The notes: generated by a model not told the origin, from the sequence alone. Shown: positions 1-64,000, counted from the first letter of the stretch. The stretch is DNA of 64,000 nucleotides from an uncultured Nitrospirales bacterium (GCA_964384595.1 CAYLLY010000003.1:198-64197); one strand, 5' to 3'. Numbers and translations: made by a program.

Positions 1-120
1 ATCGACAAATACGTCGAAGATGGCACCTCGGTTGCAACTCCGGAGGGGCTGGACCCGACCTTTTTCAAGAAATTGCTGGGGAAATTAACTCAACAGAAGG
101 AGGCTGGATATGAGCAGTAA
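1..120 (+). CDS. 3' end of an upstream ORF running off the left edge (partial, product unknown)
   Basis: Frame 1 is open from base 1 to TAA at 118-120 (IDKYVEDGTSVATPEGLDPTFFKKLLGKLTQQKEAGYEQ*). It overlaps the next start by 11 nt. Too short for a family call. Confidence 0.25.
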   Translation: MDKYVEDGTSVATPEGLDPTFFKKLLGKLTQQKEAGYEQ

Positions 121-3100
121 ATCGTTCGGTTGGAGAGATTCCGGCCGACTGGCCGATGCTCTCCAAACGATCGCGATCGCCGGCGGCTTGATCTTCTCGC
201 CGGCGGCGTTTGCCGCGGATGAGCACGCGCAGCACGCGGCTGGGGCGTCGAGCTCGGCTTGGGCTGAAAAGCTCAAGGGCCAGACGATCATCGAAAACGC
301 GATGGAGGGGCGTGCTGACCGGGCCGTGAAGGTGGACCTTCAGCATCAGCGCCTCATGCGCCAGATCGAGGAGCAGGCGAAAACGCAGCGGACATCGGGG
401 GGCTTCAACACGATGTCCACGATGCATCAGTTCGCGGGTCAGGACGGGGCCAGCTTCCTGCTGGCTTCGACGCCGGGCGTCGAGCCTGTCGCAATGACCG
501 GCGGGCGGTGCCCCAGCGGCGTGCCGGTCAAGGCGTACGATATCTCGATGATCGCCATCGAGATCACCCTGAACCGGTGGCTCGATTACTACCCGGGCTA
601 CATGTACGCGCTCACCGAGGACATCGGCAAGGTCCGGGGGGAGGAGGCTAGGAACAAGGCCGCGCGCGAGAACGAGAAGGATCCGTTCGATCCCGGCGCG
701 GTGACCACGGGCCTGCAGGGCGACATGATCCAGCCGCTGGTCATCCGCGCCAACCAGGGCGATTGCGTCAAGATCACCTTGCGGAACCAGTTGGAGAGCG
801 AGTCGGGCAGCCTCCACATCGGGGGTGCCAGCATGGTCGTCAGCGCCACCGGCAAGCTGGCGGCGACGACGAATCGTGACACCATTCTGGAGCCGAAGAA
901 GACGGTGGATCTGGAGTGGTACATCCATCCGAACACCCAGGAGGGCGTGCGGCAATTCCACTCTTACAGCAACGACCGGGAGCTGACGGTGATGGGGCTC
1001 TTCGGGGCCTTCGTCGTGGAGCCGAAGGGATCCCGGTACCTGGAACCCCTCGGTGATCCCAATACCCCGGCCCCGGAAACCAAGAGCGGCTGGCAGGTGA
1101 TCATTGACAACGGCTCCGGGCCGGACTTCCGCGAGCACGTGATCTTCTACCACGAGGTCGGCGACGAGGCGTTTCGCCCGGTGAACAAGAAGGGCGACTT
1201 CCTGCCGCAGCGCGACCCGATCACGGATGCCTACCGTCCGGGCGGCCGCGCGCTGAATTACCGCAGCGAGCCGTTCGGCATTGACGAGATGCACCTGCAG
1301 CACGAGTATTTCGGCTTCGAGGACGAGTCGCTTGCTTACAGCGCTTATACGTTCGGCGACGTGCCCACGACGCTTCCGCGGGCGTACCTGGGCGATCCCG
1401 TCAAGTGGCGGATCGTGCACGGCGGGTCGGAAGTGTTCCATTCCCACCATCCGCACGGCGGCTCCATCCGCTGGCCGCGCAGCCCGCGCGCGTTGGACAA
1501 CGAGTTGTGGGCCACGGCCACGAATGGCCCGGTGAAGTATCCGGTCGTCCGGACCAAGACGGACCGGGTGGACGTCGAGGTGATTGGCCCGGCGGAAGCG
1601 CTCGACCTGGAGAACGAGTGCGGGTCGGGTCTCTGCCAGCAATTGGCCGGGGACTTCCTGTTCCACTGCCACGTGGCGCACCACTATGTGGCGGGAATGT
1701 GGGGCTACGGCCGCACGTACAACACGCTGCAAGTCGGCCAGTACCATACCGACACGATGCCCGATCTGCGTGAGCTGCCGGACCGCCTGGGCCGCATGAA
1801 GGTCGGCGTGACCTCCGACAAGCTCATCGGCACGACGGTGGACTGGTTCGGCAAGATCTTCAAGATCGTGGAAAAGGGCAAATCCAACTGGAAGAGCGAT
1901 CCGGCGGTCGTGACCATCAAGGATTGGGTCGAGATGCAAGTGCCGACCATGGGCAAGCCGGGCCACAAGGATGACGAGAAGGGCCAGATCATGGCCTACG
2001 ACGCGACCGTGTGGGACTGGAAGTGGAGCGGCAACAAGGCTCTCGGCGAGCGCGAGAGCACGGCGAAGAACCCGAAGTATCCCGCGGCGGCGAAGTGGGA
2101 TGACAGCACGAGGCCGCCGATCCTGTTCGACGCGAAGACGGGCAAGGTGTCCTTCCCGTTGATCAAGCCGCACTTCGGCAAGCGCGTCATGTTCCCGCCG
2201 AACCACAACGGCGCGCCCTGGCTGGAGCAGATCCATCAGGATGCGAACGGCGAACGGACCGCCGAGCCGGCGACGCCGGGCGAGCAGGGCCGCTGGAGCC
2301 TCTGCCCGGAGAACGCCAACCGGAAGTTCTATAACATCCACTTCATCCGGACGCCGATCACCCTTGCCAAGAAGCAGGGCAAGGAGCCTCCGATCGTGGA
2401 CAAGGACGGCTTGATCTACGTGCTTCACGAGGAAGAAACCGACACGCGGGCGAACGACGACAAGAAGTACCCGCTGGTCATCCGCGCGAATGTGTACGAC
2501 TGCGTGGATTCGATTCTGACGAGCGAGTGGGACGACGACGACTTCACGAACTTCCAGTCGTCCAAGATCAACATCCATCCCCACTTTATGCAATTCGACA
2601 ACCAAGCGTCGGACGGCGTGATCAGCGGGCTCTCGTACGAGCAATCCGTGCGGCCGTTCACGATGATGGAGAAGCCGAAGAAGGCAGGCCTGCCGGTGCC
2701 GATGAATACGGTGCTGACGGACGCGGTGAAGGCGGGCAGCAAGACCATCAAGGTCAAGAACGCGGCCCAGTACCATGTGAACACCGAGTTGCTGGTCGGG
2801 GCGGACTGCCTGATGCCGAGCAAGGATACCTCCACGGCGGTGAAGCGGGAAGCGAGCTGCTCGGAAGTGGGCCGGATCAAGACGATCAACGGCAACGAGA
2901 TCACGCTCTACCAGCCGTTGAGGCATAACCACCCGGTCAAAGACATCGTGACGGTGGAGTTCGCCCGCATGCGGTGGTGGGTGGACGTGGATCTGGGCAC
3001 GGTCTTCTGGCACGACCACGCCTTCGGCGCGACCACCTGGCCGCACGGGGGGTTCGGCGTGGTCCTCATCGAGCCGTACGGGTCCACCTATCATGACCCG

Positions 3101-5026
3101 AAGACCGGCAAGAAGCTCTGGAGCGGTCCCATCGCCGACATCCACACCACGGAACCGATCGGGTACGGCGTGAACGGCAGCTTCCGTGAGCTGATGGTCT
3201 CGATCCATGACACGGTGCCGCATACCGTGAACATGATCCAGGCGGGGAATCCGCCCGGGCAGCCGATCGAGGTCGCGCTGGAAGGCGGCAAGACGGTGTC
3301 CTTCCAGATGCCGGACAAGATCCAAATGCTGCCCAATCAATATGTGAACGGCGGCACGCATACCACCGGAAGCGGGTTCAACTTCCGGGCCGAGCCGTTC
3401 GCGCAGCGTCTGGCGAACAACCCGGATACGGCCAAGCTGTTCAGCAGCGCCGTGCACGGGGACCCTGATACGCCTCTTGTCAAGGCCTACGTGGGGGACA
3501 CCCTGGTGTTCCGTCTCTTGCACCAGTTGATGAACGAGTCGCACGTGTGGACCAGCGCGGGCCATACCTGGCTAAGCGAGCGCTATGCGGGCGACGCCAA
3601 TCGGAAGTACTCGCTCCATGTCGGGATCGCCGAACGGTATGATCTCGTGAGCAAAGCGGGCGGCTTCCAGGGAATGCCCGGCGACTACATTCACTTCAAC
3701 GGGCGCGCCTCCCATTTCATGGAAGGCGGCTGGGGCATCATCCGTGTCCTGGACAAGGAAACGCCGGATCTGAAAAAGCTGCCGCCCGGCACGGCCAAGG
3801 CGGAAATCCCGGCGGTGCCGAAGTCGGTCTGCCCGGACGACGCGCCGGTGAAGACCTTCAACGTGGTCGCGATGGATCGGACGCTCGTCTTCAACACGAA
3901 GGCGAAAGGCGCGATCGAGGTGGACTTCGAGCGCAAGATCGAGGTCGGCAACACCGAAGGCAAGATCTTCGCGCTGGAGGACGAAGCCTCGCGCGTGGCG
4001 ACGGGGGCCCAGCCGATGCCGTTGACCCTGCGCGTGAACCTGGGTGACTGCATCAAGGTCAACCTGAAGAACAAGATGGCCGCGAGCCGGGCGTCGTTCT
4101 TTGCGCCGGGCCTGGCCTTCGATCCGAGAGATTCGCACGGGATCAACGTCGGCAATAATCCGGGCGACCAGACGATCGGCCCGGGCGAAAGCCGCACGTA
4201 CACGTTCTATGCCCATCCCCTCAACAAGGAGACCTCCTCCCTGGTGTGGGACGGCGCGAATATCGTGTCCAATCCGCGGAACGGGCTGTTCGGCTCGGTC
4301 ATCGTCGGGCCCAAGGGTTCCAAGTATAGAGACCCTGTGACCGGCGAGGACATTTCACAGAAGAACAGCTGGCGGGCCGACGTGATCGTGGATGCGAGCC
4401 TGCCGGAGAACGCCGGCAAGAGCAACTACCGGGACGTGGCCCTCTTCTTCCAGGATGAGGACAACATCATCGGGACGAGCTTCATGCCGTACGTGCAGAA
4501 CGTGGCCGGCTTGACGGGCGTGAACTACCGGAACGAGCCGTACAAGCAGCGCGAGGAGCAGGGGTGCAAGCTCGGGCATATCTTCCAACCATGCTCGGTG
4601 ACGCAACCTGAAGATCCGCAAACGCCTTTGATCGAGGCGCATGCCGGCGATCCGGTGCGGATCCACGTGTTCGGCGCGTGGAGCGAGCAGAACGGCATGT
4701 TCGGTGTCGAAGGCCACGAGTGGCCGATCGAGCCGTACATGGCCGGCGCGGACATGATCAGCGTGGTCGAGTTCGCCGGTTCCGAGTTCCTGGACGTCTT
4801 CATCCGGGGCGGAGCGGGCGGACCATACCGGCAGACCGGCGACTATGTCTGGTCGAATCAGCGGCTCCCATACTCGCAGTCGGGACAGTGGGGGTACCTA
4901 CGGGTCCTGCCGGCGAACGACACGCGAATCAAGTCGCTGGGCGACGCGTCTGCGGCTGGCCAGAGGGCGGAAACACAGCCTGAGGCGCCCGTTGCGACGC
5001 CGGCGGCGTTGAAAGCCGAGAAGTAA
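110..5026 (+). CDS. Giant secreted multicopper oxidase, six cupredoxin domains (three repeats of a two-domain unit); same size class as MofA/MnxG-type large MCOs
   Basis: 1638-aa ORF with RBS aaggagg (97-103) 6 nt before ATG110. Signal-like N-terminus (IAIAGGLIFSPAAFAADEH). Three-fold internal repeat: LVIRANQGDCVKITLRN / LVIRANVYDCVDSILTS / LTLRVNLGDCIKVNLKN, and FGAFVVEPKGSRY / FGVVLIEPYGSTY / FGSVIVGPKGSKY. Cu-ligand motifs: HSHHPHGG, one H-C-H-x3-H-x4-M (HCHVAHHYVAGM, nt 1664-1699), IHPH, and WHDH (nt 3008-3019). Confidence 0.88.
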   Translation: MSSKSFGWRDSGRLADALQTIAIAGGLIFSPAAFAADEHAQHAAGASSSAWAEKLKGQTIIENAMEGRADRAVKVDLQHQRLMRQIEEQAKTQRTSGGFNTMSTMHQFAGQDGASFLLASTPGVEPVAMTGGRCPSGVPVKAYDISMIAIEITLNRWLDYYPGYMYALTEDIGKVRGEEARNKAARENEKDPFDPGAVTTGLQGDMIQPLVIRANQGDCVKITLRNQLESESGSLHIGGASMVVSATGKLAATTNRDTILEPKKTVDLEWYIHPNTQEGVRQFHSYSNDRELTVMGLFGAFVVEPKGSRYLEPLGDPNTPAPETKSGWQVIIDNGSGPDFREHVIFYHEVGDEAFRPVNKKGDFLPQRDPITDAYRPGGRALNYRSEPFGIDEMHLQHEYFGFEDESLAYSAYTFGDVPTTLPRAYLGDPVKWRIVHGGSEVFHSHHPHGGSIRWPRSPRALDNELWATATNGPVKYPVVRTKTDRVDVEVIGPAEALDLENECGSGLCQQLAGDFLFHCHVAHHYVAGMWGYGRTYNTLQVGQYHTDTMPDLRELPDRLGRMKVGVTSDKLIGTTVDWFGKIFKIVEKGKSNWKSDPAVVTIKDWVEMQVPTMGKPGHKDDEKGQIMAYDATVWDWKWSGNKALGERESTAKNPKYPAAAKWDDSTRPPILFDAKTGKVSFPLIKPHFGKRVMFPPNHNGAPWLEQIHQDANGERTAEPATPGEQGRWSLCPENANRKFYNIHFIRTPITLAKKQGKEPPIVDKDGLIYVLHEEETDTRANDDKKYPLVIRANVYDCVDSILTSEWDDDDFTNFQSSKINIHPHFMQFDNQASDGVISGLSYEQSVRPFTMMEKPKKAGLPVPMNTVLTDAVKAGSKTIKVKNAAQYHVNTELLVGADCLMPSKDTSTAVKREASCSEVGRIKTINGNEITLYQPLRHNHPVKDIVTVEFARMRWWVDVDLGTVFWHDHAFGATTWPHGGFGVVLIEPYGSTYHDPKTGKKLWSGPIADIHTTEPIGYGVNGSFRELMVSIHDTVPHTVNMIQAGNPPGQPIEVALEGGKTVSFQMPDKIQMLPNQYVNGGTHTTGSGFNFRAEPFAQRLANNPDTAKLFSSAVHGDPDTPLVKAYVGDTLVFRLLHQLMNESHVWTSAGHTWLSERYAGDANRKYSLHVGIAERYDLVSKAGGFQGMPGDYIHFNGRASHFMEGGWGIIRVLDKETPDLKKLPPGTAKAEIPAVPKSVCPDDAPVKTFNVVAMDRTLVFNTKAKGAIEVDFERKIEVGNTEGKIFALEDEASRVATGAQPMPLTLRVNLGDCIKVNLKNKMAASRASFFAPGLAFDPRDSHGINVGNNPGDQTIGPGESRTYTFYAHPLNKETSSLVWDGANIVSNPRNGLFGSVIVGPKGSKYRDPVTGEDISQKNSWRADVIVDASLPENAGKSNYRDVALFFQDEDNIIGTSFMPYVQNVAGLTGVNYRNEPYKQREEQGCKLGHIFQPCSVTQPEDPQTPLIEAHAGDPVRIHVFGAWSEQNGMFGVEGHEWPIEPYMAGADMISVVEFAGSEFLDVFIRGGAGGPYRQTGDYVWSNQRLPYSQSGQWGYLRVLPANDTRIKSLGDASAAGQRAETQPEAPVATPAALKAEK

Positions 5027-5141
5027 GCGGTATTGAATATCCTGCACACTGATCGGGGCGCCCGTTGCATTGACCCTTTGCTTCTCGAAGAGCAATGGGT
5101 TCCCCAGCAACGGGCACCCGGTTGAGTGCAAGCTCGGTGAA

Positions 5142-5180
5142 GGGGGGGCGCTGGTTCAAAGCGCCCCCCCGTTTCGTTTA
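5142..5180 (+). terminator. Rho-independent terminator after the giant MCO gene
   Basis: Perfect 11-bp GC-rich stem GGGGGGGCGCT (5142-5152) / AGCGCCCCCCC (5160-5170) with a 7-nt loop, followed by GTTTCGTTTAAAAA. Confidence 0.7.
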
Positions 5181-5222
5181 AAAAGAAGCGCGTTTCAGAT
5201 GTGTACTGCAGGGGAGGCCGGA

Positions 5223-6173
5223 ATGGATTATCAGAGCAAGGTCGGTCATCAGATGGGAGGAGGCCGTGGACTGCTGCTGTGCCTGGTTTTCTCACTGGCA
5301 TTCGGGGTGCCGGGGGTCTCAGCCTACCAGGAAGCGCCGGTCACGGATGGCGGGAAAATTTCCGGAACGGTCACGCTCAAGGGCGGCAAACCGGTTCCGC
5401 GGGGGTTCAACCTCGTCACGTTCCCGGACCCTTTGTACTGCGGGCGTATTTCGAACGGCGCCGGCTGGCGGCTGTTGAAGGAGTTCGCGATGGGTCAGGA
5501 GAACGGCGTCAAGGACGTGGTGGTGATGCTGAGCGGAATCGAGAAGGGCAAGCCGTTCGCGTTCCAGACGCCTCGCATCGAAGCGATCGACTGCCTGTTC
5601 AGACCGTTTGTCACCGTCGTTCGGGATCACGACAAGGTGGAAGTCGTCAACATGGACCCGGTCATGCACGACATCCAGGGTTACGAGACGTCGGAATTGG
5701 GACCGCGAGTCCTGTTCAACAGACCGATGCCGATGAATCCCCATCATCCTCGAACCGCCGGTCAGAGCGCCGAATACCATAAGCATATTCCCGGCGAGCC
5801 GATGGTTCAGGAAATCAACATGACCAAGGGACGCCACGTTTTCGTCATGCAGTGCGGATTCCACGCCTACATGGAAAGCTGGGGCCTGGCCGTGGATAAT
5901 CCCTACTTTGCCTTGACGGATCAGTCCGGGGGGTTCGAGATCGGCAATATCCCGCCGGGGACGTACAAGCTCGTCGTCTGGCATCCTCAGGCCCGTCAGA
6001 CCATCGAACAGGAAGTGACGATTCCGGCCAAGGGTTCTGCGATGATGAATTTTGAGATTCAGCCGCGCGAGGGCGCTCGGGCCGGCATGGATACGGTGGA
6101 GAACCCCCGGTTCGGCCTCGGCATCCTCGGAAGCGCCCAGATCAAGCCCACGCTTGAGCTGCAACAGCCGTAA
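5223..6173 (+). CDS. Secreted cupredoxin-like protein with putative type-1 Cu site and C-terminal beta-sandwich (carboxypeptidase-regulatory-like) domain
   Basis: ATG5223 preceded by ggggagg; the track ORF begins at 5070 but has no RBS there. Signal peptide LLLCLVFSLAFGVPGVSAYQ. Candidate Cu ligands: NMDPVMH and CGFHAYM (C-x2-H-x2-M). C-terminus GGFEIGNIPPGTYKLVVWHP...AKGSAMMNFEI. Clear paralog of 26984-27730. Confidence 0.8.
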   Translation: MDYQSKVGHQMGGGRGLLLCLVFSLAFGVPGVSAYQEAPVTDGGKISGTVTLKGGKPVPRGFNLVTFPDPLYCGRISNGAGWRLLKEFAMGQENGVKDVVVMLSGIEKGKPFAFQTPRIEAIDCLFRPFVTVVRDHDKVEVVNMDPVMHDIQGYETSELGPRVLFNRPMPMNPHHPRTAGQSAEYHKHIPGEPMVQEINMTKGRHVFVMQCGFHAYMESWGLAVDNPYFALTDQSGGFEIGNIPPGTYKLVVWHPQARQTIEQEVTIPAKGSAMMNFEIQPREGARAGMDTVENPRFGLGILGSAQIKPTLELQQP

Positions 6174-6193
6174 CCGGCGGGAGCCCTTGGCCG

Positions 6194-6799
6194 TCAGTAG
6201 GCCTGGATGGGCGGGGGACTTGGAGCGGGGGGGCGCCACTCGGCATATCCGAGAGGAGGCTCAAAGAAAAAGGCGGGCTGTTTCGAAAACACGACGTGTT
6301 CGTACTCGACGGACCAATCACGATCCCGGCTGACGGTCCGCAGGGGAACCCCGTGTTCGACCGACACCCATTGGTAGTACCGTTCAGCCGAAGCTCCGCT
6401 CCCCACGGTGACGTCGTACAGGCGGGACCGGTGCCCGCCGAGTTTCTCTTCGCCCACGAGGACGCGGGCGGTTTCTCCCTCCATGGTTTCCGTGAGCGGA
6501 ATGAGGTGGTCCGGTCGCAGCGGCAGGGAGAGGTACTGTCTGCGCTTCGAGAGGAGCAGCCACACCGCCTGCTTGTCCAGTCGCACGATCGACACCCCGG
6601 CATAGCCCAGGTCGGTGAGCACGCCGCCCCGGTGCTCCAACCGCCACCGGTCGTCCTTCACGTATAATTGCGCCCGCGTTGTTTTCCCGTTCGAGCGGGA
6701 CACATAGTCGGCCGAAAATTCCACGGCAAAGGAGCATTCGACGGAGGCGAAGAACCACAGTGCTCCCGAAGCCGCCGCTGTCAGGCGTGTGATGGTCAC
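6194..6799 (-). CDS. Secreted LolA-like/DUF4412-like protein (function unknown)
   Basis: 201-aa ORF with signal-like N-terminus (AAASGALWFFASVECSFAVEF). It starts 10 nt after the stop of the upstream minus-strand gene. Paralog of 48570-49160 (shared F.AE/ADY...RWR.E.R...YYQWV...R.VS..DW..EY..V.F..Q...FFEPP.GYA). Confidence 0.7.
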   Translation of the reverse strand: MTITRLTAAASGALWFFASVECSFAVEFSADYVSRSNGKTTRAQLYVKDDRWRLEHRGGVLTDLGYAGVSIVRLDKQAVWLLLSKRRQYLSLPLRPDHLIPLTETMEGETARVLVGEEKLGGHRSRLYDVTVGSGASAERYYQWVSVEHGVPLRTVSRDRDWSVEYEHVVFSKQPAFFFEPPLGYAEWRPPAPSPPPIQAY

Positions 6800-6808
6800 G
6801 GGCGCCCG

Positions 6809-7651
6809 CTACCGTGCGGGGGCGGGCGTGGCGTCCGCCGCGCAGCGGAATCCCGTCGAGTGGTTCCGATTCAAGGGGTCGCTCATGACACGGGTGACGG
6901 AACGCACGAGCGGCGTCTCGACTTCCCATCCGGAACTGCGCAGCACTTTGTGCGTGCCGTTCTCGGGGCCTTTCGGATTCCGCGCCGGGCTTTTCTCATA
7001 GTAGTGCGCGTCATACCAGTCGGCGACCCATTCCCAGACATTGCCGGCCATGTCGTAAACCCCAAACGGGCTCTTGCCGGCCTCATAGCTTCCCACCGGC
7101 ATGAGCGTTTTCTCGCCCTGCCAGCGCTGGTTGAAGTTCAAATGCTTGTGTGTCGGTTCGACGTTGCCCCAGGGGAAACGGCGGTCGTCCGTGCCCCGCG
7201 CGGCTTTCTCCCACTCCGCTTCGGTCGGGAGGCGCCGACCGGCCCACCGGCAATACGCATTCGCATCATGCCAGTCCACGTTGACGACCGGCCGGTCGGC
7301 AATGGACTCCGGCATGGCCGCGCCCTGCCACAGGTTCCGGCCCGGATCCTTGAGATGCTGCGGGGGCCGGTGGCCGCTCGCGCGGACGAACTCCCGGTAG
7401 CGGCCGTTCGTCACCTCGAATTTGTCGATGTAGTAGGGATCGAGAAAGATCTCGTGGTTGGGATACTCGTCGCGGCCCCCGTCGCGGTCGCCCTTGGGCA
7501 CGCCCATCGGGAACGGGCCGGCGGGAACGAGGACCATCGGCGCGCCGTCCTTGCCGGTGGTGGTTCCGGCCGGATCGGCGCCGACGCCGGGTTCCGGGAT
7601 GAGCCAAAGGACTACGCTGAACACCATGGCCCTGAATAGAATGACTTGCAT
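6809..7651 (-). CDS. Formylglycine-generating-enzyme (FGE/SUMF1, DUF323) family protein, secreted
   Basis: Family signatures: YCRWAGRRLPTEAEWEKAARG, GNVWEWVADWY, RSSGW, STGFRCA. N-terminal signal peptide. Confidence 0.85.
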   Translation of the reverse strand: MQVILFRAMVFSVVLWLIPEPGVGADPAGTTTGKDGAPMVLVPAGPFPMGVPKGDRDGGRDEYPNHEIFLDPYYIDKFEVTNGRYREFVRASGHRPPQHLKDPGRNLWQGAAMPESIADRPVVNVDWHDANAYCRWAGRRLPTEAEWEKAARGTDDRRFPWGNVEPTHKHLNFNQRWQGEKTLMPVGSYEAGKSPFGVYDMAGNVWEWVADWYDAHYYEKSPARNPKGPENGTHKVLRSSGWEVETPLVRSVTRVMSDPLNRNHSTGFRCAADATPAPAR

Positions 7652-7779
7652 CGGGACGCTCTCTCGACGTTGTATGTTGTGATCTAACAGTCCTGGGTTG
7701 CCGTGTCAAGGCACTGTCCTTGACCTTCTTCGGGATGGCGTGCTATGCCCGCGCTACGTTATGCGAGGGACGTAAGGAA

Positions 7780-9105
7780 ATGAGACGAGTGTTGCGGGTT
7801 GTCGGGGTTGTGGCCGGGGTGTGCTTCTTGCAAGCGGGCGCCGTGCCGGCGGCCGACACGCTCAACGAGGCGCGTGCAGCCTTCGAGAAACGCGATTACG
7901 CCAAAGCCGTGACCCTTCTGGATGCCCTGATCGGGAAAGGCCCGGGGCCTTCAGGTGCGCTTGAGCTGCGGATGCGGACCCATCTCAAACTGAACCTGCC
8001 GGAAAAAGCGGTCGGCGACTACAACCGATTGGCCGAGCATCGCGGCGCGGAGGATCGCCCGCTGCTCCGGGAGCTGGCGTTGGGCGTCATTGCCCCGGCG
8101 GTGCTCGACATGCGGGAGCAAATGCGCGGGGCGGCGGTGACGGCCTTGAAGGAGATGGCGGGCGCCGACACGCTGCCGTTGCTGGAGTCGGCGCTGGCCG
8201 ATCAGTCGGCGCTGGTTCGCGCCCTGGCGGTCGAAGGGGTTGCCCTCCTGGGCCACGCCGCCCACTCGGCCCGTCTGCGCAAGCTTCTGAAGGACCCGGC
8301 CGCACTGGTCCGGGAGCGTGTGGTGCGCGCACTCGGCGAATCGGGAGACCGGCAGTTCATCCCTGAAATCGAGACCCTCTTGAAAGACGACCAGCCGCGG
8401 GTGAAAGCCGCGGCCGCGGCGGCCCTCGTGGCGTTGGGACGAGCGGAGGCGCTGACCACGGTGCTGGATGGGTTGAAACATCCCAAGCCGGACGAACGGG
8501 CCGCGGTGCTCCGGATACTCGCGCACCTGAAGGACGCCCGGGCGATTCCGGCGATCAAGGCGGCGTTGACCGACCGCGACGGCAACGTCCGCGCAGTCGC
8601 GGCGGGGATATTGGCCGAGCGCGGCGAAGCCGGGGCGGCGCCGGCCATCGCCTTGCTGATCCGGGACCCCGCGGCCATCGCCAGGGGCAAAGCGGCCGCC
8701 GGTCTGGCCAAGCTGGAGGGAGCGAGGGCCGCCCCCGTGATCGAGCCGCTGTTGCAGGAGGAAAACCTGTTCGTGCGCGCCGAGGCCGCCGTGGCGTTGC
8801 TGCCGTACAAGCCGGCGTCGGCCGAGCCGGCCTTGCGGGCCTCCATGCAGTCCCGGGATCCCGGCGTCCGCTCGGCCGTGGGCAAGGCGCTCGCGCACAC
8901 CGGGAATCCCGTCGTCCTGCCGTACCTGCTCGAACTCATGCGGGACGACACCCCGCGCCCCCGCATCACGGCCATTCGCGCCCTCGGCCATCTTGGCTCC
9001 GAGAAATACCTGCCGACGCTGAAACCGCTCCTATCCGACGCTGATGTCGCGGTTCGGGTCACGGCGGCGGGGTCCATCGGTCGCCTGCTGCACGAGTCAA
9101 AATAA
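7780..9105 (+). CDS. HEAT-repeat (PBS-lyase-type) protein with N-terminal signal and TPR-like segment
   Basis: Start moved to ATG7780 (MRRVLRVVGVVAGVCFLQAGA). Repeated units such as DQSALVRALAVEGVALLG, DPAALVRERVVRALGESGDRQFIPEIETLLKDDQPRVKAAAAAALVALG, DRDGNVRAVAAGILAERG, DPGVRSAVGKALAHTGNPVVLPYLLELMRDD, DADVAVRVTAAGSIGRL. Confidence 0.8.
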   Translation: MRRVLRVVGVVAGVCFLQAGAVPAADTLNEARAAFEKRDYAKAVTLLDALIGKGPGPSGALELRMRTHLKLNLPEKAVGDYNRLAEHRGAEDRPLLRELALGVIAPAVLDMREQMRGAAVTALKEMAGADTLPLLESALADQSALVRALAVEGVALLGHAAHSARLRKLLKDPAALVRERVVRALGESGDRQFIPEIETLLKDDQPRVKAAAAAALVALGRAEALTTVLDGLKHPKPDERAAVLRILAHLKDARAIPAIKAALTDRDGNVRAVAAGILAERGEAGAAPAIALLIRDPAAIARGKAAAGLAKLEGARAAPVIEPLLQEENLFVRAEAAVALLPYKPASAEPALRASMQSRDPGVRSAVGKALAHTGNPVVLPYLLELMRDDTPRPRITAIRALGHLGSEKYLPTLKPLLSDADVAVRVTAAGSIGRLLHESK

Positions 9106-9112
9106 AGAGATT

Positions 9113-9982
9113 GTGCGGCCTTTCTCACTCATTTTGGCTGCGCTTCTCGTCACGCCGGCAGCCCAGGCGGCCGCAGCGGATGAGGTCGTCGACCTAGGGC
9201 GGCACCTCGCCGCCATCGCGCAGCTTGCCAGGCCGTCGCCTATGGTCCTGGTCACGGAAGGCCGGTTCCTCATGGGCACCATCCGAAAAGACGACGATCC
9301 CTATGGGATGGAGGCCCAGTTCGACGACACCGAGATACCGCAGCGCCGCATTTGGCTCGACACCTACGAGATTGACCGCGATGAGGTGAGCCTGGCCGAG
9401 TACCTTGCGTGGTTGCAGGAGCAGCGCCGCCCGCCGCCGGAGGAGTTGCAGCGTCTGATCCGGCACCTCGTCAGCGTGCACAGCCTGCCGGATTACGTCA
9501 TGGCGCGCTGGCCCGCGCTGTACGTCGTCTGGCAGGAGGCGGCGGACTTCTGCCGGAGCCGGGGCAAGCGTCTGCCGACGGAGGCCGAGTGGGAGAAGGC
9601 GGCACGGGGGCCCAATGGCAACCTCTTTCCGTGGGGCAAGGCGAAGCCGGAGTGGGGGCTGGCGGTGTTCGGACAGTACCACGTTCACGAGATCCCGCTC
9701 GTGGCGGCGGTGGACAGCGGGGAGGAAGGACGCAGTCCCTTCGGCCTCCGTCACATGGCGGGCAACGTGGCGGAGTGGGCGCAGGACTGGTTTGGGACCG
9801 ACTACTATGTCGTGATGCCGGAGCAGAACCCCCAGGGGCCTCCGACCGGCCGATACAGGAGCGTGCGCGGCGGCTCCTGGAAGAGCAAGCCGGGCATGCT
9901 GCGGACAGCGACCCGGGGCGGCGCCGTGCCGGACCAGCGCGCGGCGACCATCGGATTCAGATGCGCCCGACCGGTGCCGTGA
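9113..9982 (+). CDS. Formylglycine-generating-enzyme (FGE/SUMF1, DUF323) family protein, secreted (second copy)
   Basis: FCRSRGKRLPTEAEWEKAARG, GNVAEWAQDWF, RGGSW, TIGFRCARP. GTG9113 chosen because it gives the signal peptide VRPFSLILAALLVTPAAQAAA and avoids a long overlap with the HEAT gene. The start remains uncertain (track ORF begins at 9044). Confidence 0.82.
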   Translation: MRPFSLILAALLVTPAAQAAAADEVVDLGRHLAAIAQLARPSPMVLVTEGRFLMGTIRKDDDPYGMEAQFDDTEIPQRRIWLDTYEIDRDEVSLAEYLAWLQEQRRPPPEELQRLIRHLVSVHSLPDYVMARWPALYVVWQEAADFCRSRGKRLPTEAEWEKAARGPNGNLFPWGKAKPEWGLAVFGQYHVHEIPLVAAVDSGEEGRSPFGLRHMAGNVAEWAQDWFGTDYYVVMPEQNPQGPPTGRYRSVRGGSWKSKPGMLRTATRGGAVPDQRAATIGFRCARPVP

Positions 9983-10000
9983 AGAGGCCGTGCCCTTGCG

Positions 10001-10999
10001 TCAGTGCCCGGGCGAACTCTTCGGTTTCCCCTTTGCGCCGCCGCCCGGCTTGCTCTTAAGACGGTTGAGCTCGAGGACCTTGTCGGCCAGCACCTGTTTG
10101 GTCTCGGCGAGTTCCCGGCGGAGCCGATCGAGTTCCTCGCTTTGGTCCTGCCGGTTCCGGAACTCCCGTAATCTAGCTCGAAGCTCCTGGTTGGAGTCCG
10201 TCAATTCTTTGATCTGACGCTGGAGCGACTCAAGGATTTCTGAGCCTGGAGCCGGCGCCGCAAGAGGGGACGGCGTTGGAACAGCCTGAAGCGCGCCTGC
10301 CACTCCTGAGGCTCTCCCGGACGGAGGGGCGGGACTCTCGGCCTTGCGGCCGGCGTCCACGTCCGGCGCGGCGACGACCGGCGGCTCCTTGAATCGCCGC
10401 ACGTTGACGGCGACCTCAGTCGGGTGCCCTCCCAGCCATCGTCGCCCGGACTCCTTTTGCTGCTGGACCACCGCATCCGCCGGCTCGTAAGAGAGATCAA
10501 ACCCTTCTTCCGGCGAATCGTAACTCACCTGGCCGAGGGACCGGAATTTGGTGAGCGTCATGTAGAACAGGGGACCGCGCCAGTAGACGGCGCCGCTCGT
10601 CTCCTCCCGGCCTCCCATCCCGCCGGTCCGCGCCAACTGGAACGCCACGCGATCCCGTGGAGACGCGGCCTTGAGTCCGCTGCGGAGCGCAGTCGCGACG
10701 CGAGGCAGTTCGTCCTCGCGAAACACTGGTTCGTGCGGGGATTCGGCAAGCAACGATTGGAGAAGGCCCGTCCGCTTGTGTGCTTTGAGCCCTCTCAGGA
10801 TCACGGCGAGTTGGTCGGCAGTGACGTTCCGCGCATCCGTGTCCGTGGTTGGCGCGGCGTCGCCCGCGGGGTTGGGCTCCAGGCGCACCATCAGGAAGTC
10901 ATCCTGGTAGATCGGAGTCGAGACGGTCTGGAGCAAAGCGCATCCGCCCAGCGCGAGAACAAGCATTACCGTGGTCCATGCTCGTGTGCTCTGTCTCAT
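10001..10999 (-). CDS. Lipoprotein with C-terminal coiled coil (function unknown)
   Basis: Lipobox LALGGC near the N-terminus. C-terminal heptad-like segment LESLQRQIKELTDSNQELRARLREFRNRQDQSEELDRLRRELAETKQVLADKVLELNRLK, then a basic tail. Confidence 0.7.
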   Translation of the reverse strand: MRQSTRAWTTVMLVLALGGCALLQTVSTPIYQDDFLMVRLEPNPAGDAAPTTDTDARNVTADQLAVILRGLKAHKRTGLLQSLLAESPHEPVFREDELPRVATALRSGLKAASPRDRVAFQLARTGGMGGREETSGAVYWRGPLFYMTLTKFRSLGQVSYDSPEEGFDLSYEPADAVVQQQKESGRRWLGGHPTEVAVNVRRFKEPPVVAAPDVDAGRKAESPAPPSGRASGVAGALQAVPTPSPLAAPAPGSEILESLQRQIKELTDSNQELRARLREFRNRQDQSEELDRLRRELAETKQVLADKVLELNRLKSKPGGGAKGKPKSSPGH

Positions 11000-11306
11000 C
11001 CCTGTTCTCCTGCGTGTGAACCTGGCGCGTCATTCTAGGGAAGCCTCTTCAGAATCACAAGTTGAAGCAGCAAGCATTTCAGAATCGCCCGTCAATTTCA
11101 CGGCTCGTCGACGGGTAAGTTCGGGAAATTGTGCCTCAGCTTATGGGGCGCGCATGTCCCATATTGCGTCAGCCTCAACATCTGTATGGGGAGCCGGCAA
11201 AGCGTTTGATCCACAACATATTGAATTGAAACGCATTTTACATGATTTCAAGATGAGGCGTGATGGTATTGCTCTTGCTCCCATTTCTTAGAGGAGCTTA
11301 TCGGGT

Positions 11307-13715
11307 ATGGGCATGTTTCGCTCAAGTCTTAAGCGGACCATCATCGTGTATATCTTTTTTGTAGGTCTGATCCCTTTGGGGATCGGCGCTACGCTCGTCT
11401 ATTTCTACGGAACCCGCTCGCTGCAGGATTCGATCGGGATGGGCTTTCAGGAGCTTGCGGTCGAGACTTCGCATCAGGTGGATGCGGTTCTGGAGGCGGA
11501 AATCCAGCGCATGCGCGTCATCGCCAATGTTCCGGTCATCATCAAAGGCCTGGCCTACCGGGCCAACCGACGCTATGACGGCATGCCCGAGGAAGCCGTC
11601 AGGAAATTGCTGGCCAGGCAGGAGGAGGCGTGGGGCGGCAACCAGCTCTCCGATCATGAGGTGTTGTCCAACCGCGCGGCCCGCTTCCTCGTCGAGACCA
11701 AGGAGCTGGCCGGGGACACGATCATGGGGATCCTGGTCACGGACATCCATGGAGTCGTCATCGCCGCCACCTCTCGTCCGAAGCGGTTCACGCACGCGCA
11801 CGAGGCCTGGTGGAAAGGCGCGCTTGACCCGGCCGGGTCCGGTTTCTATATCAGCGATATCGTCGAGAAGGGGCAGGGCACCTTTGCTTCCCAGGGAGAC
11901 ACCCTCGACATCGCCATCCCGATCATGGACGCCAGCCAGGAAAAGCCGGTGGGTGTGCTCAAGGTGTGCTACCGGTTCGACAATCTGTTTGCCCTGATCA
12001 ACAAGATCCGCATCGGCCAGACGGGCCACGGGATGCTGTTCGCCTCCGACGGCACCCCGCTGATTTGCCCGATCCTTCCCCGGACGGCTCATCGGATGGA
12101 TGGCGGGCTGCTCCGGATGATCGTCTCCGAGAAGCCGGGTTGGGTCGTGGCGGAAGATGACGGGCATGGGGCCCGTCAGACCGTGGTCGGTTTCGCGCCC
12201 CTGCAGGGCCTCAAACATCTCAGGGGGGACAGCCTCGGCGGGAAGACCTGGCACGTGTTCATAAGGCAGCATCCGAGCGAGAGCTTCGCCCCGCTGCGGG
12301 ACCTGCTCGTCAAGGTCGGAGGGGTCGGAATCGTCCTCGTGGGGTTTCTGGCCTTCCTCGGCAACTTCGTGGGAACGAAGCTTGTCCGGCCGATCCAGAC
12401 TCTCCACGACGGGGTGGAGGCGATTCGGCGGGGTGACCTGTCCCATCGCGTGTCCCTCAGGACCGGCAATGAACTGGAAGCCCTGGCCGAAACGGTCAAC
12501 AACATGGCGCAGCAGTTGAACGCCTCCAAGGCCGAATTGGAAAGCTGCAACCGTTCCCTCACGGAACAGGTGACCGAGCAGACGAAGGAGCTGACCCGGC
12601 AGGTCCGGCGGATGGATGCGATCCTGAACAACATGGCCGAGGGGCTCATCATCATGAACAGCACATGCGACATCGAGTTCATGAATCCGGCCGCCAGGAC
12701 GCTCTACGGGATGAACATGGGGAAGCGTTGGTCAAATCTGCTCTATGGCCGGGTGAGCCCCTGCACGGAATCCGATCATGCCTGCCCGACCCCCGACTGC
12801 CCGGTTGGCGCCTTGCTTTCCGGGAGTCGCGACGTTTACCAGTACGAAACGAGGGACCAAAAGGGGCGGACCCTGCAGGTCAATATGGTTCCTACCGCCG
12901 GTGAGGAGGGAGAGGGGCTGATCGTTGTTCTCCTTCGGGACGTCAGCCGGGAGTCCAAGCTGAAGAGGCAACTCATGCTCTCCGAGAAACTGGCGACGAT
13001 GGGGAAGATGGCCGGCGGGATCGCCCACGAGATCAACAACCCGTTGGGCATCGTCCTCAACCGGATCGAGTGCATCGAGCGCGAAGCGCGGGGACAGGGC
13101 GTTCCCGCCGGCTTTCTGAAGGACCTCGCCGTCATCAGGAATCACGCCAGCCGGATCGTGCGGATCACCAAGAGCCTGCTGACGTGCTCCCGCGATTCTG
13201 CCATGACGCTGAAGCCGCTTGATGTCAATACGATCGTCAAGGACGCGATGGCTCTCGCCGGAGAGCGGCTGCACAAGGCGGGAGTCAGGATCACGAGCGA
13301 GCTCGCGGAGAACCTGCCCGCCGTCATGGGAGACAAGGACAAGATCGAGACGGTCATCGGGAACCTCCTGGATAACGCCATTGACGCGGTTCCCGCCTCG
13401 GGCGGAACGGTCACGGTGCAGACGCGGAATGTGACTCTCAGCAGGAGCGGCGGTGTGGAGATCGCCGTCTCGGATAACGGACCCGGGGTCTCCCCGGAAT
13501 TCTCGGAACGGGTGTTCGAGCCCTTCTACACGACGAAGCCAGCCGGCAAAGGGACGGGGCTGGGTCTGTTTCTCTGTTATGCGATCGTCAAGGAGCACAA
13601 AGGCGAAATCACCGTGGTCCCCAAGCGGGAGGGCAGAGGCAGCACCTTCCTCGTCACGCTGCCGGGGCTCGAAACTCGAGTCGGGGAGGAAGAGGAATGG
13701 ACGGCAAAATTCTGA
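11307..13715 (+). CDS. Sensor histidine kinase (two TM helices, periplasmic Cache-like domain, HAMP, Cys-containing PAS, HisKA, HATPase)
   Basis: TM1 IIVYIFFVGLIPLGIGATLVYFY and TM2 VGGVGIVLVGFLAFLGNFVG. HAMP RPIQTLHDGVEAIRRGDLSHRV. H-box HEINNPL. N/G boxes DNAIDA, DNGPGV, GTGLGL. Confidence 0.9.
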   Translation: MGMFRSSLKRTIIVYIFFVGLIPLGIGATLVYFYGTRSLQDSIGMGFQELAVETSHQVDAVLEAEIQRMRVIANVPVIIKGLAYRANRRYDGMPEEAVRKLLARQEEAWGGNQLSDHEVLSNRAARFLVETKELAGDTIMGILVTDIHGVVIAATSRPKRFTHAHEAWWKGALDPAGSGFYISDIVEKGQGTFASQGDTLDIAIPIMDASQEKPVGVLKVCYRFDNLFALINKIRIGQTGHGMLFASDGTPLICPILPRTAHRMDGGLLRMIVSEKPGWVVAEDDGHGARQTVVGFAPLQGLKHLRGDSLGGKTWHVFIRQHPSESFAPLRDLLVKVGGVGIVLVGFLAFLGNFVGTKLVRPIQTLHDGVEAIRRGDLSHRVSLRTGNELEALAETVNNMAQQLNASKAELESCNRSLTEQVTEQTKELTRQVRRMDAILNNMAEGLIIMNSTCDIEFMNPAARTLYGMNMGKRWSNLLYGRVSPCTESDHACPTPDCPVGALLSGSRDVYQYETRDQKGRTLQVNMVPTAGEEGEGLIVVLLRDVSRESKLKRQLMLSEKLATMGKMAGGIAHEINNPLGIVLNRIECIEREARGQGVPAGFLKDLAVIRNHASRIVRITKSLLTCSRDSAMTLKPLDVNTIVKDAMALAGERLHKAGVRITSELAENLPAVMGDKDKIETVIGNLLDNAIDAVPASGGTVTVQTRNVTLSRSGGVEIAVSDNGPGVSPEFSERVFEPFYTTKPAGKGTGLGLFLCYAIVKEHKGEITVVPKREGRGSTFLVTLPGLETRVGEEEEWTAKF

Positions 13716-15073
13716 TCATAGACGACGAGCCGGAGCTGCTCGAGAATTGCCGCCGCATCCTCTCAACGAGCGGCTATCGGTGTCTGACCGAAACCGATCC
13801 GGTCAAGGCCATTGGCGAGATCGAGCGGGAACACCCCGCCCTGATCCTGACGGACCTGAGGATGCCGACCATGAGCGGGATCGAAGTGGTGAAGGCGGCC
13901 AAGAAAATCGACCCGGATTCGGTGGTGATCTTGTTTACCGCCTTTGCGGCGGTGGAGACGGCCGTCGCCGCCATGAGGGAAGGGGCCTTCGACTACCTCT
14001 CGAAGCCGTTCTCGTCCGCCGATTTCGAGCTGGTCGTGCAGCGGGCCATGGAGCACTACAACATCCTCCATGAGAACAAGTATCTGCGCTCCCAGCTCCA
14101 GGAGCGTTTCTGCTTCGACAAGGTGATCGGCGTCAGCGAGGCGATGCAAGAGGTGTTCTCGCTTGTTCAGAAGGTCGCCAAAGCCCAGTCGAATGTCTTG
14201 ATTTACGGGGAAAGCGGGACGGGGAAGGAACTGATCGCGCGGACGATCCACGCGAACGGTCCCCGTGCGGCCAGGCCGTTCATCCCCGTCGACTGCGGCT
14301 CCCTGGCGGAGACGCTTCTGGAGTCCGAGCTCTTCGGGCACGAGAAAGGGGCCTTCACGGGCGCCCATGCGACCAAGCAGGGCTTGTTTGAGGTGGCCGA
14401 AGGGGGCACGATCTTTCTGGACGAAATCGGGGGGATGAGTCTGAACCTCCAGTCTCGCCTGCTCCGTGTCCTCCAGGAGCGCCAGGTCAGGCGAGTCGGC
14501 GGCACGAGATTTCTTGACGTGGATGTCCGGGTTATTTCGGCCTCGAACCGGGACCTGAAGGAAGCGATCAAGAACGGGACGTTCCGCGAAGACCTGTTTT
14601 ACCGTCTGAACGTGGTACAGATCACTCTGCCGCCCCTCCGTGGCAGAGCCGGGGATGTCCCGATCTTGGCGAACGCCTTTCTGCGACACTTTGCGGAAGC
14701 CAATAAGGAGACGGTCAAAACGCTTGACCCGCGCACGGTCCGCTGCCTTGAGGAATATCACTGGCCTGGCAACATCCGGGAACTGAGGAACGTGATCGAG
14801 CGCGCGGTCACCCTGGTGGATGGCCCGACGTTGTTGCCCGAGCACCTTCCCGAAGGCATCAGGTACGGGGCTCTCGAAGAATCCCGGGCCGAGGGGTCGA
14901 CGATGATGGCTGCGAAACAGGCCATCATCGGCGCCTTCGAGCGCAATTACTTGGTGGACCTGCTCAAGAGACACAAGGGACACATCGGGCACTCGGCCCA
15001 AGAGGCCGGGGTGGATCGGAAGACAGTCGAGCGCATGCTCAAGAAACACGGCCTCAAAGCCAACGGGAACTGA
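13697..15073 (+). CDS. Sigma-54-dependent response regulator (NtrC family enhancer-binding protein)
   Basis: Receiver ILIIDDEPELL...LILTDLRMP. AAA+ Walker A GESGTGKE. Sigma-54 contact motif GAFTGA. C-terminal HTH HSAQEAGVDRKTVERMLKKHGL. Overlaps the kinase gene by 19 nt. Confidence 0.92.
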   Translation: MDGKILIIDDEPELLENCRRILSTSGYRCLTETDPVKAIGEIEREHPALILTDLRMPTMSGIEVVKAAKKIDPDSVVILFTAFAAVETAVAAMREGAFDYLSKPFSSADFELVVQRAMEHYNILHENKYLRSQLQERFCFDKVIGVSEAMQEVFSLVQKVAKAQSNVLIYGESGTGKELIARTIHANGPRAARPFIPVDCGSLAETLLESELFGHEKGAFTGAHATKQGLFEVAEGGTIFLDEIGGMSLNLQSRLLRVLQERQVRRVGGTRFLDVDVRVISASNRDLKEAIKNGTFREDLFYRLNVVQITLPPLRGRAGDVPILANAFLRHFAEANKETVKTLDPRTVRCLEEYHWPGNIRELRNVIERAVTLVDGPTLLPEHLPEGIRYGALEESRAEGSTMMAAKQAIIGAFERNYLVDLLKRHKGHIGHSAQEAGVDRKTVERMLKKHGLKANGN

Positions 15074-15075
15074 TC

Positions 15076-18000
15076 TTACTTCTCCTTCGCGCCACGCAGG
15101 CTCTGCAACAGCTTGAGTGCCGGCTCGTGATAGGGATTGATCTGCAGCAGTCGCTCCAGCTCCGCGATGGCCAGTTCCCTCCGGTGAGCTTTCAGGTAGA
15201 CATCGGCCAGATGTAAACGGGCCTCCGTGCTGCCGGGATAGAAGGTGAGGACGTGTAGCAGCGCATCGCGCGCTTTCTCGAAGTCTCCGGCCGCGTGATA
15301 GGCCCCGGCGAGGGTCAGGTAGTATTGATAGTCCCGCTCATTCTGTGGACCCATCTCCTGCAGCAGCTCGATGGCCGGGCCTAACTCCCGGCGCTCGGCA
15401 AGAATGCCGATCAGTGCGGACCGCGCCGTCTTGTCGCTCCGGTCGCGCGTGAGGGCCTCCGCGTACATGACCCTCGCCTTCGAAAGGTCTCCCTTGAGGC
15501 CGTAGACCTGGCCCAGCACCTTGCGGGCTTCGGTCGAGTCCGGCGAATATTTCAAGGCCATGGTCGCCGAGGTCTCGGCCCCTTCGATCTGGTGCAGCTT
15601 CAAATTGATCTGCGCCAGCCGAATGTGGGCGGGACCGTTCTCCGGCGACCGCTGAATGTTGGACAGCAGGCGGTCCCGTTCCTGCCGGAGGCGGGGGCCG
15701 TCCCGTTGCAGTTTTTCATAGGCGATCCTCATCGAGTTTCGCGCGCGCTCCTGGTGGAACCGGACGTTGCCGTCCGCAGGGTCGATGACGGCGGCCTCCT
15801 CGAGTGCGGCCTCATCCCCGAAGAAGAAATACCGTTGCATGGCACGCGCGAGAACCTGCCGCTCCTCCACGAGGCGCAGATCGTCCGCGCTCGCGCCTCT
15901 CAGGTACGGTTGGATGCTCGTCTGATGCCGGTCGAAGCTCTGGGTGCTGAGGGGCGTGTTCCCGCGAACGGCATGCTTCTGACTGTAGGGCAGGTCGTCG
16001 GTGTTGGTGCGATGTTCATCACCGATGAATCGCGCGATCGCGTCCGGATCCATGACGAAAAATCCGGCCAGGCGGGCCGCGCGGTCCAATTGGTATTGTT
16101 TGAGCCGGACCGTTGCGGACGCCTGGTCGAGGCGTTTTTGAATCCGCGGCAGATCGAAGATAAAGGGGCCCGGTGTGGCGATCAGGAAGGCCTGGTCGGT
16201 CCCATAGATGTTCCAAAGCGTGGTGTTCGGGAAGACCGTGGTGAAGGTTTTGAGCAGGATGCGGAAGTTTTCGACCGAGATGTCGCTGAGCGGGATCCAT
16301 TGGGCGAAGACGCCGTCCGGCGTCAGGCGATTCCTGACCGTGCGGTAGAACTCCTCCGTATACAAGATCCAACTGTCATACGCGCGGGGATGAGTCGAGT
16401 CGGAAATGATGACGCCGTACCGTTTTGAACTCCGCAGCAGGAAATTGCGGCCGTCTTCGGCGACAAAGCGGAATCGGGGATCGTGGTAGACATCACCGTT
16501 GATCTCCCGGAAAAGCTCATTGATGGAGGCCACGTCCGGATTCAAGTCCACGCACGTCAGGGATGAGACCAGCCCGGAGCCCAAGGTCGCCCCGGAGGCG
16601 ATCCCCGCGCCGAACGCCACCATGAGGGCCTCCTGCGGAGCATCGGAGGGGTGCATGACGGCCGGCAGGAGACCAAGGAGCTTGAACAATTGCACGTGCC
16701 CGAAGCGCGTGGACGCCTCTTCGACGCCGTTCAGGAACATATCGCGAAATCCGAGCCACGGGAAATCCAGGACGATCGCCGTGGCGACGGCTCCTTCATG
16801 GTACAGGCGGACCGCCGGGTCGGGATCCTGCCCGCTGTAGGAGGCCAGCTTGCGCGTGTACAGGTCTTCCAGTACGTGCGGGCGATAGGCCAGTACGCCG
16901 ATCGCCAAGAGCGCTGCGGCCAGCGCGACTCCCAATTTCTTCATGGGAGCCTGAAGCGCCAGCAACAGGAGCAAACCGGCCCCCAGGCACGCCACGGAGA
17001 AGACGGCCAGGACGCCTTCGATTCCCAGAAGCGGGACCAGAAAGGCGTTGGTGAGGCCGGACCCGAGCATCCCGCCGACAGTATTCACCGCGTACAGAGT
17101 GCCGGCGTTGCTCACGGAGGCCGAGGGACCGAGAGGGGACCGGAGCACGCGAATGGCCAGCGGGAGGAGGCTGCCCAGGATGCATGCCGGCACCAGGAGA
17201 ACGATCACCACGAATGTGTCCGGCAAGTGTGTTACCCGGCCGAGTTCGACCTGCGAGAGGTGGAGGAGAAGAAGGGGGGGCGCCAGAACGGCCGGACCTG
17301 CCAGCATGGTGAAACCGGCCAGGGCCGGTCCGCTTCCTTGGACATGCGAGCCCAGGACCGTCGCTCCCAGCGCGCTGAGCCCCACGCCCATGAGGAAGGC
17401 GGTGACGACGAGGGTGAAGACGAGCAGCTCGTTCCCGAAATACAGGATCACGAGCCTCGTGACGAGGACTTCATATGAAAGGGCGATGAACCCGGTCACG
17501 AAGGTGCTTATGAGGACGATGTATCTCAGGGCCGGCGGGAAAACGGGGTCAGACCCCGTTTTGTCGGCGGGTTCTCCCTCTCCCCGAAGAAGGAAAACGG
17601 GGTCTGACCCCGTTTTCGCCTTCGCGAGCCCTTCGATTGCCAGCCCGCCTGAAGCCGCCAGGAGACTCAGGCCGCATGCCCATGCGAGTGTGAGGTCGGC
17701 CCCCCAGCGAGGCAGCAGGAAATAGCCCGCCACAACGGCTCCGAACGCCGCGCCCAGGGTGTTCACCCCGTAGAGATAGCCGGTGCGGGACGCGGTCAAG
17801 GGCGAGCCGACCGAGGCTGAGCCTGCCAGGATGGCTGGAAACGTCGCGCCCATCAGGAACGCCGGGACGAAGAGGCAGGCAAAGGCAAAGGCCAGCCTCA
17901 CGAGCTGCATCACGGGAAGAGACGCGGAGTCGCCGGCGACTAGGAGGTAGAGCTGTGATGCCGGATCGAACAAGTAAGGAGAAGAGACCGCATAGGCGCC

Positions 18001-18330
18001 GACACCGACCTCCAGCCAGGCGTACACCCTCAGGGACGGCCGTCTCCGGCTGAGCATGCGGCCGCTCACATAGCTTCCGAAGGCCAGACCACCCATGAAG
18101 GCGGCCAGGATCATGCTGGTCGCCGCGAGTGTGTTGCCGAGGACCAGCACGAGCATCCGCGCCCAGGTGATCTCGCAGATCAGGCTGCTCGCCCCGGACA
18201 GGAAGAAGATCGAGTAGAGCAGGATGAGTCGGGCGCGAGAAGAATTGGGGTCAGAGTCGGATTGTTGGTTTTTTGCCAGGCCCACGGTCTTCGCACTCCT
18301 CAAAAATCGACTCTGACTCCAATTCTTCAA
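15076..18330 (-). CDS. Fused polytopic membrane / spermidine-synthase-like methyltransferase-fold / TPR protein
   Basis: 1084-aa ORF. N-terminal multi-TM part (LLYSIFFLSGASSLICEITWARML...). Central SpeE-like fold (ALMVAFGAGIASG...VDLNPDV...YGVIISDSTHP). C-terminal TPR repeats. The start is a TTG at 18330 with GGGG 5 nt upstream, so the start is uncertain. Confidence 0.82.
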   Translation of the reverse strand: MKNWSQSRFLRSAKTVGLAKNQQSDSDPNSSRARLILLYSIFFLSGASSLICEITWARMLVLVLGNTLAATSMILAAFMGGLAFGSYVSGRMLSRRRPSLRVYAWLEVGVGAYAVSSPYLFDPASQLYLLVAGDSASLPVMQLVRLAFAFACLFVPAFLMGATFPAILAGSASVGSPLTASRTGYLYGVNTLGAAFGAVVAGYFLLPRWGADLTLAWACGLSLLAASGGLAIEGLAKAKTGSDPVFLLRGEGEPADKTGSDPVFPPALRYIVLISTFVTGFIALSYEVLVTRLVILYFGNELLVFTLVVTAFLMGVGLSALGATVLGSHVQGSGPALAGFTMLAGPAVLAPPLLLLHLSQVELGRVTHLPDTFVVIVLLVPACILGSLLPLAIRVLRSPLGPSASVSNAGTLYAVNTVGGMLGSGLTNAFLVPLLGIEGVLAVFSVACLGAGLLLLLALQAPMKKLGVALAAALLAIGVLAYRPHVLEDLYTRKLASYSGQDPDPAVRLYHEGAVATAIVLDFPWLGFRDMFLNGVEEASTRFGHVQLFKLLGLLPAVMHPSDAPQEALMVAFGAGIASGATLGSGLVSSLTCVDLNPDVASINELFREINGDVYHDPRFRFVAEDGRNFLLRSSKRYGVIISDSTHPRAYDSWILYTEEFYRTVRNRLTPDGVFAQWIPLSDISVENFRILLKTFTTVFPNTTLWNIYGTDQAFLIATPGPFIFDLPRIQKRLDQASATVRLKQYQLDRAARLAGFFVMDPDAIARFIGDEHRTNTDDLPYSQKHAVRGNTPLSTQSFDRHQTSIQPYLRGASADDLRLVEERQVLARAMQRYFFFGDEAALEEAAVIDPADGNVRFHQERARNSMRIAYEKLQRDGPRLRQERDRLLSNIQRSPENGPAHIRLAQINLKLHQIEGAETSATMALKYSPDSTEARKVLGQVYGLKGDLSKARVMYAEALTRDRSDKTARSALIGILAERRELGPAIELLQEMGPQNERDYQYYLTLAGAYHAAGDFEKARDALLHVLTFYPGSTEARLHLADVYLKAHRRELAIAELERLLQINPYHEPALKLLQSLRGAKEK
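17540..17562. repeat. Perfect 23-bp palindrome inside the CDS (copy 1)
   Basis: AAAACGGGGTC-A-GACCCCGTTTT, with 11-bp arms. Translated in frame as KTGSDPVF. Confidence 0.9.
17594..17616. repeat. Perfect 23-bp palindrome inside the CDS (copy 2)
   Basis: AAAACGGGGTC-T-GACCCCGTTTT, 54 bp (18 codons) from copy 1. Also translated as KTGSDPVF. Confidence 0.9.
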
Positions 18331-18352
18331 ATTGACCCCAATTCTTCAAATT
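18315..18352. repeat. 19-bp tandem direct repeat spanning the putative start codon of the 15076-18330 gene
   Basis: GACTCCAATTCTTCAAATT (18315-18333) and GACCCCAATTCTTCAAATT (18334-18352), with one mismatch. Confidence 0.85.
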
Positions 18353-18360
18353 CTTCTAGG

Positions 18361-18375
18361 GCAATTTGTATGCCT
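18361..18375 (-). promoter_or_regulatory. Candidate sigma-54 (-24/-12) promoter facing the 15076-18330 gene
   Basis: The minus strand reads AGGCAT-ACAAA-TTGCC. GG-N10-GC spacing is exact. It lies about 30 nt upstream of the TTG start. Confidence 0.4.
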
Positions 18376-18685
18376 GCTGTCTTGCATAGGCCGGTTTCGA
18401 TGGGACTCCGGCGCCCCATTCCGACATTGCCTCCCTGCATCCGCATTAATCGTTTGAAAACGCGCAATCTTAGCGCGCCTTGCCCATCCCGATCCGACAA
18501 AGTTGTCTGCCCGCTGGCGCACGATACTCTCAGCCGGCGCAGCGGTGCGCGTCGAAGAGGACTCGACAATGCTCGGTAAAACAACACGTTGAGAAGGGCA
18601 CAGTCGAATCGCTCCTCGATGCAGACAACAGGCAAGGATCATGCTCTAGGTGCAAGGGGCGCTCTGTTCATCTGGAGGTTATACC

Positions 18686-20125
18686 ATGCGAAGGTGGGCA
18701 CAAATAAGCGGAACGGTCTGCGGAGTTGCGGCAATTGCCGCTCTTGTGTGGGTGGCGCCGGCGCTGGCGCAAAGCACGCAGGAAGAGATCGATGCGATCA
18801 AGAAGCGGGTGGGGCAGTTGGAGGAAAAGCAGAAGAAGGCCGAATGGACCGAAAAGCTCAAGATCAGCGGGCAGCTGGGCCTACGGACGGAATTCATCAC
18901 CAATGAGAATTTCAACACAGGCGATGAAGAGCGCTGGCGCGAGCGGGTCCGCATCCGGTTGCAGTTCACTTACGATGTGAACCCGCAGTTCATGGCGGGA
19001 TTCCGCCTGAGCACGGGGGATCCGCGGTTCCCGAGCACCGGATGGGAGACCTTCGGGGGCGGCAGCAGTGGTTCCGGCACTAATGTTACCGCCGACGGCT
19101 TCGAGAACAGCAGCTCCAGGTTCCGCGTCGGCTTTGACCGTGCCTGGGTGACGTGGAAGCCGACCTCGGCGCTGAAGCTGAACTTCGGCAAGTTCGAGCT
19201 CCCGTTCTTCAAGCCCCAGGCGGTCTGGGGGTCTGGCATCTGGTGGGACGACGACGTGCAGCCGACGGGCGCCTCGCAGACCCTCAGCCTTCCGACCGGC
19301 GGCGCCCTCAAGTCGTTGCGGCTGACCTTCGGCGAGTTCCTCTTCCAAGAGCTTCGAGACGATTTGAACCCGGCCCGGGGCTCCGGGTGGGTCGGCGGGC
19401 AACTGAGCGGTGTGGTGGCCCCGACGCCTGACATAGATGTCTCGGCCGGGCTTGGGTTCTACTCGTTTATGAATCCCCACCGGCTGGTCCAGGGAGGCAC
19501 GGGCGGGATGATCACCCTGGACAGCGGCAACTACAACAACCGGTACACCAACCGGACGACTTTTCGTGGTTTTGCTCCAAGCGCCAACTGCGGCAACAGC
19601 TTCACTACAAGCTGTGGAGACCTTGTTTCCGAGTACCAGTTGCTGAACCTCAGTTTTCAGGGAGACATCAAAACCGGACGCTATCCGATTCTGCTCACGG
19701 CGGACTACATCAACAACGTGGGGGCCAGCGCTGACCCCCTGACGAAAACCGGCCACAAGAACAACGCGTTCCTTGTGGGAGCCGCCGTCGGGTCCACGAA
19801 GGATCCCGGAAACTGGCGCTTGGGCTACTGGTATTATTACAGCCAGGCCGACTCGGCCCTCGCGATGTTCGTCGATGATGATTATCAGTTTACGAACGTG
19901 AAGAGCCACATCATTGATTTCCAGTATCGGATTTGGAAGGGTGTGCTGCTTCAGTGGGACAACTACTTCCAGAAGTTCGAGGACTCCCAGCTCGCCAACA
20001 TGCAAGGGATCCCTGCAGGGACGGGGTGCACGGCGGCAGGTATTGGGGGAGCAGGAACGGGGTGTACGTTCTTTTCTGACCCGCTCAAGTGGCGGAGCCG
20101 AATCAGCGTGCTGGTGAATTTCTAG
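18686..20125 (+). CDS. Putative outer-membrane beta-barrel porin with N-terminal coiled coil
   Basis: ATG18686 after ggagg (18674-18678). Signal peptide ending APALAQS. Coiled coil QEEIDAIKKRVGQLEEKQKK. Alternating amphipathic strands. C-terminal ...RISVLVNF with a terminal Phe. Confidence 0.78.
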   Translation: MRRWAQISGTVCGVAAIAALVWVAPALAQSTQEEIDAIKKRVGQLEEKQKKAEWTEKLKISGQLGLRTEFITNENFNTGDEERWRERVRIRLQFTYDVNPQFMAGFRLSTGDPRFPSTGWETFGGGSSGSGTNVTADGFENSSSRFRVGFDRAWVTWKPTSALKLNFGKFELPFFKPQAVWGSGIWWDDDVQPTGASQTLSLPTGGALKSLRLTFGEFLFQELRDDLNPARGSGWVGGQLSGVVAPTPDIDVSAGLGFYSFMNPHRLVQGGTGGMITLDSGNYNNRYTNRTTFRGFAPSANCGNSFTTSCGDLVSEYQLLNLSFQGDIKTGRYPILLTADYINNVGASADPLTKTGHKNNAFLVGAAVGSTKDPGNWRLGYWYYYSQADSALAMFVDDDYQFTNVKSHIIDFQYRIWKGVLLQWDNYFQKFEDSQLANMQGIPAGTGCTAAGIGGAGTGCTFFSDPLKWRSRISVLVNF

Positions 20126-20141
20126 TAGACCCTGTTCGGTA

Positions 20142-21158
20142 ATGGACAGCGAAGCCCAGATCGCCATGCCACCGGCCGATGGCGAGATCGTGTGCGCCTG
20201 CTACAACCTGAGGCGGCAAGATCTGCAGTCCATGCTCGCGGCCGATCCGGCGCTGTCCTTCGAAGCGCTGATGAACGAGACGGGGGCCGGCAAGCTCTGT
20301 ACGGCCTGCATGCTCGATCTCGAGTACCATTTCGTGACGCTTCCGCGAACCGGCAGGACCGGAGGGCCCTGGCTTCGTGTTGATCCGGTCCAAGCGCCCA
20401 CGTTCCGGCGGCGAGTCTGGCGTCTCCTGGATCGCCTCTCACCCCTGATGCCCGTGCCGCTGACCGAGTACATGCCCGTGCTGACCGGCGACGGGATCGA
20501 GCAGTGGGTCTGGGTGGCCAACCACTCATTGCTCTATGACGACAAGGAACGCCCTCCGGACTTCGACGTGGTCATAACGGTGAGAGACTCGGAAGGGCGG
20601 GTCAGATATCGGGAAGCGCACGGGATTGCCCAGGGCGCCGCCTTGCATCTGAACGTGTCCCAATTTCTGCCCCTGCCGGAACGGCAGCCGGGACCTCCAC
20701 TGCCCGGGATCGGGTCCGTCACGATCGAGAGGCGCGCCCTCAGGCCGGGGTTCCGCGGGACAATCCGGCCGCAGATCGAGATCATCGCGCCGGCCGGCAG
20801 TTGTGCCGTACACACGCAGGCTCCCAGCGTACACCCTGCTGCGCAATGGTTCCCGAATCTCTACCGGCCGCGCGATGAACGGCTGTTCTTCAGTATCGTG
20901 AACGCCTCCCGGGGACCGCTGGAGGTCGAGTTCGCTTATCCGTTCGACGCTGCCCGAAGGGGTATTGCCCCCGTCGTCGAAACGGTGCGGGTGCCACCGG
21001 GCGGAGCGCGTCTGCATGAGATTGTCTTGCCGGAAGCCGAGGCGGTGCGGTTCGTCGATCGGCTGTACAGCATCCGATGGCGATCGTCCGGCGCAAGAAA
21101 GGTTCACGTACTGTGCGCGACTCCGGCCTTGGACCGGTTTTCAATCGATCACCTGTAG
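20142..21158 (+). CDS. Protein with N-terminal BFD-like [2Fe-2S]-binding motif and uncharacterised C-terminal domain
   Basis: VCACYNL...x...GKLCTACMLDL (C-x-C ... C-x2-C). I do not recognise the remaining ~270 aa. Confidence 0.72.
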   Translation: MDSEAQIAMPPADGEIVCACYNLRRQDLQSMLAADPALSFEALMNETGAGKLCTACMLDLEYHFVTLPRTGRTGGPWLRVDPVQAPTFRRRVWRLLDRLSPLMPVPLTEYMPVLTGDGIEQWVWVANHSLLYDDKERPPDFDVVITVRDSEGRVRYREAHGIAQGAALHLNVSQFLPLPERQPGPPLPGIGSVTIERRALRPGFRGTIRPQIEIIAPAGSCAVHTQAPSVHPAAQWFPNLYRPRDERLFFSIVNASRGPLEVEFAYPFDAARRGIAPVVETVRVPPGGARLHEIVLPEAEAVRFVDRLYSIRWRSSGARKVHVLCATPALDRFSIDHL

Positions 21159-21166
21159 GACGCCAT

Positions 21167-22003
21167 ATGTCGTACCCGTTCATCTTCCCGTGCATCGTGC
21201 ATCTGCCGGCCGGATATGACTGCACCATCCCCCTGCCGTATGAGAGTGTCGCGGATCGGCTGATCGGGGGCAATGGGACGGTCACCTACGGGGTCCAGGT
21301 TTTCTGCGCCGGCGCGAAGCGGGCCGAGTGGAGCGAGAAGCTCATCTTTGCAAACGGCGGCTTGGTCGGACCCCCGCCTGACCCATTCACCTGGCGGGAC
21401 GCGGGCGAGGACTGGGGTGGCAACTCCGGCTACCTTGAATTGAGCTTGCAGGCCGCCGATGCCCGTCCGATATTTCATGCCCGGGCGCCGATCAGCTTTT
21501 ACTCGATCTATACCAAGCCTGGGAAGAAGGCCTTCTTCTCCGACAACGCGTACAAGTATGGGGCCCCGCCGGTCATCGCCCAGATCGCGGCGTTCGGCCG
21601 ATTTGTGGAGGGCTATCCGGTCGTTCATCTCGACCGGGAACGTGACCTCGGCCAGACGCTCGCCCTGATCAATCCCTATAAGAAGGTGGTCAGTGCCCGC
21701 ATCTTCACCTGTGACGGCCGGGCGCTCGGGCCGTTGAAGGTCCAGCCGGCCAGCGTGCGCCTCATTCGGCTGACGGATTTGTTGCGGCCTGATGAGACCT
21801 CATGGGCGGGACAGCTCCAGCTCACCGCCAACAATCGGGTGGTGACCTACGTCATGATGCATTCGTTGCGGAGCCCGTGCGTCTTATCGGACCATGAGCA
21901 CTTGGATGTTTTCCGCAGCGATCCGACTCATATCCCGGCCTTTCAGCTTCTCCGGCGCCGGATCGGTCAGCTCCTTAGGTCTCGGGGGTTCGTCATAAGG
22001 TGA
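21167..22003 (+). CDS. Hypothetical protein
   Basis: ATG21167 lies 8 nt after the previous stop (track ORF starts at 21077, inside the previous gene). High-GC3 coding pattern. No recognisable motif. Confidence 0.65.
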   Translation: MSYPFIFPCIVHLPAGYDCTIPLPYESVADRLIGGNGTVTYGVQVFCAGAKRAEWSEKLIFANGGLVGPPPDPFTWRDAGEDWGGNSGYLELSLQAADARPIFHARAPISFYSIYTKPGKKAFFSDNAYKYGAPPVIAQIAAFGRFVEGYPVVHLDRERDLGQTLALINPYKKVVSARIFTCDGRALGPLKVQPASVRLIRLTDLLRPDETSWAGQLQLTANNRVVTYVMMHSLRSPCVLSDHEHLDVFRSDPTHIPAFQLLRRRIGQLLRSRGFVIR

Positions 22004-22242
22004 GATGACCGGCTGGGACCGCGACTCCGCATTGGGACATTCTTTCCCGATTCGGCGAAATGACTTGAAAACACAAAGACTTGCCCCGGTTCGGCGGCGT
22101 TCGCAGCTGCTGAAGGCGTCTCATTGTACGGGGAGAAGAAGGCGCAACAGCCCTACGCAGGCATACAGGCCATCCGCCGGAATCCATCGTTTTTTCAAGT
22201 CAATAGGCCGCGCCACCCAGGAAGCTCCTTGGGGAAAGCTGA

Positions 22243-22258
22243 TGGCATCGCCATTGCT
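22243..22258 (+). promoter_or_regulatory. Sigma-54 (-24/-12) promoter candidate for the peroxidase/Rieske/Mo-enzyme array
   Basis: TGGCAT-CGCCA-TTGCT (consensus TGGCAC-N5-TTGCW) with exact GG-N10-GC spacing. It sits in a 383-bp non-coding gap, about 130 nt upstream of the 22387 start. Confidence 0.55.
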
Positions 22259-22386
22259 GTATCCGAAGAAAAGGGAAAAGGGAAACCTGCAAGCCTTGGT
22301 TCGAGAAAGGGGGGATGGTGCAAGGAGGTCGGAGCAAGGAGCAGGTTCGAGAAAAGGCGTAAGACAGCCTGAAAGGGGGGAGTGAA

Positions 22387-23589
22387 GTGGAGAGAAAAAA
22401 GAACAAACTATGGACATTCGTCATTTTGCTGTTCGGTGTGGCGATTGTGGCGGCTATGACGATGGCGTGGACCGCCTGGGCCGGAAACAACGAGGGCAAG
22501 ACCCCTCGTCCGCTCGCGGCCCTGCCGCCGGGCCCGCACCCGGGACCGGCGGACAACCCAACCACTCCGGAGAAGGCCAAGCTGGGGGAGTTGCTCTTCT
22601 TCGAGCAGCGGTTGTCGGGTGACGGGAGCACGCCCTGCTCCAAGTGCCATGATCCGAAGCAGGGATGGGGAACGACGGACGATCTCTCGATCGGCTATCC
22701 GGGGACGCAGCACTTCCGCAACTCGCACACAGTCCTCAACACCGGTCACCTGAAGAAGTATTTCTGGGAGGGCCGGGCCACGAGTCTTGAGGCCCAGGCC
22801 GGCGGCGCGGCGGGCGGGCAATCGGCCGGCAATCTCCAGTTCGACATAGGGGAGGCCCGGATGCGCCAGGTGCCGGAGTACCGGGAGATGTTCATGAAGG
22901 TCTTCGGCGAACTGCCGACCTGGGACAACGCGGCGCGGGCGATCGCGGCCTTCCAGCGGACGTTGAACTCGGATCCAAAGGTAGTCCCGTTCGACCGTTA
23001 CATGAACGGCGACAAGAGCGCCATGACCCCGCAGCAGGTCAAGGGCATGGAGCTCTTCAAAGGCAAGGCCAACTGCATCGCCTGCCACGATGGGATGATG
23101 TTCACCGACGAGGACCATCACAATCTCGGCCTGCCGCGCAACCCGGCCTTCGACGACGATCCGCTCAGGCAGATCGAGTTGCGGTTCCGCATGAAGTCGA
23201 ACGGCATCCAGAACTACAACGAAGTGGACGAGGATTTGGGACTCTACATGGCGACCCACCGGACGCAGGACATCGGGCGGTTTCGCACCGAGAAGCTGCG
23301 TGAGTCGAAGCACACGGCGCCGTACATGCACAACGGCGTCTTTTCCACGCTGGAGGAAGTCGTCGAGTTCTACGACAAGGGCGGCGAGGAGCCGGGCAAG
23401 TTCAAGGGCGTCAAGGACCCGCTCATGAAACCGCTGGAGCTGACGGCCGACGAGAAGAAGGCATTGGTGGCGTTCCTCGAGGCGCTCAGCAGCCCTGAGA
23501 CTCCGTTCAAGGACATCAACCCGGTCCTGCCGAAGGACGGGATCGTCACGGTGGACAAAAAAGTCGTGCCGCTGCCGGCCGGCAAGTAG
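22387..23589 (+). CDS. Di-haem cytochrome c peroxidase (CCP/MauG family)
   Basis: GTG start after gggggag. N-terminal TM/signal. Two CxxCH motifs (CSKCHD, CIACHDG). Conserved APYMHNGVFSTLEEVVEFY segment. Confidence 0.9.
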   Translation: MERKKNKLWTFVILLFGVAIVAAMTMAWTAWAGNNEGKTPRPLAALPPGPHPGPADNPTTPEKAKLGELLFFEQRLSGDGSTPCSKCHDPKQGWGTTDDLSIGYPGTQHFRNSHTVLNTGHLKKYFWEGRATSLEAQAGGAAGGQSAGNLQFDIGEARMRQVPEYREMFMKVFGELPTWDNAARAIAAFQRTLNSDPKVVPFDRYMNGDKSAMTPQQVKGMELFKGKANCIACHDGMMFTDEDHHNLGLPRNPAFDDDPLRQIELRFRMKSNGIQNYNEVDEDLGLYMATHRTQDIGRFRTEKLRESKHTAPYMHNGVFSTLEEVVEFYDKGGEEPGKFKGVKDPLMKPLELTADEKKALVAFLEALSSPETPFKDINPVLPKDGIVTVDKKVVPLPAGK

Positions 23590-23607
23590 GTAGGAGGTAC
23601 AACGACG

Positions 23608-24231
23608 ATGGACGAGAAGGAAACCAAAGACAGCAAACTGAAGATGCTCAAGGAATTGGGCGAGGATGTGGGATGCATGACGCGCCGCAAGCTGCTCTTC
23701 CTGGGCGGCTTGGCCACGGCCACGACGCTGCTCCCGCCGGCCGTTGCGGACACGCTTGCCGCGGCGCCGAAGGCCAAGCCCAAGGAGGCGTCGAAGAAAC
23801 CGACGCCGGTGGCGATGCAGAGCACGCATTACCCGAGAAAGAAAGTCGGCAAATTGAGCGCGTTGAAACAGGACGAGCCGGTGAAGATCTCCTATCCGGC
23901 CGAGCATCCGAATCACAAGGCGCTGCTCATCAAACTGGGCGTGCCGGCGCTCGGCGGCGTGGGTCCGCAGAAGGACGTGGTGGCGTTCAGCGCGCTGTGC
24001 GTCCACCAGGGCGGACCGCTCGAAGACCGGTACAACGCGAAGGAAAAGATCATGGGGCCGTGCGAATTCCATCTCTCAATGTACGATCTCACGAAGCACG
24101 GGATAATCACGAGCGCGTCGGCGACCCAGAACCTCCCGCAAGTTGTGCTGGAGGTGGAAGGGGACGACATTTACGCGGTAGGGATGCAGGGGCTCATCTA
24201 CGGGTTCCCGGACAACCTGCTGCCCGTCTAG
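23608..24231 (+). CDS. TAT-exported Rieske [2Fe-2S] small subunit, AioB/IdrB-like
   Basis: RBS aggagg (23591-23596). Twin-arginine TRRKLLFLGGLATA. Rieske boxes CVHQGG and CEFH (C-x-H ... C-x2-H). 18-nt gaps to both neighbouring genes. Confidence 0.88.
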   Translation: MDEKETKDSKLKMLKELGEDVGCMTRRKLLFLGGLATATTLLPPAVADTLAAAPKAKPKEASKKPTPVAMQSTHYPRKKVGKLSALKQDEPVKISYPAEHPNHKALLIKLGVPALGGVGPQKDVVAFSALCVHQGGPLEDRYNAKEKIMGPCEFHLSMYDLTKHGIITSASATQNLPQVVLEVEGDDIYAVGMQGLIYGFPDNLLPV

Positions 24232-24249
24232 ACGTAAGGGGGTGAAGAC

Positions 24250-26919
24250 ATGAGTAAGGCAGGAATCAACGTATCATTCGCCACCGTCGTTCCGGAGGAC
24301 AAGGTCCCGCTGCCTCCGCCCGACGCGAAGATCTATCCCACGGCCTGTGACTATTGCGTCGTGGGGTGCGCGTACCGGGCGATCGTCTGGCCGGTCGGCA
24401 AGGAGGGCGGCCCGAAAGCCAATCAGAACGCCTACGGCGTGGATTTCCCGATCACCGAGGCGCAGGCCGGGAACTGGGCCACGCCGGAGCAGCACACGAT
24501 CGTGCTGAAAGACGGGGAGCCGCACCACTGCATCGTAATTCCGGCGATCAGCGAGCGGGTGAACCGCTCGGGCAACCACAGCATCCGGGGCGGGAACATC
24601 GCCCAGAAGTGTTACAGCCCGGTGAAGCCGACGTCGGACCGGCTCCAGACGCCGCTGATGCGGGTCCGGAATGTGCTGGTACCCATCTCCTGGGAGGACG
24701 CGACCACCATCACGGCCGAGGTGGGGAAGTATGTGCTCGACAAGTACGACGAGCTGGCCTACGGGGCCCAGACCTTCTCGTACCAGTTCTGGGAGAACAC
24801 CTACGCGATTACCAAGCTCCTGCTGCAATCCATCGAGACGCCATGCTGGGCGCACCACGACAAGCCGTCGGCCCAGGGCGACGCGGTCGGAATGGAGGAT
24901 GCGGGGATCGACACGTTCGGCTCGGCCTATGAGGACTTCAAGCTGGCCGAGGTGATCTATATCTCAGGGGCCGACCCCTACGAGAACCAGACCATCATGT
25001 TTACCGAGTGGATCATGGACGGGGGCGCCAAGTTGATCAATGCGCTGCCCCGCAAGTCCACGGGGGCCGCGTACGGCGAGAAGAACGGCGGCCTGTTCCT
25101 CCAGGTCATTCCGGGCACGGACCCTGTGCTGAACAACGCGATGTGCCGGGTCATCATCGAGAACGGCTGGGAGGACAAGGAGTTCATCGCCAAGTGGTGC
25201 GCCGACGACGAGGAGATTGACTGGGGCATGGGTCGCGGCGTCCGCAACACGCCCTGGCAGTGGCGGACGACGCGGTGGGGCGTGTCCTTCGCGAAGTGGA
25301 AGGACTGGCTCCTGAAGGACGAGTTCACGACGCTGGAATATGCGGAGAAGACGACGGGGGTTCCGCGCGCCAAGATCGTGAAGGCGGCGGAGATGCTGAC
25401 CGGCGGCGGGAAGGGCCCGCGCCCGAAGGCGTCCTTCCTCCATGAGAAAGGCAACTACTGGTCCAATAACTACCTGAGCTCGACCTCGTTCTGCAACCTG
25501 GGGCTCATCTGCGGCGCCGGAACGAAACCCGGGCAGCGGATCAGCCGGTGCGGCGGTCACCAGCGCGGTGGGATGGGCGCGGCGCCGTATCCCATCACGA
25601 AGACGCCGCAGCGGTTCGGGCGGATCGGCCGGCTGGCGATGGATGTGGACCGGTGGATCTTGAGCAACAACCTTCGGTTCCTGTGGGTGATCGGGGCCCA
25701 GAAGCTCGAGAACTCCTGCGCGAATGGCGCGCTGCACGACTATTTCCGGCAGCATGTGACCCTGTCGCCTCATCAGATTGACAGTACGGATCCGAAGCGG
25801 GCGATCGAAGTGCTCAAAGCGCGGGTGGACAACCAGGATATCGTGTGCGTCAACTCGGAAATCTATCTGCGGACGTTCGGCAACCAGTACGCGGACATCG
25901 TGATGCCGGCGGCGACCTGGGGCGAAGAGGACTTCACTCGCGCGCAAGGCGAGCGGGTGATGCGGATCTATTCCAAGTTCTACGACCCGCCGGGCGACGC
26001 GAAGCCCGATTGGTGGATCATCTCCCAGGTGGCGAAGAAAATGGGGTTCGAGGGGTACAACTGGAAGTCCTCCCAAGATGTCTTCAAGGAGGCGGCGCGC
26101 TTCTCGCGCGGCGGGATTCTGGAGTACGCGCCGTTGTTGCCCTACGCCAAGCTCAAAGGGAAGGAGCCCTATGAGTTGCTGCGGGAGCGGGGCGCCATGG
26201 GGTACCAGACGCCGCTGCGGCTGCACGACGGCGAGCTGATCGAGACCAAGCGGACCAACGACGAAACGGCGGCGCCCATGATCGAGACCCCGCAGGGGAT
26301 CTCGACCATGCAGAAGCGGCTCTCGGGATTTACCCGGCCGTCCGGCAAGGCGCTCCTGCACAAGGTGGACTGGAAGCTCTACAAGGACTTCCACGAGGCC
26401 ATCAGCCCCAAGAAGGAGAAGGGCGAGCTGTGGGTTACCAACGGGCGGGTCAACGAGATCTGGCAGTCGGTCTTCGACGACATGCGGAAACCGTACATCA
26501 TGCAGCGGTATCCGATGAACTTCGTCGAGATCCACCCGGAGGACGCGAAGGCGCGGGGGATCGAGAACGGCGACATCGTGTCCATGGAGAATGACGAGGT
26601 CTTTGTCCAGACCGGCGGCTTCTACTTCCTGCGGGATTCGGACGCGCTGTTCACGAGCCTGATGAAGAACGGCCACATCAAGACGACCAAGGGGTCGGCG
26701 ACGGCCATGGCGATCGTGACGGATGCCGTGCAGCCGGGGCTGGCATACCAGTACTTCCTGTGGCCGGGCGCGAGCGGCAACGCGCTGGCGCACAATGTGC
26801 CGGATCCGATCACCAATGCCCCGCGCTACAAGACGGGGAAGGCGGTGATCAAGAAGATCGGCACGCTGCCGGATCGCCTGAAGGCGCGCATCACGTGGGC
26901 GAACAAGAACGCGGTATAG
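24250..26919 (+). CDS. Molybdopterin (bis-MGD) oxidoreductase large subunit of the arsenite-oxidase (AioA) / iodate-reductase (IdrA) family
   Basis: 889 aa. N-terminal C-x2-C-x3-C (CDYCVVGCAY), as in the AioA 3Fe-4S site. No signal peptide, consistent with TAT hitch-hiking on the Rieske partner. MGD-binding-type segments (YISGADPYENQ, CGGHQRGG). Adjacent to the Rieske subunit. Confidence 0.9.
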   Translation: MSKAGINVSFATVVPEDKVPLPPPDAKIYPTACDYCVVGCAYRAIVWPVGKEGGPKANQNAYGVDFPITEAQAGNWATPEQHTIVLKDGEPHHCIVIPAISERVNRSGNHSIRGGNIAQKCYSPVKPTSDRLQTPLMRVRNVLVPISWEDATTITAEVGKYVLDKYDELAYGAQTFSYQFWENTYAITKLLLQSIETPCWAHHDKPSAQGDAVGMEDAGIDTFGSAYEDFKLAEVIYISGADPYENQTIMFTEWIMDGGAKLINALPRKSTGAAYGEKNGGLFLQVIPGTDPVLNNAMCRVIIENGWEDKEFIAKWCADDEEIDWGMGRGVRNTPWQWRTTRWGVSFAKWKDWLLKDEFTTLEYAEKTTGVPRAKIVKAAEMLTGGGKGPRPKASFLHEKGNYWSNNYLSSTSFCNLGLICGAGTKPGQRISRCGGHQRGGMGAAPYPITKTPQRFGRIGRLAMDVDRWILSNNLRFLWVIGAQKLENSCANGALHDYFRQHVTLSPHQIDSTDPKRAIEVLKARVDNQDIVCVNSEIYLRTFGNQYADIVMPAATWGEEDFTRAQGERVMRIYSKFYDPPGDAKPDWWIISQVAKKMGFEGYNWKSSQDVFKEAARFSRGGILEYAPLLPYAKLKGKEPYELLRERGAMGYQTPLRLHDGELIETKRTNDETAAPMIETPQGISTMQKRLSGFTRPSGKALLHKVDWKLYKDFHEAISPKKEKGELWVTNGRVNEIWQSVFDDMRKPYIMQRYPMNFVEIHPEDAKARGIENGDIVSMENDEVFVQTGGFYFLRDSDALFTSLMKNGHIKTTKGSATAMAIVTDAVQPGLAYQYFLWPGASGNALAHNVPDPITNAPRYKTGKAVIKKIGTLPDRLKARITWANKNAV

Positions 26920-26931
26920 GGGGAACGAATC

Positions 26932-26960
26932 TGGGGGACAGATTTGAAATCTGTCCCCCA
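26932..26960 (+). other. Perfect intergenic stem-loop (14-bp arms)
   Basis: TGGGGGACAGATTT-G-AAATCTGTCCCCCA, 13 nt after the Mo-subunit stop. No following T-tract. Confidence 0.8.
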
Positions 26961-26983
26961 TCAAATCAGGGAGGATTAGAGCG

Positions 26984-27730
26984 ATGGGCAAGTATAGGTT
27001 TGTAATGGCGGCCGTGGCGGCGATGGGGCTCGTGGCGGCGCCGGCGGCATTCGGATATGAGGAAGCGGCTGTGAGCGACGGGGGCGCCGTCACCGGCAAG
27101 ATCAGCTTCAAGGGGAAGGTCCCTGAGCCACAGCATTTCCTGGTGCAGAAGAACCCTGACGTCTGCGGGAAGGAGCGCGATTTTCCGTTCGTGCGGGTGA
27201 AAGACGGAGCGCTCCAGAACGTGGTGGTGGTCATCGAAGGCATTGAAAAGGGGAAACCCTTCACGCACGCGCCGACCGAGTTTATCGGGAAGGAATGCGC
27301 GTTTCTTCCGTATGTGTCGTTCGTGACCAAGAAGGGCGTGGACGGGTGGCCGGTGTTCAAGATCGAGAACACGGACACCGTCATTCACAATCCCCACACC
27401 TATGCGATCGCGGGGGCGACGCGGGTGACGTTATTTAACGTCGCATTGCCGGAGAAAGGCTCCAAGCTGGAGAAGGAGCTGAAGAACAGGAAAGGCAACG
27501 TCATCAAGCTGGAGTGCGACCAGCACGACTTCATGCACAGTTGGACGCGGGTGGTGGAGCATCCCTACTTCGCGGTGGTGGACGACGGGGGCGCCTTCAA
27601 GATCGACGGCGTGCCGGCAGGCAAGTACAAGCTCGTGGCGTGGCATCCGATCCTGGGCGAGCAGACGGCGGAAGTAACCGTCGCGGCCAAGGGATCGGCG
27701 AAGGCGGATTTCACGTTCGCGGGAAAGTAA
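26984..27730 (+). CDS. Secreted cupredoxin-like protein with putative type-1 Cu site and C-terminal beta-sandwich domain (paralog of 5223-6173)
   Basis: Signal peptide MAAVAAMGLVAAPAAFG. Candidate Cu ligands NTDTVIH and CDQHDFM (C-x2-H-x2-M). C-terminus GGAFKIDGVPAGKYKLVAWHP...AKGSAKADFTF. Confidence 0.85.
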   Translation: MGKYRFVMAAVAAMGLVAAPAAFGYEEAAVSDGGAVTGKISFKGKVPEPQHFLVQKNPDVCGKERDFPFVRVKDGALQNVVVVIEGIEKGKPFTHAPTEFIGKECAFLPYVSFVTKKGVDGWPVFKIENTDTVIHNPHTYAIAGATRVTLFNVALPEKGSKLEKELKNRKGNVIKLECDQHDFMHSWTRVVEHPYFAVVDDGGAFKIDGVPAGKYKLVAWHPILGEQTAEVTVAAKGSAKADFTFAGK

Positions 27731-27748
27731 AGAAAGGGGTGAAAGACA

Positions 27749-28918
27749 ATGAGTAGGCGAGGGAAAAATCTGATGGGGTTGGCGGCCTTCGTGGTCGTGT
27801 CGGGGCTTGCCTTGGTCGTGGCGCCGAGCGTCAATGCGGCCGAGACGGATCTGGGCCCTCTGCCGGCCTTGAAGGTGGATGAGAAGAAGGCGGAGCTGGG
27901 CAAGCTGCTGTTCTTCGACAAGCGAATGTCGGGCGATGCGGCGAGGTCTTGCAATGAGTGCCACAATCCCAAGAAAGGGTACGGAGACGATAGGGCGCTC
28001 TCGGAAGGGTATCCGGGGACCCTGCATTGGCGGAATGCCCAGACGCTGCTGAACGCGGCGCACCAGAAGGACCTCCACTGGCCGGGCTCGCAGGGCGACC
28101 TGGATACGTCCATCCGGACCCATGTGACCGGATGGATCCTCCTGAACGACGACGGGCGCGCCCTGGAAGAGCGCATGATCCTGGTTCCGGAGTATCGGAA
28201 CCGGTTCACGGAAGTGTACAAGATCAAACGGCATCCGATGTTCGGGCAGATCATGGGGGCGCTCTCGGAGTTCGTGAAGACGCTGGTGTCGGACCCGAAG
28301 AAAGTGCCGTTCGACCGGTACCTGGGCGGGGACCAATCGGCCTTGACGCCTCAACAAGTGAAAGGCCTGGAGCTGTTCAAGGGCAAGGCCAATTGCGCCG
28401 CCTGTCACAACGGCCCGCTGCTGAGCGACAAGGGCTACCACAACACGGGCGTTCCGACGAGCCCGGAGTTGTTGACGAATCCGCAGGTGCAGATCGCCGC
28501 TCGGCTCGAGAACATGACGATCGGCGTGTCGGGCTACGACACGATGATCGAGGACCTCGGCCGGTACATGTACACGAAGAACAAGAAGGACATCCGTAAG
28601 TTCCGGACACCGTCCTTGCGGGAGGCGAAGTACACGGCCCCGTACATGCATAACGGGACGCTCGCGACTCTGGCGGACGTGGTCGAGTTCTACAATGCGG
28701 GCGGCGGAAATGATGCGAATAAGGATGCGGCTCTCAAGCCGCTGGGGCTGACCGCGGAAGAGAAGGCGGCCCTGGTTGCCTTCCTGCAGAGCCTCAGCAG
28801 CGACACGTCGCCGTACGCGGATGCCCAGCCGGCGAAGTACGGCGAAGAGGGGTATCCGTATCAGGCGTTGAAGATCAATGAAGGCAAGCCCTGGACGAAG
28901 AAGGACCCGCGGGACTAA
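27749..28918 (+). CDS. Di-haem cytochrome c peroxidase (CCP/MauG family), second copy
   Basis: Signal peptide. CNECHNP and CAACHNG. APYMHNGTLATLADVVEFY. Confidence 0.9.
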   Translation: MSRRGKNLMGLAAFVVVSGLALVVAPSVNAAETDLGPLPALKVDEKKAELGKLLFFDKRMSGDAARSCNECHNPKKGYGDDRALSEGYPGTLHWRNAQTLLNAAHQKDLHWPGSQGDLDTSIRTHVTGWILLNDDGRALEERMILVPEYRNRFTEVYKIKRHPMFGQIMGALSEFVKTLVSDPKKVPFDRYLGGDQSALTPQQVKGLELFKGKANCAACHNGPLLSDKGYHNTGVPTSPELLTNPQVQIAARLENMTIGVSGYDTMIEDLGRYMYTKNKKDIRKFRTPSLREAKYTAPYMHNGTLATLADVVEFYNAGGGNDANKDAALKPLGLTAEEKAALVAFLQSLSSDTSPYADAQPAKYGEEGYPYQALKINEGKPWTKKDPRD

Positions 28919-28951
28919 GGGGTGGTTTGATTCGAACCGAGAGGGAGAGCG

Positions 28952-29419
28952 ATGAGGCGACGGGCGGTCTGTGCGAGCGTAGCGATGGTAGGGCTGGTTC
29001 TGGGTGCGGCGATCGCTTACGGGGATGAGCCCCTCCCTCCGGTGCCGCCGGAATACAACAACCATAGCATGCCGAAAGGCTGGTGGACGGACCCGAAAGT
29101 GATCGCGGCCGGCAAGAAGATCTACACGGAAGGAATGCCCGACGAGGAGGGGAAGATCCAGAAGTGCGCCAAGTGCCATGGAGAAGATGGGAACCCCAAG
29201 CTGCGCGGCGCCAGGGACTTCCGGGCCGAGACGAAGATCAACCGGTATTCGGACAGTTACTTCTTCTGGCGGGTGTCCGAAGGCGTTCCCAAGACCAAGA
29301 TGAAGGGGTGGAAAGAGCGGCTGACGGATGAACAACGCTGGCAGGTGATCGCGTATGTCCATACCTTTTCGCACGGCGGAAAGCCGGAAGAGCACAAACA
29401 CAAGGAGGTCGGGAAGTGA
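28952..29419 (+). CDS. Mono-haem c-type cytochrome, periplasmic
   Basis: Signal peptide. Single CxxCH (CAKCHGEDG). Downstream YFFWRVSEG...MKGW with a Met candidate ligand. Confidence 0.85.
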   Translation: MRRRAVCASVAMVGLVLGAAIAYGDEPLPPVPPEYNNHSMPKGWWTDPKVIAAGKKIYTEGMPDEEGKIQKCAKCHGEDGNPKLRGARDFRAETKINRYSDSYFFWRVSEGVPKTKMKGWKERLTDEQRWQVIAYVHTFSHGGKPEEHKHKEVGK

Positions 29420-29493
29420 GGATGACCGGGAGGCGGGCCCCGGCGGGCTGAGCGAGTTGGCCGCTGCCGGCTCCGGAATACTGTGGACAGCGT

Positions 29494-29871
29494 ATGCCGA
29501 ACGGCGGTCGTTTGGCGAGGGTGGCATTCATGCTCGTGAGTCTCATGATTACGATCCTGACCGGGGTGGCCGTTCCGGCTGAAATCCATGAGGTGACCTT
29601 GCTGGACCGGGCGCCGTTCTACAGTTCCGGTCAGACGGTCAAGGTGACCGTCGGCGACACGGTCAGGTGGAAGAACCCGATGACGAAGGACGGCGCGACG
29701 CATACGGTGACGCAGATGGGATGCCTGACGGGCGATGCGTGCGAGTTCGATTCAGGGGTGTTGGCGCCGGGCCAGACATTCACCCACACGTTCACTGTGG
29801 CGGGCACGTTCACGTACCGCTGTCGCCTGCATGCGCTGATGGAGGGGGTCATCGTCGTCAATGGTCAATGA
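29494..29871 (+). CDS. Small blue-copper protein (plastocyanin/amicyanin-like cupredoxin)
   Basis: GDTVRWKNP...GATHTV and YRCRLHALMEG (C-x2-H-x2-M). Alternative start at ATG29530, which has a gaggg RBS. Confidence 0.82.
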   Translation: MPNGGRLARVAFMLVSLMITILTGVAVPAEIHEVTLLDRAPFYSSGQTVKVTVGDTVRWKNPMTKDGATHTVTQMGCLTGDACEFDSGVLAPGQTFTHTFTVAGTFTYRCRLHALMEGVIVVNGQ

Positions 29872-29905
29872 GAGGGAGTTGCCCGAGGAAAGGGGAGAGT
29901 TCGAG

Positions 29906-30451
29906 ATGAAGCGTACGTGGCTCAAGCGACCGAGGAAAGCGCTGGTGCTCGGACTGGCGGCGGCTCTTCTGGGCGGTCTGGTTGTGACGGCCGCCGCCCA
30001 GGTCTCAAGCATGACAGGGCAGGTGATGGATTTCGACAAGTCGGCGGGAACGCTGGAGGTCGAGCTCCAACGGGGGGACTTCGCCACGCTTTACCTGGAG
30101 AAGAATTCGCACTGGATCTTCCAGAAGGTGGATATCGGGGATCGGGTCCATGCGACGGTGGAGAAGCAGAACAACCGGTTGCTGGTCAAGGAGATCACCT
30201 TGCAGATCGGTCCCGGCGTGCAGATCGACTCGGTCCAGGGGGTCGTGACCAAAGTGAACCGCCGGGCCCATTCGCTCGAGGTCAAGACGGCGGCGGACAA
30301 GGAAGAGGTGCTCTACCTCGACCTGGACGCGCTGTCGGTGCTCGGGAAAGTGGCCGTGGGCGATCGGATCGAGGCCCGCGTGGAGACCGTGATCGAGGCG
30401 GGTGGTCCCAAAAAAGTGATTCGGGTCATCGTTGTGGGGAGCGGACCGTGA
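29906..30451 (+). CDS. Secreted hypothetical protein with two GDR(V/I)-type beta-rich repeats
   Basis: ATG29906 after aggggag. Signal LVLGLAAALLGGLVVTAAAQ. Repeats IGDRVHATVEKQNNRLLVKEITL and VGDRIEARVETVIEAGGPKKVIRVIVV. Confidence 0.68.
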   Translation: MKRTWLKRPRKALVLGLAAALLGGLVVTAAAQVSSMTGQVMDFDKSAGTLEVELQRGDFATLYLEKNSHWIFQKVDIGDRVHATVEKQNNRLLVKEITLQIGPGVQIDSVQGVVTKVNRRAHSLEVKTAADKEEVLYLDLDALSVLGKVAVGDRIEARVETVIEAGGPKKVIRVIVVGSGP

Positions 30452-30465
30452 CGGGAGGTGGCGCG

Positions 30466-30882
30466 ATGAAAGAGTTGACCCATCCGTCGCAGAGCGTGGT
30501 GGTGGCGGTCGTCGAGGATCTGCAACGGATCGCGCGGAGACTGATGACGATCTCCGAGGACGGGGTGGCCAGGGGAATGACCCATACCAACGGCGTCGAC
30601 TGCCTGATCGGGTTGGTTGATCGGATGGATTTTGCCTGCGCGTTGGCCGAGACCAAGAGCGGCGGTCAAACCGAGCCCGCAGAGACGGCCGGCGACCCCA
30701 CGGTGGGTGACCTGCCCGGACTCTGCCAAGACGTGCGCTGCAAGGCCGCCGACCTCGACCGGTTGAATCGGGACGGCGTGGGCGTGGCCTCTGAGATCGG
30801 AGAACTTGCGGCCGAGTTGATGCGCATCGAAGGTGAGCTTCGACGGGGGCTGGCTTCCGCAAGCGAGCCGCCGGCCGCCTGA
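30466..30882 (+). CDS. Hypothetical protein (no signal peptide)
   Basis: ATG30466 after gggagg (30453-30458). 138 aa. This is the in-frame tail of the longer track ORF 29917-30882, whose upstream part overlaps the better-supported 29906-30451 gene. Confidence 0.5.
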   Translation: MKELTHPSQSVVVAVVEDLQRIARRLMTISEDGVARGMTHTNGVDCLIGLVDRMDFACALAETKSGGQTEPAETAGDPTVGDLPGLCQDVRCKAADLDRLNRDGVGVASEIGELAAELMRIEGELRRGLASASEPPAA

Positions 30883-31076
30883 TCGTGAGAATCGGCGGGT
30901 GTCTGTTGAACTTGGGTCCGCGGGAACCACACGGACTGGCCTCCGGTTGCCCTGCGGATCTGCTGGTAGGGCCGGGCTTCACCCTCGCTGAAGGAGCGAG
31001 TACGCCCGGCTCCTACCGGCCATATTCTGAACGGCAGGCGATGCCGTCGGAGAGGAGCCAGAAGGGGAGAAGGGGA

Positions 31077-32918
31077 ATGGATGATCGCGTGAGAGCCGGA
31101 ACGAGGAACTTCCTCCCAATCGTGTGGATGTCGGCGCTCTTGCTCGGCGCCGTGATCGCGCTGTGGCCGCCGGGGGCGGCGCTGGCCCAGGAGACTCCGG
31201 CGGGACCAGGCGTGGAGTATCGGGACATCCCGTTCATGGGGAGCCGGAACCTCATCTGGATCGTCGCGCAGCTCCATCTCCTGTTGGCAGGGTTCGTGCT
31301 GGGCGTGCCGATCTTCGCGTGGGTGTGCGAGATCGTGGGGGTCAGAACGAAGGACCCGCGCTACGACAAGCTGGCCAAGGAGTTCACCAAGCTGCTCACC
31401 TCGTCCTACGCCACGACCGCGCTGTTCGGCGGCATCTTGTTGTTCCTGCTGATCGGCTCCTACCCGAAGCTGATGTCCTATCTCGCGGACGTCTTCTATC
31501 CGTCGTTCCTCGTCTATTGCGCGCTGTTCCTGCTGGAGACCGCGACCCTCTACCTCTACTGGTACGGCTGGGATTCGATGCAGGGGAGCAAGAAAGGCAT
31601 GCATCTGTTCCTCGGGTTCCTCCTCAACGTCTTCGCGTTCTTCATCATGATCGTGCCGAACTCCTGGGCGACCTTCCAGGCCAGCCCTGTCGTGATCGCG
31701 GAAGGCGATATGTGGGCGAAGGCCTGGGCGGCGACGTGGAACCCGACCTGGTGGCCGGTGAACATCCACCGCCTGATCGCGAACGTGGTGCTGGGCGGCT
31801 TCATCTGCGGGGCCTACGCCGGGCTCAAATACCTGATGGCTCAGAGCCCGGAAGAACGGGTGCACTACGACTGGATGGGGTACGTCGGGAATTTCATCGG
31901 CGTGTTCGGGATGCTGCCCCTCCCGTTCGCGGGCTACTGGCTGATGCGGGAGATCTACCAGTACAACCAGCAGATGGGCATCACCCTCATGGGCGGCTTC
32001 CTCTCCTGGCTGTTCATCCTGCAGGCCATGTTGATCGGCATCCTGTTCCTGGGGGCGAACTATTATTTCTGGCTCGGCATCATGTATCGCATTCCGGGTT
32101 CCGAAGCCAAGTACCGCAAGCCGATCCTGACGATGCTGGTCATCCTGCTCGTGTGCCTGGGGGTCTGGATGACCCCGCACTCCCTGGTCGCCAGCCTGGA
32201 AGAGGCCCGCAAGATGGGCGGGACTCATCACCCCTTGCTGGGCGTCTTGGGCGTGATGTCCGCGAAGATGACCGTGGCGAATCTCATGATCCTGGTGACG
32301 TTCATGAGCTTCGTCATGTACTGGCGGGCCGGCAAACAGGAGACCGCGCGTTGGGCAAAGGCCGCCAAGGTGGGCCAGTGGGCCATCCTGGGGATCGCGG
32401 TGATCGTGGTGCTGGTGCTGGGGGTGTGGGGCTACTTCGTGCCGGCCATCACGCGGATCAACTACTTTTCCACGACGCAGGTGCTGGTGGTGCTGTTTGT
32501 CTTGTTGACGATCACGCCCCTGACCGGGCTCTTACTCAAGAGCGCGAAGACGACCACGGAGATGATCTGGGGCGTCATGCCGGCGCGGGCGGGCTACGCG
32601 CTCGTCTTGAACGCCATCATGGTCATCCTCCTCATGACTCTGATGGGATACGCGCGCTCGTCGTCCAGGGTTCACTGGCATGTCTATGGGGTCATACAGG
32701 ATACGTCCCAGTACGCCTATTCCCCGGCGCTGGGCTACGCGGCCGCGTTGATGTCGCTATGCACGTTCCTCTTTTGCCTGCTGGTGGCGTTCATCTTCTG
32801 GGTGGCCTCGCTGGGTGGGGAGAAGAAAGGCCCTGTGACGGTGATGGCGGCTGAGAGAGAGAAGGAAGTGGTGACGCCGCCGGCCGGCGCGGCGCCGGTT
32901 ACAGCGGTTCGGGAATAG
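31077..32918 (+). CDS. Cytochrome bd-like oxidase, CydA-related subunit with extra C-terminal TM helices (no CydB partner in the locus)
   Basis: ATG31077 after gaaggggagaagggg. CydA-like N-terminus (NLIWIVAQLHLLLAGFVLGVPIFAW) and NPTWWPVNIHRLIANVVLGG. About 13-14 hydrophobic segments by eye, versus 9 in canonical CydA. The canonical GRQPW string is absent; SRVHWHVYG sits near the corresponding C-terminal region. Confidence 0.8.
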   Translation: MDDRVRAGTRNFLPIVWMSALLLGAVIALWPPGAALAQETPAGPGVEYRDIPFMGSRNLIWIVAQLHLLLAGFVLGVPIFAWVCEIVGVRTKDPRYDKLAKEFTKLLTSSYATTALFGGILLFLLIGSYPKLMSYLADVFYPSFLVYCALFLLETATLYLYWYGWDSMQGSKKGMHLFLGFLLNVFAFFIMIVPNSWATFQASPVVIAEGDMWAKAWAATWNPTWWPVNIHRLIANVVLGGFICGAYAGLKYLMAQSPEERVHYDWMGYVGNFIGVFGMLPLPFAGYWLMREIYQYNQQMGITLMGGFLSWLFILQAMLIGILFLGANYYFWLGIMYRIPGSEAKYRKPILTMLVILLVCLGVWMTPHSLVASLEEARKMGGTHHPLLGVLGVMSAKMTVANLMILVTFMSFVMYWRAGKQETARWAKAAKVGQWAILGIAVIVVLVLGVWGYFVPAITRINYFSTTQVLVVLFVLLTITPLTGLLLKSAKTTTEMIWGVMPARAGYALVLNAIMVILLMTLMGYARSSSRVHWHVYGVIQDTSQYAYSPALGYAAALMSLCTFLFCLLVAFIFWVASLGGEKKGPVTVMAAEREKEVVTPPAGAAPVTAVRE

Positions 32919-32935
32919 AAACGGAGATTCTTGTT

Positions 32936-33532
32936 ATGACGGAGACTCAGATCCTGCAAGCCCTCGGGTTGAGCATCATAGGATTGGGGGGCGCCGTGTT
33001 CCTGTTCGTGAATGCCCGTTTTCTCCGCGTGACGGCGTTCGTCGCCATCGTGCTGGGCACGTTTTCCCTCGTGGCGCTGGGCGTGCCGCAGATGGCCTCC
33101 ATGCCCCCCGTCGTGGAGAAGTTCGACCTGGCCGCGATCAAGGACAAGAGAGAGTTGGCGGGGATCGGGCAGAAAATCTTCTTCGGCGCGGGGCAGTGCG
33201 CGCTGTGCCACACCATCGGGAGCAGTGAGGGCCGATGTCCGGACTTGAAAGGCGTCGGCGCCAAGCTCACGCGCGAGTTCATTTTTGAGAGCCTCACACA
33301 ACCGCAAGCGTTCACCTACATGGATTACGAGCATGTGGGACCAGCCAAGGGGTTTCCGGCTAAGATGCCCTACATTAATAAAAAACCGATCGGCCTGAAC
33401 AAGAACGAGATACTGGCCGTGATCGCGTTTCTCCAGAACATGTCCGGTGAGGAGGTCACGGTGGATCTGGCCGAGCTCGAGGCCCCGAAGGATGTGGCGG
33501 CGGGACCAGGTGATAAGGCGAAGCCCTTGTGA
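32936..33532 (+). CDS. Membrane-anchored mono-haem cytochrome c
   Basis: Two N-terminal hydrophobic helices, then CALCHTIG (CxxCH). Confidence 0.82.
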   Translation: MTETQILQALGLSIIGLGGAVFLFVNARFLRVTAFVAIVLGTFSLVALGVPQMASMPPVVEKFDLAAIKDKRELAGIGQKIFFGAGQCALCHTIGSSEGRCPDLKGVGAKLTREFIFESLTQPQAFTYMDYEHVGPAKGFPAKMPYINKKPIGLNKNEILAVIAFLQNMSGEEVTVDLAELEAPKDVAAGPGDKAKPL

Positions 33533-33554
33533 TGGGAAACCGAGGAGAGACGGT

Positions 33555-34277
33555 ATGAAGCGTTCAGCATTGGCGTTAAAAGGCCTCATCCTGCTGGCGG
33601 CCGTTTTTGCGTTCCTGCAATACGGCCTGCCGTTCTTCACCGCGCCCCTGCCCATGAGCCTGATCTGGCTCTATTTGTTCACGACCGCCGTGGGGGTCAT
33701 CGTGTTTGGGACGCTCAGCGGGGAATCCACGGAAGCCTTCTTAGGGCCGATCTTTCGATTTTTGAGCGGAGAGGGCATGAACGGAGTGGCCAAGCATGCG
33801 CGGCTCTTGATCCTCGTGCTCCTGCCCCTTTTGGTGGGCTGGCAGACGTACAGCGGGCTGGTCCCGAGCACGGAGCCGCCCGCCGAGAACCGCACGATCC
33901 ATCCGGCGCCGCCCGGGGAGTTCGTCGGATTGGCCAATCCCGTGCCGAATACGCCGGAGAACGTGATGATGGGGAAGGGCTTGTACGCCGCCTTTTGTGC
34001 GCCGTGCCATGGGGCCAAATTCAACGGCAACGGCCCCGCCGCCGACGGCTTCAACCCGCCACCGGCCAATTTCGCCGATCCCGGCACCATCGCCATGCTC
34101 CAGGAGTCGTACCTCTTCTGGCGTATCAAGAAGGGTGGGGTGGGGCTGTCGGTCGAGGGCCATCCGTGGAAATCGGCCATGCCGCGCTGGGAAGTGGAGC
34201 TGCCGGACGATTGGATATGGAAGATCATCATGGCGGAATACGAAGGGGCCGGGCAAAAGCCCCGGACGTGGGAGTAA
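33555..34277 (+). CDS. Membrane-anchored mono-haem cytochrome c
   Basis: ATG33555 after gaggagag. Three hydrophobic helices, then CAPCHGAKFNG. YLFWRIKKGG...MPRW resembles the 28952 cytochrome. Confidence 0.82.
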   Translation: MKRSALALKGLILLAAVFAFLQYGLPFFTAPLPMSLIWLYLFTTAVGVIVFGTLSGESTEAFLGPIFRFLSGEGMNGVAKHARLLILVLLPLLVGWQTYSGLVPSTEPPAENRTIHPAPPGEFVGLANPVPNTPENVMMGKGLYAAFCAPCHGAKFNGNGPAADGFNPPPANFADPGTIAMLQESYLFWRIKKGGVGLSVEGHPWKSAMPRWEVELPDDWIWKIIMAEYEGAGQKPRTWE

Positions 34278-34280
34278 GCG

Positions 34281-35228
34281 ATGGCTGTGTGGTTCCGATA
34301 TCTGGTTGCCGGATGTACGATTGCGGCGGTGGGGTTTCTGAGCGCGCCGCCGGCGCACTCCCAGGAGAGCGTGGTGGTCCGCGTGAAGCTGGTCCAGGGA
34401 GAGGTGCCGACCGACCCCCTGGCGCTGGTCTGGGGCACGGTTCCGGCGGCGGAGTTTCCGCTGTCTCCGCAGGTCCACTGGCAGAAACGCATCGGGTCGG
34501 TGACGGCCAAGTCCGTCAAGGTCCGGGGGGTTCACAACAACAAGCAGATTGCGTTCATGGTGGAGTACGCCGATCCGGCCCAGGACCCCGCCGACGCCGC
34601 CGCGCTGGAGTTCATGGTGGGGGACAAGAAGGCTCATTTCGCGCACGGGCAGCCCATGGTTCAGGTGGAAGGCGGGCCGGTCAACATCTGGTACTGGCGG
34701 AACGACGTCCCGGGAGCCGCGGACATGTCCGCGCAGGGCTTCGGGACGCTGGCAAAGCAGGCCCAGCAGGACGTCCGGGCGAAGGGCGTCTGGAAGGACG
34801 AGAAGACCAAGATCACGTTCAAGGAGCGCAAGCAGAGCCTGCGGAAAGACCCCCAGGGGGAATTGGTGAAAGACCCCAAAACCGGGGACCCCGTGGTCGA
34901 TGAAGAGACAAAGGTGGTCGAGCAGGACGTGAGCGGCGTGTGGCGCGTCGTTTTCACCCGCGCGCTGACCACGACCGACAAGGAGGACGTCCAGATCCAG
35001 ACGGGGACGTTCCCCAACGTCGCCTTCGCAGTGTGGGACGGCAAGAAGCTGGAGAGCGGCGATCTGAAGGAGTCCGGCTCGCAAAAGGCCATCAGTTCCT
35101 GGTGGTTCTTCAACGCGGAGCCGCCGCCCGACTATTCGATCTATCTGTACGGCTTGGTGGCGGTGGTGCTCGCGGGTGGTGTCGAATTCATCATCATCCG
35201 CAAGACCAGAAAGGGGCAGCAGACATGA
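34281..35228 (+). CDS. EB_dh/DOMON-like (ethylbenzene-dehydrogenase gamma / NxrC-like) putative haem-b protein with C-terminal TM anchor
   Basis: Signal peptide. Pattern VKVRGVHNNKQIAFMVEYADPAQD...ALEFMVGD...VNIWYWRND, typical of the EB_dh fold as I remember it. C-terminal helix IYLYGLVAVVLAGGVEFIII. The family call is by pattern only. Confidence 0.6.
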   Translation: MAVWFRYLVAGCTIAAVGFLSAPPAHSQESVVVRVKLVQGEVPTDPLALVWGTVPAAEFPLSPQVHWQKRIGSVTAKSVKVRGVHNNKQIAFMVEYADPAQDPADAAALEFMVGDKKAHFAHGQPMVQVEGGPVNIWYWRNDVPGAADMSAQGFGTLAKQAQQDVRAKGVWKDEKTKITFKERKQSLRKDPQGELVKDPKTGDPVVDEETKVVEQDVSGVWRVVFTRALTTTDKEDVQIQTGTFPNVAFAVWDGKKLESGDLKESGSQKAISSWWFFNAEPPPDYSIYLYGLVAVVLAGGVEFIIIRKTRKGQQT

Positions 35229-36049
35229 GGGCACAGCACGTTGTGGGAATCGCCGCCGCCGCGGCCGTGGCGGCCACAGTCGGACTCGCGGGCTGCGCGC
35301 TGTTCGAGAGCGAGCAGGTCGCCACGGGGCGCAAGCTCTTCGAGTACTATTGCCTGCACTGTCACGGCGAAAAAGGAATGGGGAACGGGTTCAACGCGAA
35401 GCATCTCGACCCCAAACCGCGGGATCTCACGGACAAAGATGAAGAGTTCATGGTGAAGATGTCCAACGAGGAGATCTATGAGGTGATTTCCCGCGATATG
35501 ATGTCCCAGGAGGAGTTCGACGAGAAATACGGCGAAGACACGGACAAGCTGTTCACGCCGCCGAACATGCCCTCGTTCAAGCACACCCTCTCCGATGCGG
35601 AGCGCTGGTCGCTGGTCGCGTTCGTGCGGACGTTGCACAAGAACGCCGCGCCCAGGGTGGAGATTCCGGCCCAGGCCGCCAAGGAGCGGCCCAAGTTCCC
35701 GCCCGCGCCCAAGCCGACGCTTGCCTCCGCGCCCGCGGACCTGGAGAAGCTGGCCGCGAAGGGAAAGACCCTCTATGAGGATAAATACGGGTGCCATGCC
35801 TGCCACGCGATCGGCGCGAAGGGGGGGATCGTCGGCCCCGAACTCGACCGGGCGGGGTTCCGCTTGAACGCCGCGTGGGTGTACCGGTGGATCAAGTATC
35901 CGCAGGCCATGAAGCCGCACACCAAGATGCCGAACCTGGGCGTGTCGGACGACGACGCGCTGGCGATCACGGCCCATCTCGGGACCCTGAAGGCGGAGCC
36001 TCCGGCCGAGCCGTCCGCCGCGCCCACGAAACAGGCCTCGGCGCAGTGA
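35225..36049 (+). CDS. Di-haem c-type cytochrome lipoprotein
   Basis: ATG35225 overlaps the previous stop (ATGA). Lipobox GLAGC. Two CxxCH motifs (CLHCHGEKG, CHACHAIG). Confidence 0.85.
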   Translation: MRAQHVVGIAAAAAVAATVGLAGCALFESEQVATGRKLFEYYCLHCHGEKGMGNGFNAKHLDPKPRDLTDKDEEFMVKMSNEEIYEVISRDMMSQEEFDEKYGEDTDKLFTPPNMPSFKHTLSDAERWSLVAFVRTLHKNAAPRVEIPAQAAKERPKFPPAPKPTLASAPADLEKLAAKGKTLYEDKYGCHACHAIGAKGGIVGPELDRAGFRLNAAWVYRWIKYPQAMKPHTKMPNLGVSDDDALAITAHLGTLKAEPPAEPSAAPTKQASAQ

Positions 36050-36066
36050 CCGGAGAGGAGCGCGGC

Positions 36067-36576
36067 ATGAAAAGGAGAGTCCTGGTCATTTCTAGGAACG
36101 AGGAGGTCGGGGAGTGGTTCAGGGGAGTTCTCGGCGGCCGTAAATCGGGGCAGACGGTCACCGTGGTGGGCGATCTGCAACCGGCTATCCGGATGCTGAA
36201 GCGAACTTCCCCCCACGTGGTGATTTTCGTCGAAGAGGGGCCTGAGAGGGACGACGACAGGCTGATGTTGCTGCGGGCGCTGCTCCTTATCGAGGAGCAG
36301 TGCCACCGGAACACGCTGGCGATCCTGTACGACCTCGCCGAAAACCGTATGACGATGTACCACAACGTTCACTTCCCGCAGGTGAATCGGCTGGACGTGG
36401 CGATGGCGGCACAGGAGGGCGCGCGTTGCCCGCTCTTCGGCGATGCGGAGGAGGCGGATGTGGCAGCTCAGGCGTATCCTGCAGATTGCCCCTACCTCCC
36501 CATCGGGACCGCCGGGATGGGCGCCGGCTGCGGGACGGCGGTGAGAGAGAATGAGTCGGTCGAACGGAAAGAATAA
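36067..36576 (+). CDS. Hypothetical cytoplasmic protein, receiver-like flavodoxin fold?
   Basis: ATG36067 after ggagaggag. RVLVISRNEE...PHVVIFVEEG resembles a CheY-like beta-alpha pattern, but I cannot identify the phospho-acceptor Asp. Cys-containing C-terminus. Confidence 0.5.
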   Translation: MKRRVLVISRNEEVGEWFRGVLGGRKSGQTVTVVGDLQPAIRMLKRTSPHVVIFVEEGPERDDDRLMLLRALLLIEEQCHRNTLAILYDLAENRMTMYHNVHFPQVNRLDVAMAAQEGARCPLFGDAEEADVAAQAYPADCPYLPIGTAGMGAGCGTAVRENESVERKE

Positions 36577-36617
36577 CCATCGGCCGATATCCGGCTGATG
36601 TTGATAAGGGGGACGTC

Positions 36618-37751
36618 ATGGGCATACAGAGCATGGTGATCAGGATGAGATCTGCGCCGATCTTCGCGGTGGTCGGCCTCGCGACCCTGCTGGCCGGAGC
36701 AGCGGAGGCCCAATCCCCGGAGGTGGACGCTCCGAAGCAGCCGATCCCGGTGTTCAAGAACGTGCAGGTCAACCCCTATTCCATGCCGGACCTCACGAGC
36801 CAGCAGAATCTCTCCGTGAAGGCGACGGGCAAGGTGGTGGAGTATACCCTCACGATCGAGGCGATCCGGTGGAAGATCACGGGGAATGTCTACATGAATC
36901 AGTGGGCCTTCAACGGGCAAGTGCCGGGTCCGCTCATGGAGGCCACAGAGGGGGACTTGGTCCGGGTTTCGGTGAAGAACAATACCACGGTCAACCATAC
37001 CATTCACCACCACGGGATATGGACCCCGACCGTGATGGACGGTGTGCCGGACATGACGCAGAAACCCATCGAGCCCGGCGAGACCTTCGTGTACGAATTC
37101 ATCGCCAAGCCGGCGGGTTTTCACTGGTATCACTGTCATGTCAACGCGGCGGAGCATCTGGAGATGGGATTGTACGGCGGGTTCATCGTCCATCCGGCGC
37201 CCGAGACCGGACTGGGCACGACCAAGGAGCAGGTGGCCGATCCCGCGCTCAAGATTGATCGGGAGTACATCTTCGTCGTGGACGAGATGGACACGCGAAT
37301 CGAGGAGGGCAAGGCGGGCGGCCTCGGCCTCGGCCACCCACGGATGATCAGCAACTTCAATTACTTCACGATCAACGGGAAGGCGTTCCCCGAGACCCCG
37401 ATGATTTACGTGCGCGAGGGGGAGACGGTTCGGATCCGGCTGCTGAACGTGGGCTCCGTGGTGCACTCGTTCCACCTGCACGGACACACCTTCGCCACGA
37501 GCAGCGCCGAATGTGATCGGTGTCCGCGGACCTGGGAATACCGCGACGTCATCAACATCAGCCCGGCGCAGCGGCTGGACGTCGTCTTCAAAGCGAACAA
37601 TCCCGGGCGCTGGATGTTCCACTGTCACATCCCTCCCCACGTGACGAACGATGGCGTGTACCCGGGCGGCATGATGTCCATGGTGGAGTACGAGAACAAT
37701 CCCTATCTCAAGTTCCTGCCGCCGATGGACGGGCACGGGAAGCACAAATGA
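36618..37751 (+). CDS. Two-domain multicopper oxidase with type-1-Cu-type motifs in both domains
   Basis: 377 aa with a signal peptide. HTIHHHG (HxH), WYHCHVNAAEHLEMG (H-C-H-x3-H-x4-M), HSFHLHGH (HxH), FHCHIPPHVTNDG...M. Confidence 0.88.
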   Translation: MGIQSMVIRMRSAPIFAVVGLATLLAGAAEAQSPEVDAPKQPIPVFKNVQVNPYSMPDLTSQQNLSVKATGKVVEYTLTIEAIRWKITGNVYMNQWAFNGQVPGPLMEATEGDLVRVSVKNNTTVNHTIHHHGIWTPTVMDGVPDMTQKPIEPGETFVYEFIAKPAGFHWYHCHVNAAEHLEMGLYGGFIVHPAPETGLGTTKEQVADPALKIDREYIFVVDEMDTRIEEGKAGGLGLGHPRMISNFNYFTINGKAFPETPMIYVREGETVRIRLLNVGSVVHSFHLHGHTFATSSAECDRCPRTWEYRDVINISPAQRLDVVFKANNPGRWMFHCHIPPHVTNDGVYPGGMMSMVEYENNPYLKFLPPMDGHGKHK

Positions 37752-38812
37752 CCCGCCATGCCCGGGAGGGAGGAGATCAAGCGGACGAGACGCGGCCCCA
37801 GGACCGTTCGGAACAACAGCTTGATGAGTTGATCCGGCACGAGACGGAGGCCTTTTTTCGGCAACGGCCCGGCTGGAGCCTGACGACCGGCCCCAAGGAC
37901 ATCGAGCTGGTGGCCCATGCCCTGCGCGTGGTCCTGCATCTGGGGCCGGAGGCGGTGGCCTCCCACGCCGATGACTTCATGGCGCTGGTGGATATCCAGC
38001 GGCCCGACGGCGGCTGGGGGAATACGGAGGACGCGGGCGGCCGGGTGTGGGCGTCCGCGTTCGCCGCTCTCATGGTGGTGAGGGGCAATGAACTTCTGGG
38101 CGATGCGCGTTTGACCCGCGCGGTCACGCGCGCCACGGACTACTTCCTGGACAGCCAGCTAAGCGACGGGCGATGGGTTGACCCACCGACCTGGACCGAC
38201 CTCGACGCCACCAGCCACCCGGTGAGCTTCTTCAACGTGGTCCGCGCCTTCGGCGAGACCTATCGGTTCGAGGAAGTCAACCGGGCGTGGGAGAAGGGGC
38301 TGAAGTTTCTGCTCGACCGCCAGGGCGAGGACGGTGGGTGGTACGCCCTCGACTTCAAGTCCCCCAGCGAGGTGGTCGCCTCCGGCAGCCCCATCGAGAT
38401 GACCGCGCACCTCGTGCAGGATGCGCTCGTGGCGGATCTTCTGCTGGAGAACCGCTTGGATGTCCGCGAGGCGTGCGCCCGCGCGGTCGCGCGGCTGGCG
38501 GCCTGGCAGGGAACGGATGGGTCCTGGGACAGGGGCAATACCGATCATACGATGGACAGCGCGCGGTCCTTGATGCTGGTCTCCAAGGTCCTGGACGATC
38601 AATCCGTGTTTTCAGTGATTCACCGGGCAGTGGCATGGATCGTGGCGGTGAAGAACGAGGTGGGCTGGGGGAACTTCCCGGGAGATGCCACCAACCTGGA
38701 GCGGCTGTGCGACGGCCTGGACACGTTGCTCAAGTACCGGGCGTTTCTCAAACAGGACACCACGGAACTCATCAGGCTCTGGGGCTATCTCCCGAGCCGC
38801 GTGAGCTTGTAA
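37748..38812 (+). CDS. Prenyltransferase / squalene-cyclase-like alpha-alpha-toroid repeat protein
   Basis: ATG37748 overlaps the previous stop (ATGA). Repeated QxxDGGW-type units: IQRPDGGWGN, SQLSDGRWVD, RQGEDGGWYA, WQGTDGSWDR, KNEVGWGNF. Confidence 0.68.
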   Translation: MTRHAREGGDQADETRPQDRSEQQLDELIRHETEAFFRQRPGWSLTTGPKDIELVAHALRVVLHLGPEAVASHADDFMALVDIQRPDGGWGNTEDAGGRVWASAFAALMVVRGNELLGDARLTRAVTRATDYFLDSQLSDGRWVDPPTWTDLDATSHPVSFFNVVRAFGETYRFEEVNRAWEKGLKFLLDRQGEDGGWYALDFKSPSEVVASGSPIEMTAHLVQDALVADLLLENRLDVREACARAVARLAAWQGTDGSWDRGNTDHTMDSARSLMLVSKVLDDQSVFSVIHRAVAWIVAVKNEVGWGNFPGDATNLERLCDGLDTLLKYRAFLKQDTTELIRLWGYLPSRVSL

Positions 38813-38868
38813 GACTTGAGAAGGAGGGATACACGACGGGGAATGGAAATGCAGCCTAGCGGCGAATC

Positions 38869-39699
38869 ATGATGGCCGGAAGAGAACTGAACGTTCCGAC
38901 CCTCGTGTTGTTCGTGGCCGTGAGCCTCACGGCCGTCGTCGGGGTGCCCGTTTTCGGGTATGTCTATGGCTATACCTGGCTGGACTGGACGGTATTCGGT
39001 GTTCTCTATGTGGTCACTGCATTGGGCATCACGGTCGGGTACCACCGGCTGATCTCCCATCGCAGCTTCCAATGCCCCGACTGGGTGAAGGCCGCGCTCC
39101 TGGTCGCGGGCGGGTGGGCGTTTGAAAACTCGGCGCTGAAATGGGGCGCCGATCATGGGCGGCACCATGCGCGCGTGGACGAGGAGGAGGACCCGTACGA
39201 TGCGACAAAAGGGTTCTGGTACAGCCACTGCGGCTGGGTCCTTCTGAAAGATCCCCACTACACCGAGAAATTCACGCCCTGGTTGCGGGAGGATCGCGTG
39301 GTGATGTGGCAACACCGCTGGTACGTTCCCATCGTCCTGTCCGGCCTCGCGCTGCCGTTCGCCGTGGGCTATGCCTACGGCGGATGGATGAGCGGCATAG
39401 GCTGCTTCATGCTGGCCGGCGTCGGACGGATGTTTTTGGTGCTGAACTCCACGTTCTGCATCAATTCCGTGTGTCACCTGTGGGGAAGCCAGCCGTACAG
39501 TCAGTCCAACACCAGCCGGGACAGTTGGCTGGTGTCGCTGATCACCATGGGCGAGGGCTACCACAATTACCACCATGCGTTCCAACGGGACTACCGAAAT
39601 GGTCCCCTGTGGTACAACTTCGACCCGTCCAAATGGCTCATCTACAATTTGTCGGTTCTTGGGTTGGCCGGCGACCTCGTCCGTTCAGGTCCGAGATGA
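38869..39699 (+). CDS. Membrane acyl-CoA/acyl-lipid delta-9-type fatty-acid desaturase
   Basis: Three His boxes: HRLISH, HGRHHA and HNYHHAF. Four hydrophobic helices. Typical length. Confidence 0.88.
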   Translation: MMAGRELNVPTLVLFVAVSLTAVVGVPVFGYVYGYTWLDWTVFGVLYVVTALGITVGYHRLISHRSFQCPDWVKAALLVAGGWAFENSALKWGADHGRHHARVDEEEDPYDATKGFWYSHCGWVLLKDPHYTEKFTPWLREDRVVMWQHRWYVPIVLSGLALPFAVGYAYGGWMSGIGCFMLAGVGRMFLVLNSTFCINSVCHLWGSQPYSQSNTSRDSWLVSLITMGEGYHNYHHAFQRDYRNGPLWYNFDPSKWLIYNLSVLGLAGDLVRSGPR

Positions 39700-39788
39700 G
39701 CGCGTCGTCCCAATAACACGTCCTGTGGACGGAGCGGCCTTACGAGTTTCGCGGGGGTGGGCACCGCGGAATACAGGGAGGAGGGCCT

Positions 39789-41105
39789 ATGGAAGCGAAA
39801 TTTTGCGCCGTCTGTGCCTGGAGGGGAAACTGCCAGATCAAATTTGCGCGGCTTGACGGCATCGCCAGCCAGTGCCTCCACTTTACCCGCGATGTCGAGC
39901 TGGAGCGCCGCGCGGCGGTGCGCGAGAGCGCCGACGTCGTGATCGCCGGGGCCGGCATCGGCGGGTTGTCGTTGGGTTTGTTCCTCGCCGAAAAAGGCCA
40001 CCGCATCATCATCCTGGAGCGCGGGGAAGAGCTCGTGCCGGTCCAGAAGCCGGAAGTGCTGCAGCCAGAAGCGCTGGAGATCCTGGAGCGACTCGGCGCC
40101 CTGGACGGGCTTCTCGCCATGGGGCCTGCCCGGTGCGAGTGTTATCATTTCTATCAACCGGGCGGGCGGCCCCTCGTCAACGTGCGTTGCTGTCCTCCGG
40201 CGTGGCGTCCTGTTCACGGTCTGATCACGCTGCCCCATTGGACCAGGCAGGCCCTTCTTGGCAGGCTGCAGGCCTATCCCCGCGCGCGCCTCTTCTGGGG
40301 CGCCGACCTGACGGACCTGACGCGCGCGGGCGGCGCCGTCACCGGCGTGCGGGCGAGGGTCAAGGGAAGAGATTGGAGCTTCTCCGCTCCGGTGGTGGTG
40401 GGCGCGGACGGCGCGGCCTCGCGTGTGCGCGCCGCCTTGAAGGTCGCCGGCGAGGTCCACCGGTATCCGGACGCCTTTGTCTCGGTGCTCGTGGATCGTT
40501 CCGCCGGCATCGGAAGCGATGTCCACTACTATGTGGGTCGCCGTTCGTTTCTCGGCGTCTTCCCGATCTCCTCGGACGCGCTGTGCCTGCTGCTCTCGGT
40601 TGACGCCGAACAGGCGCATCCCTTCACGTCCCTGTTGGGTCCTTCGCTGGCGGAACGGGTGGCTGCCATGGCGCCCGCCGTGGCGGAGGCTGTGCGGACG
40701 AGCGCCGACTGGGAGCATGCGACCCTGTTGCCCTGCGTGTGTGCCTGCGTTGCCCGGTGGGTCGCCGACGGAGCGGCGCTCATGGGCGACAGCGCCCATG
40801 CGTGCCATCCCTACATGGGGCTCGGCAGCGCGCTGGCGATGGAGGATGCGCGGGTTCTGGCCCAGGTGCTGGAGGGATGTTTTCAGCGAGGGGATTTCTC
40901 CGCCGAGGCCCTCACGGCCTATGAGGCGGCTCGCCGGCCGGTGGTGGAAAGGCTGCAGCGTCTCGCCGAACAGCGGGTCATGTTGTGGAACACGGCCAAT
41001 CCCTTCCTGGCCTGGGCCCGGAGCGGGATGTTCCGGGCTGTGGCGAGGCATCCCCGGCTCCTCTCGAAGGAGTTCATCGCGAATGCGGTAGGGGTGGCGC
41101 AATAA
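39789..41105 (+). CDS. FAD-dependent monooxygenase (UbiH/aromatic-ring hydroxylase-like) with Cys-containing N-terminal extension
   Basis: VVIAGAGIGGLSLGLFLAEKGHRIIILER (GxGxxG). GDSAHACHPYMGLG. About 50-aa extension MEAKFCAVCAWRGNCQIKF...QCLHF. Paralog of 55176-56420. Start uncertain. Confidence 0.82.
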   Translation: MEAKFCAVCAWRGNCQIKFARLDGIASQCLHFTRDVELERRAAVRESADVVIAGAGIGGLSLGLFLAEKGHRIIILERGEELVPVQKPEVLQPEALEILERLGALDGLLAMGPARCECYHFYQPGGRPLVNVRCCPPAWRPVHGLITLPHWTRQALLGRLQAYPRARLFWGADLTDLTRAGGAVTGVRARVKGRDWSFSAPVVVGADGAASRVRAALKVAGEVHRYPDAFVSVLVDRSAGIGSDVHYYVGRRSFLGVFPISSDALCLLLSVDAEQAHPFTSLLGPSLAERVAAMAPAVAEAVRTSADWEHATLLPCVCACVARWVADGAALMGDSAHACHPYMGLGSALAMEDARVLAQVLEGCFQRGDFSAEALTAYEAARRPVVERLQRLAEQRVMLWNTANPFLAWARSGMFRAVARHPRLLSKEFIANAVGVAQ

Positions 41106-41115
41106 GAGGGTCCTC

Positions 41116-42327
41116 ATGAGTGAGCGCGACTTTCTGACTGAGGGAGGCGTGACCAGACGGGCCGTCCTTGCGAAGGCGGGAGGAATCGGCGCCATGCTTG
41201 CCTTGGGCGGCGTGACCGCCCCCCTTCGCCGGATTGCCGGTGAGGCGTATGCCGCAGACCAGCCGGTCATTCAGGGAAAGGACCGGTTGATCGTCAGATC
41301 GGGTCGGCCGCTCAATCTCGAGATGCCGATCGGGCTCGTGGATTCCTGGATCACGCCGACGCCCCTTCACTTTGTGCGCAACCATTACGAAGTCCCGGTC
41401 GTGGACCCGAACGAATTGCGCCTGCGCGTTGAAGGAGCGGTGGAGCGCCCGCTTGCGCTCGCGCTCGACGACCTGAAGCGTCTGCCGGTGATCGAGGAAG
41501 TCGTCACACTGGAATGCGCCGGGAACGGGCGTTCGTTTTTCGATCCGAAGGTGCCGGGCGCCCAGTGGCAGCGCGGGGCCGTCGGCACGGCTCGTTACAA
41601 GGGGGCTCGGCTGGCCGATGTGCTCCAGCGTGCCGGGATCAGCCCGGCGGGCAGGCACGTCTTGCTCGATGGCGCCGACCAGCCACCGGTCCCGACGGCG
41701 CCCGATTTCGTCCGGAGCATTCCGGTCGAGAAGGCGATGGCCCCGGAGACCCTGCTGGCCTACGAGATGAACGGGGAGCCGTTGCCTGCCGTGCACGGGT
41801 TCCCGCTCCGGGCGATCGTGCCCGGCTGGATCGGCTCGGCGAACGTCAAGTGGCTCGTCCGGGTTGCGGTGCTGGAGCAGCCGCATGACGGGCATTTTAT
41901 GGTCAAGGGGTATCGGTTTCCGCGCTCGCCTGTGGCCCCCGGCGAGAAGGTGGACCCCAAAGACATGGAGGTGGTCACCGAACTGGACGTGAAATCCGTG
42001 ATCGCGCAGCCGGGTGACGGGGCTCGGATCGCGACGGGCTCCGTGAAGGTCACCGGGGCGGCCTGGGCCGGTGAGGCGGAGATCGCCCGCGTGGACGTGT
42101 CCACCGATTTCGGCCGGACATGGCAGCCGGCGCGTCTCGGGGCCGATCGCGCCCGGTACGCGTGGCGGCTCTGGGAGCTCGACTGGATGGTCCGGGAGCG
42201 GGGAGCCTACCTTCTGATGTCGCGCGCCACGGACTCGCGTGGGCGGACTCAGCCGATCGCGCCGTTCTGGAACCCGAACGGCTATCTGTGGAACGTCGTT
42301 GATCAGGTCCAGGTCCGCGTGAGCTGA
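41116..42327 (+). CDS. Sulfite-oxidase-family molybdoenzyme (SorA-like), TAT-exported
   Basis: Twin-arginine VTRRAVLAKAGGIGAML. Mo-ligand Cys context VVTLECAGNGRS. GFPLRAIVPGWIGSANVKW. C-terminal dimerisation-type Ig domain. Confidence 0.86.
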   Translation: MSERDFLTEGGVTRRAVLAKAGGIGAMLALGGVTAPLRRIAGEAYAADQPVIQGKDRLIVRSGRPLNLEMPIGLVDSWITPTPLHFVRNHYEVPVVDPNELRLRVEGAVERPLALALDDLKRLPVIEEVVTLECAGNGRSFFDPKVPGAQWQRGAVGTARYKGARLADVLQRAGISPAGRHVLLDGADQPPVPTAPDFVRSIPVEKAMAPETLLAYEMNGEPLPAVHGFPLRAIVPGWIGSANVKWLVRVAVLEQPHDGHFMVKGYRFPRSPVAPGEKVDPKDMEVVTELDVKSVIAQPGDGARIATGSVKVTGAAWAGEAEIARVDVSTDFGRTWQPARLGADRARYAWRLWELDWMVRERGAYLLMSRATDSRGRTQPIAPFWNPNGYLWNVVDQVQVRVS

Positions 42328-42359
42328 TTATACATAACGACATAAGTCCTGTCCTCTTC

Positions 42360-42421
42360 GTCATTCCGGGCTTGACCCGGAATCCAGGTTTTTCCTGGAT
42401 TCCCGCTTTCGCGGGAATGAC
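42360..42421. repeat. REP/MITE-like composite palindromic element (three hairpins)
   Basis: GTCATTCCGGG-cttga-CCCGGAAT, ATCCAGG-ttttt-CCTGGAT, ATTCCCGC-tttc-GCGGGAATGAC. Outer arms GTCATTCC/GGAATGAC. Spurious translation gives the familiar ...WIPAFAGMT string. Confidence 0.85.
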
Positions 42422-42567
42422 AGATTGTGCGGTGATTAATGTCTCTGTGTATAGAGAGAAGATCGCTGGTGAAGGGCGGGTATGTTTTGGTCCAGACCTC
42501 CAAACAAACCCGGCTCAGCTAAAGGAGACCCTTCACCAGCCCTTTTCTTTCGCTCGTTCCGGGAGGG

Positions 42568-44460
42568 ATGCGGATGTCGGAGGTCAAACAGTTCCTTGAC
42601 GTGCTGTCCGCGCCCGGCGCCGTCGTTTTTGATGGGAACCGGTCGAGCCTCCGTCTGCTGTCCGACCGGGCGACGGATCTGATCGGGACGGAGCGGACGG
42701 AGGATTCGGGGACGACGACGGTCTGGCACTTTCCTGACGCGTCCCCGGAGGCGGGGGCTTGTATCCGGGTGCTCCCGTCCGGTCACATGGTCGCATACGG
42801 GCGCCAGGGGCGCCGCATCCTGTGCGCCGATCCGGGCGGCACACCGCTCCATGAATGCGAATGGACCCGCGCGGGGTCCGGCGTGGCCAGGATGACGCGT
42901 GCGCGCATCCAACTGGACTGCGGGCAGTGGGTAGGAATCCGGCCGGAAGCGACGGAACAGGTCACCACGCTGCCGATCCCGCCGCATGGGGGGCCGTGCG
43001 TCCCGACGTTCGACGACCTGCGCCGGATGGCTGCGCAGTCGTGGAACGTGCCGCTGGACGACGTGCGTTACTTTTACCCCGACGGGAGCTTTGCGCGTGA
43101 TGCAAGTGGACACATCACCATCCGTCTGAAGAAAGACGGCCTCTATTTCCTGGAAGACGGGAGCTTCGCGCATCCGCGATTCGTCAGCTACATGGGCGCG
43201 ATTCCCTGGGCTCGGATTGATGTGCTCAACGTGGTGGAGCTGTACCAGTCCACGCTTGCCGGCACCGGCGGAGCGGCCTTTGACCTGATCTGGGGCCTTT
43301 GCGACGATCAGCTTCGGGAGGAAGGCGCGATCCCGTTGCGGTACCGGGGCCTGCCGACCTTCCCGTCCGACCAGGCCTACGGGCTGTTCTGCGCCTTTTT
43401 CCGGCCCGAGACCCCGGCCGGAGAGGATCCCTACAAGCTCTTCATGGACACCCGACGGAGCTATGAGATCGCGTGGCGGCTCCGCCCGGATCCTCCGTGG
43501 CGGTACTTCGACCAGCGGCGGCGGCTCTGCATTACGGCGCAGAACGGCGTGGTTCAGAAGGTCACGCCCATCCATGATGCCGCCGCGGTCCCCTACGTCA
43601 ATATCGGGATGCGCGGTTTTGCCTCCTGCGGCCGGACGGTGAGCGCCGCCGGGACCGTCTTGCAGTTGCGCGATGGCCATCGGGTGACCGACATCCCGCT
43701 CGACCCCGTCTGGAACGTCGCCCCTCCGAAGGAGCCCCCGGGGCCGCCGCCGAGCTATCCATTCGAATGGCGCTCCATGTTCGGCGGAGGGCTGCCGACG
43801 CTCGATCCGGCCAGGGTCTGGACCACGGCGCACTTTTTTCCCGCGGACGGCTCGCAGGTGGGCGAAGAGGCGACTCAGCTCTTCGTGTTGGAGCAGATCT
43901 TTAATTGCCTCAACACGATCCCGGACCTGCCGTCCAGGCTTAAGAAGACCCACCGGGTCCTTATCCACAATTTTGATCCGGTCTGCGCCGGTTTCGTTGA
44001 CCCGGACTATGCGCAGCGCCGCTACACGGTGCTCTACAACCGTCCTGAGTGGGCGATCAGGAATGCCCAGTCGGTCTGGGATCGCGCGGCACGGGAGGGT
44101 CGTCTTGAGGCAGTGCAAAAGGTGGACTTCCTGCCGGAGCGGGAGTTGCGGGCCTGGACCTACGGAGGCCGGTACGAGTTGATCTACGAGTGGATCCCGT
44201 TCGCGGACTACGGCGATCCACGGGAGTGCGAGGCGGTCGTCAAGGATGTCGCGCGCGCGCTCACACCGCGCGGCCTGGTGTTCGTCGTGGGGCCCCCGTG
44301 CGTCGCATCCATGATTCCCGCGCACGGGCTTCGTCTGCTGTGCAAGGAAGGGCCTGAGGATATGCGCGGGTTGCCCGTCATGATCGAGCATTTGCGGATT
44401 CATCCTGACACGCGGGTGAACCCCGACTTGACCGTTGTGATGGGCGAGAAAGGCGATTAG
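42568..44460 (+). CDS. Large hypothetical protein (630 aa), possible degenerate methyltransferase-like C-terminus
   Basis: Long high-GC3 ORF. RBS gggaggg. A second ATG at 42574 is an alternative start. C-terminal YELIYEWIPF...ARALTPRGLVFVVGPP loosely resembles the end of a class-I MTase fold. No firm motif. Confidence 0.65.
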   Translation: MRMSEVKQFLDVLSAPGAVVFDGNRSSLRLLSDRATDLIGTERTEDSGTTTVWHFPDASPEAGACIRVLPSGHMVAYGRQGRRILCADPGGTPLHECEWTRAGSGVARMTRARIQLDCGQWVGIRPEATEQVTTLPIPPHGGPCVPTFDDLRRMAAQSWNVPLDDVRYFYPDGSFARDASGHITIRLKKDGLYFLEDGSFAHPRFVSYMGAIPWARIDVLNVVELYQSTLAGTGGAAFDLIWGLCDDQLREEGAIPLRYRGLPTFPSDQAYGLFCAFFRPETPAGEDPYKLFMDTRRSYEIAWRLRPDPPWRYFDQRRRLCITAQNGVVQKVTPIHDAAAVPYVNIGMRGFASCGRTVSAAGTVLQLRDGHRVTDIPLDPVWNVAPPKEPPGPPPSYPFEWRSMFGGGLPTLDPARVWTTAHFFPADGSQVGEEATQLFVLEQIFNCLNTIPDLPSRLKKTHRVLIHNFDPVCAGFVDPDYAQRRYTVLYNRPEWAIRNAQSVWDRAAREGRLEAVQKVDFLPERELRAWTYGGRYELIYEWIPFADYGDPRECEAVVKDVARALTPRGLVFVVGPPCVASMIPAHGLRLLCKEGPEDMRGLPVMIEHLRIHPDTRVNPDLTVVMGEKGD

Positions 44461-44489
44461 ACCGGTCGAACACGTGCAGAGGGGGCGTT

Positions 44490-44813
44490 GTGCTGTCCGG
44501 AGCCGCATGGCGTGTCGTGGCTGTTCTGTTGAGCGCGGTCGGTTTGGCGGGCGCGGAGGTCCGCTCGCCCGTCGATGGCGGGTATTCCCCGACGCCGGCG
44601 CTTCCGGAAGGCAGGGGAGTCGAGAAGGTGAGTCAGCGCTGCGGGACCTGTCATGGGATTGAGATCGTGGCCCAGCAGCGGTTGGGTCGGACCGAATGGA
44701 GCCGTGTGGTGGACCAGATGATCGAGTTCGGAGCGGCGTTGACGCCTGACGACCGGCGCGACATCGTGGACTATCTGTCGTCGTATCTCGGCCCGGATAA
44801 ACGCGGCGGCTGA
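44490..44813 (+). CDS. Small periplasmic mono-haem cytochrome c
   Basis: GTG start. Signal VVAVLLSAVGLAGAEV. CGTCHGIE. ...RTEWSRVVDQMIEFGAALTPDDRRDIVDYLSSYLG. Confidence 0.78.
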   Translation: MLSGAAWRVVAVLLSAVGLAGAEVRSPVDGGYSPTPALPEGRGVEKVSQRCGTCHGIEIVAQQRLGRTEWSRVVDQMIEFGAALTPDDRRDIVDYLSSYLGPDKRGG

Positions 44814-44826
44814 GCGAGAGGATACC

Positions 44827-46461
44827 GTGGCGAACGGCTGGAACAGTCTTCCCGGCGACCGGTATGTCGGGCTGGCGCCGTGGGCGTGGGTGGAGTTCGA
44901 GTGCGCGGACCCGCCGGGCCCTTTTCCTTTCCTCGGCGGCGTCGATCCGCAGGTCGTGGCAGGCCTCCATGAGGTGCACCGGCATCTGTCGGGCGCGATC
45001 GACATCGCGATCAGCGATGTGTTCGCCGGCCGCGCCTCCATCCACGATCCGGCGTTCCGGAAGCGCTTGGAGAACGCGTATGCCGAGGTGGTCAACTCGC
45101 GGCCCCGCCTGCGCGAGCGCATCCGATGCGGGCGGCTGCCGGACGGAACGTTCCAATGGGAGTTCCCTCTCGATCCGGACAAATCCGCCGTACTCCGGTA
45201 CTTGGGACTGCGGGTGTGCAACACCGTGGCGCGGCAGGCCATCCCGCTCGGCATGGAACCGCAGATGGCCCCGGCGGTGGGTCGTTTCCTCGGTTGTCTG
45301 GATGGGACGCAGCGTGTCGTGGATATTCGGGAGGAGGTCCGGAGAATGGGGGCGGCCTTCAGTTACACCTTCGCCAAATACCTGTGCGAATTGCTGGATC
45401 TGCTCTGCGAGCACGACTGTCTGGCCGTGACCGATCGCTCGGCCGTTCGCGAGCATTGGCTCGGCGCGACCCGCGATCGCGACGTGGTGCATCTCGGGCA
45501 CGCCGCCCTGATGTATCGGCGGGGCACGGACTTCCTGTTCTTCGATCCCTGGCTGATCCCCTGGTTCGCCGAGGCGCCGGTGCCCTCACTCTGGACCTCG
45601 CTGCTCCCGAAACCGGCCGCGATCTTTCTCACCCACGACCATGACGACCATGTGGACCCCCGGACGCTGTTGGCATTTCCGAAGGAGACCCCGGTGATCG
45701 TCCCCAGCCGAGCCAACCGGCGGGCGCTGTATTACGATTACAAGGCGCTGCTGGGCGGGCTGGGATTCACACGGGTGATTGAGTTGGCCCACGGCGAGAG
45801 CTGGACGTTCGACGGCGGCGGTGTGGTCTCGGTGCCGTTCTACGGCGAATGCTCGTGCGAGCTGGGCCTGCCCCGCAACTGCTATCTGATCGCGGACCGC
45901 GGCCGGAACATCTTCATCCCGGTGGACAGCGGCCCGACCAACAACGGGGATAACGCGGTTAAGGACGGCGTGATCGACGAACTGGTCCGGAATTACGGAC
46001 CCATTGACACGGTGTTTGCCCAGCCGGGTCAGCTCCTGGAGCTGCGCACGTTCGCGGCCTACGCGTGCCTCTCGCACCCCGGACGGTGGCTGGAGGTCGG
46101 TGAGAACTGCTGCGTGACGAGCGATTACCTGGCCCGGCTCGCGGCGGCGGCCAAGGCACGCCTGTTCGTCGCGTACGCGAACGGCGGAGCGGACTGGTTG
46201 CCGGACCATCCGGTCTTTACGTTCAGCGGTCGGAACCAGGCGCTCCGCGAGATGATCACCGCGCACTGGTGGCCGCTGGAGGAACTGCGGGAGAAGCTGG
46301 CGGCCATGGGGTGCCGGAGCCACAGCAGCCGGGCCATGGACATCTTTCGCGAGAGCGCCGGCGGCGGCACGGAACCGATGCCGGCCGCAGCGCCGACACC
46401 GCTCACGCTCTACCGGCTGGATCACGGCGAGCCGCCCTTTATGCAGAAGCAAGGCGCGTGA
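44827..46461 (+). CDS. Two-domain protein: unknown N-terminal domain plus metallo-beta-lactamase-fold hydrolase domain
   Basis: AAIFLTHDHDDHVD (HxHxDH) in the C-terminal half. GTG start 13 nt after the cytochrome stop. Confidence 0.72.
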   Translation: MANGWNSLPGDRYVGLAPWAWVEFECADPPGPFPFLGGVDPQVVAGLHEVHRHLSGAIDIAISDVFAGRASIHDPAFRKRLENAYAEVVNSRPRLRERIRCGRLPDGTFQWEFPLDPDKSAVLRYLGLRVCNTVARQAIPLGMEPQMAPAVGRFLGCLDGTQRVVDIREEVRRMGAAFSYTFAKYLCELLDLLCEHDCLAVTDRSAVREHWLGATRDRDVVHLGHAALMYRRGTDFLFFDPWLIPWFAEAPVPSLWTSLLPKPAAIFLTHDHDDHVDPRTLLAFPKETPVIVPSRANRRALYYDYKALLGGLGFTRVIELAHGESWTFDGGGVVSVPFYGECSCELGLPRNCYLIADRGRNIFIPVDSGPTNNGDNAVKDGVIDELVRNYGPIDTVFAQPGQLLELRTFAAYACLSHPGRWLEVGENCCVTSDYLARLAAAAKARLFVAYANGGADWLPDHPVFTFSGRNQALREMITAHWWPLEELREKLAAMGCRSHSSRAMDIFRESAGGGTEPMPAAAPTPLTLYRLDHGEPPFMQKQGA

Positions 46462-46499
46462 CGCACGACTGTGGATAGGAATACAGGGAGGAGCAGACG

Positions 46500-47198
46500 A
46501 TGGTGAGAAGGCCCACTGTGTGCCTGTTGGTCTTGTTGGGGGCGGCGTTCGTATGGACTCTCGCGACGGCTCAAGCCGGTGCGGCGTCCGGAGGCCCTCT
46601 CGCCGAGCAACTCTATGAGGGTTCGGCCGAGCAGAAAGCCTACTCGGAGTTCAACCACCGCCTCAGTGGAGCGGTGCTGTTGATGATCGGCGGATTATTC
46701 GTGCTGAAAGAACGGGGGTCCGTGACGCGTCGGTGGCTGGCGCTGTGGCCGTTCGGCCTACTGTATCTGGCCGGCTATCTGGTGGTCTGGAGCGATCATG
46801 ATGCGTGGCCGGTCGGATCGCAGAGTTTTGCCCAAACTTTCTTCAGCGGCGATCTCGAAACCGTACAGCACAAGCTCTATGCCGTGGTGCTCTTCGCGTT
46901 GGGCGCTCTGGAGTGGGCGCGTCTGGAGGGTCGGGCGCCACAGTGGGGCGACCTCCTGTTTTTCGGGATCGTCGCGTTTGCCGGCCTGTTGATGTTGCAC
47001 CATAGCCATCTTATGGCGCACAATCATCACTCCCCGGCGCTGCTGTCCGACCATGTGCTGCTGGGGGCCTTGACGATCGGGTCGGCCGGCGTCAAGTTGG
47101 CGTGGGAGCGGCGTTGGATGACATGGCGCCACGGCGGTCTGCTGTGGCCGGGAAGCGTCTTGCTGATAGGAGCGCTGCTTGTCTTCTATACGGAATGA
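46500..47198 (+). CDS. Integral membrane protein with His-rich helix (function unknown)
   Basis: Signal peptide plus about 5 further hydrophobic helices. MLHHSHLMAHNHHSP, WSDHDAW, NHRLSG. Confidence 0.68.
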   Translation: MVRRPTVCLLVLLGAAFVWTLATAQAGAASGGPLAEQLYEGSAEQKAYSEFNHRLSGAVLLMIGGLFVLKERGSVTRRWLALWPFGLLYLAGYLVVWSDHDAWPVGSQSFAQTFFSGDLETVQHKLYAVVLFALGALEWARLEGRAPQWGDLLFFGIVAFAGLLMLHHSHLMAHNHHSPALLSDHVLLGALTIGSAGVKLAWERRWMTWRHGGLLWPGSVLLIGALLVFYTE

Positions 47199-47216
47199 TC
47201 CAGGAGCGGCTGAGGC

Positions 47217-47879
47217 ATGAAGGACCTGGTGACCTCACTGACGGCAGCCGCCGATGGCGCCATGATTGTGGATCGGGACGGGGCGGTCGTGTTCTGGAAT
47301 CGCGCCGCCGAACGTCTGCTGGGCTACCGGGCTGAAGAAGTGAAGGGGCGTAAGTGTCACGAAATCTTTCGCGGAGAGACGCTGGGGGGGCATGCGCTGT
47401 GCTCGCCCTCCTGCCCGATTGCCAGCCGAATCGCGTGTGGGCGCGGCGTGCGCAATTTCGACATGCTGACCACGACAAAGGCCGGCCGGGCGATCTGGTT
47501 GAACGTGAGCTCGTTCCCGGTCTCCTTCGGGAAGAAACGAGACTTTGTGGCGGCGCACCTCTTCCGGGACATCACCAAGCAGTTCAAGGTCCGTCGGATG
47601 GTGGAGGACTTGCACGCCGAGCTGTGTGGTGGTGCCGTCAAGTCCGATGATCCGCCCAGAGGTCACGATCCGCCGGAGACGCCGGCCACACTCCCGCTGA
47701 CCGAGCGGGAGCGCGAGATTCTCTCGTGGACTGCAGCCGGCAGGAGCAACAAGGAGATCGCAGAGCGGTTGTCCGTCTCCGTGGACACGGTGAAATCCCA
47801 CCTGCATCACATCTATCGCAAGCTCGGCGTCAGCGGTCGGGTCGAGGCGATCCTCCTCTTCTATGTGAGCGCAAAATAA
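47217..47879 (+). CDS. PAS-domain / LuxR-type HTH transcriptional regulator
   Basis: PAS core MIVDRDGAVVFWNRAAERLLGY. Cys cluster CSPSCPIASRIAC. LuxR HTH LTEREREILSWTAAGRSNKEIAERLSVSVDTVKSHLHHIYRKLGV. Confidence 0.87.
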   Translation: MKDLVTSLTAAADGAMIVDRDGAVVFWNRAAERLLGYRAEEVKGRKCHEIFRGETLGGHALCSPSCPIASRIACGRGVRNFDMLTTTKAGRAIWLNVSSFPVSFGKKRDFVAAHLFRDITKQFKVRRMVEDLHAELCGGAVKSDDPPRGHDPPETPATLPLTEREREILSWTAAGRSNKEIAERLSVSVDTVKSHLHHIYRKLGVSGRVEAILLFYVSAK

Positions 47880-48031
47880 GCAAAAACGCTGGTTGCTGCC
47901 TCCGAGCCTCACCCCAAAGGCGGAGGCGAAAAATCCACCATTCGAGTAGTTGTTTGGCTCTGTGCTGTGGCACATCCTGGTGTCATGCGCACGACGGAGG
48001 CAGTGCGCTTCTCACGAGAGGAGGATGAGCG

Positions 48032-48466
48032 ATGAAACAGAGAGTGAACCATAGGTTTCTGCCGGCATTCTTTGCGGGAGGATTGACGTTGATCCTGATG
48101 TTGCCCACCGTGGCGGTCAGCGCTCAGCTTTCCAATCCGGAAGGATGGATTGATAAGCTGACCGCCTTCGTGCTGTTCCAGAAGGCGAATGAAAAGGAAG
48201 GGGCCTTTGATCCCTATCTCGAGCAGATCAAGGCGATGCAGACAGCCTTGAGAGAGGAATGGACACAGGGTGAGCTGCAGCGTACATACGCGGCGATGAA
48301 TCGCCTGATGGACATGCTGCTGGCTCGCGAGGGCGGCATTCGACCGGAGGCAGCCAAAGCGATCTGGGAATTCTGCTACCAGGTGACGCCGGTCGCATTG
48401 CATGATGGCCATCGGTATCCCAGGACGCTGGACATAGGAGATCTGGCAAACCCGAAGCGGATGTAG
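48032..48466 (+). CDS. Secreted hypothetical protein
   Basis: Signal FFAGGLTLILMLPTVAVSAQ. Helical-looking 144-aa ORF. RBS gaggaggatgagcgATG. Confidence 0.6.
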   Translation: MKQRVNHRFLPAFFAGGLTLILMLPTVAVSAQLSNPEGWIDKLTAFVLFQKANEKEGAFDPYLEQIKAMQTALREEWTQGELQRTYAAMNRLMDMLLAREGGIRPEAAKAIWEFCYQVTPVALHDGHRYPRTLDIGDLANPKRM

Positions 48467-48569
48467 CCGGGATCACCGTTGCGCTTGCTTGCCCTGTCCC
48501 GTGGTGGCACGAAGTATGCTTGTGTAGTATGAGAACATCGGAGGCCGCCTATGACGGGGAGGACACACG

Positions 48570-49160
48570 ATGTCACGATGTAAAGGCGCGGTCGTCGTTC
48601 TCGGAGTGCTGCTGGCGACGCCGGTTTCAGCCTTTGAATTTTCCGCCGAGCGGATGGTGAAGCAAGGAGGCAAGCTGACGGCGTCGAGCGTGAAGGCCGA
48701 TGGACAACGCTGGCGGTTCGAATACAGGGAGCCTCAGGCCGGTGCGCAAGTGTGCATCGTCCGTCAGGATCGTCGTTTCGCGTGGCTGATTCTCTCGTCG
48801 CTGTGGGCCTTCGTTGAAATCCCGATTGCGGGAGACCACATGCTTCTCGTGGACGAAAGGATGGGCGGGGAGGTCGCGCGGGAACAGTTCGGAACCGAGG
48901 TGGTCAACGGCTATCGGACGGAGGTGTTCCAGGTTACCGTGGACAGAGAGGGCGAGCGGCTCCTGTTCTATCAGTGGGTGACCGTTGCGGAACGGTTTGC
49001 GATCAGAACCGTGAGCAAGAACGGAGACTGGCTGCTCGAGTACTCGAAGGTCAAGTTCGCGCCTCAGTATTGGCGGTACTTCGAGCCGCCCCGAGGGTAT
49101 GCCCCCAAAGCCTTCAACCCGCATTCCTCAGGGTACGGTCCGGAACGCAAGCGCAGTTGA
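48570..49160 (+). CDS. Secreted LolA-like/DUF4412-like protein (paralog of 6194-6799)
   Basis: Signal VVVLGVLLATPVSAFEF. Shared blocks with 6194-6799: QRWRFEYRE, LFYQWVTV, RTVSKNGDWLLEYSKVKF, YFEPPRGYA. Confidence 0.7.
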   Translation: MSRCKGAVVVLGVLLATPVSAFEFSAERMVKQGGKLTASSVKADGQRWRFEYREPQAGAQVCIVRQDRRFAWLILSSLWAFVEIPIAGDHMLLVDERMGGEVAREQFGTEVVNGYRTEVFQVTVDREGERLLFYQWVTVAERFAIRTVSKNGDWLLEYSKVKFAPQYWRYFEPPRGYAPKAFNPHSSGYGPERKRS

Positions 49161-49327
49161 CCGTTCCGCCGTCTCGGCGCCGGTGGACGGCGAGCCCAGA
49201 GGCCCGCGTCGTTCCGGTTGAGGCATGCGTGTCCCAACCTGGACCCTGAAGTCCCATCCCGAAAATGGCTTTCTTTTCTTTTGAGACAGTTGGAAGGGCT
49301 TTTCCCTCCAGTTTACCTTCCAACGGC

Positions 49328-49342
49328 GGGCACGGCCTTTGC
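49328..49342 (+). promoter_or_regulatory. Weaker sigma-54 promoter candidate
   Basis: GGGCAC-GGCCT-TTGCG with exact GG-N10-GC spacing, about 115 nt upstream of ATG49458. Confidence 0.35.
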
Positions 49343-49457
49343 GTGAACAATTTGGTCGGAAGCAGGGGACGAGTATGCTCGCCATCCGACGTGATGGCGT
49401 TCGTGCTGGAGTGATCGAGAACCCGGATGTCACCGAATAAAAAAGGAGGTTGTGCCG

Positions 49458-49853
49458 ATGAGCATAATAAGGGTGCCGGTTATCGCGATGGCGCTGTTTT
49501 TCGGACTCTGTGGAGTGAGCTTTGGAGCCGACGATCCGAGCATCAAGGGGAAAACGCGGGAAGGGATTCAGTCGGCCATGAAACGCCACATTGACGGGAA
49601 CATCGTAGACGGCAAGTACGTGATTTACGATGCCGTTGACGGCAAACTGAGGAAGTTGAAGTTCGACAAGGTGCACGAGGGTATTGTGAAGAAAGCCGAT
49701 TTCTACATCAGTTGCGCCGACTTTGTTGATGGCGGCGGGAACAAGTACGACCTCGACCTGTTGGTGGTCGAACGGAACGGTGATTTTCGCGTGCTTGAAA
49801 CGGTGGTGCACTCAATCAACGGCGAGAAGCGCAAATACCATCTCGAGGACTAG
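49458..49853 (+). CDS. Small secreted hypothetical protein
   Basis: ATG49458, 9 nt after aaaaggagg. Signal IIRVPVIAMALFFGLCGVSFGA. Confidence 0.6.
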   Translation: MSIIRVPVIAMALFFGLCGVSFGADDPSIKGKTREGIQSAMKRHIDGNIVDGKYVIYDAVDGKLRKLKFDKVHEGIVKKADFYISCADFVDGGGNKYDLDLLVVERNGDFRVLETVVHSINGEKRKYHLED

Positions 49854-49928
49854 TCAGAGCGGGGAGCGCAAGCGACGTCGGTTGCATGGCTGGCCGAGCA
49901 GGGAATTCATGCGCTTGTCGGTGGTGAC

Positions 49929-51191
49929 ATGACCGCTCAAGAGGCCCGCGCCTACCTGCATCATCTGATGACGCTGTACCTCCGCAAGGAGGAGGCCTTC
50001 GCGCCCCTGGCGCTGAAGTTCGTGAAGGAGCACGACCTGGCTCGCCTCGACCTGCAACCGGAAGAGCAGGTGAACCTGCTGCTCGCCATGGCTGAAGCCT
50101 ACGGGGATGAGCCGAAGCGGTACCCCCAAAAGCTCGAATGCCTGCAGAAGGCGGTGACCCTCATGTCGAACGGACGATGGCCGGAGCCCGGGATCGCCGG
50201 GGAGATCCGGCATGAGATCGCGAAACTGGAAACCGAGCGGGAGATTTACAATGACGCGTGCCGGGCTCAGCGCGACTTTACGGGCGGAAAGCAGCGGCTC
50301 GTCATCGAGACGGATCTGCCGGACTACTTCCTCACAATCGCCCAGAAGCGGGCCGCGAGTTACTATCAGCGGAAGTTCAAGCTTACCGAGGACACCGAGC
50401 GGGCACAGCAGTTCACTCAGCCGTCCGCGCACCGGAAATTCGAGCCCGAGAATCCGACGGTGCACAAGGGGTTCCCGGGCTCATGCCCGCCGTTCAAGAA
50501 CGCCAGGGCCGGCGCATTCCACGTGATGCTGCCGTTCGATCTGAAAATCAGCCGGAAGCCGGATGATCCGTTGTCGGCGGGCGCCAGGATCTGGTACATG
50601 AAGCACGGGTATTCGTTCCCGCTGCGCGCCGAATGGGGCAAGCTCTGCAGTTGGTACGATAACCAGGCGCTTGACCTGGCAACGGACGATCCGCATCTCG
50701 TGTACATCTCGGTCTCCGAGATTAAGGAAAAAGAACTCGGCAGGGTCGAAAGAGACGTTCCTCCCGATGCCACGCCGGAAACGGGACTGCCGCTGACCTT
50801 CCTGTACGCGACGGCCGCAGTCGGCACGTTCATCCAGATCCCCTGCAACATCAAAGTGTGGTTTGACGCGAGCCAGGTTGCGCTGCTGCTGCAAGGCGCT
50901 CCCGATCTGCCCGATTACGGCCTTCACGGAGCGTCGGGTCTCATCACCCGCACGTACGGCATGGAGAAGGTGGGTGCCTACGTCGAATCGTTCAGCAAGC
51001 CGTGGCAGGAGGGGTTGAGCTTCAATTTCATCAACATCCACGTGCAGTTGCTGCCGGGCGTCGAGACGGCGTTCGTGCCGTACAACACACCGATCTTCTC
51101 CGTATTCCCCGTGCTCAGCCGCCAGAGCTACGAGATTGTTGATCGGCAGAATGTCGACGCGGCCTCGCGGGCCGCGTCGCCGTCGCGCTGA
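49929..51191 (+). CDS. Hypothetical protein (420 aa)
   Basis: Long ORF with coding-type GC3. No signal peptide and no motif recognised. Confidence 0.62.
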   Translation: MTAQEARAYLHHLMTLYLRKEEAFAPLALKFVKEHDLARLDLQPEEQVNLLLAMAEAYGDEPKRYPQKLECLQKAVTLMSNGRWPEPGIAGEIRHEIAKLETEREIYNDACRAQRDFTGGKQRLVIETDLPDYFLTIAQKRAASYYQRKFKLTEDTERAQQFTQPSAHRKFEPENPTVHKGFPGSCPPFKNARAGAFHVMLPFDLKISRKPDDPLSAGARIWYMKHGYSFPLRAEWGKLCSWYDNQALDLATDDPHLVYISVSEIKEKELGRVERDVPPDATPETGLPLTFLYATAAVGTFIQIPCNIKVWFDASQVALLLQGAPDLPDYGLHGASGLITRTYGMEKVGAYVESFSKPWQEGLSFNFINIHVQLLPGVETAFVPYNTPIFSVFPVLSRQSYEIVDRQNVDAASRAASPSR

Positions 51192-51202
51192 TAGTCTCGC
51201 CT

Positions 51203-52060
51203 GTGAACACCACCGATGCCTCACACGTCGGCGATCGGCTGGAGTTCCTTTCGCAAACCGCGAACACGGCCGTCCTCATCGTCGGTCTGCTGGTGCTGGC
51301 CGGCTGGATCTTCGACATTCCCGCGTTGCAGGCGGTGGTTCCCGGTCTGGCCACGATGAAACCCAACACGGCGGTGGCGTTCTTCCTCTCCGGCATGGCG
51401 CTGTGGCTGTTCCAGGACGAGCAGATCAGGCGATGGAAGCGCCGCATGGCGTTGGGATGCGCGCTCTCCGTCGCCCTGATCGGCTTTCTCACACTCATGG
51501 AGTATCTCTGGAGGTGGGATTCCGGGATTGACCAGCTCCTGTTCAGGGATGTTTCCCGGGACGCGGATGCCGCCGCTCCAGGGCGGATGTCTTTCACGAC
51601 CGCTCTGAGTTTTTACATGGTCGGTTTGGCCTTGATGCTTGTGAAGGCGGGCAACGGCCGGAACCGTTTGTTTGTGCAGTTCCTCATACTGGCAACCTTC
51701 GCGGTCTCTCTACTGGCTCTGGTCGGCTATGCTTACGGCGTCGAGTCTTTGTACCGGGTCGCGCCGTACGGGTCCATGGCGTTGCATACGGTGGTCACGT
51801 TTCTCGTGCTTTGCCTCGGCATTCTCTGTGCCTGCCCCCGTTGCTGGCTCACGGCTACACTTTTCCGGTCGGATGCCGGAGGTGTGAGGGCGTGGCTATG
51901 GATGGTGACTTCGATCGGGATTCCATTCTTGATCGGGTGGTTGGGCTTGGCGGGTCTGAGGGCGGGTTTCTACGATTCGGTGTTCGGGGTAGCCCTTGTG
52001 ACCGTCGGAACTATGGTCGCTCTCGCCGTCACGCTGTTATGGTCGAACAGCTCCCGATAG
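51203..52060 (+). CDS. Polytopic integral membrane protein (function unknown)
   Basis: GTG start 11 nt after the previous stop. About 8 hydrophobic helices by eye. Confidence 0.62.
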   Translation: MNTTDASHVGDRLEFLSQTANTAVLIVGLLVLAGWIFDIPALQAVVPGLATMKPNTAVAFFLSGMALWLFQDEQIRRWKRRMALGCALSVALIGFLTLMEYLWRWDSGIDQLLFRDVSRDADAAAPGRMSFTTALSFYMVGLALMLVKAGNGRNRLFVQFLILATFAVSLLALVGYAYGVESLYRVAPYGSMALHTVVTFLVLCLGILCACPRCWLTATLFRSDAGGVRAWLWMVTSIGIPFLIGWLGLAGLRAGFYDSVFGVALVTVGTMVALAVTLLWSNSSR

Positions 52061-52162
52061 GTATGGTTTTTGCTTAGATTTTATTGCAGCTGAGGCGACG
52101 AAGGCTGAGCACTGCCTACGCAAGCCAGGGAAAAGAGCCAGCAAGCAGGAAGGAGGATCCTT

Positions 52163-52606
52163 ATGAGGCGAACCGAATACATGGCCAAAGCCTGCGATCC
52201 AAAGACGTTGACCGTGCGGCACATCATGGAAGACGCGGTGATCACCTGCACCCCGGTGACATTGGGAGTCGCTGTGGCGCAGTTGCTGACCGACAGGAAC
52301 TTCGGGAGCGTACCCGTGGTGGACGAGAATAAGACACTTCGTGGCCTGATCAGCGAATTCGATCTGCTCAAGGCCATGACCAACGGGAAGGACTTGCGGA
52401 GGGTCATGGCCGGGGAAATCATGACTCTCGAAGAAGATCTTGTGACTGTGGCGGAAGACATGCCGATCATGGACCTCGCGAAGATCCTCGAGGAGAGCCA
52501 TTTGATCCGAGTGCCGGTTGTGACGGGCAAGACACTCATCGGGATCGTGGCGAGACGGGATGTTGTCTACGGGTATCTCAGGGCCGTCGCCCATTACTGG
52601 CCGTGA
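52163..52606 (+). CDS. CBS-domain pair protein
   Basis: RBS aggaaggagg. Two CBS-type units (VRHIMEDAVITCTP...SVPVVDENKTLRGLISEFDLLKAM; GEIMTLEEDLVTV...IRVPVVTGKTLIGIVARRDV). Confidence 0.84.
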   Translation: MRRTEYMAKACDPKTLTVRHIMEDAVITCTPVTLGVAVAQLLTDRNFGSVPVVDENKTLRGLISEFDLLKAMTNGKDLRRVMAGEIMTLEEDLVTVAEDMPIMDLAKILEESHLIRVPVVTGKTLIGIVARRDVVYGYLRAVAHYWP

Positions 52607-52914
52607 CAGTCGAAACAGTCTGGTGCGCTGTAGCGAAACGCCCCCTGAGTTCATCAGCAGTGTTGACGTCTGGCGGAGATAGGTCGGAAGGCATGGGACA
52701 ACATCGTCCCAAGAGGGTGCTGCTGTCCAAATTCTGAAAAGCGTTTATCCTTCAATGAGTTGCGCACTTTTGATGTCCTGAGTCCTTCGATATTTCCCGT
52801 GGTTCGAGACAGATCAATTCTCAAAACTTCGGCTTGAATCACTTTATGCGGTGAATTCCCGCTGTTTCCCTGGCGAATTTGGGATTCCGGTGCCAGTCAG
52901 GCCAAAAATTCCCA

Positions 52915-52930
52915 TGGCATAGGGCTTGCT
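52915..52930 (+). promoter_or_regulatory. Sigma-54 (-24/-12) promoter candidate upstream of the radical-SAM block
   Basis: TGGCAT-AGGGC-TTGCT with exact GG-N10-GC spacing. Same half-sites as the 22243 site. About 70 nt upstream of ATG53001, within a ~390-bp lower-GC gap. Confidence 0.5.
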
Positions 52931-53000
52931 CACTCTCCTTGGTTCTAAAGCGGTTGCGCATGGTTTCTGAGGAGTCCGGCGCAGAACCAGGGAGGGAGAG

Positions 53001-54131
53001 ATGCCTACTACCGAGCGCTCGCGGGCCAAACGGACGTACCTGCCTCATCTCATTGCCTGGGAGGTGACCCGGAGTTGCAACCTGAACTGCAAACATTGCC
53101 GGGCCGCCGCGCGATTCGGTCCCTACCCCGGCGAGCTCAGCACGGAGGAGTGCCGCCGGTTCCTGGATGATGTGGCCTCGTTCAGCAGCCCCATCATGAT
53201 CCTCACGGGGGGCGAACCCATGCTGCGTGACGATATCTATGACATCGCCGCGTACGGGACCTCGCTGGGTCTGCGAATGGTCATGTCGCCCTGCGGACTC
53301 CTGATGACGGAGGAAAATACCCGCCGCATGTTGGAGGTCGGGATCAAGCGGATCAGCCTCAGCGTTGATGGAGCCGACGCCGCCACGCACGACGGGTTTC
53401 GTGGGATGCCGGGTGCGTTCGACGGTGTCATGCATGCGGTAGAGCTGGCCAGGCGCGTCGGGATGGAGTTCCAGATCAACACCACCATCTCTCGGCACAA
53501 CCTGCATCAGCTTCCGGAGATCCTGGATCTGTCGCTCCAGCTCGGCGCCGTGACATGGTACCCGTTCCTCCTGGTCCCGACCGGAAGAGGGTCCGCCCTG
53601 GTCGAATGGGAGCTGTCGCCCGTGGAATACGAAAAGACGATCGGCTGGATCTATGAGCAGCAGGAACGCCTGGCCATCGGCATCAAGCCGACGTGCGCTG
53701 CTCACTATCAGCGGGTGTTCCGGCAGAAGGCGTGGGAGAGCGGCCACAAGGCGACCTGCTTCACTCACGGCCAGGCCGCATCGGGCGGGATGCATGCGAT
53801 GACCAAGGGGTGCATGGGAGGGTCCTCGTTTGCGTTCGTGTCGCATGTGGGGAAGGTCCAGATCTGCGGGTTTCTCGAGGTCGAGTGCGGGGACATCCGC
53901 CGGGAGCCGTTCAGCCGGATATGGGAGACGTCGCCGGTCTTCCTCGAAATGCGCAACGAAGACGGCTACGGGGGCCGATGCGGGGTGTGCGAGTTTCGGA
54001 AAGTCTGCGGCGGCTGCCGGGCGAGGGCCTTTGCGATGACGGGCGATTATCTCGCGGAAGAGCCCTATTGCACCTACGAGCCCAAGCTGGCCAGGGCTTC
54101 CGCGGGAGGCCGTCTGCAGGCGGGGGAATAG
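53001..54131 (+). CDS. Radical SAM / SPASM-domain protein of the NirJ / AhbC / AhbD (haem-modifying) type
   Basis: HLIAWEVTRSCNLNCKHCRAAA (CxxxCxxC). C-terminal Cys cluster CGFLEVECGD...GRCGVCEFRKVCGGCRARA. Confidence 0.86.
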   Translation: MPTTERSRAKRTYLPHLIAWEVTRSCNLNCKHCRAAARFGPYPGELSTEECRRFLDDVASFSSPIMILTGGEPMLRDDIYDIAAYGTSLGLRMVMSPCGLLMTEENTRRMLEVGIKRISLSVDGADAATHDGFRGMPGAFDGVMHAVELARRVGMEFQINTTISRHNLHQLPEILDLSLQLGAVTWYPFLLVPTGRGSALVEWELSPVEYEKTIGWIYEQQERLAIGIKPTCAAHYQRVFRQKAWESGHKATCFTHGQAASGGMHAMTKGCMGGSSFAFVSHVGKVQICGFLEVECGDIRREPFSRIWETSPVFLEMRNEDGYGGRCGVCEFRKVCGGCRARAFAMTGDYLAEEPYCTYEPKLARASAGGRLQAGE

Positions 54132-54172
54132 AGAAATGATGAGCGGCGAGGCCCAACCAAGGAGGTGCTGCG

Positions 54173-54517
54173 ATGGTCGGTGAGAGCTTCGTGCTGGGAG
54201 TGGTGACATTGGTGGGGGTGGTGGCGTTCGTGTACGGGATTCTGTCCGTTTCTTCGCAGGGACAGATTCTTCATGGGGTCCGCAAGCGGTTCTTCTGCGA
54301 TGGAAAGCAGCAAGTGGTGGATGTGGATTTTGTGGAGGTGAACCGCAACAAGTATGACGTGGCGTCCTGCACGGCGTTCGTGGAGGACCAAAACATCTCC
54401 TGCGACAAGCACTGTGTGAAAATCCTGGAGGAAGACGTGTCGCAGGCCGACGGGAAGGGAAAAGTGCTGAATCAGGTTCGGGCGCCGCAGCCGGCCTTTC
54501 CGGGCGACGGACGATAA
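54173..54517 (+). CDS. Small membrane-anchored Cys-containing protein
   Basis: Strong RBS aaggagg. N-terminal TM helix FVLGVVTLVGVVAFVYGILSV. Four Cys (FFCDG, VASCTAF, ISCDKHC). Confidence 0.6.
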   Translation: MVGESFVLGVVTLVGVVAFVYGILSVSSQGQILHGVRKRFFCDGKQQVVDVDFVEVNRNKYDVASCTAFVEDQNISCDKHCVKILEEDVSQADGKGKVLNQVRAPQPAFPGDGR

Positions 54518-54554
54518 GACCACGCCGATCGCGGCGAGGTGAGGAGGTACGACC

Positions 54555-55151
54555 ATGGATTGGATTTTGGGTCTGGGGACGACGGTGGCGCTTCTTCTGG
54601 CGATCGGCTATGGGATCAACTCGCTTCTGCAAAGCAGGAAGGTGACGGTGTTTCCTCTCCTGCGCGTCAAAGAAGGCGGGGTCTCCCGGGATGTGCTTCA
54701 TATGACGCAGGGGCAGGGGTCAAACACAGGAGAAAAGAGAGGTGAGGACATGATCTCGGTAGAGCAAGTCATCTCAAAGAAGGGAGTGCTGAAGATCAGC
54801 CTCCGGGACTCCGCTCAAAAAGCGGCGGCCGTCATGGCGGAGCATAGTGTGGGCAGCCTGTTTGTGGAGGAAGACGGCAGGGTCCAGGGTATCGTCACCG
54901 AAACGGATATCGTGCGGAAAGTGGTCGCCGCCAACCGTCCATTGTCCGTCACGGCGGTGGGTGAGATCATGAGCGCTCCGTTGATCACGATCGACCGCGC
55001 GCGGTCTGTGGCGGAGGCGGACGAGCTGATGAGCCGTCACCATATCCGGCACTTGGCCGTGACCGACGAGGGGCGTGTCGTCGGAGTCCTGTCGGTTCGC
55101 GATCTCCTGCGTCCGATCGAGACGGCCGAGCCTGCGGCGCAGGGTGCCTGA
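54555..55151 (+). CDS. TM-anchored CBS-domain pair protein
   Basis: RBS gaggtgaggagg. N-terminal helix ILGLGTTVALLLAIGYGI, then two CBS units. An in-frame alternative start at ATG54750 also has a strong RBS (gagaggtgagg). Confidence 0.78.
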   Translation: MDWILGLGTTVALLLAIGYGINSLLQSRKVTVFPLLRVKEGGVSRDVLHMTQGQGSNTGEKRGEDMISVEQVISKKGVLKISLRDSAQKAAAVMAEHSVGSLFVEEDGRVQGIVTETDIVRKVVAANRPLSVTAVGEIMSAPLITIDRARSVAEADELMSRHHIRHLAVTDEGRVVGVLSVRDLLRPIETAEPAAQGA

Positions 55152-55175
55152 ACAACGCGCCGATTCGCCTGTTTG

Positions 55176-56420
55176 ATGGGAGTGCGGAACGGTGAGAGGC
55201 CGGATGTCCTGATCGTCGGGGCGGGGATTGGCGGGCTCACCCTGGGTCTCTTGCTGGGGGAGCGGGGCCATCGCGTCACGGTTCTGGATGATCGGGAGTA
55301 CGTTGAACCGCTTTACCGGCCGGAGTTGCTCCAGCCGGCCGGCCTTGAGGTGCTGGACGCGCTGGGTGTCCTGGACAAGCTCGCGTCCCGTGGAGCGGTC
55401 CGATGCGAGATCTTCGACTTCCTGTCCACGGCCGGCCGGCGCCTCTGCCGGGTGGATTATCGCAGGTTGGATCACCGGTTTCCCCATACCCTGATCGCCT
55501 TTCCCCACCTGACCCAGGCCGCCCTGCTCGAGAGGTTGTCGAGGTACCCGACGGTCCGGGTCCGGCGTGGATGCTCGCTCTACTGGCTTGTTCGATCCCG
55601 TGACGGCCTTTCCCATGTGACGCTTTGGGAGCACGGCGAACTCAAACGCCTCTCGGCCGGGGTCGTCATCGGGGCGGACGGCAGACATTCCCGGGTCCGC
55701 AGGGCTGCCGGCATCCGGACGGTCCGGACTTCCTACCGTGACGCGTTTCTCACCTTGATGGTGAAACGCCCCCCGGGCTTTGGAGACGCGATCCGGTACT
55801 ACGTGGGTCGGCGGCAGATTCTCGGCATGTTCCCGGCCTCGCCCGACGGCCTGTGTCTCCTCTACATGGTTCCGGCTGAGGGGTTCAGCGCGGTGAAGGC
55901 CCGCGGACTCCCTGCGCTGAAGGACGAGATCGCGGCCATGGATGGAGACGCGGCGGGCGTGCTCTCGGAGGTGGTCGCATGGGACCGGATCTCCTACCTG
56001 GACTGCCAGACCACGCAGGCCGGCTCATGGGTGGCGGATGGGGTGGCGCTCCTGGGTGATGCCGCGCATACGTGTCATCCCCACGTCGCTCAGGGCGGCA
56101 CTCAAGCCATGCTGGACGCGACGGCCTTGGCTCCGGTGTTGACTCGATGCCTGGAAGACGGAGACTGCTCGGCGGAACGGCTTTCGGCTTATGAAGAAGC
56201 CCGCCGTCCGGTCGTGGAGAAGCTCCAGCGGATTGCCCACGAATACGCCTGGCTCTGGAACACCGGCAATCCTTTTCTCGCATGGCTGCGTGATCGCATG
56301 TTCAGCGAAATCGGACGGCGGCCCCGGCTCCTTTCGAAAGTGATGGAGACCGAGGCCGGGCTGCGCGTGGCGCCGCTCACTGTCGCTGAACGGCTCCAAG
56401 CGCTGGGGGTGTTTTCATGA
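55176..56420 (+). CDS. FAD-dependent monooxygenase (paralog of 39789-41105)
   Basis: VLIVGAGIGGLTLGLLLGERGHRVTVLDD. GDAAHTCHPHVAQGG. C-terminal block LWNTGNPFLAWLRDRMF...RPRLLSK shared with the paralog. Confidence 0.84.
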   Translation: MGVRNGERPDVLIVGAGIGGLTLGLLLGERGHRVTVLDDREYVEPLYRPELLQPAGLEVLDALGVLDKLASRGAVRCEIFDFLSTAGRRLCRVDYRRLDHRFPHTLIAFPHLTQAALLERLSRYPTVRVRRGCSLYWLVRSRDGLSHVTLWEHGELKRLSAGVVIGADGRHSRVRRAAGIRTVRTSYRDAFLTLMVKRPPGFGDAIRYYVGRRQILGMFPASPDGLCLLYMVPAEGFSAVKARGLPALKDEIAAMDGDAAGVLSEVVAWDRISYLDCQTTQAGSWVADGVALLGDAAHTCHPHVAQGGTQAMLDATALAPVLTRCLEDGDCSAERLSAYEEARRPVVEKLQRIAHEYAWLWNTGNPFLAWLRDRMFSEIGRRPRLLSKVMETEAGLRVAPLTVAERLQALGVFS

Positions 56421-57502
56421 GATCCGGCTGCGCGCGACACACGAATACATCCTGCCTTCGCGCACAGGCCATCCTTGCCAAGTGCGAGACAGGCGACCCT
56501 CTCGATCTTGAGGATGTTGCGCATCTCTTAAAACAGGAGAATCACTACGTTCGGGAAAGGGTTGCTCTCGCTGCCGGGCATCTGAAGGAGCGCCATTTCG
56601 GGAGGCGCATCGTTCTCTTTGCTCCGCTGTACCTTTCCAATGAGTGTGTGAACAACTGTCTCTACTGCGGCTTTCGTCGCGACAATGCGACTGTTCCCAG
56701 AAGGACGCTGACCGTGCCTGAGGCGGTGCGGGAAGCCGAGGTCCTGGCCGACCGGGGTTTTCGCCGTGTCTTGCTGGTCACGGCCGAACACCCCGGCCAC
56801 GCGTCCATCGGATATTTGTGCCGTGTCGTGGAGGCGATTCTCCGTGAGACCCGCATCAGGGAGATCGGCGTCAATGCCGCGCCGATGCCGACCGAGGACT
56901 TCCGCGCCTTGAGGGAATCCGGGGCGACGGCCTATCAGTGTTTTCAGGAAACCTACCAGCCGCGAGTCTACGGTCTGGTCCACCCGTCGGGGAAGAAACG
57001 GGACTACATGTGGCGCGTTGACGCGCTGGACCGCGCTTTGACGGCCGGCTTCAGGCAGGTCGGCTTGGGTGTGCTGCTGGGGCTGTGGGACTTTCGCGGC
57101 GATGTGCTGGCGATGGTCGCCCATGCCCGGCAACTCCTGTATCGATTCGGGAGCCTCCGAGTGATTGTGTCGTTGCCGCGATTCAGGACGGCGGCGGGCG
57201 CTGCGCTGGCGCATCCCCCGTTTCCGGTCACTGATTCGCAGTTTCTGCAGTCCGTCGCCGTCTGCCGCCTGGCCTTGCCGACGGCTGAGATCGCGATCTC
57301 GACCCGCGAGCGACAAGGGTTCCGCGAGGTTCTGATGAAGTGCGGCGCCTCGATGATGAGCGCGGGGTCGGTGACGTGGCCGGGCGGGTACTCGGGAGTC
57401 TCGGGATCAGGTGCGACCGGGCAGTTCACCATTGAGGATTGCAGGTCGGTTGGACAGGTGTGTGCCGCACTCAGCTCGCGGGGACTGAGCCCGGCTTTTT
57501 AA
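56417..57502 (+). CDS. Radical SAM enzyme of the ThiH / HydG (tyrosine-lyase) family
   Basis: ATGA overlap with the previous gene. APLYLSNECVNNCLYCGFRRDN closely follows the ThiH pattern PLYLSN.C.N.C.YCGF. 361 aa. Confidence 0.84.
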   Translation: MRSGCARHTNTSCLRAQAILAKCETGDPLDLEDVAHLLKQENHYVRERVALAAGHLKERHFGRRIVLFAPLYLSNECVNNCLYCGFRRDNATVPRRTLTVPEAVREAEVLADRGFRRVLLVTAEHPGHASIGYLCRVVEAILRETRIREIGVNAAPMPTEDFRALRESGATAYQCFQETYQPRVYGLVHPSGKKRDYMWRVDALDRALTAGFRQVGLGVLLGLWDFRGDVLAMVAHARQLLYRFGSLRVIVSLPRFRTAAGAALAHPPFPVTDSQFLQSVAVCRLALPTAEIAISTRERQGFREVLMKCGASMMSAGSVTWPGGYSGVSGSGATGQFTIEDCRSVGQVCAALSSRGLSPAF

Positions 57503-57532
57503 CAGGGCGAGGGGGGGGTAAGGAGTCAAGGC

Positions 57533-59080
57533 GTGTACAAGACCATCTACGTGCCGGTGGACAACTCGGACTGCTCCAACTGCGCCGTTGATCTGGCTGT
57601 GATGCTGGGCAAGCGCCTTGGCGCTCGGGTCATCGGGAGCCACGTCTATGCGGCGCGCATGCATGAGCGACGGTTCAAGCAGATGGAGGCCGGGCTCCCG
57701 GAGGAATACCACGAGGAGACCGTCCTGGAGCGGCAACGGAAAATCCATGACTCGTTGATTTTCCGGGGCTTGCAAATCATCACGGATTCCTATCTCGACC
57801 GTGTCGAGCGCACGTGCTCCGACGCGAACCTCCCGTTCGAACGGCGCACATTGGAAGGCAAGAACTATAAGGCTCTTGTCGAGGATATCGACACGCACCG
57901 GTACGATCTCGTCGTGATGGGCGCATTCGGGCTCGGAGCCGTGAGCGAGAGCGATATCGGAAGCGTCTGCGAGCGCGTCGTCCGGCGGGTCAGGTCGTCG
58001 GACATCCTCGTGACCAAGGATACGCGGCCGATGAACGGCGGCAACATCATGGTCGCGCTCGACGGCAGTCCCCACGCCTTCGGCGGGCTCAGGACGGCCG
58101 TGGCCTTGGGTCAGGCCCTCGGCGTCCCGGTGGACGTGGTCGCGGCCTTCGACCCATATTTTCACTATGCGGCCTTTCACAGCATCGGAGCGGTCCTGTC
58201 AGAGGAAGCCGGGCGGGTCTTCCGGTTCCGGGAGCAGGAGAAGCTTCACGAAGAAATCATCGACAGCGGTCTGGCGAAGATCTACCACTCCCAGCTCGAC
58301 ATCGCGCGGGACATCGCGCGGAGCATGGGCTCCGACATCACCACGTCACTGTTGGACGGCAAACCCCTGCAGAAGCTGCTGCAACGCGTCAAGCAGAGTC
58401 GGCCTTGGCTTCTGATCATGGGCCGCGTCGGCATTCATAGTGACCAAGATCTGGATATCGGGAGCATCACGGAACGACTCCTGCGGGAGGCGTCTTGCCA
58501 TGTGCTGATCTCAAACCAAACGTCTACGCCTCCCCTCCAGACCGCGGCGCAGCACACCGTCGTCTGGTCCGAAGAGGCGGCCCGGCGGATGGCGCGGATG
58601 GGGATGCCGGCATGCGCGCGGGTCGGCATCATGCAGTACGCGATCGAGCAAGGACATTCCGTCATCACGACCTCCGTGATGGACACGGCCATCGCTCGTC
58701 TGATGCCGGGAAGCCACGGCGTTGCGACCGAGAGGCCGGCGGCGGCGACGCGACTCATCTATCGGTGTGGGAATTGCGGACATGTGGCGAAAGACGAGCA
58801 GCCTCATGCCTGTCCCGTCTGCGGCGCGGTTCGCGCGCGGTTCACCACGGAAAACGTGGCGGCGCTCCAGTCGGGACGGTCGACCGAAGGGCCGTTGACA
58901 TGCGAGGCGGCTTTTGACGGGACGAGCCTTGAGTGGACCCGGGAAGCGCGCGAGCTGTTGCAAGGAGCGGCGACCGAGATTGAACGCCGCAGACTCCGGG
59001 CGGAAGTCGAAAAGAGCGCGCGTCGGCTGGGGCTGACCACGATCACGAAAGCGCTCTGCCTGCCCTTCGTCGAGCCATGA
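57533..59080 (+). CDS. Tandem universal-stress-protein domains fused to PCP_red-like helical domains and a rubredoxin-like Zn-ribbon
   Basis: GTG after aaggag. Two USP units (IYVPVDNSDCS..., IMVALDGSPHA...). CGNCGHV...CPVCGA. C-terminal LEWTREARELLQ...RRLRAEVEKSARRLGLTTIT. Confidence 0.8.
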   Translation: MYKTIYVPVDNSDCSNCAVDLAVMLGKRLGARVIGSHVYAARMHERRFKQMEAGLPEEYHEETVLERQRKIHDSLIFRGLQIITDSYLDRVERTCSDANLPFERRTLEGKNYKALVEDIDTHRYDLVVMGAFGLGAVSESDIGSVCERVVRRVRSSDILVTKDTRPMNGGNIMVALDGSPHAFGGLRTAVALGQALGVPVDVVAAFDPYFHYAAFHSIGAVLSEEAGRVFRFREQEKLHEEIIDSGLAKIYHSQLDIARDIARSMGSDITTSLLDGKPLQKLLQRVKQSRPWLLIMGRVGIHSDQDLDIGSITERLLREASCHVLISNQTSTPPLQTAAQHTVVWSEEAARRMARMGMPACARVGIMQYAIEQGHSVITTSVMDTAIARLMPGSHGVATERPAAATRLIYRCGNCGHVAKDEQPHACPVCGAVRARFTTENVAALQSGRSTEGPLTCEAAFDGTSLEWTREARELLQGAATEIERRRLRAEVEKSARRLGLTTITKALCLPFVEP

Positions 59081-59096
59081 GCCGGTGAGGAACTGA

Positions 59097-60050
59097 ATGC
59101 AGTACGTCTATGGACCCGTGCTTTCGCGAAGGCTGGGCCAGTCGCTGGGGGTCGATCCGGTTCCGCTCAAGACCTGCAACCTGAACTGCGTCTACTGTCA
59201 ACTCGGTCCGACACCCGTCGGCAGTTGGACGGAAGCGGTTTATCCGCCGCTCTCGGTGATCCTCATGGAAGTCGGTGAGGCCTTGGCATCGGCACAGGAC
59301 CTCGACTACGTGACCATCTCCGGATCCGGTGAACCGATGCTGTATGGAGACATCGCGGCGTTAATCAGAGCTATCAAGGACATGACAGAGGTGCCGGTGG
59401 CTGTCGTCACCAATGGGACGCTGCTTACTTTCCAGACCGTGCGGGAAGCGCTGTATCAGGCCGATGTCGTGCTCCCCTCCCTGGATGCGGCCGATAACCG
59501 GACCTACAACCGTATCGTTCGCCCTCCGGGCGGGTTGAGTGTCGAGCAGGTCATTGCCGGGCTCGCCACGTTCCGTCGGCATTTTGCCGGGCAGATCTGG
59601 CTGGAGATCATGCTGGTCCGCGGGCTGAACGACACCCCGGAGCAACTTGAACGGCTGAAGATCATGATGGACTTCATCCTGCCGGACCGCATCCATCTCA
59701 ACACCGTGGTCAGGCCGCCGGCGGTGAAATCGGCGCTGCCGGTCGCTCCGGAGCGCATGGCCGCGATCGCCGCGTACTTTGGGCCCGCTTGTGAAGTGAT
59801 CGCCGAGCATCCGGACGCCGCGCCACTACCGCCCGTCGAGGCGCTGGCTGAGCGGCTCGTCGAGATCGTCACGCGCCACCCCGCGACGCTCAGCGAGCTC
59901 GCCGAGACGCTGGGGACATTACCGTCCCTGGTGGCTGGGCGCTTGGTGGAACTCGCAGCGGAAGGCGTGATCGAGACGCGGTTCCATCACGGCCGTCTGT
60001 ATTACGTCGCAAATCGCGCGAATGACGGATTGGTCGGGCTCAAGCCATGA
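59097..60050 (+). CDS. Radical SAM protein (uncharacterised subfamily) with C-terminal winged-helix-like tail
   Basis: YGPVLSRRLGQSLGVDPVPLKTCNLNCVYCQLG (CxxxCxxC). GSGEPMLY. Confidence 0.84.
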   Translation: MQYVYGPVLSRRLGQSLGVDPVPLKTCNLNCVYCQLGPTPVGSWTEAVYPPLSVILMEVGEALASAQDLDYVTISGSGEPMLYGDIAALIRAIKDMTEVPVAVVTNGTLLTFQTVREALYQADVVLPSLDAADNRTYNRIVRPPGGLSVEQVIAGLATFRRHFAGQIWLEIMLVRGLNDTPEQLERLKIMMDFILPDRIHLNTVVRPPAVKSALPVAPERMAAIAAYFGPACEVIAEHPDAAPLPPVEALAERLVEIVTRHPATLSELAETLGTLPSLVAGRLVELAAEGVIETRFHHGRLYYVANRANDGLVGLKP

Positions 60051-61483
60051 TGGCCGGGATGTTTTCGGCGGTGGTTTCGAGCGAGGTGGTGCCTCGATGG
60101 GGATCCGTGTGGGTTCGAGTGCGTGACGGCCTGGCATCACTCCGGCTTGCCATTATTCTGTTCATCACGATCGCGATCGTGGCCACGATCGGCACCGTCA
60201 TCCCGCAAGGCGAGCCGGGCGAACGATACGTCGGCGCATACGGGGAGGTCGTCGCGCGGTGGCTCCGGACGCTGGGCCTCACCGACCTCTATCATGCCTG
60301 GTGGTTTGCCGGGCTACTCGTCCTGCTCTGCGTCAATTCTCTCACCTGTTTTTTCAAGCGCTTTCCGGCGATCTGGCGCTCGGTCCGCCAGGACAGGACC
60401 GGCGTCACGCCGCAGTTCATTTCGAGCCTCGATCACAACCTCCGTCTGGACGCGGCGGCTGAGAAAGAATCGCTGGCCTGCGAGATCGCCGCGACGCTGG
60501 CCGGGAAAGGGTATCGCGTCCTCGTCGAGCGGGGCGCGGGAGAATTGACGTTGTTCGCGTCCAAGGGCGTCATGGGTCGAGTCGGGGCCCACGTCGCCCA
60601 CCTGAGCGTTCCCGTGATCCTCCTTGGGGGGCTCATCGGAGTCCTGTTCGGGTTCAAGGATTTCGGGGCCGGTGTGGAAGGCGAGACATACTACATTGCT
60701 CAGGGCGGCTTTCATCTCAGGGTGGATCGGTTCTGGATGGATTACTACGACACGGGGGCGGTGAAATCCTACAACAGCACCCTCACGGTGGTCGACCAAG
60801 GCAAGGACATCCTTACGAAAACGATCCGAGTCAACGACCCCTTGGAGTACAAGGGCATCAGGTTCTACCAATCGAGCTATGGGGACGTGTGGGATCGTGT
60901 CGAGAAGGTACGGGTCCTTGTCTCGGACCGGGAGACAGGCCGGATGCTGCAGGACGTATTGTTGGAGTGGCGGAAAGAGACCGTGCTGGAGGACCTCGGG
61001 CTCACCTTGGCCGCGACCGAGTTCGTGGCGGACTTCGGATTCGATCCGCACAAGAAGGCGGTGTTTTCCAAGTCGATCGAGCACCGCAACCCCGCCGTGA
61101 AAATCACGGTCGCCGAAGGGGACCGCCTCAGAGCCTCTCCGTGGCTGCTGTACGAGTTCCCCGATCTTGTCCAGGTGCAGGGCTCGAAGTATGACTTTGA
61201 GCTTGTCGGCTATATGCCCCGAAAATTCACGGGGCTCCAGATCGCCAAGGACCCCGGCGCGTGGCTGGTCTGGGTCGGCTCCACGGCGCTGGTGGTGGGA
61301 TTGACGCTCTCGGCCTTCATCTATCACCGACGACTGTGGGTGAAGGTTCACCGCGGCAATCAGGGAAGCGTTGTGTATGTAGGAGGTTCCACCCACAAGA
61401 GCGAGATGGACTTCAGCCGCGAGTTTGCCAGCCTCGCCGAAGAGATTCGACGGTTAGGGAGCGGAGTGCAAAGCCGCCAATAG
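60047..61483 (+). CDS. resB: Cytochrome c biogenesis protein ResB/Ccs1 (system II)
   Basis: ATGA overlap with the previous gene. SLRLAIILFITIAIVATIGTVIPQG is the typical ResB N-terminus. Large periplasmic domain and a C-terminal TM helix. Confidence 0.85.
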   Translation: MMAGMFSAVVSSEVVPRWGSVWVRVRDGLASLRLAIILFITIAIVATIGTVIPQGEPGERYVGAYGEVVARWLRTLGLTDLYHAWWFAGLLVLLCVNSLTCFFKRFPAIWRSVRQDRTGVTPQFISSLDHNLRLDAAAEKESLACEIAATLAGKGYRVLVERGAGELTLFASKGVMGRVGAHVAHLSVPVILLGGLIGVLFGFKDFGAGVEGETYYIAQGGFHLRVDRFWMDYYDTGAVKSYNSTLTVVDQGKDILTKTIRVNDPLEYKGIRFYQSSYGDVWDRVEKVRVLVSDRETGRMLQDVLLEWRKETVLEDLGLTLAATEFVADFGFDPHKKAVFSKSIEHRNPAVKITVAEGDRLRASPWLLYEFPDLVQVQGSKYDFELVGYMPRKFTGLQIAKDPGAWLVWVGSTALVVGLTLSAFIYHRRLWVKVHRGNQGSVVYVGGSTHKSEMDFSREFASLAEEIRRLGSGVQSRQ

Positions 61484-61499
61484 CAGGGAGTTGGCGGGT

Positions 61500-61576
61500 G
61501 TCCCCATCGTCTAGTCGGCCAAGGACGCGGGCCTTTCGGGCCGGAAACACGGGTTCAAATCCCGTTGGGGACTCCA
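61500..61576 (+). tRNA. tRNA-Glu (anticodon UUC), CCA encoded
   Basis: Acceptor stem GTCCCCA/TGGGGAC. D stem GTCT/GGAC. Anticodon loop CTTTCGG. T arm ACGGG-TTCAAAT-CCCGT. Strong resemblance to bacterial tRNA-Glu. One G-G mismatch in the anticodon stem as I fold it. Confidence 0.85.
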
Positions 61577-61595
61577 CATAAGAGAGCACAACCAC

Positions 61596-63599
61596 ATGGT
61601 ACGACGTCTGGTGCCCATCGTCCTCGCGGCAGTCGTCCTGCTCCTCCAGCCGTGGCTGCTTGGGGTGTCCCCGGCTGCCGGACAGACGACCGCCGAAGGG
61701 GTCGAGGCGCTTAAGCAACTGAAGGAACGGATGGAACAGATGGAGCGCCGGCATCAGGCGGAGCGCGAGGAGATGCTGCGCCGCTTTGAGCAATTGGAGC
61801 GGGCTCTGCAAGGCGCCGGGAAGGACGCGGCCCAGGCGCCTCAAGGGCTCGGGGACAAGGCAGAAACGGGGAACCGGACGCCGACAGAGCCGCTGGAGCA
61901 AGGAGAGCGGGCGGACACCCAACGGCGGCTCGAGCAGTTGGAGCGAGCGGTCGCCGCGTCGCCTCCGCCTCCCGACCCCGAGACTTCGCTCCGCGTGAAT
62001 ATCCGCAAACCGAGCCGGTACACGGCCTGTCCCGGCTTCATCGGCTGCGCTCCCGAGCCGCACCTCGAACTGGAGATGCCGGCTCCGGCGAAGGGGCCGG
62101 GCTGGGAACTGGATCTCCTGGGCTACACCCGCTGGCGGTTCAATGCCCGGCATGCGTTCGGGGATACGGTGAATACCGTGGCCGGGGACGCTGGCCATAT
62201 CGCCGGCGTGACCACGAAGAACAGCTCCGGCGCCTCGTTCGGCGGAAACGTGCTGGGGACCGACACCAACAGGCAGCTCAGTTTTCTCCGCTATACGGAT
62301 ATCCGCGGCTATGTGACCACGGCCCTGAAAAAGGCCCCCTTCATGCTGGTGTACGGGCTCGACTTCGCCGGGGACGAATTCAACGACGGCGTCCTCCTGG
62401 GAAATGACTTGGGTCCCCTCGCGGCGGCGGGGCAACGCCAGTTCCAGGTCAACACCCAGCTTTTCTACCTTCAGTACGACGGCTGGGCCACCGTGCGGGC
62501 CGGGCGGATGCCGGGCCACCTCGGCAATGGCATCATAGGCCATATCGTGCGGGACTCCGTCACCGCCATCAAGCCCTGGACGCCGGAGTTGAGCACGCAA
62601 CTGACCTGGGTCCATGGCTCGACTGGCCGTTCGATCGACAACCAGGCCGGCGTGAGCTTCCTTCCGTTCACGGGCAATGCCGTCAGCCAGAACAGCGAGA
62701 CCGCGCAGCAGAAGGTAGGGGACGTGACCGGCAAGGAGGAGAACCTGGAGGGCATCTTGCTCCTGGCCAATTACAAGATCACGCCGAGCCATCGGACCCA
62801 GGGATTCCTCTGGCGGATGTGGGATACGACCGCCGTCGGGCGCAACAAACAGAACCAGTACGTCGACCTCAACGGGTCCGGCCTCTTCGAGTCCCGCCTG
62901 TCGGGGTCGCTGAACTATTGGTGGGAACTGGCTCACTTGCGCGGCACCTCGCCGGTGAACTCGGGTGCCGCCGGCGGCGTTGCCGGAAGGAGGGAAAGGC
63001 ATCGGGCGTACCTAGCCTACTTGGACATGCAGTACACGCCTCCAGAGGCGTTCCAGCCGGTCTGGCAACGGTTCCTGTCGCCGGGGATCACGTTCGGATA
63101 CGGCAGTGGAGACAACAGGCCCAACGACGAGACCAACACGAACTTCGACCAGTTGTTCGTTGACGAGGCGAGTTTCAAGTACAACTTCATTTTCTCGGAC
63201 GACGTGCATGGGTACAACGGTCGGGGGTTCGACACGCGGCGGGGCGGGGGGTTCTCGAACGTCACGTTCGCCCAGCCGTATCTCATCGTCAGGCCGACGC
63301 CCAAGCTCGAAACGCGACTGTCGTGGACCTACCTCACGGCCACCGTGTCTCAGCCGGCGGGGACGGGCGTGCTGGGGCCGCGTCCCGTGCTGAGTTCGTC
63401 GCTGGCTTACAGCACGACATCCGTTCCCGGCGATGCGACGAGGGACATCGGGCAGGAGGTGAATGTGCTCACGGATTATTACGTGACGCCTACCGCGCGT
63501 CTGTTCGCCTACTGGGGCGAGTTTTTCCCGGGCCGCCTCTACGCCCCGCATCGCGAGAATGCCATCAAGTTCGAGAGCGGTCTGGAATGGCGCTTCTGA
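61596..63599 (+). CDS. Putative outer-membrane beta-barrel protein with N-terminal coiled coil
   Basis: Signal IVLAAVVLLLQPWLLGVSPAAGQ. Coiled coil EGVEALKQLKERMEQMERRHQAEREEMLRRFEQLERALQ. Long strand-rich region. C-terminal ...ESGLEWRF with a terminal Phe. Confidence 0.72.
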   Translation: MVRRLVPIVLAAVVLLLQPWLLGVSPAAGQTTAEGVEALKQLKERMEQMERRHQAEREEMLRRFEQLERALQGAGKDAAQAPQGLGDKAETGNRTPTEPLEQGERADTQRRLEQLERAVAASPPPPDPETSLRVNIRKPSRYTACPGFIGCAPEPHLELEMPAPAKGPGWELDLLGYTRWRFNARHAFGDTVNTVAGDAGHIAGVTTKNSSGASFGGNVLGTDTNRQLSFLRYTDIRGYVTTALKKAPFMLVYGLDFAGDEFNDGVLLGNDLGPLAAAGQRQFQVNTQLFYLQYDGWATVRAGRMPGHLGNGIIGHIVRDSVTAIKPWTPELSTQLTWVHGSTGRSIDNQAGVSFLPFTGNAVSQNSETAQQKVGDVTGKEENLEGILLLANYKITPSHRTQGFLWRMWDTTAVGRNKQNQYVDLNGSGLFESRLSGSLNYWWELAHLRGTSPVNSGAAGGVAGRRERHRAYLAYLDMQYTPPEAFQPVWQRFLSPGITFGYGSGDNRPNDETNTNFDQLFVDEASFKYNFIFSDDVHGYNGRGFDTRRGGGFSNVTFAQPYLIVRPTPKLETRLSWTYLTATVSQPAGTGVLGPRPVLSSSLAYSTTSVPGDATRDIGQEVNVLTDYYVTPTARLFAYWGEFFPGRLYAPHRENAIKFESGLEWRF

Positions 63600-64000
63600 T
63601 GACCTGCTTCGCCGAAGCGCACGACAATCCGGCCGCTCTCACGTGGCCGCCGCTCTTTCGCGATCGGCACGTGCATGTGGGGTGTCTGGTGAACATGATC
63701 GGAGAAGTGACGCGGGAAACGGAGACGCAATTGAAGGAGGCGGGGATCGAGGTGTCGCTGAGCGCCGGACCTTGGGGCGGCTTTAATTTTCTGGTCGGGC
63801 CTGACGGCTACACGAGGATGCCGATCGGTCGGTTGACGGTCGTGATCGGGGCCTCCGCCGAGACGCCGCTGGAGGAGGACGGCGGGCCCGTGTTTCAGGC
63901 CTTTCTGCCTCGATACATCCGGCGGCTTAGGGAGGCCGGATGGCAGGCGCCGGACGAATGGGTGTTCCGGTATCCCAAGCGGACCCTCGCCGGGAGGCTG
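63599..64000 (+). CDS. 5' part of a hypothetical gene running off the right edge (partial)
   Basis: ATG63599 overlaps the previous TGA. The frame stays open for 134 codons to the window end (MTCFAEAHDNPAALTWPPLF...), with GC3-rich codons. Absent from the ORF track because it has no stop. Confidence 0.5.
   Translation, partial: MTCFAEAHDNPAALTWPPLFRDRHVHVGCLVNMIGEVTRETETQLKEAGIEVSLSAGPWGGFNFLVGPDGYTRMPIGRLTVVIGASAETPLEEDGGPVFQAFLPRYIRRLREAGWQAPDEWVFRYPKRTLAGRL

What the first reader, a model, noticed from the sequence alone, without database searches (positions are those of the whole stretch)
28952..36049. CydB-less bd-like oxidase module surrounded by c-type cytochromes, a blue-copper protein and an NxrC/EB_dh-like protein
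Seen: the CydA-related ORF (31077-32918) has the CydA-like N-terminal His helix. It differs from canonical CydA in three ways:
- about 13-14 hydrophobic segments instead of 9;
- no GRQPW string, with SRVHWHVYG in that area instead;
- no cydB or cydX next to it.

It is flanked by the following genes:
- mono-haem c, 28952-29419;
- cupredoxin, 29494-29871;
- two unknowns, 29906-30882;
- two TM-anchored mono-haem c cytochromes, 32936-34277;
- a TM-anchored EB_dh-like protein, 34281-35228;
- a di-haem c lipoprotein, 35225-36049, whose start overlaps the previous stop (ATGA).

Established: 'bd-like' oxidases lacking canonical quinol-site features have been proposed as novel terminal oxidases in Nitrospira/Nitrospina-type genomes, but remain biochemically uncharacterised.

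Inference: this looks like a cytochrome-c- or cupredoxin-oxidising (not quinol-oxidising) membrane complex of at least five subunits.
Basis: partly seen in the sequence, partly recalled or inferred. Interest (0 to 1): 0.78.

Follow-up and report, generated by a model that had tools for sequence, protein, structure and literature searches.

The report
Nitrospira-type bd-like cytochrome c oxidase cluster
This is the well-known but never purified "cytochrome bd-like" putative terminal oxidase gene cluster of Nitrospira-type bacteria, found here in an unusual setting: it lacks its usual partner genes and sits just downstream of an arsenite oxidase cassette.

Summary
Window 31077-36049 encodes a 613-aa CydA-related membrane protein, two membrane-anchored mono-haem cytochromes c, a membrane-anchored EB_dh/NxrC-like protein and a di-haem c lipoprotein.

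It is not new. The CydA-like protein is the orthologue (80% identity, same downstream gene order) of the N. defluvii gene the literature calls NIDE0901 / bd-like_2 / OR-N2, proposed since 2010 as the cytochrome c-oxidising terminal oxidase of Nitrospirales. No structure or biochemistry exists for it.

- **Conservation:** the five genes are colinear in 76 of 81 related loci. In other phyla the EB_dh and di-haem c parts are fused into one protein.
- **Residues:** the equivalents of His19, Glu107, His126 and His186 are kept. Glu99 is an invariant Tyr. The Q-loop, GRQPW, cydB and cydX are absent.
- **What is unusual:** in 58 of 59 relatives a second CydA paralogue (OR-N1) and a Rieske/cytochrome b complex lie directly upstream. 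They are absent from this whole 64-kb window. Here the upstream genes are a horizontally acquired aioBA arsenite oxidase cassette, a cytochrome c, blue-copper proteins and two unknowns.

Verdict: a new member of a known, uncharacterised kind, of moderate interest.

The parts
31077..32918 (+). OR-N2-type (NIDE0901-like) CydA-related catalytic subunit, 613 aa. The JGI call is 31128-32918, 596 aa. Residue numbers in this report use the 596-aa form; add 17 for the 613-aa form.
   Evidence: Pfam PF01654 matches the N-terminal ~240 aa only. It is 80% identical to N. defluvii and 85% to N. moscoviensis. hhalign to E. coli CydA aligns residues 8-151. The AlphaFold2 model's 10 best PDB matches are all CydA. 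A Shine-Dalgarno sequence precedes 31077.
32936..33532 (+). Membrane-anchored (2 TM) mono-haem cytochrome c, CALCH
   Evidence: Pfam Cytochrom_C. Hydropathy and CxxCH count. The haem domain matches Kuenenia Kustd1711 (PDB 7ZS0, E 1.5e-18), whose haems are at about +350 mV (PMC11791136). Colinear in relatives.
33555..34277 (+). Membrane-anchored (3 TM) mono-haem cytochrome c, CAPCH
   Evidence: Pfam Cytochrome_CBB3 and Cytochrom_C.. Homologues hold the same position in Rhodothermia, Acidobacteriota-like and Myxococcota loci.
34281..35228 (+). EB_dh / NxrC-like putative haem b subunit with a signal peptide and a C-terminal TM anchor (the 'alt_NxrC_1' type)
   Evidence: Pfam EB_dh scores 73.6 bits against a cut-off of 33.3. 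TIGR03477 scores 97.5, below its 169.85 cut-off. It aligns to EbdC (2IVF_C) and NXR-C (7B04_C). EbdC's Lys201 aligns with Lys263.
35225..36049 (+). Di-haem cytochrome c lipoprotein (CLHCH, CHACH), translationally coupled by an ATGA overlap
   Evidence: It is fused to the EB_dh domain in one 504-622 aa protein in L086, L087 and L088.
28952..29419 (+). Mono-haem cytochrome c with a signal peptide or anchor; a conserved upstream neighbour and a candidate donor
   Evidence: Pfam. It is 41-54% identical to the cytochrome c that precedes OR-N1 in N. defluvii and other Nitrospirales.
29494..29871 (+). Small amicyanin-like cupredoxin (C-x2-H-x2-M), lineage-specific
   Evidence: Pfam Copper-bind. A weak TIGR02657 amicyanin match. 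Found only in the related short contigs L091 and L092 and in none of the 80 genome loci.
29906..30451 (+). Exported or anchored protein of unknown function, lineage-specific
   Evidence: No family passes a cut-off. Homologues at 74-83% identity hold the same position in L091 and L092.
30466..30882 (+). 138-aa protein of unknown function with no TM helix, lineage-specific
   Evidence: No family hit. A 69% identical homologue lies directly upstream of the oxidase gene in L082.
36046..36576 (+). 176-aa unknown whose start overlaps the di-haem c stop by 4 nt
   Evidence: A homologue (47% identity) holds the same place in L082. No Pfam hit.
36618..37751 (+). 377-aa multicopper oxidase immediately downstream
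   Evidence: Pfam Cu-oxidase_3, _2 and Cu-oxidase. 90% identical in L082.
22387..28918 (+). Upstream context: a cassette of MauG-like di-haem peroxidase, aioB, aioA, a T1Cu-Ig protein (26984-27730) and a second MauG-like peroxidase
   Evidence: TIGR02694 scores 122.3 against 95.65, and TIGR02693 scores 415 against 359.05. Pfam. The same cassette occurs in L089 and L090. The T1Cu motif is seen in alignment A3.

Best explanation
The locus encodes the OR-N2 (NIDE0901-type) cytochrome bd-like oxygen reductase complex of Nitrospirales. It takes electrons from periplasmic high-potential carriers, not from quinol.

Shown here:
- The catalytic subunit keeps the CydA N-terminal four-helix bundle, with the axial His of the O2-reducing haem (His50 = E. 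coli His19) and the channel Glu (Glu137 = Glu107).
- It keeps the helix-5 His of the entry haem b (His214 = His186).
- It has no Q-loop.
- It is encoded together with two membrane-anchored mono-haem c proteins, an anchored EB_dh-type protein and a di-haem c lipoprotein, as a conserved five-gene unit.

Inferred:
- Electrons pass from soluble cytochrome c or cupredoxin, through the anchored c haems and the Met/Lys-type haem b of the EB_dh subunit, to the His214 haem and then to the His50 active-site haem.
- O2 is reduced there to water, using protons drawn from the cytoplasm.
- A membrane potential is built by charge separation, as in cytochrome bd.
- In this lineage the nearest likely electron source is the adjacent AioBA arsenite oxidase, acting through the cytochrome c and blue-copper proteins encoded between the two modules.
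For: - **Orthology and synteny:** 80% and 85% identity to the N. defluvii and N. moscoviensis genes that are followed by two cytochromes c and alt_NxrC_1. This matches the description of bd-like_2, the putative complex IV (PMC6606698).
- **Module conservation:** the five genes are colinear in 76 of 81 loci, and every miss is a short contig.
- **Presence outside nitrite oxidisers:** the same module, with EB_dh fused to the di-haem c, occurs in Rhodocaloribacter litoris, in an unnamed MAG contig (L087) whose protein groups with homologues that NCBI labels Acidobacteriota, and in Myxococcota.
- **Residue mapping:** hhalign and local alignments map His50, Glu137, His159 and His214. These residues are invariant or nearly so in 126 sequences from several phyla.
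- **No Q-loop:** no loop is longer than about 28 aa in a confident AlphaFold2 model. CydA is the only significant fold match.
- **High-potential haem c:** the first anchored cytochrome c is homologous to Kustd1711, measured at about +350 mV (PMC11791136).
- **Literature:** closed genomes of aerobic Nitrospira such as N. lenta carry only OR-N enzymes as oxygen reductases (PMC12342949). The cluster is among the most highly transcribed during nitrite oxidation (PMC6606698).
Against: - No OR-N enzyme has been purified or solved. There is no such entry in the PDB copy searched, and the literature states this explicitly (PMC10839748).
- Glu99 is replaced by an invariant Tyr.
- The Met393 and Glu445 equivalents cannot be identified, because nothing aligns beyond helix 5. 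The number and type of haems are therefore unknown.
- The proposed partner OR-N1 is missing from the 64 kb, so this copy might be incomplete on its own.
- Linkage to aioBA is adjacency only. No shared promoter or terminator could be defined.
Confidence: 0.6

Rival explanations
1. The complex is not an oxidase. It is a cytochrome c:quinone oxidoreductase, acting like an alternative complex III. It pushes electrons from high-potential donors uphill into the quinone pool, at the expense of proton motive force, to supply reverse electron transport for CO2 fixation.
For: This was proposed for bd-like proteins of the nxr cluster (PMC3578206) and for bd-like_3 (PMC6606698). The 8-9 helices after helix 5 have no detectable relative and could hold a quinone site. 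In L087 the module lies next to ActB-like and multihaem genes.
Against: The parts conserved with CydA are exactly the O2-reduction parts (the His19 and Glu107 equivalents), not the quinol site. The module occurs in the aerobic heterotroph Rhodocaloribacter litoris, which has no obvious need for reverse electron flow. The literature assigns this role to other paralogues, not to the NIDE0901 type.
Confidence: 0.15
2. It is chiefly a membrane docking and electron-collecting station for periplasmic molybdoenzymes, such as NXR through the NxrC-like subunit. The CydA-like protein would serve as a haem b membrane anchor rather than a catalytic oxidase.
For: The EB_dh subunit is related to the gamma subunits of NXR and ethylbenzene dehydrogenase. 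The literature suggests alt_NxrC_1 may link NXR to complex IV (PMC6606698). Here a different molybdoenzyme, AioBA, lies next door.
Against: No nxrAB is present in the window. The module occurs in organisms not known to oxidise nitrite. A mere anchor would not need the invariant channel Glu and active-site His. This reading is not exclusive of the oxidase model.
Confidence: 0.1
3. The catalytic subunit is a haem-copper hybrid. A cluster of conserved His residues binds a CuB-like copper next to the active-site haem, as first suggested for NIDE0901.
For: Nine His residues are invariant in 80 Nitrospirales orthologues. Five of them (351, 367, 368, 516, 518) lie in two loops predicted to face the periplasm. 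AlphaFold2 models these loops with low confidence, as is often seen for cofactor sites. The literature states that putative copper sites exist (PMC6606698, PMC8115632). Copper proteins surround the locus.
Against: Across 126 sequences from several phyla only His50, 159, 214, 368 and 518 are (nearly) invariant. His246/His516 are replaced by Arg/Asp, and His351/His367 by Arg/Ser-Thr-Ala, in many homologues. A site built from those four residues cannot define the family. No coordinates were available to measure distances between the His residues.
Confidence: 0.2
4. It is a detoxifying enzyme (an NO, H2O2 or O2 scavenger) rather than an energy-conserving terminal oxidase.
For: Canonical cytochrome bd has such side roles (PMC10839748). 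Two MauG/peroxidase-like genes and a multicopper oxidase are neighbours.
Against: In Nitrospira that lack other oxidases it must carry the respiratory flux (PMC12342949). It is very highly transcribed during growth (PMC6606698). The MauG-like genes belong to the aio cassette, as in L089 and L090.
Confidence: 0.05

Closest known systems
NIDE0901 / bd-like_2 / OR-N2 / 'TO_1' putative terminal oxidase cluster of Nitrospirota (Lucker 2010; Mundinger 2019, PMC6606698; Murali 2021, bioRxiv 10.1101/2021.01.16.426971; PMC9040806; PMC12342949)
   Same: It is an orthologous catalytic subunit, 76-91% identical. The downstream order is the same: two anchored cytochromes c, alt_NxrC_1-type EB_dh, di-haem c. 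It has about 14 hydrophobic segments, no Q-loop, and conserved first helices including the His19 equivalent.
   Different: It lacks the OR-N1 paralogue, cytochrome c, Rieske/cytochrome b complex and 340-aa unknown that sit directly upstream in 58 of 59 relatives. It has instead a cupredoxin, two unknowns and an aioBA cassette.
Canonical cytochrome bd quinol oxidase CydABX (E. coli 6RKO, Geobacillus 5DOQ)
   Same: The fold and sequence of helices 1-5 match. The equivalents of His19, Glu37, Glu107, His126 and His186 are kept. The topology is N-terminus outside, C-terminus inside.
   Different: It has no Q-loop or quinol site, and no GRQPW or Glu445. Glu99 is replaced by Tyr. It has 13 crossings instead of 9. 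There is no CydB or CydX. Its partners are c-type cytochromes and an EB_dh protein.
cbb3-type haem-copper oxidase (CcoNOP)
   Same: The logic of electron entry is similar: a membrane catalytic subunit fed by a membrane-anchored mono-haem c and a di-haem c subunit. Weak FixO and Cytochrome_CBB3 profile matches are seen, along with weak CcoP matches in the PDB.
   Different: The catalytic subunit is unrelated in fold and there is no COX1 domain. Copper is unproven.
Gamma subunits of type II DMSO-reductase enzymes (NxrC of Kuenenia 7B04_C, EbdC 2IVF_C)
   Same: It has the EB_dh fold family, and the Lys haem ligand of EbdC aligns.
   Different: It scores below the TIGR03477 cut-off. It carries a C-terminal membrane anchor and is not encoded next to alpha/beta subunits. 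In other phyla it is fused to a di-haem c.
OR-C family of bd-like reductases (Murali 2021)
   Same: It is a CydA-like core without a quinol site, thought to take electrons from haem c.
   Different: In OR-C the haem c domains are fused to an 8-helix CydA. Here the c haems are on separate anchored subunits and the core has 13-14 helices.

Membership tests
Canonical CydA (quinol-oxidising cytochrome bd subunit I) | Full-length match to PF01654 | tested here: not met
   Only profile positions 3-241 of 418 match. hhalign to E. coli CydA covers only residues 8-151 with the full alignment and 1-247 with the N-terminal half.
Canonical CydA (quinol-oxidising cytochrome bd subunit I) | Axial His of the active-site haem (E. 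coli His19) | tested here: met
   His50 aligns with His19. It is His in 122 of 126 homologues.
Canonical CydA (quinol-oxidising cytochrome bd subunit I) | Proton-channel glutamates Glu99 and Glu107 | tested here: inconclusive
   Glu137 aligns with Glu107 and is invariant. Glu99 aligns with the invariant Tyr130, with a one-residue deletion between the two positions.
Canonical CydA (quinol-oxidising cytochrome bd subunit I) | Haem b558 ligands His186 and Met393 | tested here: inconclusive
   His214 aligns with His186 and is invariant. Met393 cannot be aligned. The invariant Met288 and Met377 are only positional candidates.
Canonical CydA (quinol-oxidising cytochrome bd subunit I) | Glu445 / GRQPW motif | tested here: not met
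   The string is absent and the C-terminal half shows no profile similarity. RSSSRVHWHVYG is a look-alike only.
Canonical CydA (quinol-oxidising cytochrome bd subunit I) | Periplasmic Q-loop with the quinol site | tested here: not met
   The longest non-helical stretches in the AlphaFold2 model are about 22-28 aa.
Canonical CydA (quinol-oxidising cytochrome bd subunit I) | Adjacent cydB (and cydX) | tested here: not met
   tblastn with E. coli CydB gives E > 0.5 anywhere in the 64 kb.
OR-N2 (NIDE0901-like) bd-like oxygen reductase | Closest to the N. defluvii and N. moscoviensis gene that is followed by two cytochromes c and alt_NxrC_1, not to the OR-N1 paralogue | tested here: met
   80% and 85% identity with conserved downstream synteny. 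Only 36% identity to N. defluvii OR-N1.
OR-N2 (NIDE0901-like) bd-like oxygen reductase | About 14 helices, first four helices shared with CydA, quinol site missing | tested here: met
OR-N2 (NIDE0901-like) bd-like oxygen reductase | Co-located OR-N1 partner (the proposed CydAA' pair). This is usual but not strictly defining. | tested here: not met
   No paralogue exists in the window. It is present upstream in 58 of 59 relatives.
OR-N2 (NIDE0901-like) bd-like oxygen reductase | O2 reduction with cytochrome c as the donor | not testable with these tools
   No biochemical data exist for any family member (PMC10839748).
Haem-copper oxidase superfamily | COX1-type 12-helix fold with a CuB His triad | tested here: not met
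   There is no COX1 Pfam hit. The fold search returns only CydA and CydB.
NxrC / EbdC (type II DMSO reductase gamma subunit), tested for 34281-35228 | EB_dh domain above the family cut-offs | tested here: inconclusive
   Pfam EB_dh passes (73.6 against 33.3). TIGR03477 fails (97.5 against 169.85).
NxrC / EbdC (type II DMSO reductase gamma subunit), tested for 34281-35228 | Met/Lys haem b ligands | tested here: inconclusive
   Lys263 aligns with EbdC Lys201. EbdC Met108 falls in a gap, with Met125 three positions away.
NxrC / EbdC (type II DMSO reductase gamma subunit), tested for 34281-35228 | Encoded with the alpha and beta subunits | tested here: not met
   There is no NxrAB-type gene in the window. 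The only molybdopterin enzymes are AioA and a SorA-like protein.
Arsenite oxidase AioBA (upstream neighbour) | Equivalog scores, the 3Fe-4S motif and active-site residues | tested here: met
   TIGR02693 scores 415 against 359 and TIGR02694 scores 122 against 96. A Rieske_3 domain is present. In the alignment to NT-26 AioA (4AAY), the His and the R-x-G-G-H-Q motif are kept and Glu is replaced by Asp.

The most novel reading that the evidence does not exclude
In this Nitrospirales lineage the OR-N2 module works as a self-sufficient oxidase, without an OR-N1 partner or an adjacent bc complex. It has been rewired to a horizontally acquired arsenite oxidase through a cytochrome c and blue-copper carriers. 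The result would be an As(III)-to-O2 respiratory chain ending in a bd-like oxidase, in a group known only for nitrite and ammonia oxidation.
Probability: 0.2. Interest if true: 0.6.

Novelty: new member of a known kind. Interest (0 to 1): 0.35.

Why it matters
Nitrospira-type bacteria produce much of the world's nitrate, yet most have no conventional cytochrome c oxidase. The enzyme encoded here is the leading candidate for how they respire oxygen, and it has never been isolated.

This locus adds no new enzyme. It does show two things:
- The five-gene module can stand apart from the OR-N1 paralogue and the bc complex it normally travels with. This bears on the open question of subunit composition, namely whether a CydAA' pair is needed.
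- The module can sit next to an arsenite oxidase, which hints at arsenite as a further energy source or detoxification route in Nitrospirales.

The fusion of the EB_dh and di-haem c proteins in other phyla is useful evidence that these are true subunits.

Tried and rejected
- **Internal duplication or a hidden CydB-like half:** I compared the N-terminal and C-terminal halves and three helix blocks with hhalign. I also compared the C-terminal half with E. coli CydA and CydB. Every comparison gave a probability of 0.1% or less.
- **Met393 and Glu445 equivalents by sequence:** there is no significant alignment. The E. coli 386-420 match to the last helix has E = 1.3.
- **Distances between His residues:** model coordinates are not exposed to scripts. 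The copper-site question therefore rests on conservation alone.
- **Transcription unit boundaries:** the sigma-70 promoter scan was at chance level. The terminator scan found 22 sites against 12.9 expected, but none marks a gene boundary. Sigma-54 sites are not enriched (17 found against 25 expected). One 1-mismatch site at 22243 lies upstream of the aio cassette and none lies upstream of the oxidase gene.
- **Lucker et al. 2010 (PNAS):** the paper is not held, so the original NIDE0901 residue assignments could not be checked.
- **Finding OR-N1 elsewhere in the source genome:** only the contig around the window could be reached. One look-up found nothing.
- **Metagenome scan for the junction gene:** it returned only two short contigs.
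- **His246/His516 co-variation (H/H against R/D):** I considered it as a sign of contact. By the favoured topology the two residues lie on opposite membrane faces, so I leave it unexplained.

Full report
**What is there.** The window is a Nitrospirales metagenome contig, JGI 3300009444 Ga0114945_10000005, positions 10230-74229.
- a mono-haem cytochrome c;
- a small cupredoxin with an amicyanin-type C-x2-H-x2-M site;
- two proteins without any family;
- a 613-aa CydA-related membrane protein;
- two mono-haem cytochromes c, with two and three N-terminal membrane helices;
- an EB_dh-family protein with a signal peptide and a C-terminal anchor;
- a di-haem c lipoprotein whose ATG overlaps the preceding stop.

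Gaps inside the core are 17, 22, 3 and -4 nt. Residue numbers below follow the 596-aa JGI form; add 17 for the longer form.

**The CydA-like protein.**
- Pfam PF01654 matches only profile positions 3-241 of 418.
- Profile alignment to E. coli CydA covers residues 8-151. It equates His50 with His19, Glu68 with Glu37, Tyr130 with Glu99 (with a one-residue deletion), Glu137 with Glu107 and His159 with His126.
- His214 aligns with His186, both in a local alignment and in a phmmer match to a mycobacterial CydA.
- Beyond helix 5 nothing aligns to CydA, to CydB or to the protein's own N-terminal half.
- An AlphaFold2 model built on 126 homologues is confident (pLDDT 84.3, pTM 0.86). It shows 14 long helices after the signal peptide and no loop longer than about 28 residues, so there is no Q-loop.
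- The model's ten best PDB matches are all CydA chains, followed by CydB. No OR-N-type structure is in the PDB copy searched.
- Counting Lys and Arg in the loops favours 13 crossings with the N-terminus outside and the C-terminus inside (27 inside against 10 outside). The polar helix 265-288 would then lie at the periplasmic surface, where CydA has its Q-loop.
- GRQPW is absent, and no cydA, cydB or second paralogue exists anywhere in the 64 kb.

**Conservation.**
- All nine His residues are invariant in 80 Nitrospirales orthologues, but so are 347 of the 596 positions.
- In 126 sequences that also include homologues 47-57% identical to the window protein, those with an NCBI name being labelled Acidobacteriota, Thermoanaerobaculia, Myxococcota, Calditrichae, Rhodothermia and Methylomirabilales, these residues stay invariant or nearly so: His50, Glu68, Tyr130, Glu137, His159, His214, Arg215, Asp248, Glu275, Met288, Glu359, His368, Met377, Arg510, Arg514, Trp517 and His518.
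- His246 and His516 change together to Arg and Asp in 12 sequences. His351 and His367 change to Arg plus Ser, Thr or Ala in about 30 sequences.
- A copper site built from those four residues therefore cannot be a family trait.
- The His-bearing loops 348-375 and 513-534 are the low-confidence parts of the model. By the favoured topology they face the periplasm, on the same side as His50 and His214.

**It is a known system.**
- The protein has thousands of close relatives: 4166 with E ≤ 1e-5 among the candidates scored, the best at 91% identity.
- There are 541 matching loci in species-representative genomes, and about 183 clusters at 50% identity with E ≤ 1e-30.
- It is 80% identical to a gene of Ca. 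N. defluvii (FP929003.1, 877597-879312) and 85% identical to one of N. moscoviensis.
- In both genomes the same four genes follow it. That is how Mundinger et al. describe bd-like_2: the putative complex IV, followed by two highly expressed cytochrome c genes and alt_NxrC_1 (PMC6606698).
- Later work calls this the NIDE0901-like OR-N2 subunit (PMC12342949; bioRxiv 10.1101/2021.01.16.426971), and TO_1 in Manganitrophus (PMC9040806).
- These papers already propose a cytochrome c-oxidising terminal oxidase that lacks the quinol site. They also state that subunit composition and function are unconfirmed (PMC10839748).

**How solid is the five-subunit idea?**
- The five genes are colinear in 76 of 81 related loci, and all five misses are truncated contigs.
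- In Rhodocaloribacter litoris, in an unnamed MAG contig (L087) and in a Myxococcota MAG, the module is a CydA-like gene, two cytochrome c genes, and one 504-622 aa protein that joins two haem c domains to an EB_dh domain.
- That fusion is independent evidence that the EB_dh protein and the di-haem c, translationally coupled here, act together.
- The presence of the module in organisms not known to oxidise nitrite argues against a purely NXR-specific role.
- The EB_dh protein aligns with EbdC and Kuenenia NXR-C, and the Lys haem ligand of EbdC matches Lys263.
- The haem domain of the first anchored cytochrome c is homologous (E 1.5e-18) to Kustd1711 of the Kuenenia nxr cluster. Its haems titrate near +350 mV (PMC11791136).
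- A chain of high-potential haems leading to a CydA-type O2 site is the simplest reading.

**What is unusual here.**
- In N. defluvii the order is: cytochrome c, OR-N1 (567 aa), cytochrome c, Rieske, cytochrome b, a 340-aa unknown, OR-N2.
- Of 59 related loci with at least 6.5 kb of upstream sequence, 58 have OR-N1, Rieske and cytochrome b there. The exception is L037, whose upstream genes are unrelated.
- The window has none of these genes anywhere in its 64 kb.
- It keeps the first cytochrome c (42% identical to the N. defluvii one), followed by the cupredoxin and two unknowns.
- This is not an assembly accident. L082 (oxidase 91% identical) shares the 138-aa unknown and the downstream genes (multicopper oxidase, cyclase-like, desaturase, sulfite oxidase-like). 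Two metagenome contigs share the order MauG-like, cytochrome c, cupredoxin, unknown.
- The oxidase stays 86-89% identical to orthologues from genomes with the usual layout. Either OR-N1 lies elsewhere in this genome or it is not needed in cis. The tools could not decide between these.

**Upstream cassette.**
- Genes 23608-26919 pass the NCBIfam equivalog cut-offs for the arsenite oxidase small and large subunits.
- They keep the 3Fe-4S motif, the active-site His and the R-x-G-G-H-Q motif, with Glu replaced by Asp, relative to NT-26 AioA.
- MauG-like di-haem peroxidases flank them. A 248-aa protein follows, combining a type-1 copper motif (HNPHTY ... CDQHDFM) with an Ig-like domain.
- Further upstream lie a porin and a Cache-HAMP kinase with a sigma-54 regulator.
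- The same cassette occurs in the nearest AioA relatives, which are only 64-66% identical. Those relatives that carry an NCBI organism name are labelled with other phyla. This suggests horizontal acquisition.
- Homologues of the T1Cu-Ig protein also flank both OR-N modules of the Myxococcota locus.
- Arsenite oxidases reduce cytochrome c or azurin-type proteins. This is established knowledge, reflected in the NCBIfam name 'arsenate reductase (azurin)'. An Aio to cytochrome c or cupredoxin to OR-N2 chain is therefore plausible, but it rests on adjacency only.

**Verdict.**
- The cupredoxin and the two unknowns are lineage-specific neighbours, not parts of the conserved module.
- I give 0.6 to the cytochrome c-level O2 reductase model. 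Lower weights go to a reverse-electron-transport role, a molybdoenzyme docking role and a detoxifying role. I give 0.2 to the haem-copper sub-hypothesis.
- I rate it a new member of a known, uncharacterised kind, with a context variant worth noting. Interest is 0.35.

Noticed in passing
window 22387-28918: A complete arsenite oxidase cassette: a MauG-like peroxidase, aioB with a twin-arginine signal, aioA, a T1Cu-Ig protein and a second MauG-like peroxidase. Both aio genes pass the NCBIfam equivalog cut-offs. The nearest AioA relatives are only 64-66% identical, and none of the listed relatives that carry an NCBI organism name is labelled Nitrospira.
   Followed up: partly
window 26984-27730 and 5070-6173; L088 6786-7562 and 12800-13546; L089 11770-12528: A recurrent protein of about 250 aa joins a type-1 copper motif (HNxHTY ... 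C-D-Q-H-D-F-M) to a CarboxypepD_reg/fn3_3 Ig-like domain. It lies next to both aio cassettes and OR-N oxidase modules in different phyla. It may be an unrecognised blue-copper electron carrier.
   Followed up: partly
L086 11612-13189, L087 11636-13504, L088 11257-12771 and 2320-3972: Outside Nitrospirales the EB_dh domain and two haem c domains are fused into a single protein downstream of the CydA-like gene and two cytochrome c genes.
   Followed up: yes
window 11307-15073: A Cache-HAMP histidine kinase and a sigma-54 response regulator resemble AioS/AioR. The same pair precedes the porin-MauG-aioBA cassette in L089. A 1-mismatch sigma-54 consensus lies at 22243-22258, about 130 nt upstream of the first MauG-like gene, although such sites are not enriched in the window overall.
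   Followed up: partly
window 110-5026: A giant 1638-aa ORF with multicopper oxidase domains only near its N-terminus.
   Followed up: no
window 36618-42327: Downstream of the oxidase module lie a 377-aa multicopper oxidase, a squalene-hopene-cyclase-like protein, a fatty-acid desaturase, an FAD monooxygenase and a SorA-like sulfite oxidase. The sulfite oxidase would be another periplasmic enzyme that could feed cytochrome c.
   Followed up: no
window 56417-61483; L086 14833-17842; L087 13521-15752; L088 13579-14490: Radical SAM, Usp and PCP_red-domain genes recur close to OR-N modules in three other phyla. They also lie about 20 kb downstream here, next to a ResB cytochrome c biogenesis gene. 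A link to cofactor maturation is possible but untested.
   Followed up: no
OR-N2 residues 246/516 and 351/367 (596-aa numbering), alignment A2: Correlated replacements are seen: His/His changes to Arg/Asp in 12 sequences, and His/His changes to Arg plus Ser, Thr or Ala in about 30 sequences. By the favoured topology, residues 246 and 516 lie on opposite membrane faces, so the first pair is unexplained.
   Followed up: partly
L083 13135-21654 (just beyond the 3' end of the window): A V-type ATPase operon follows on the same contig.
   Followed up: no
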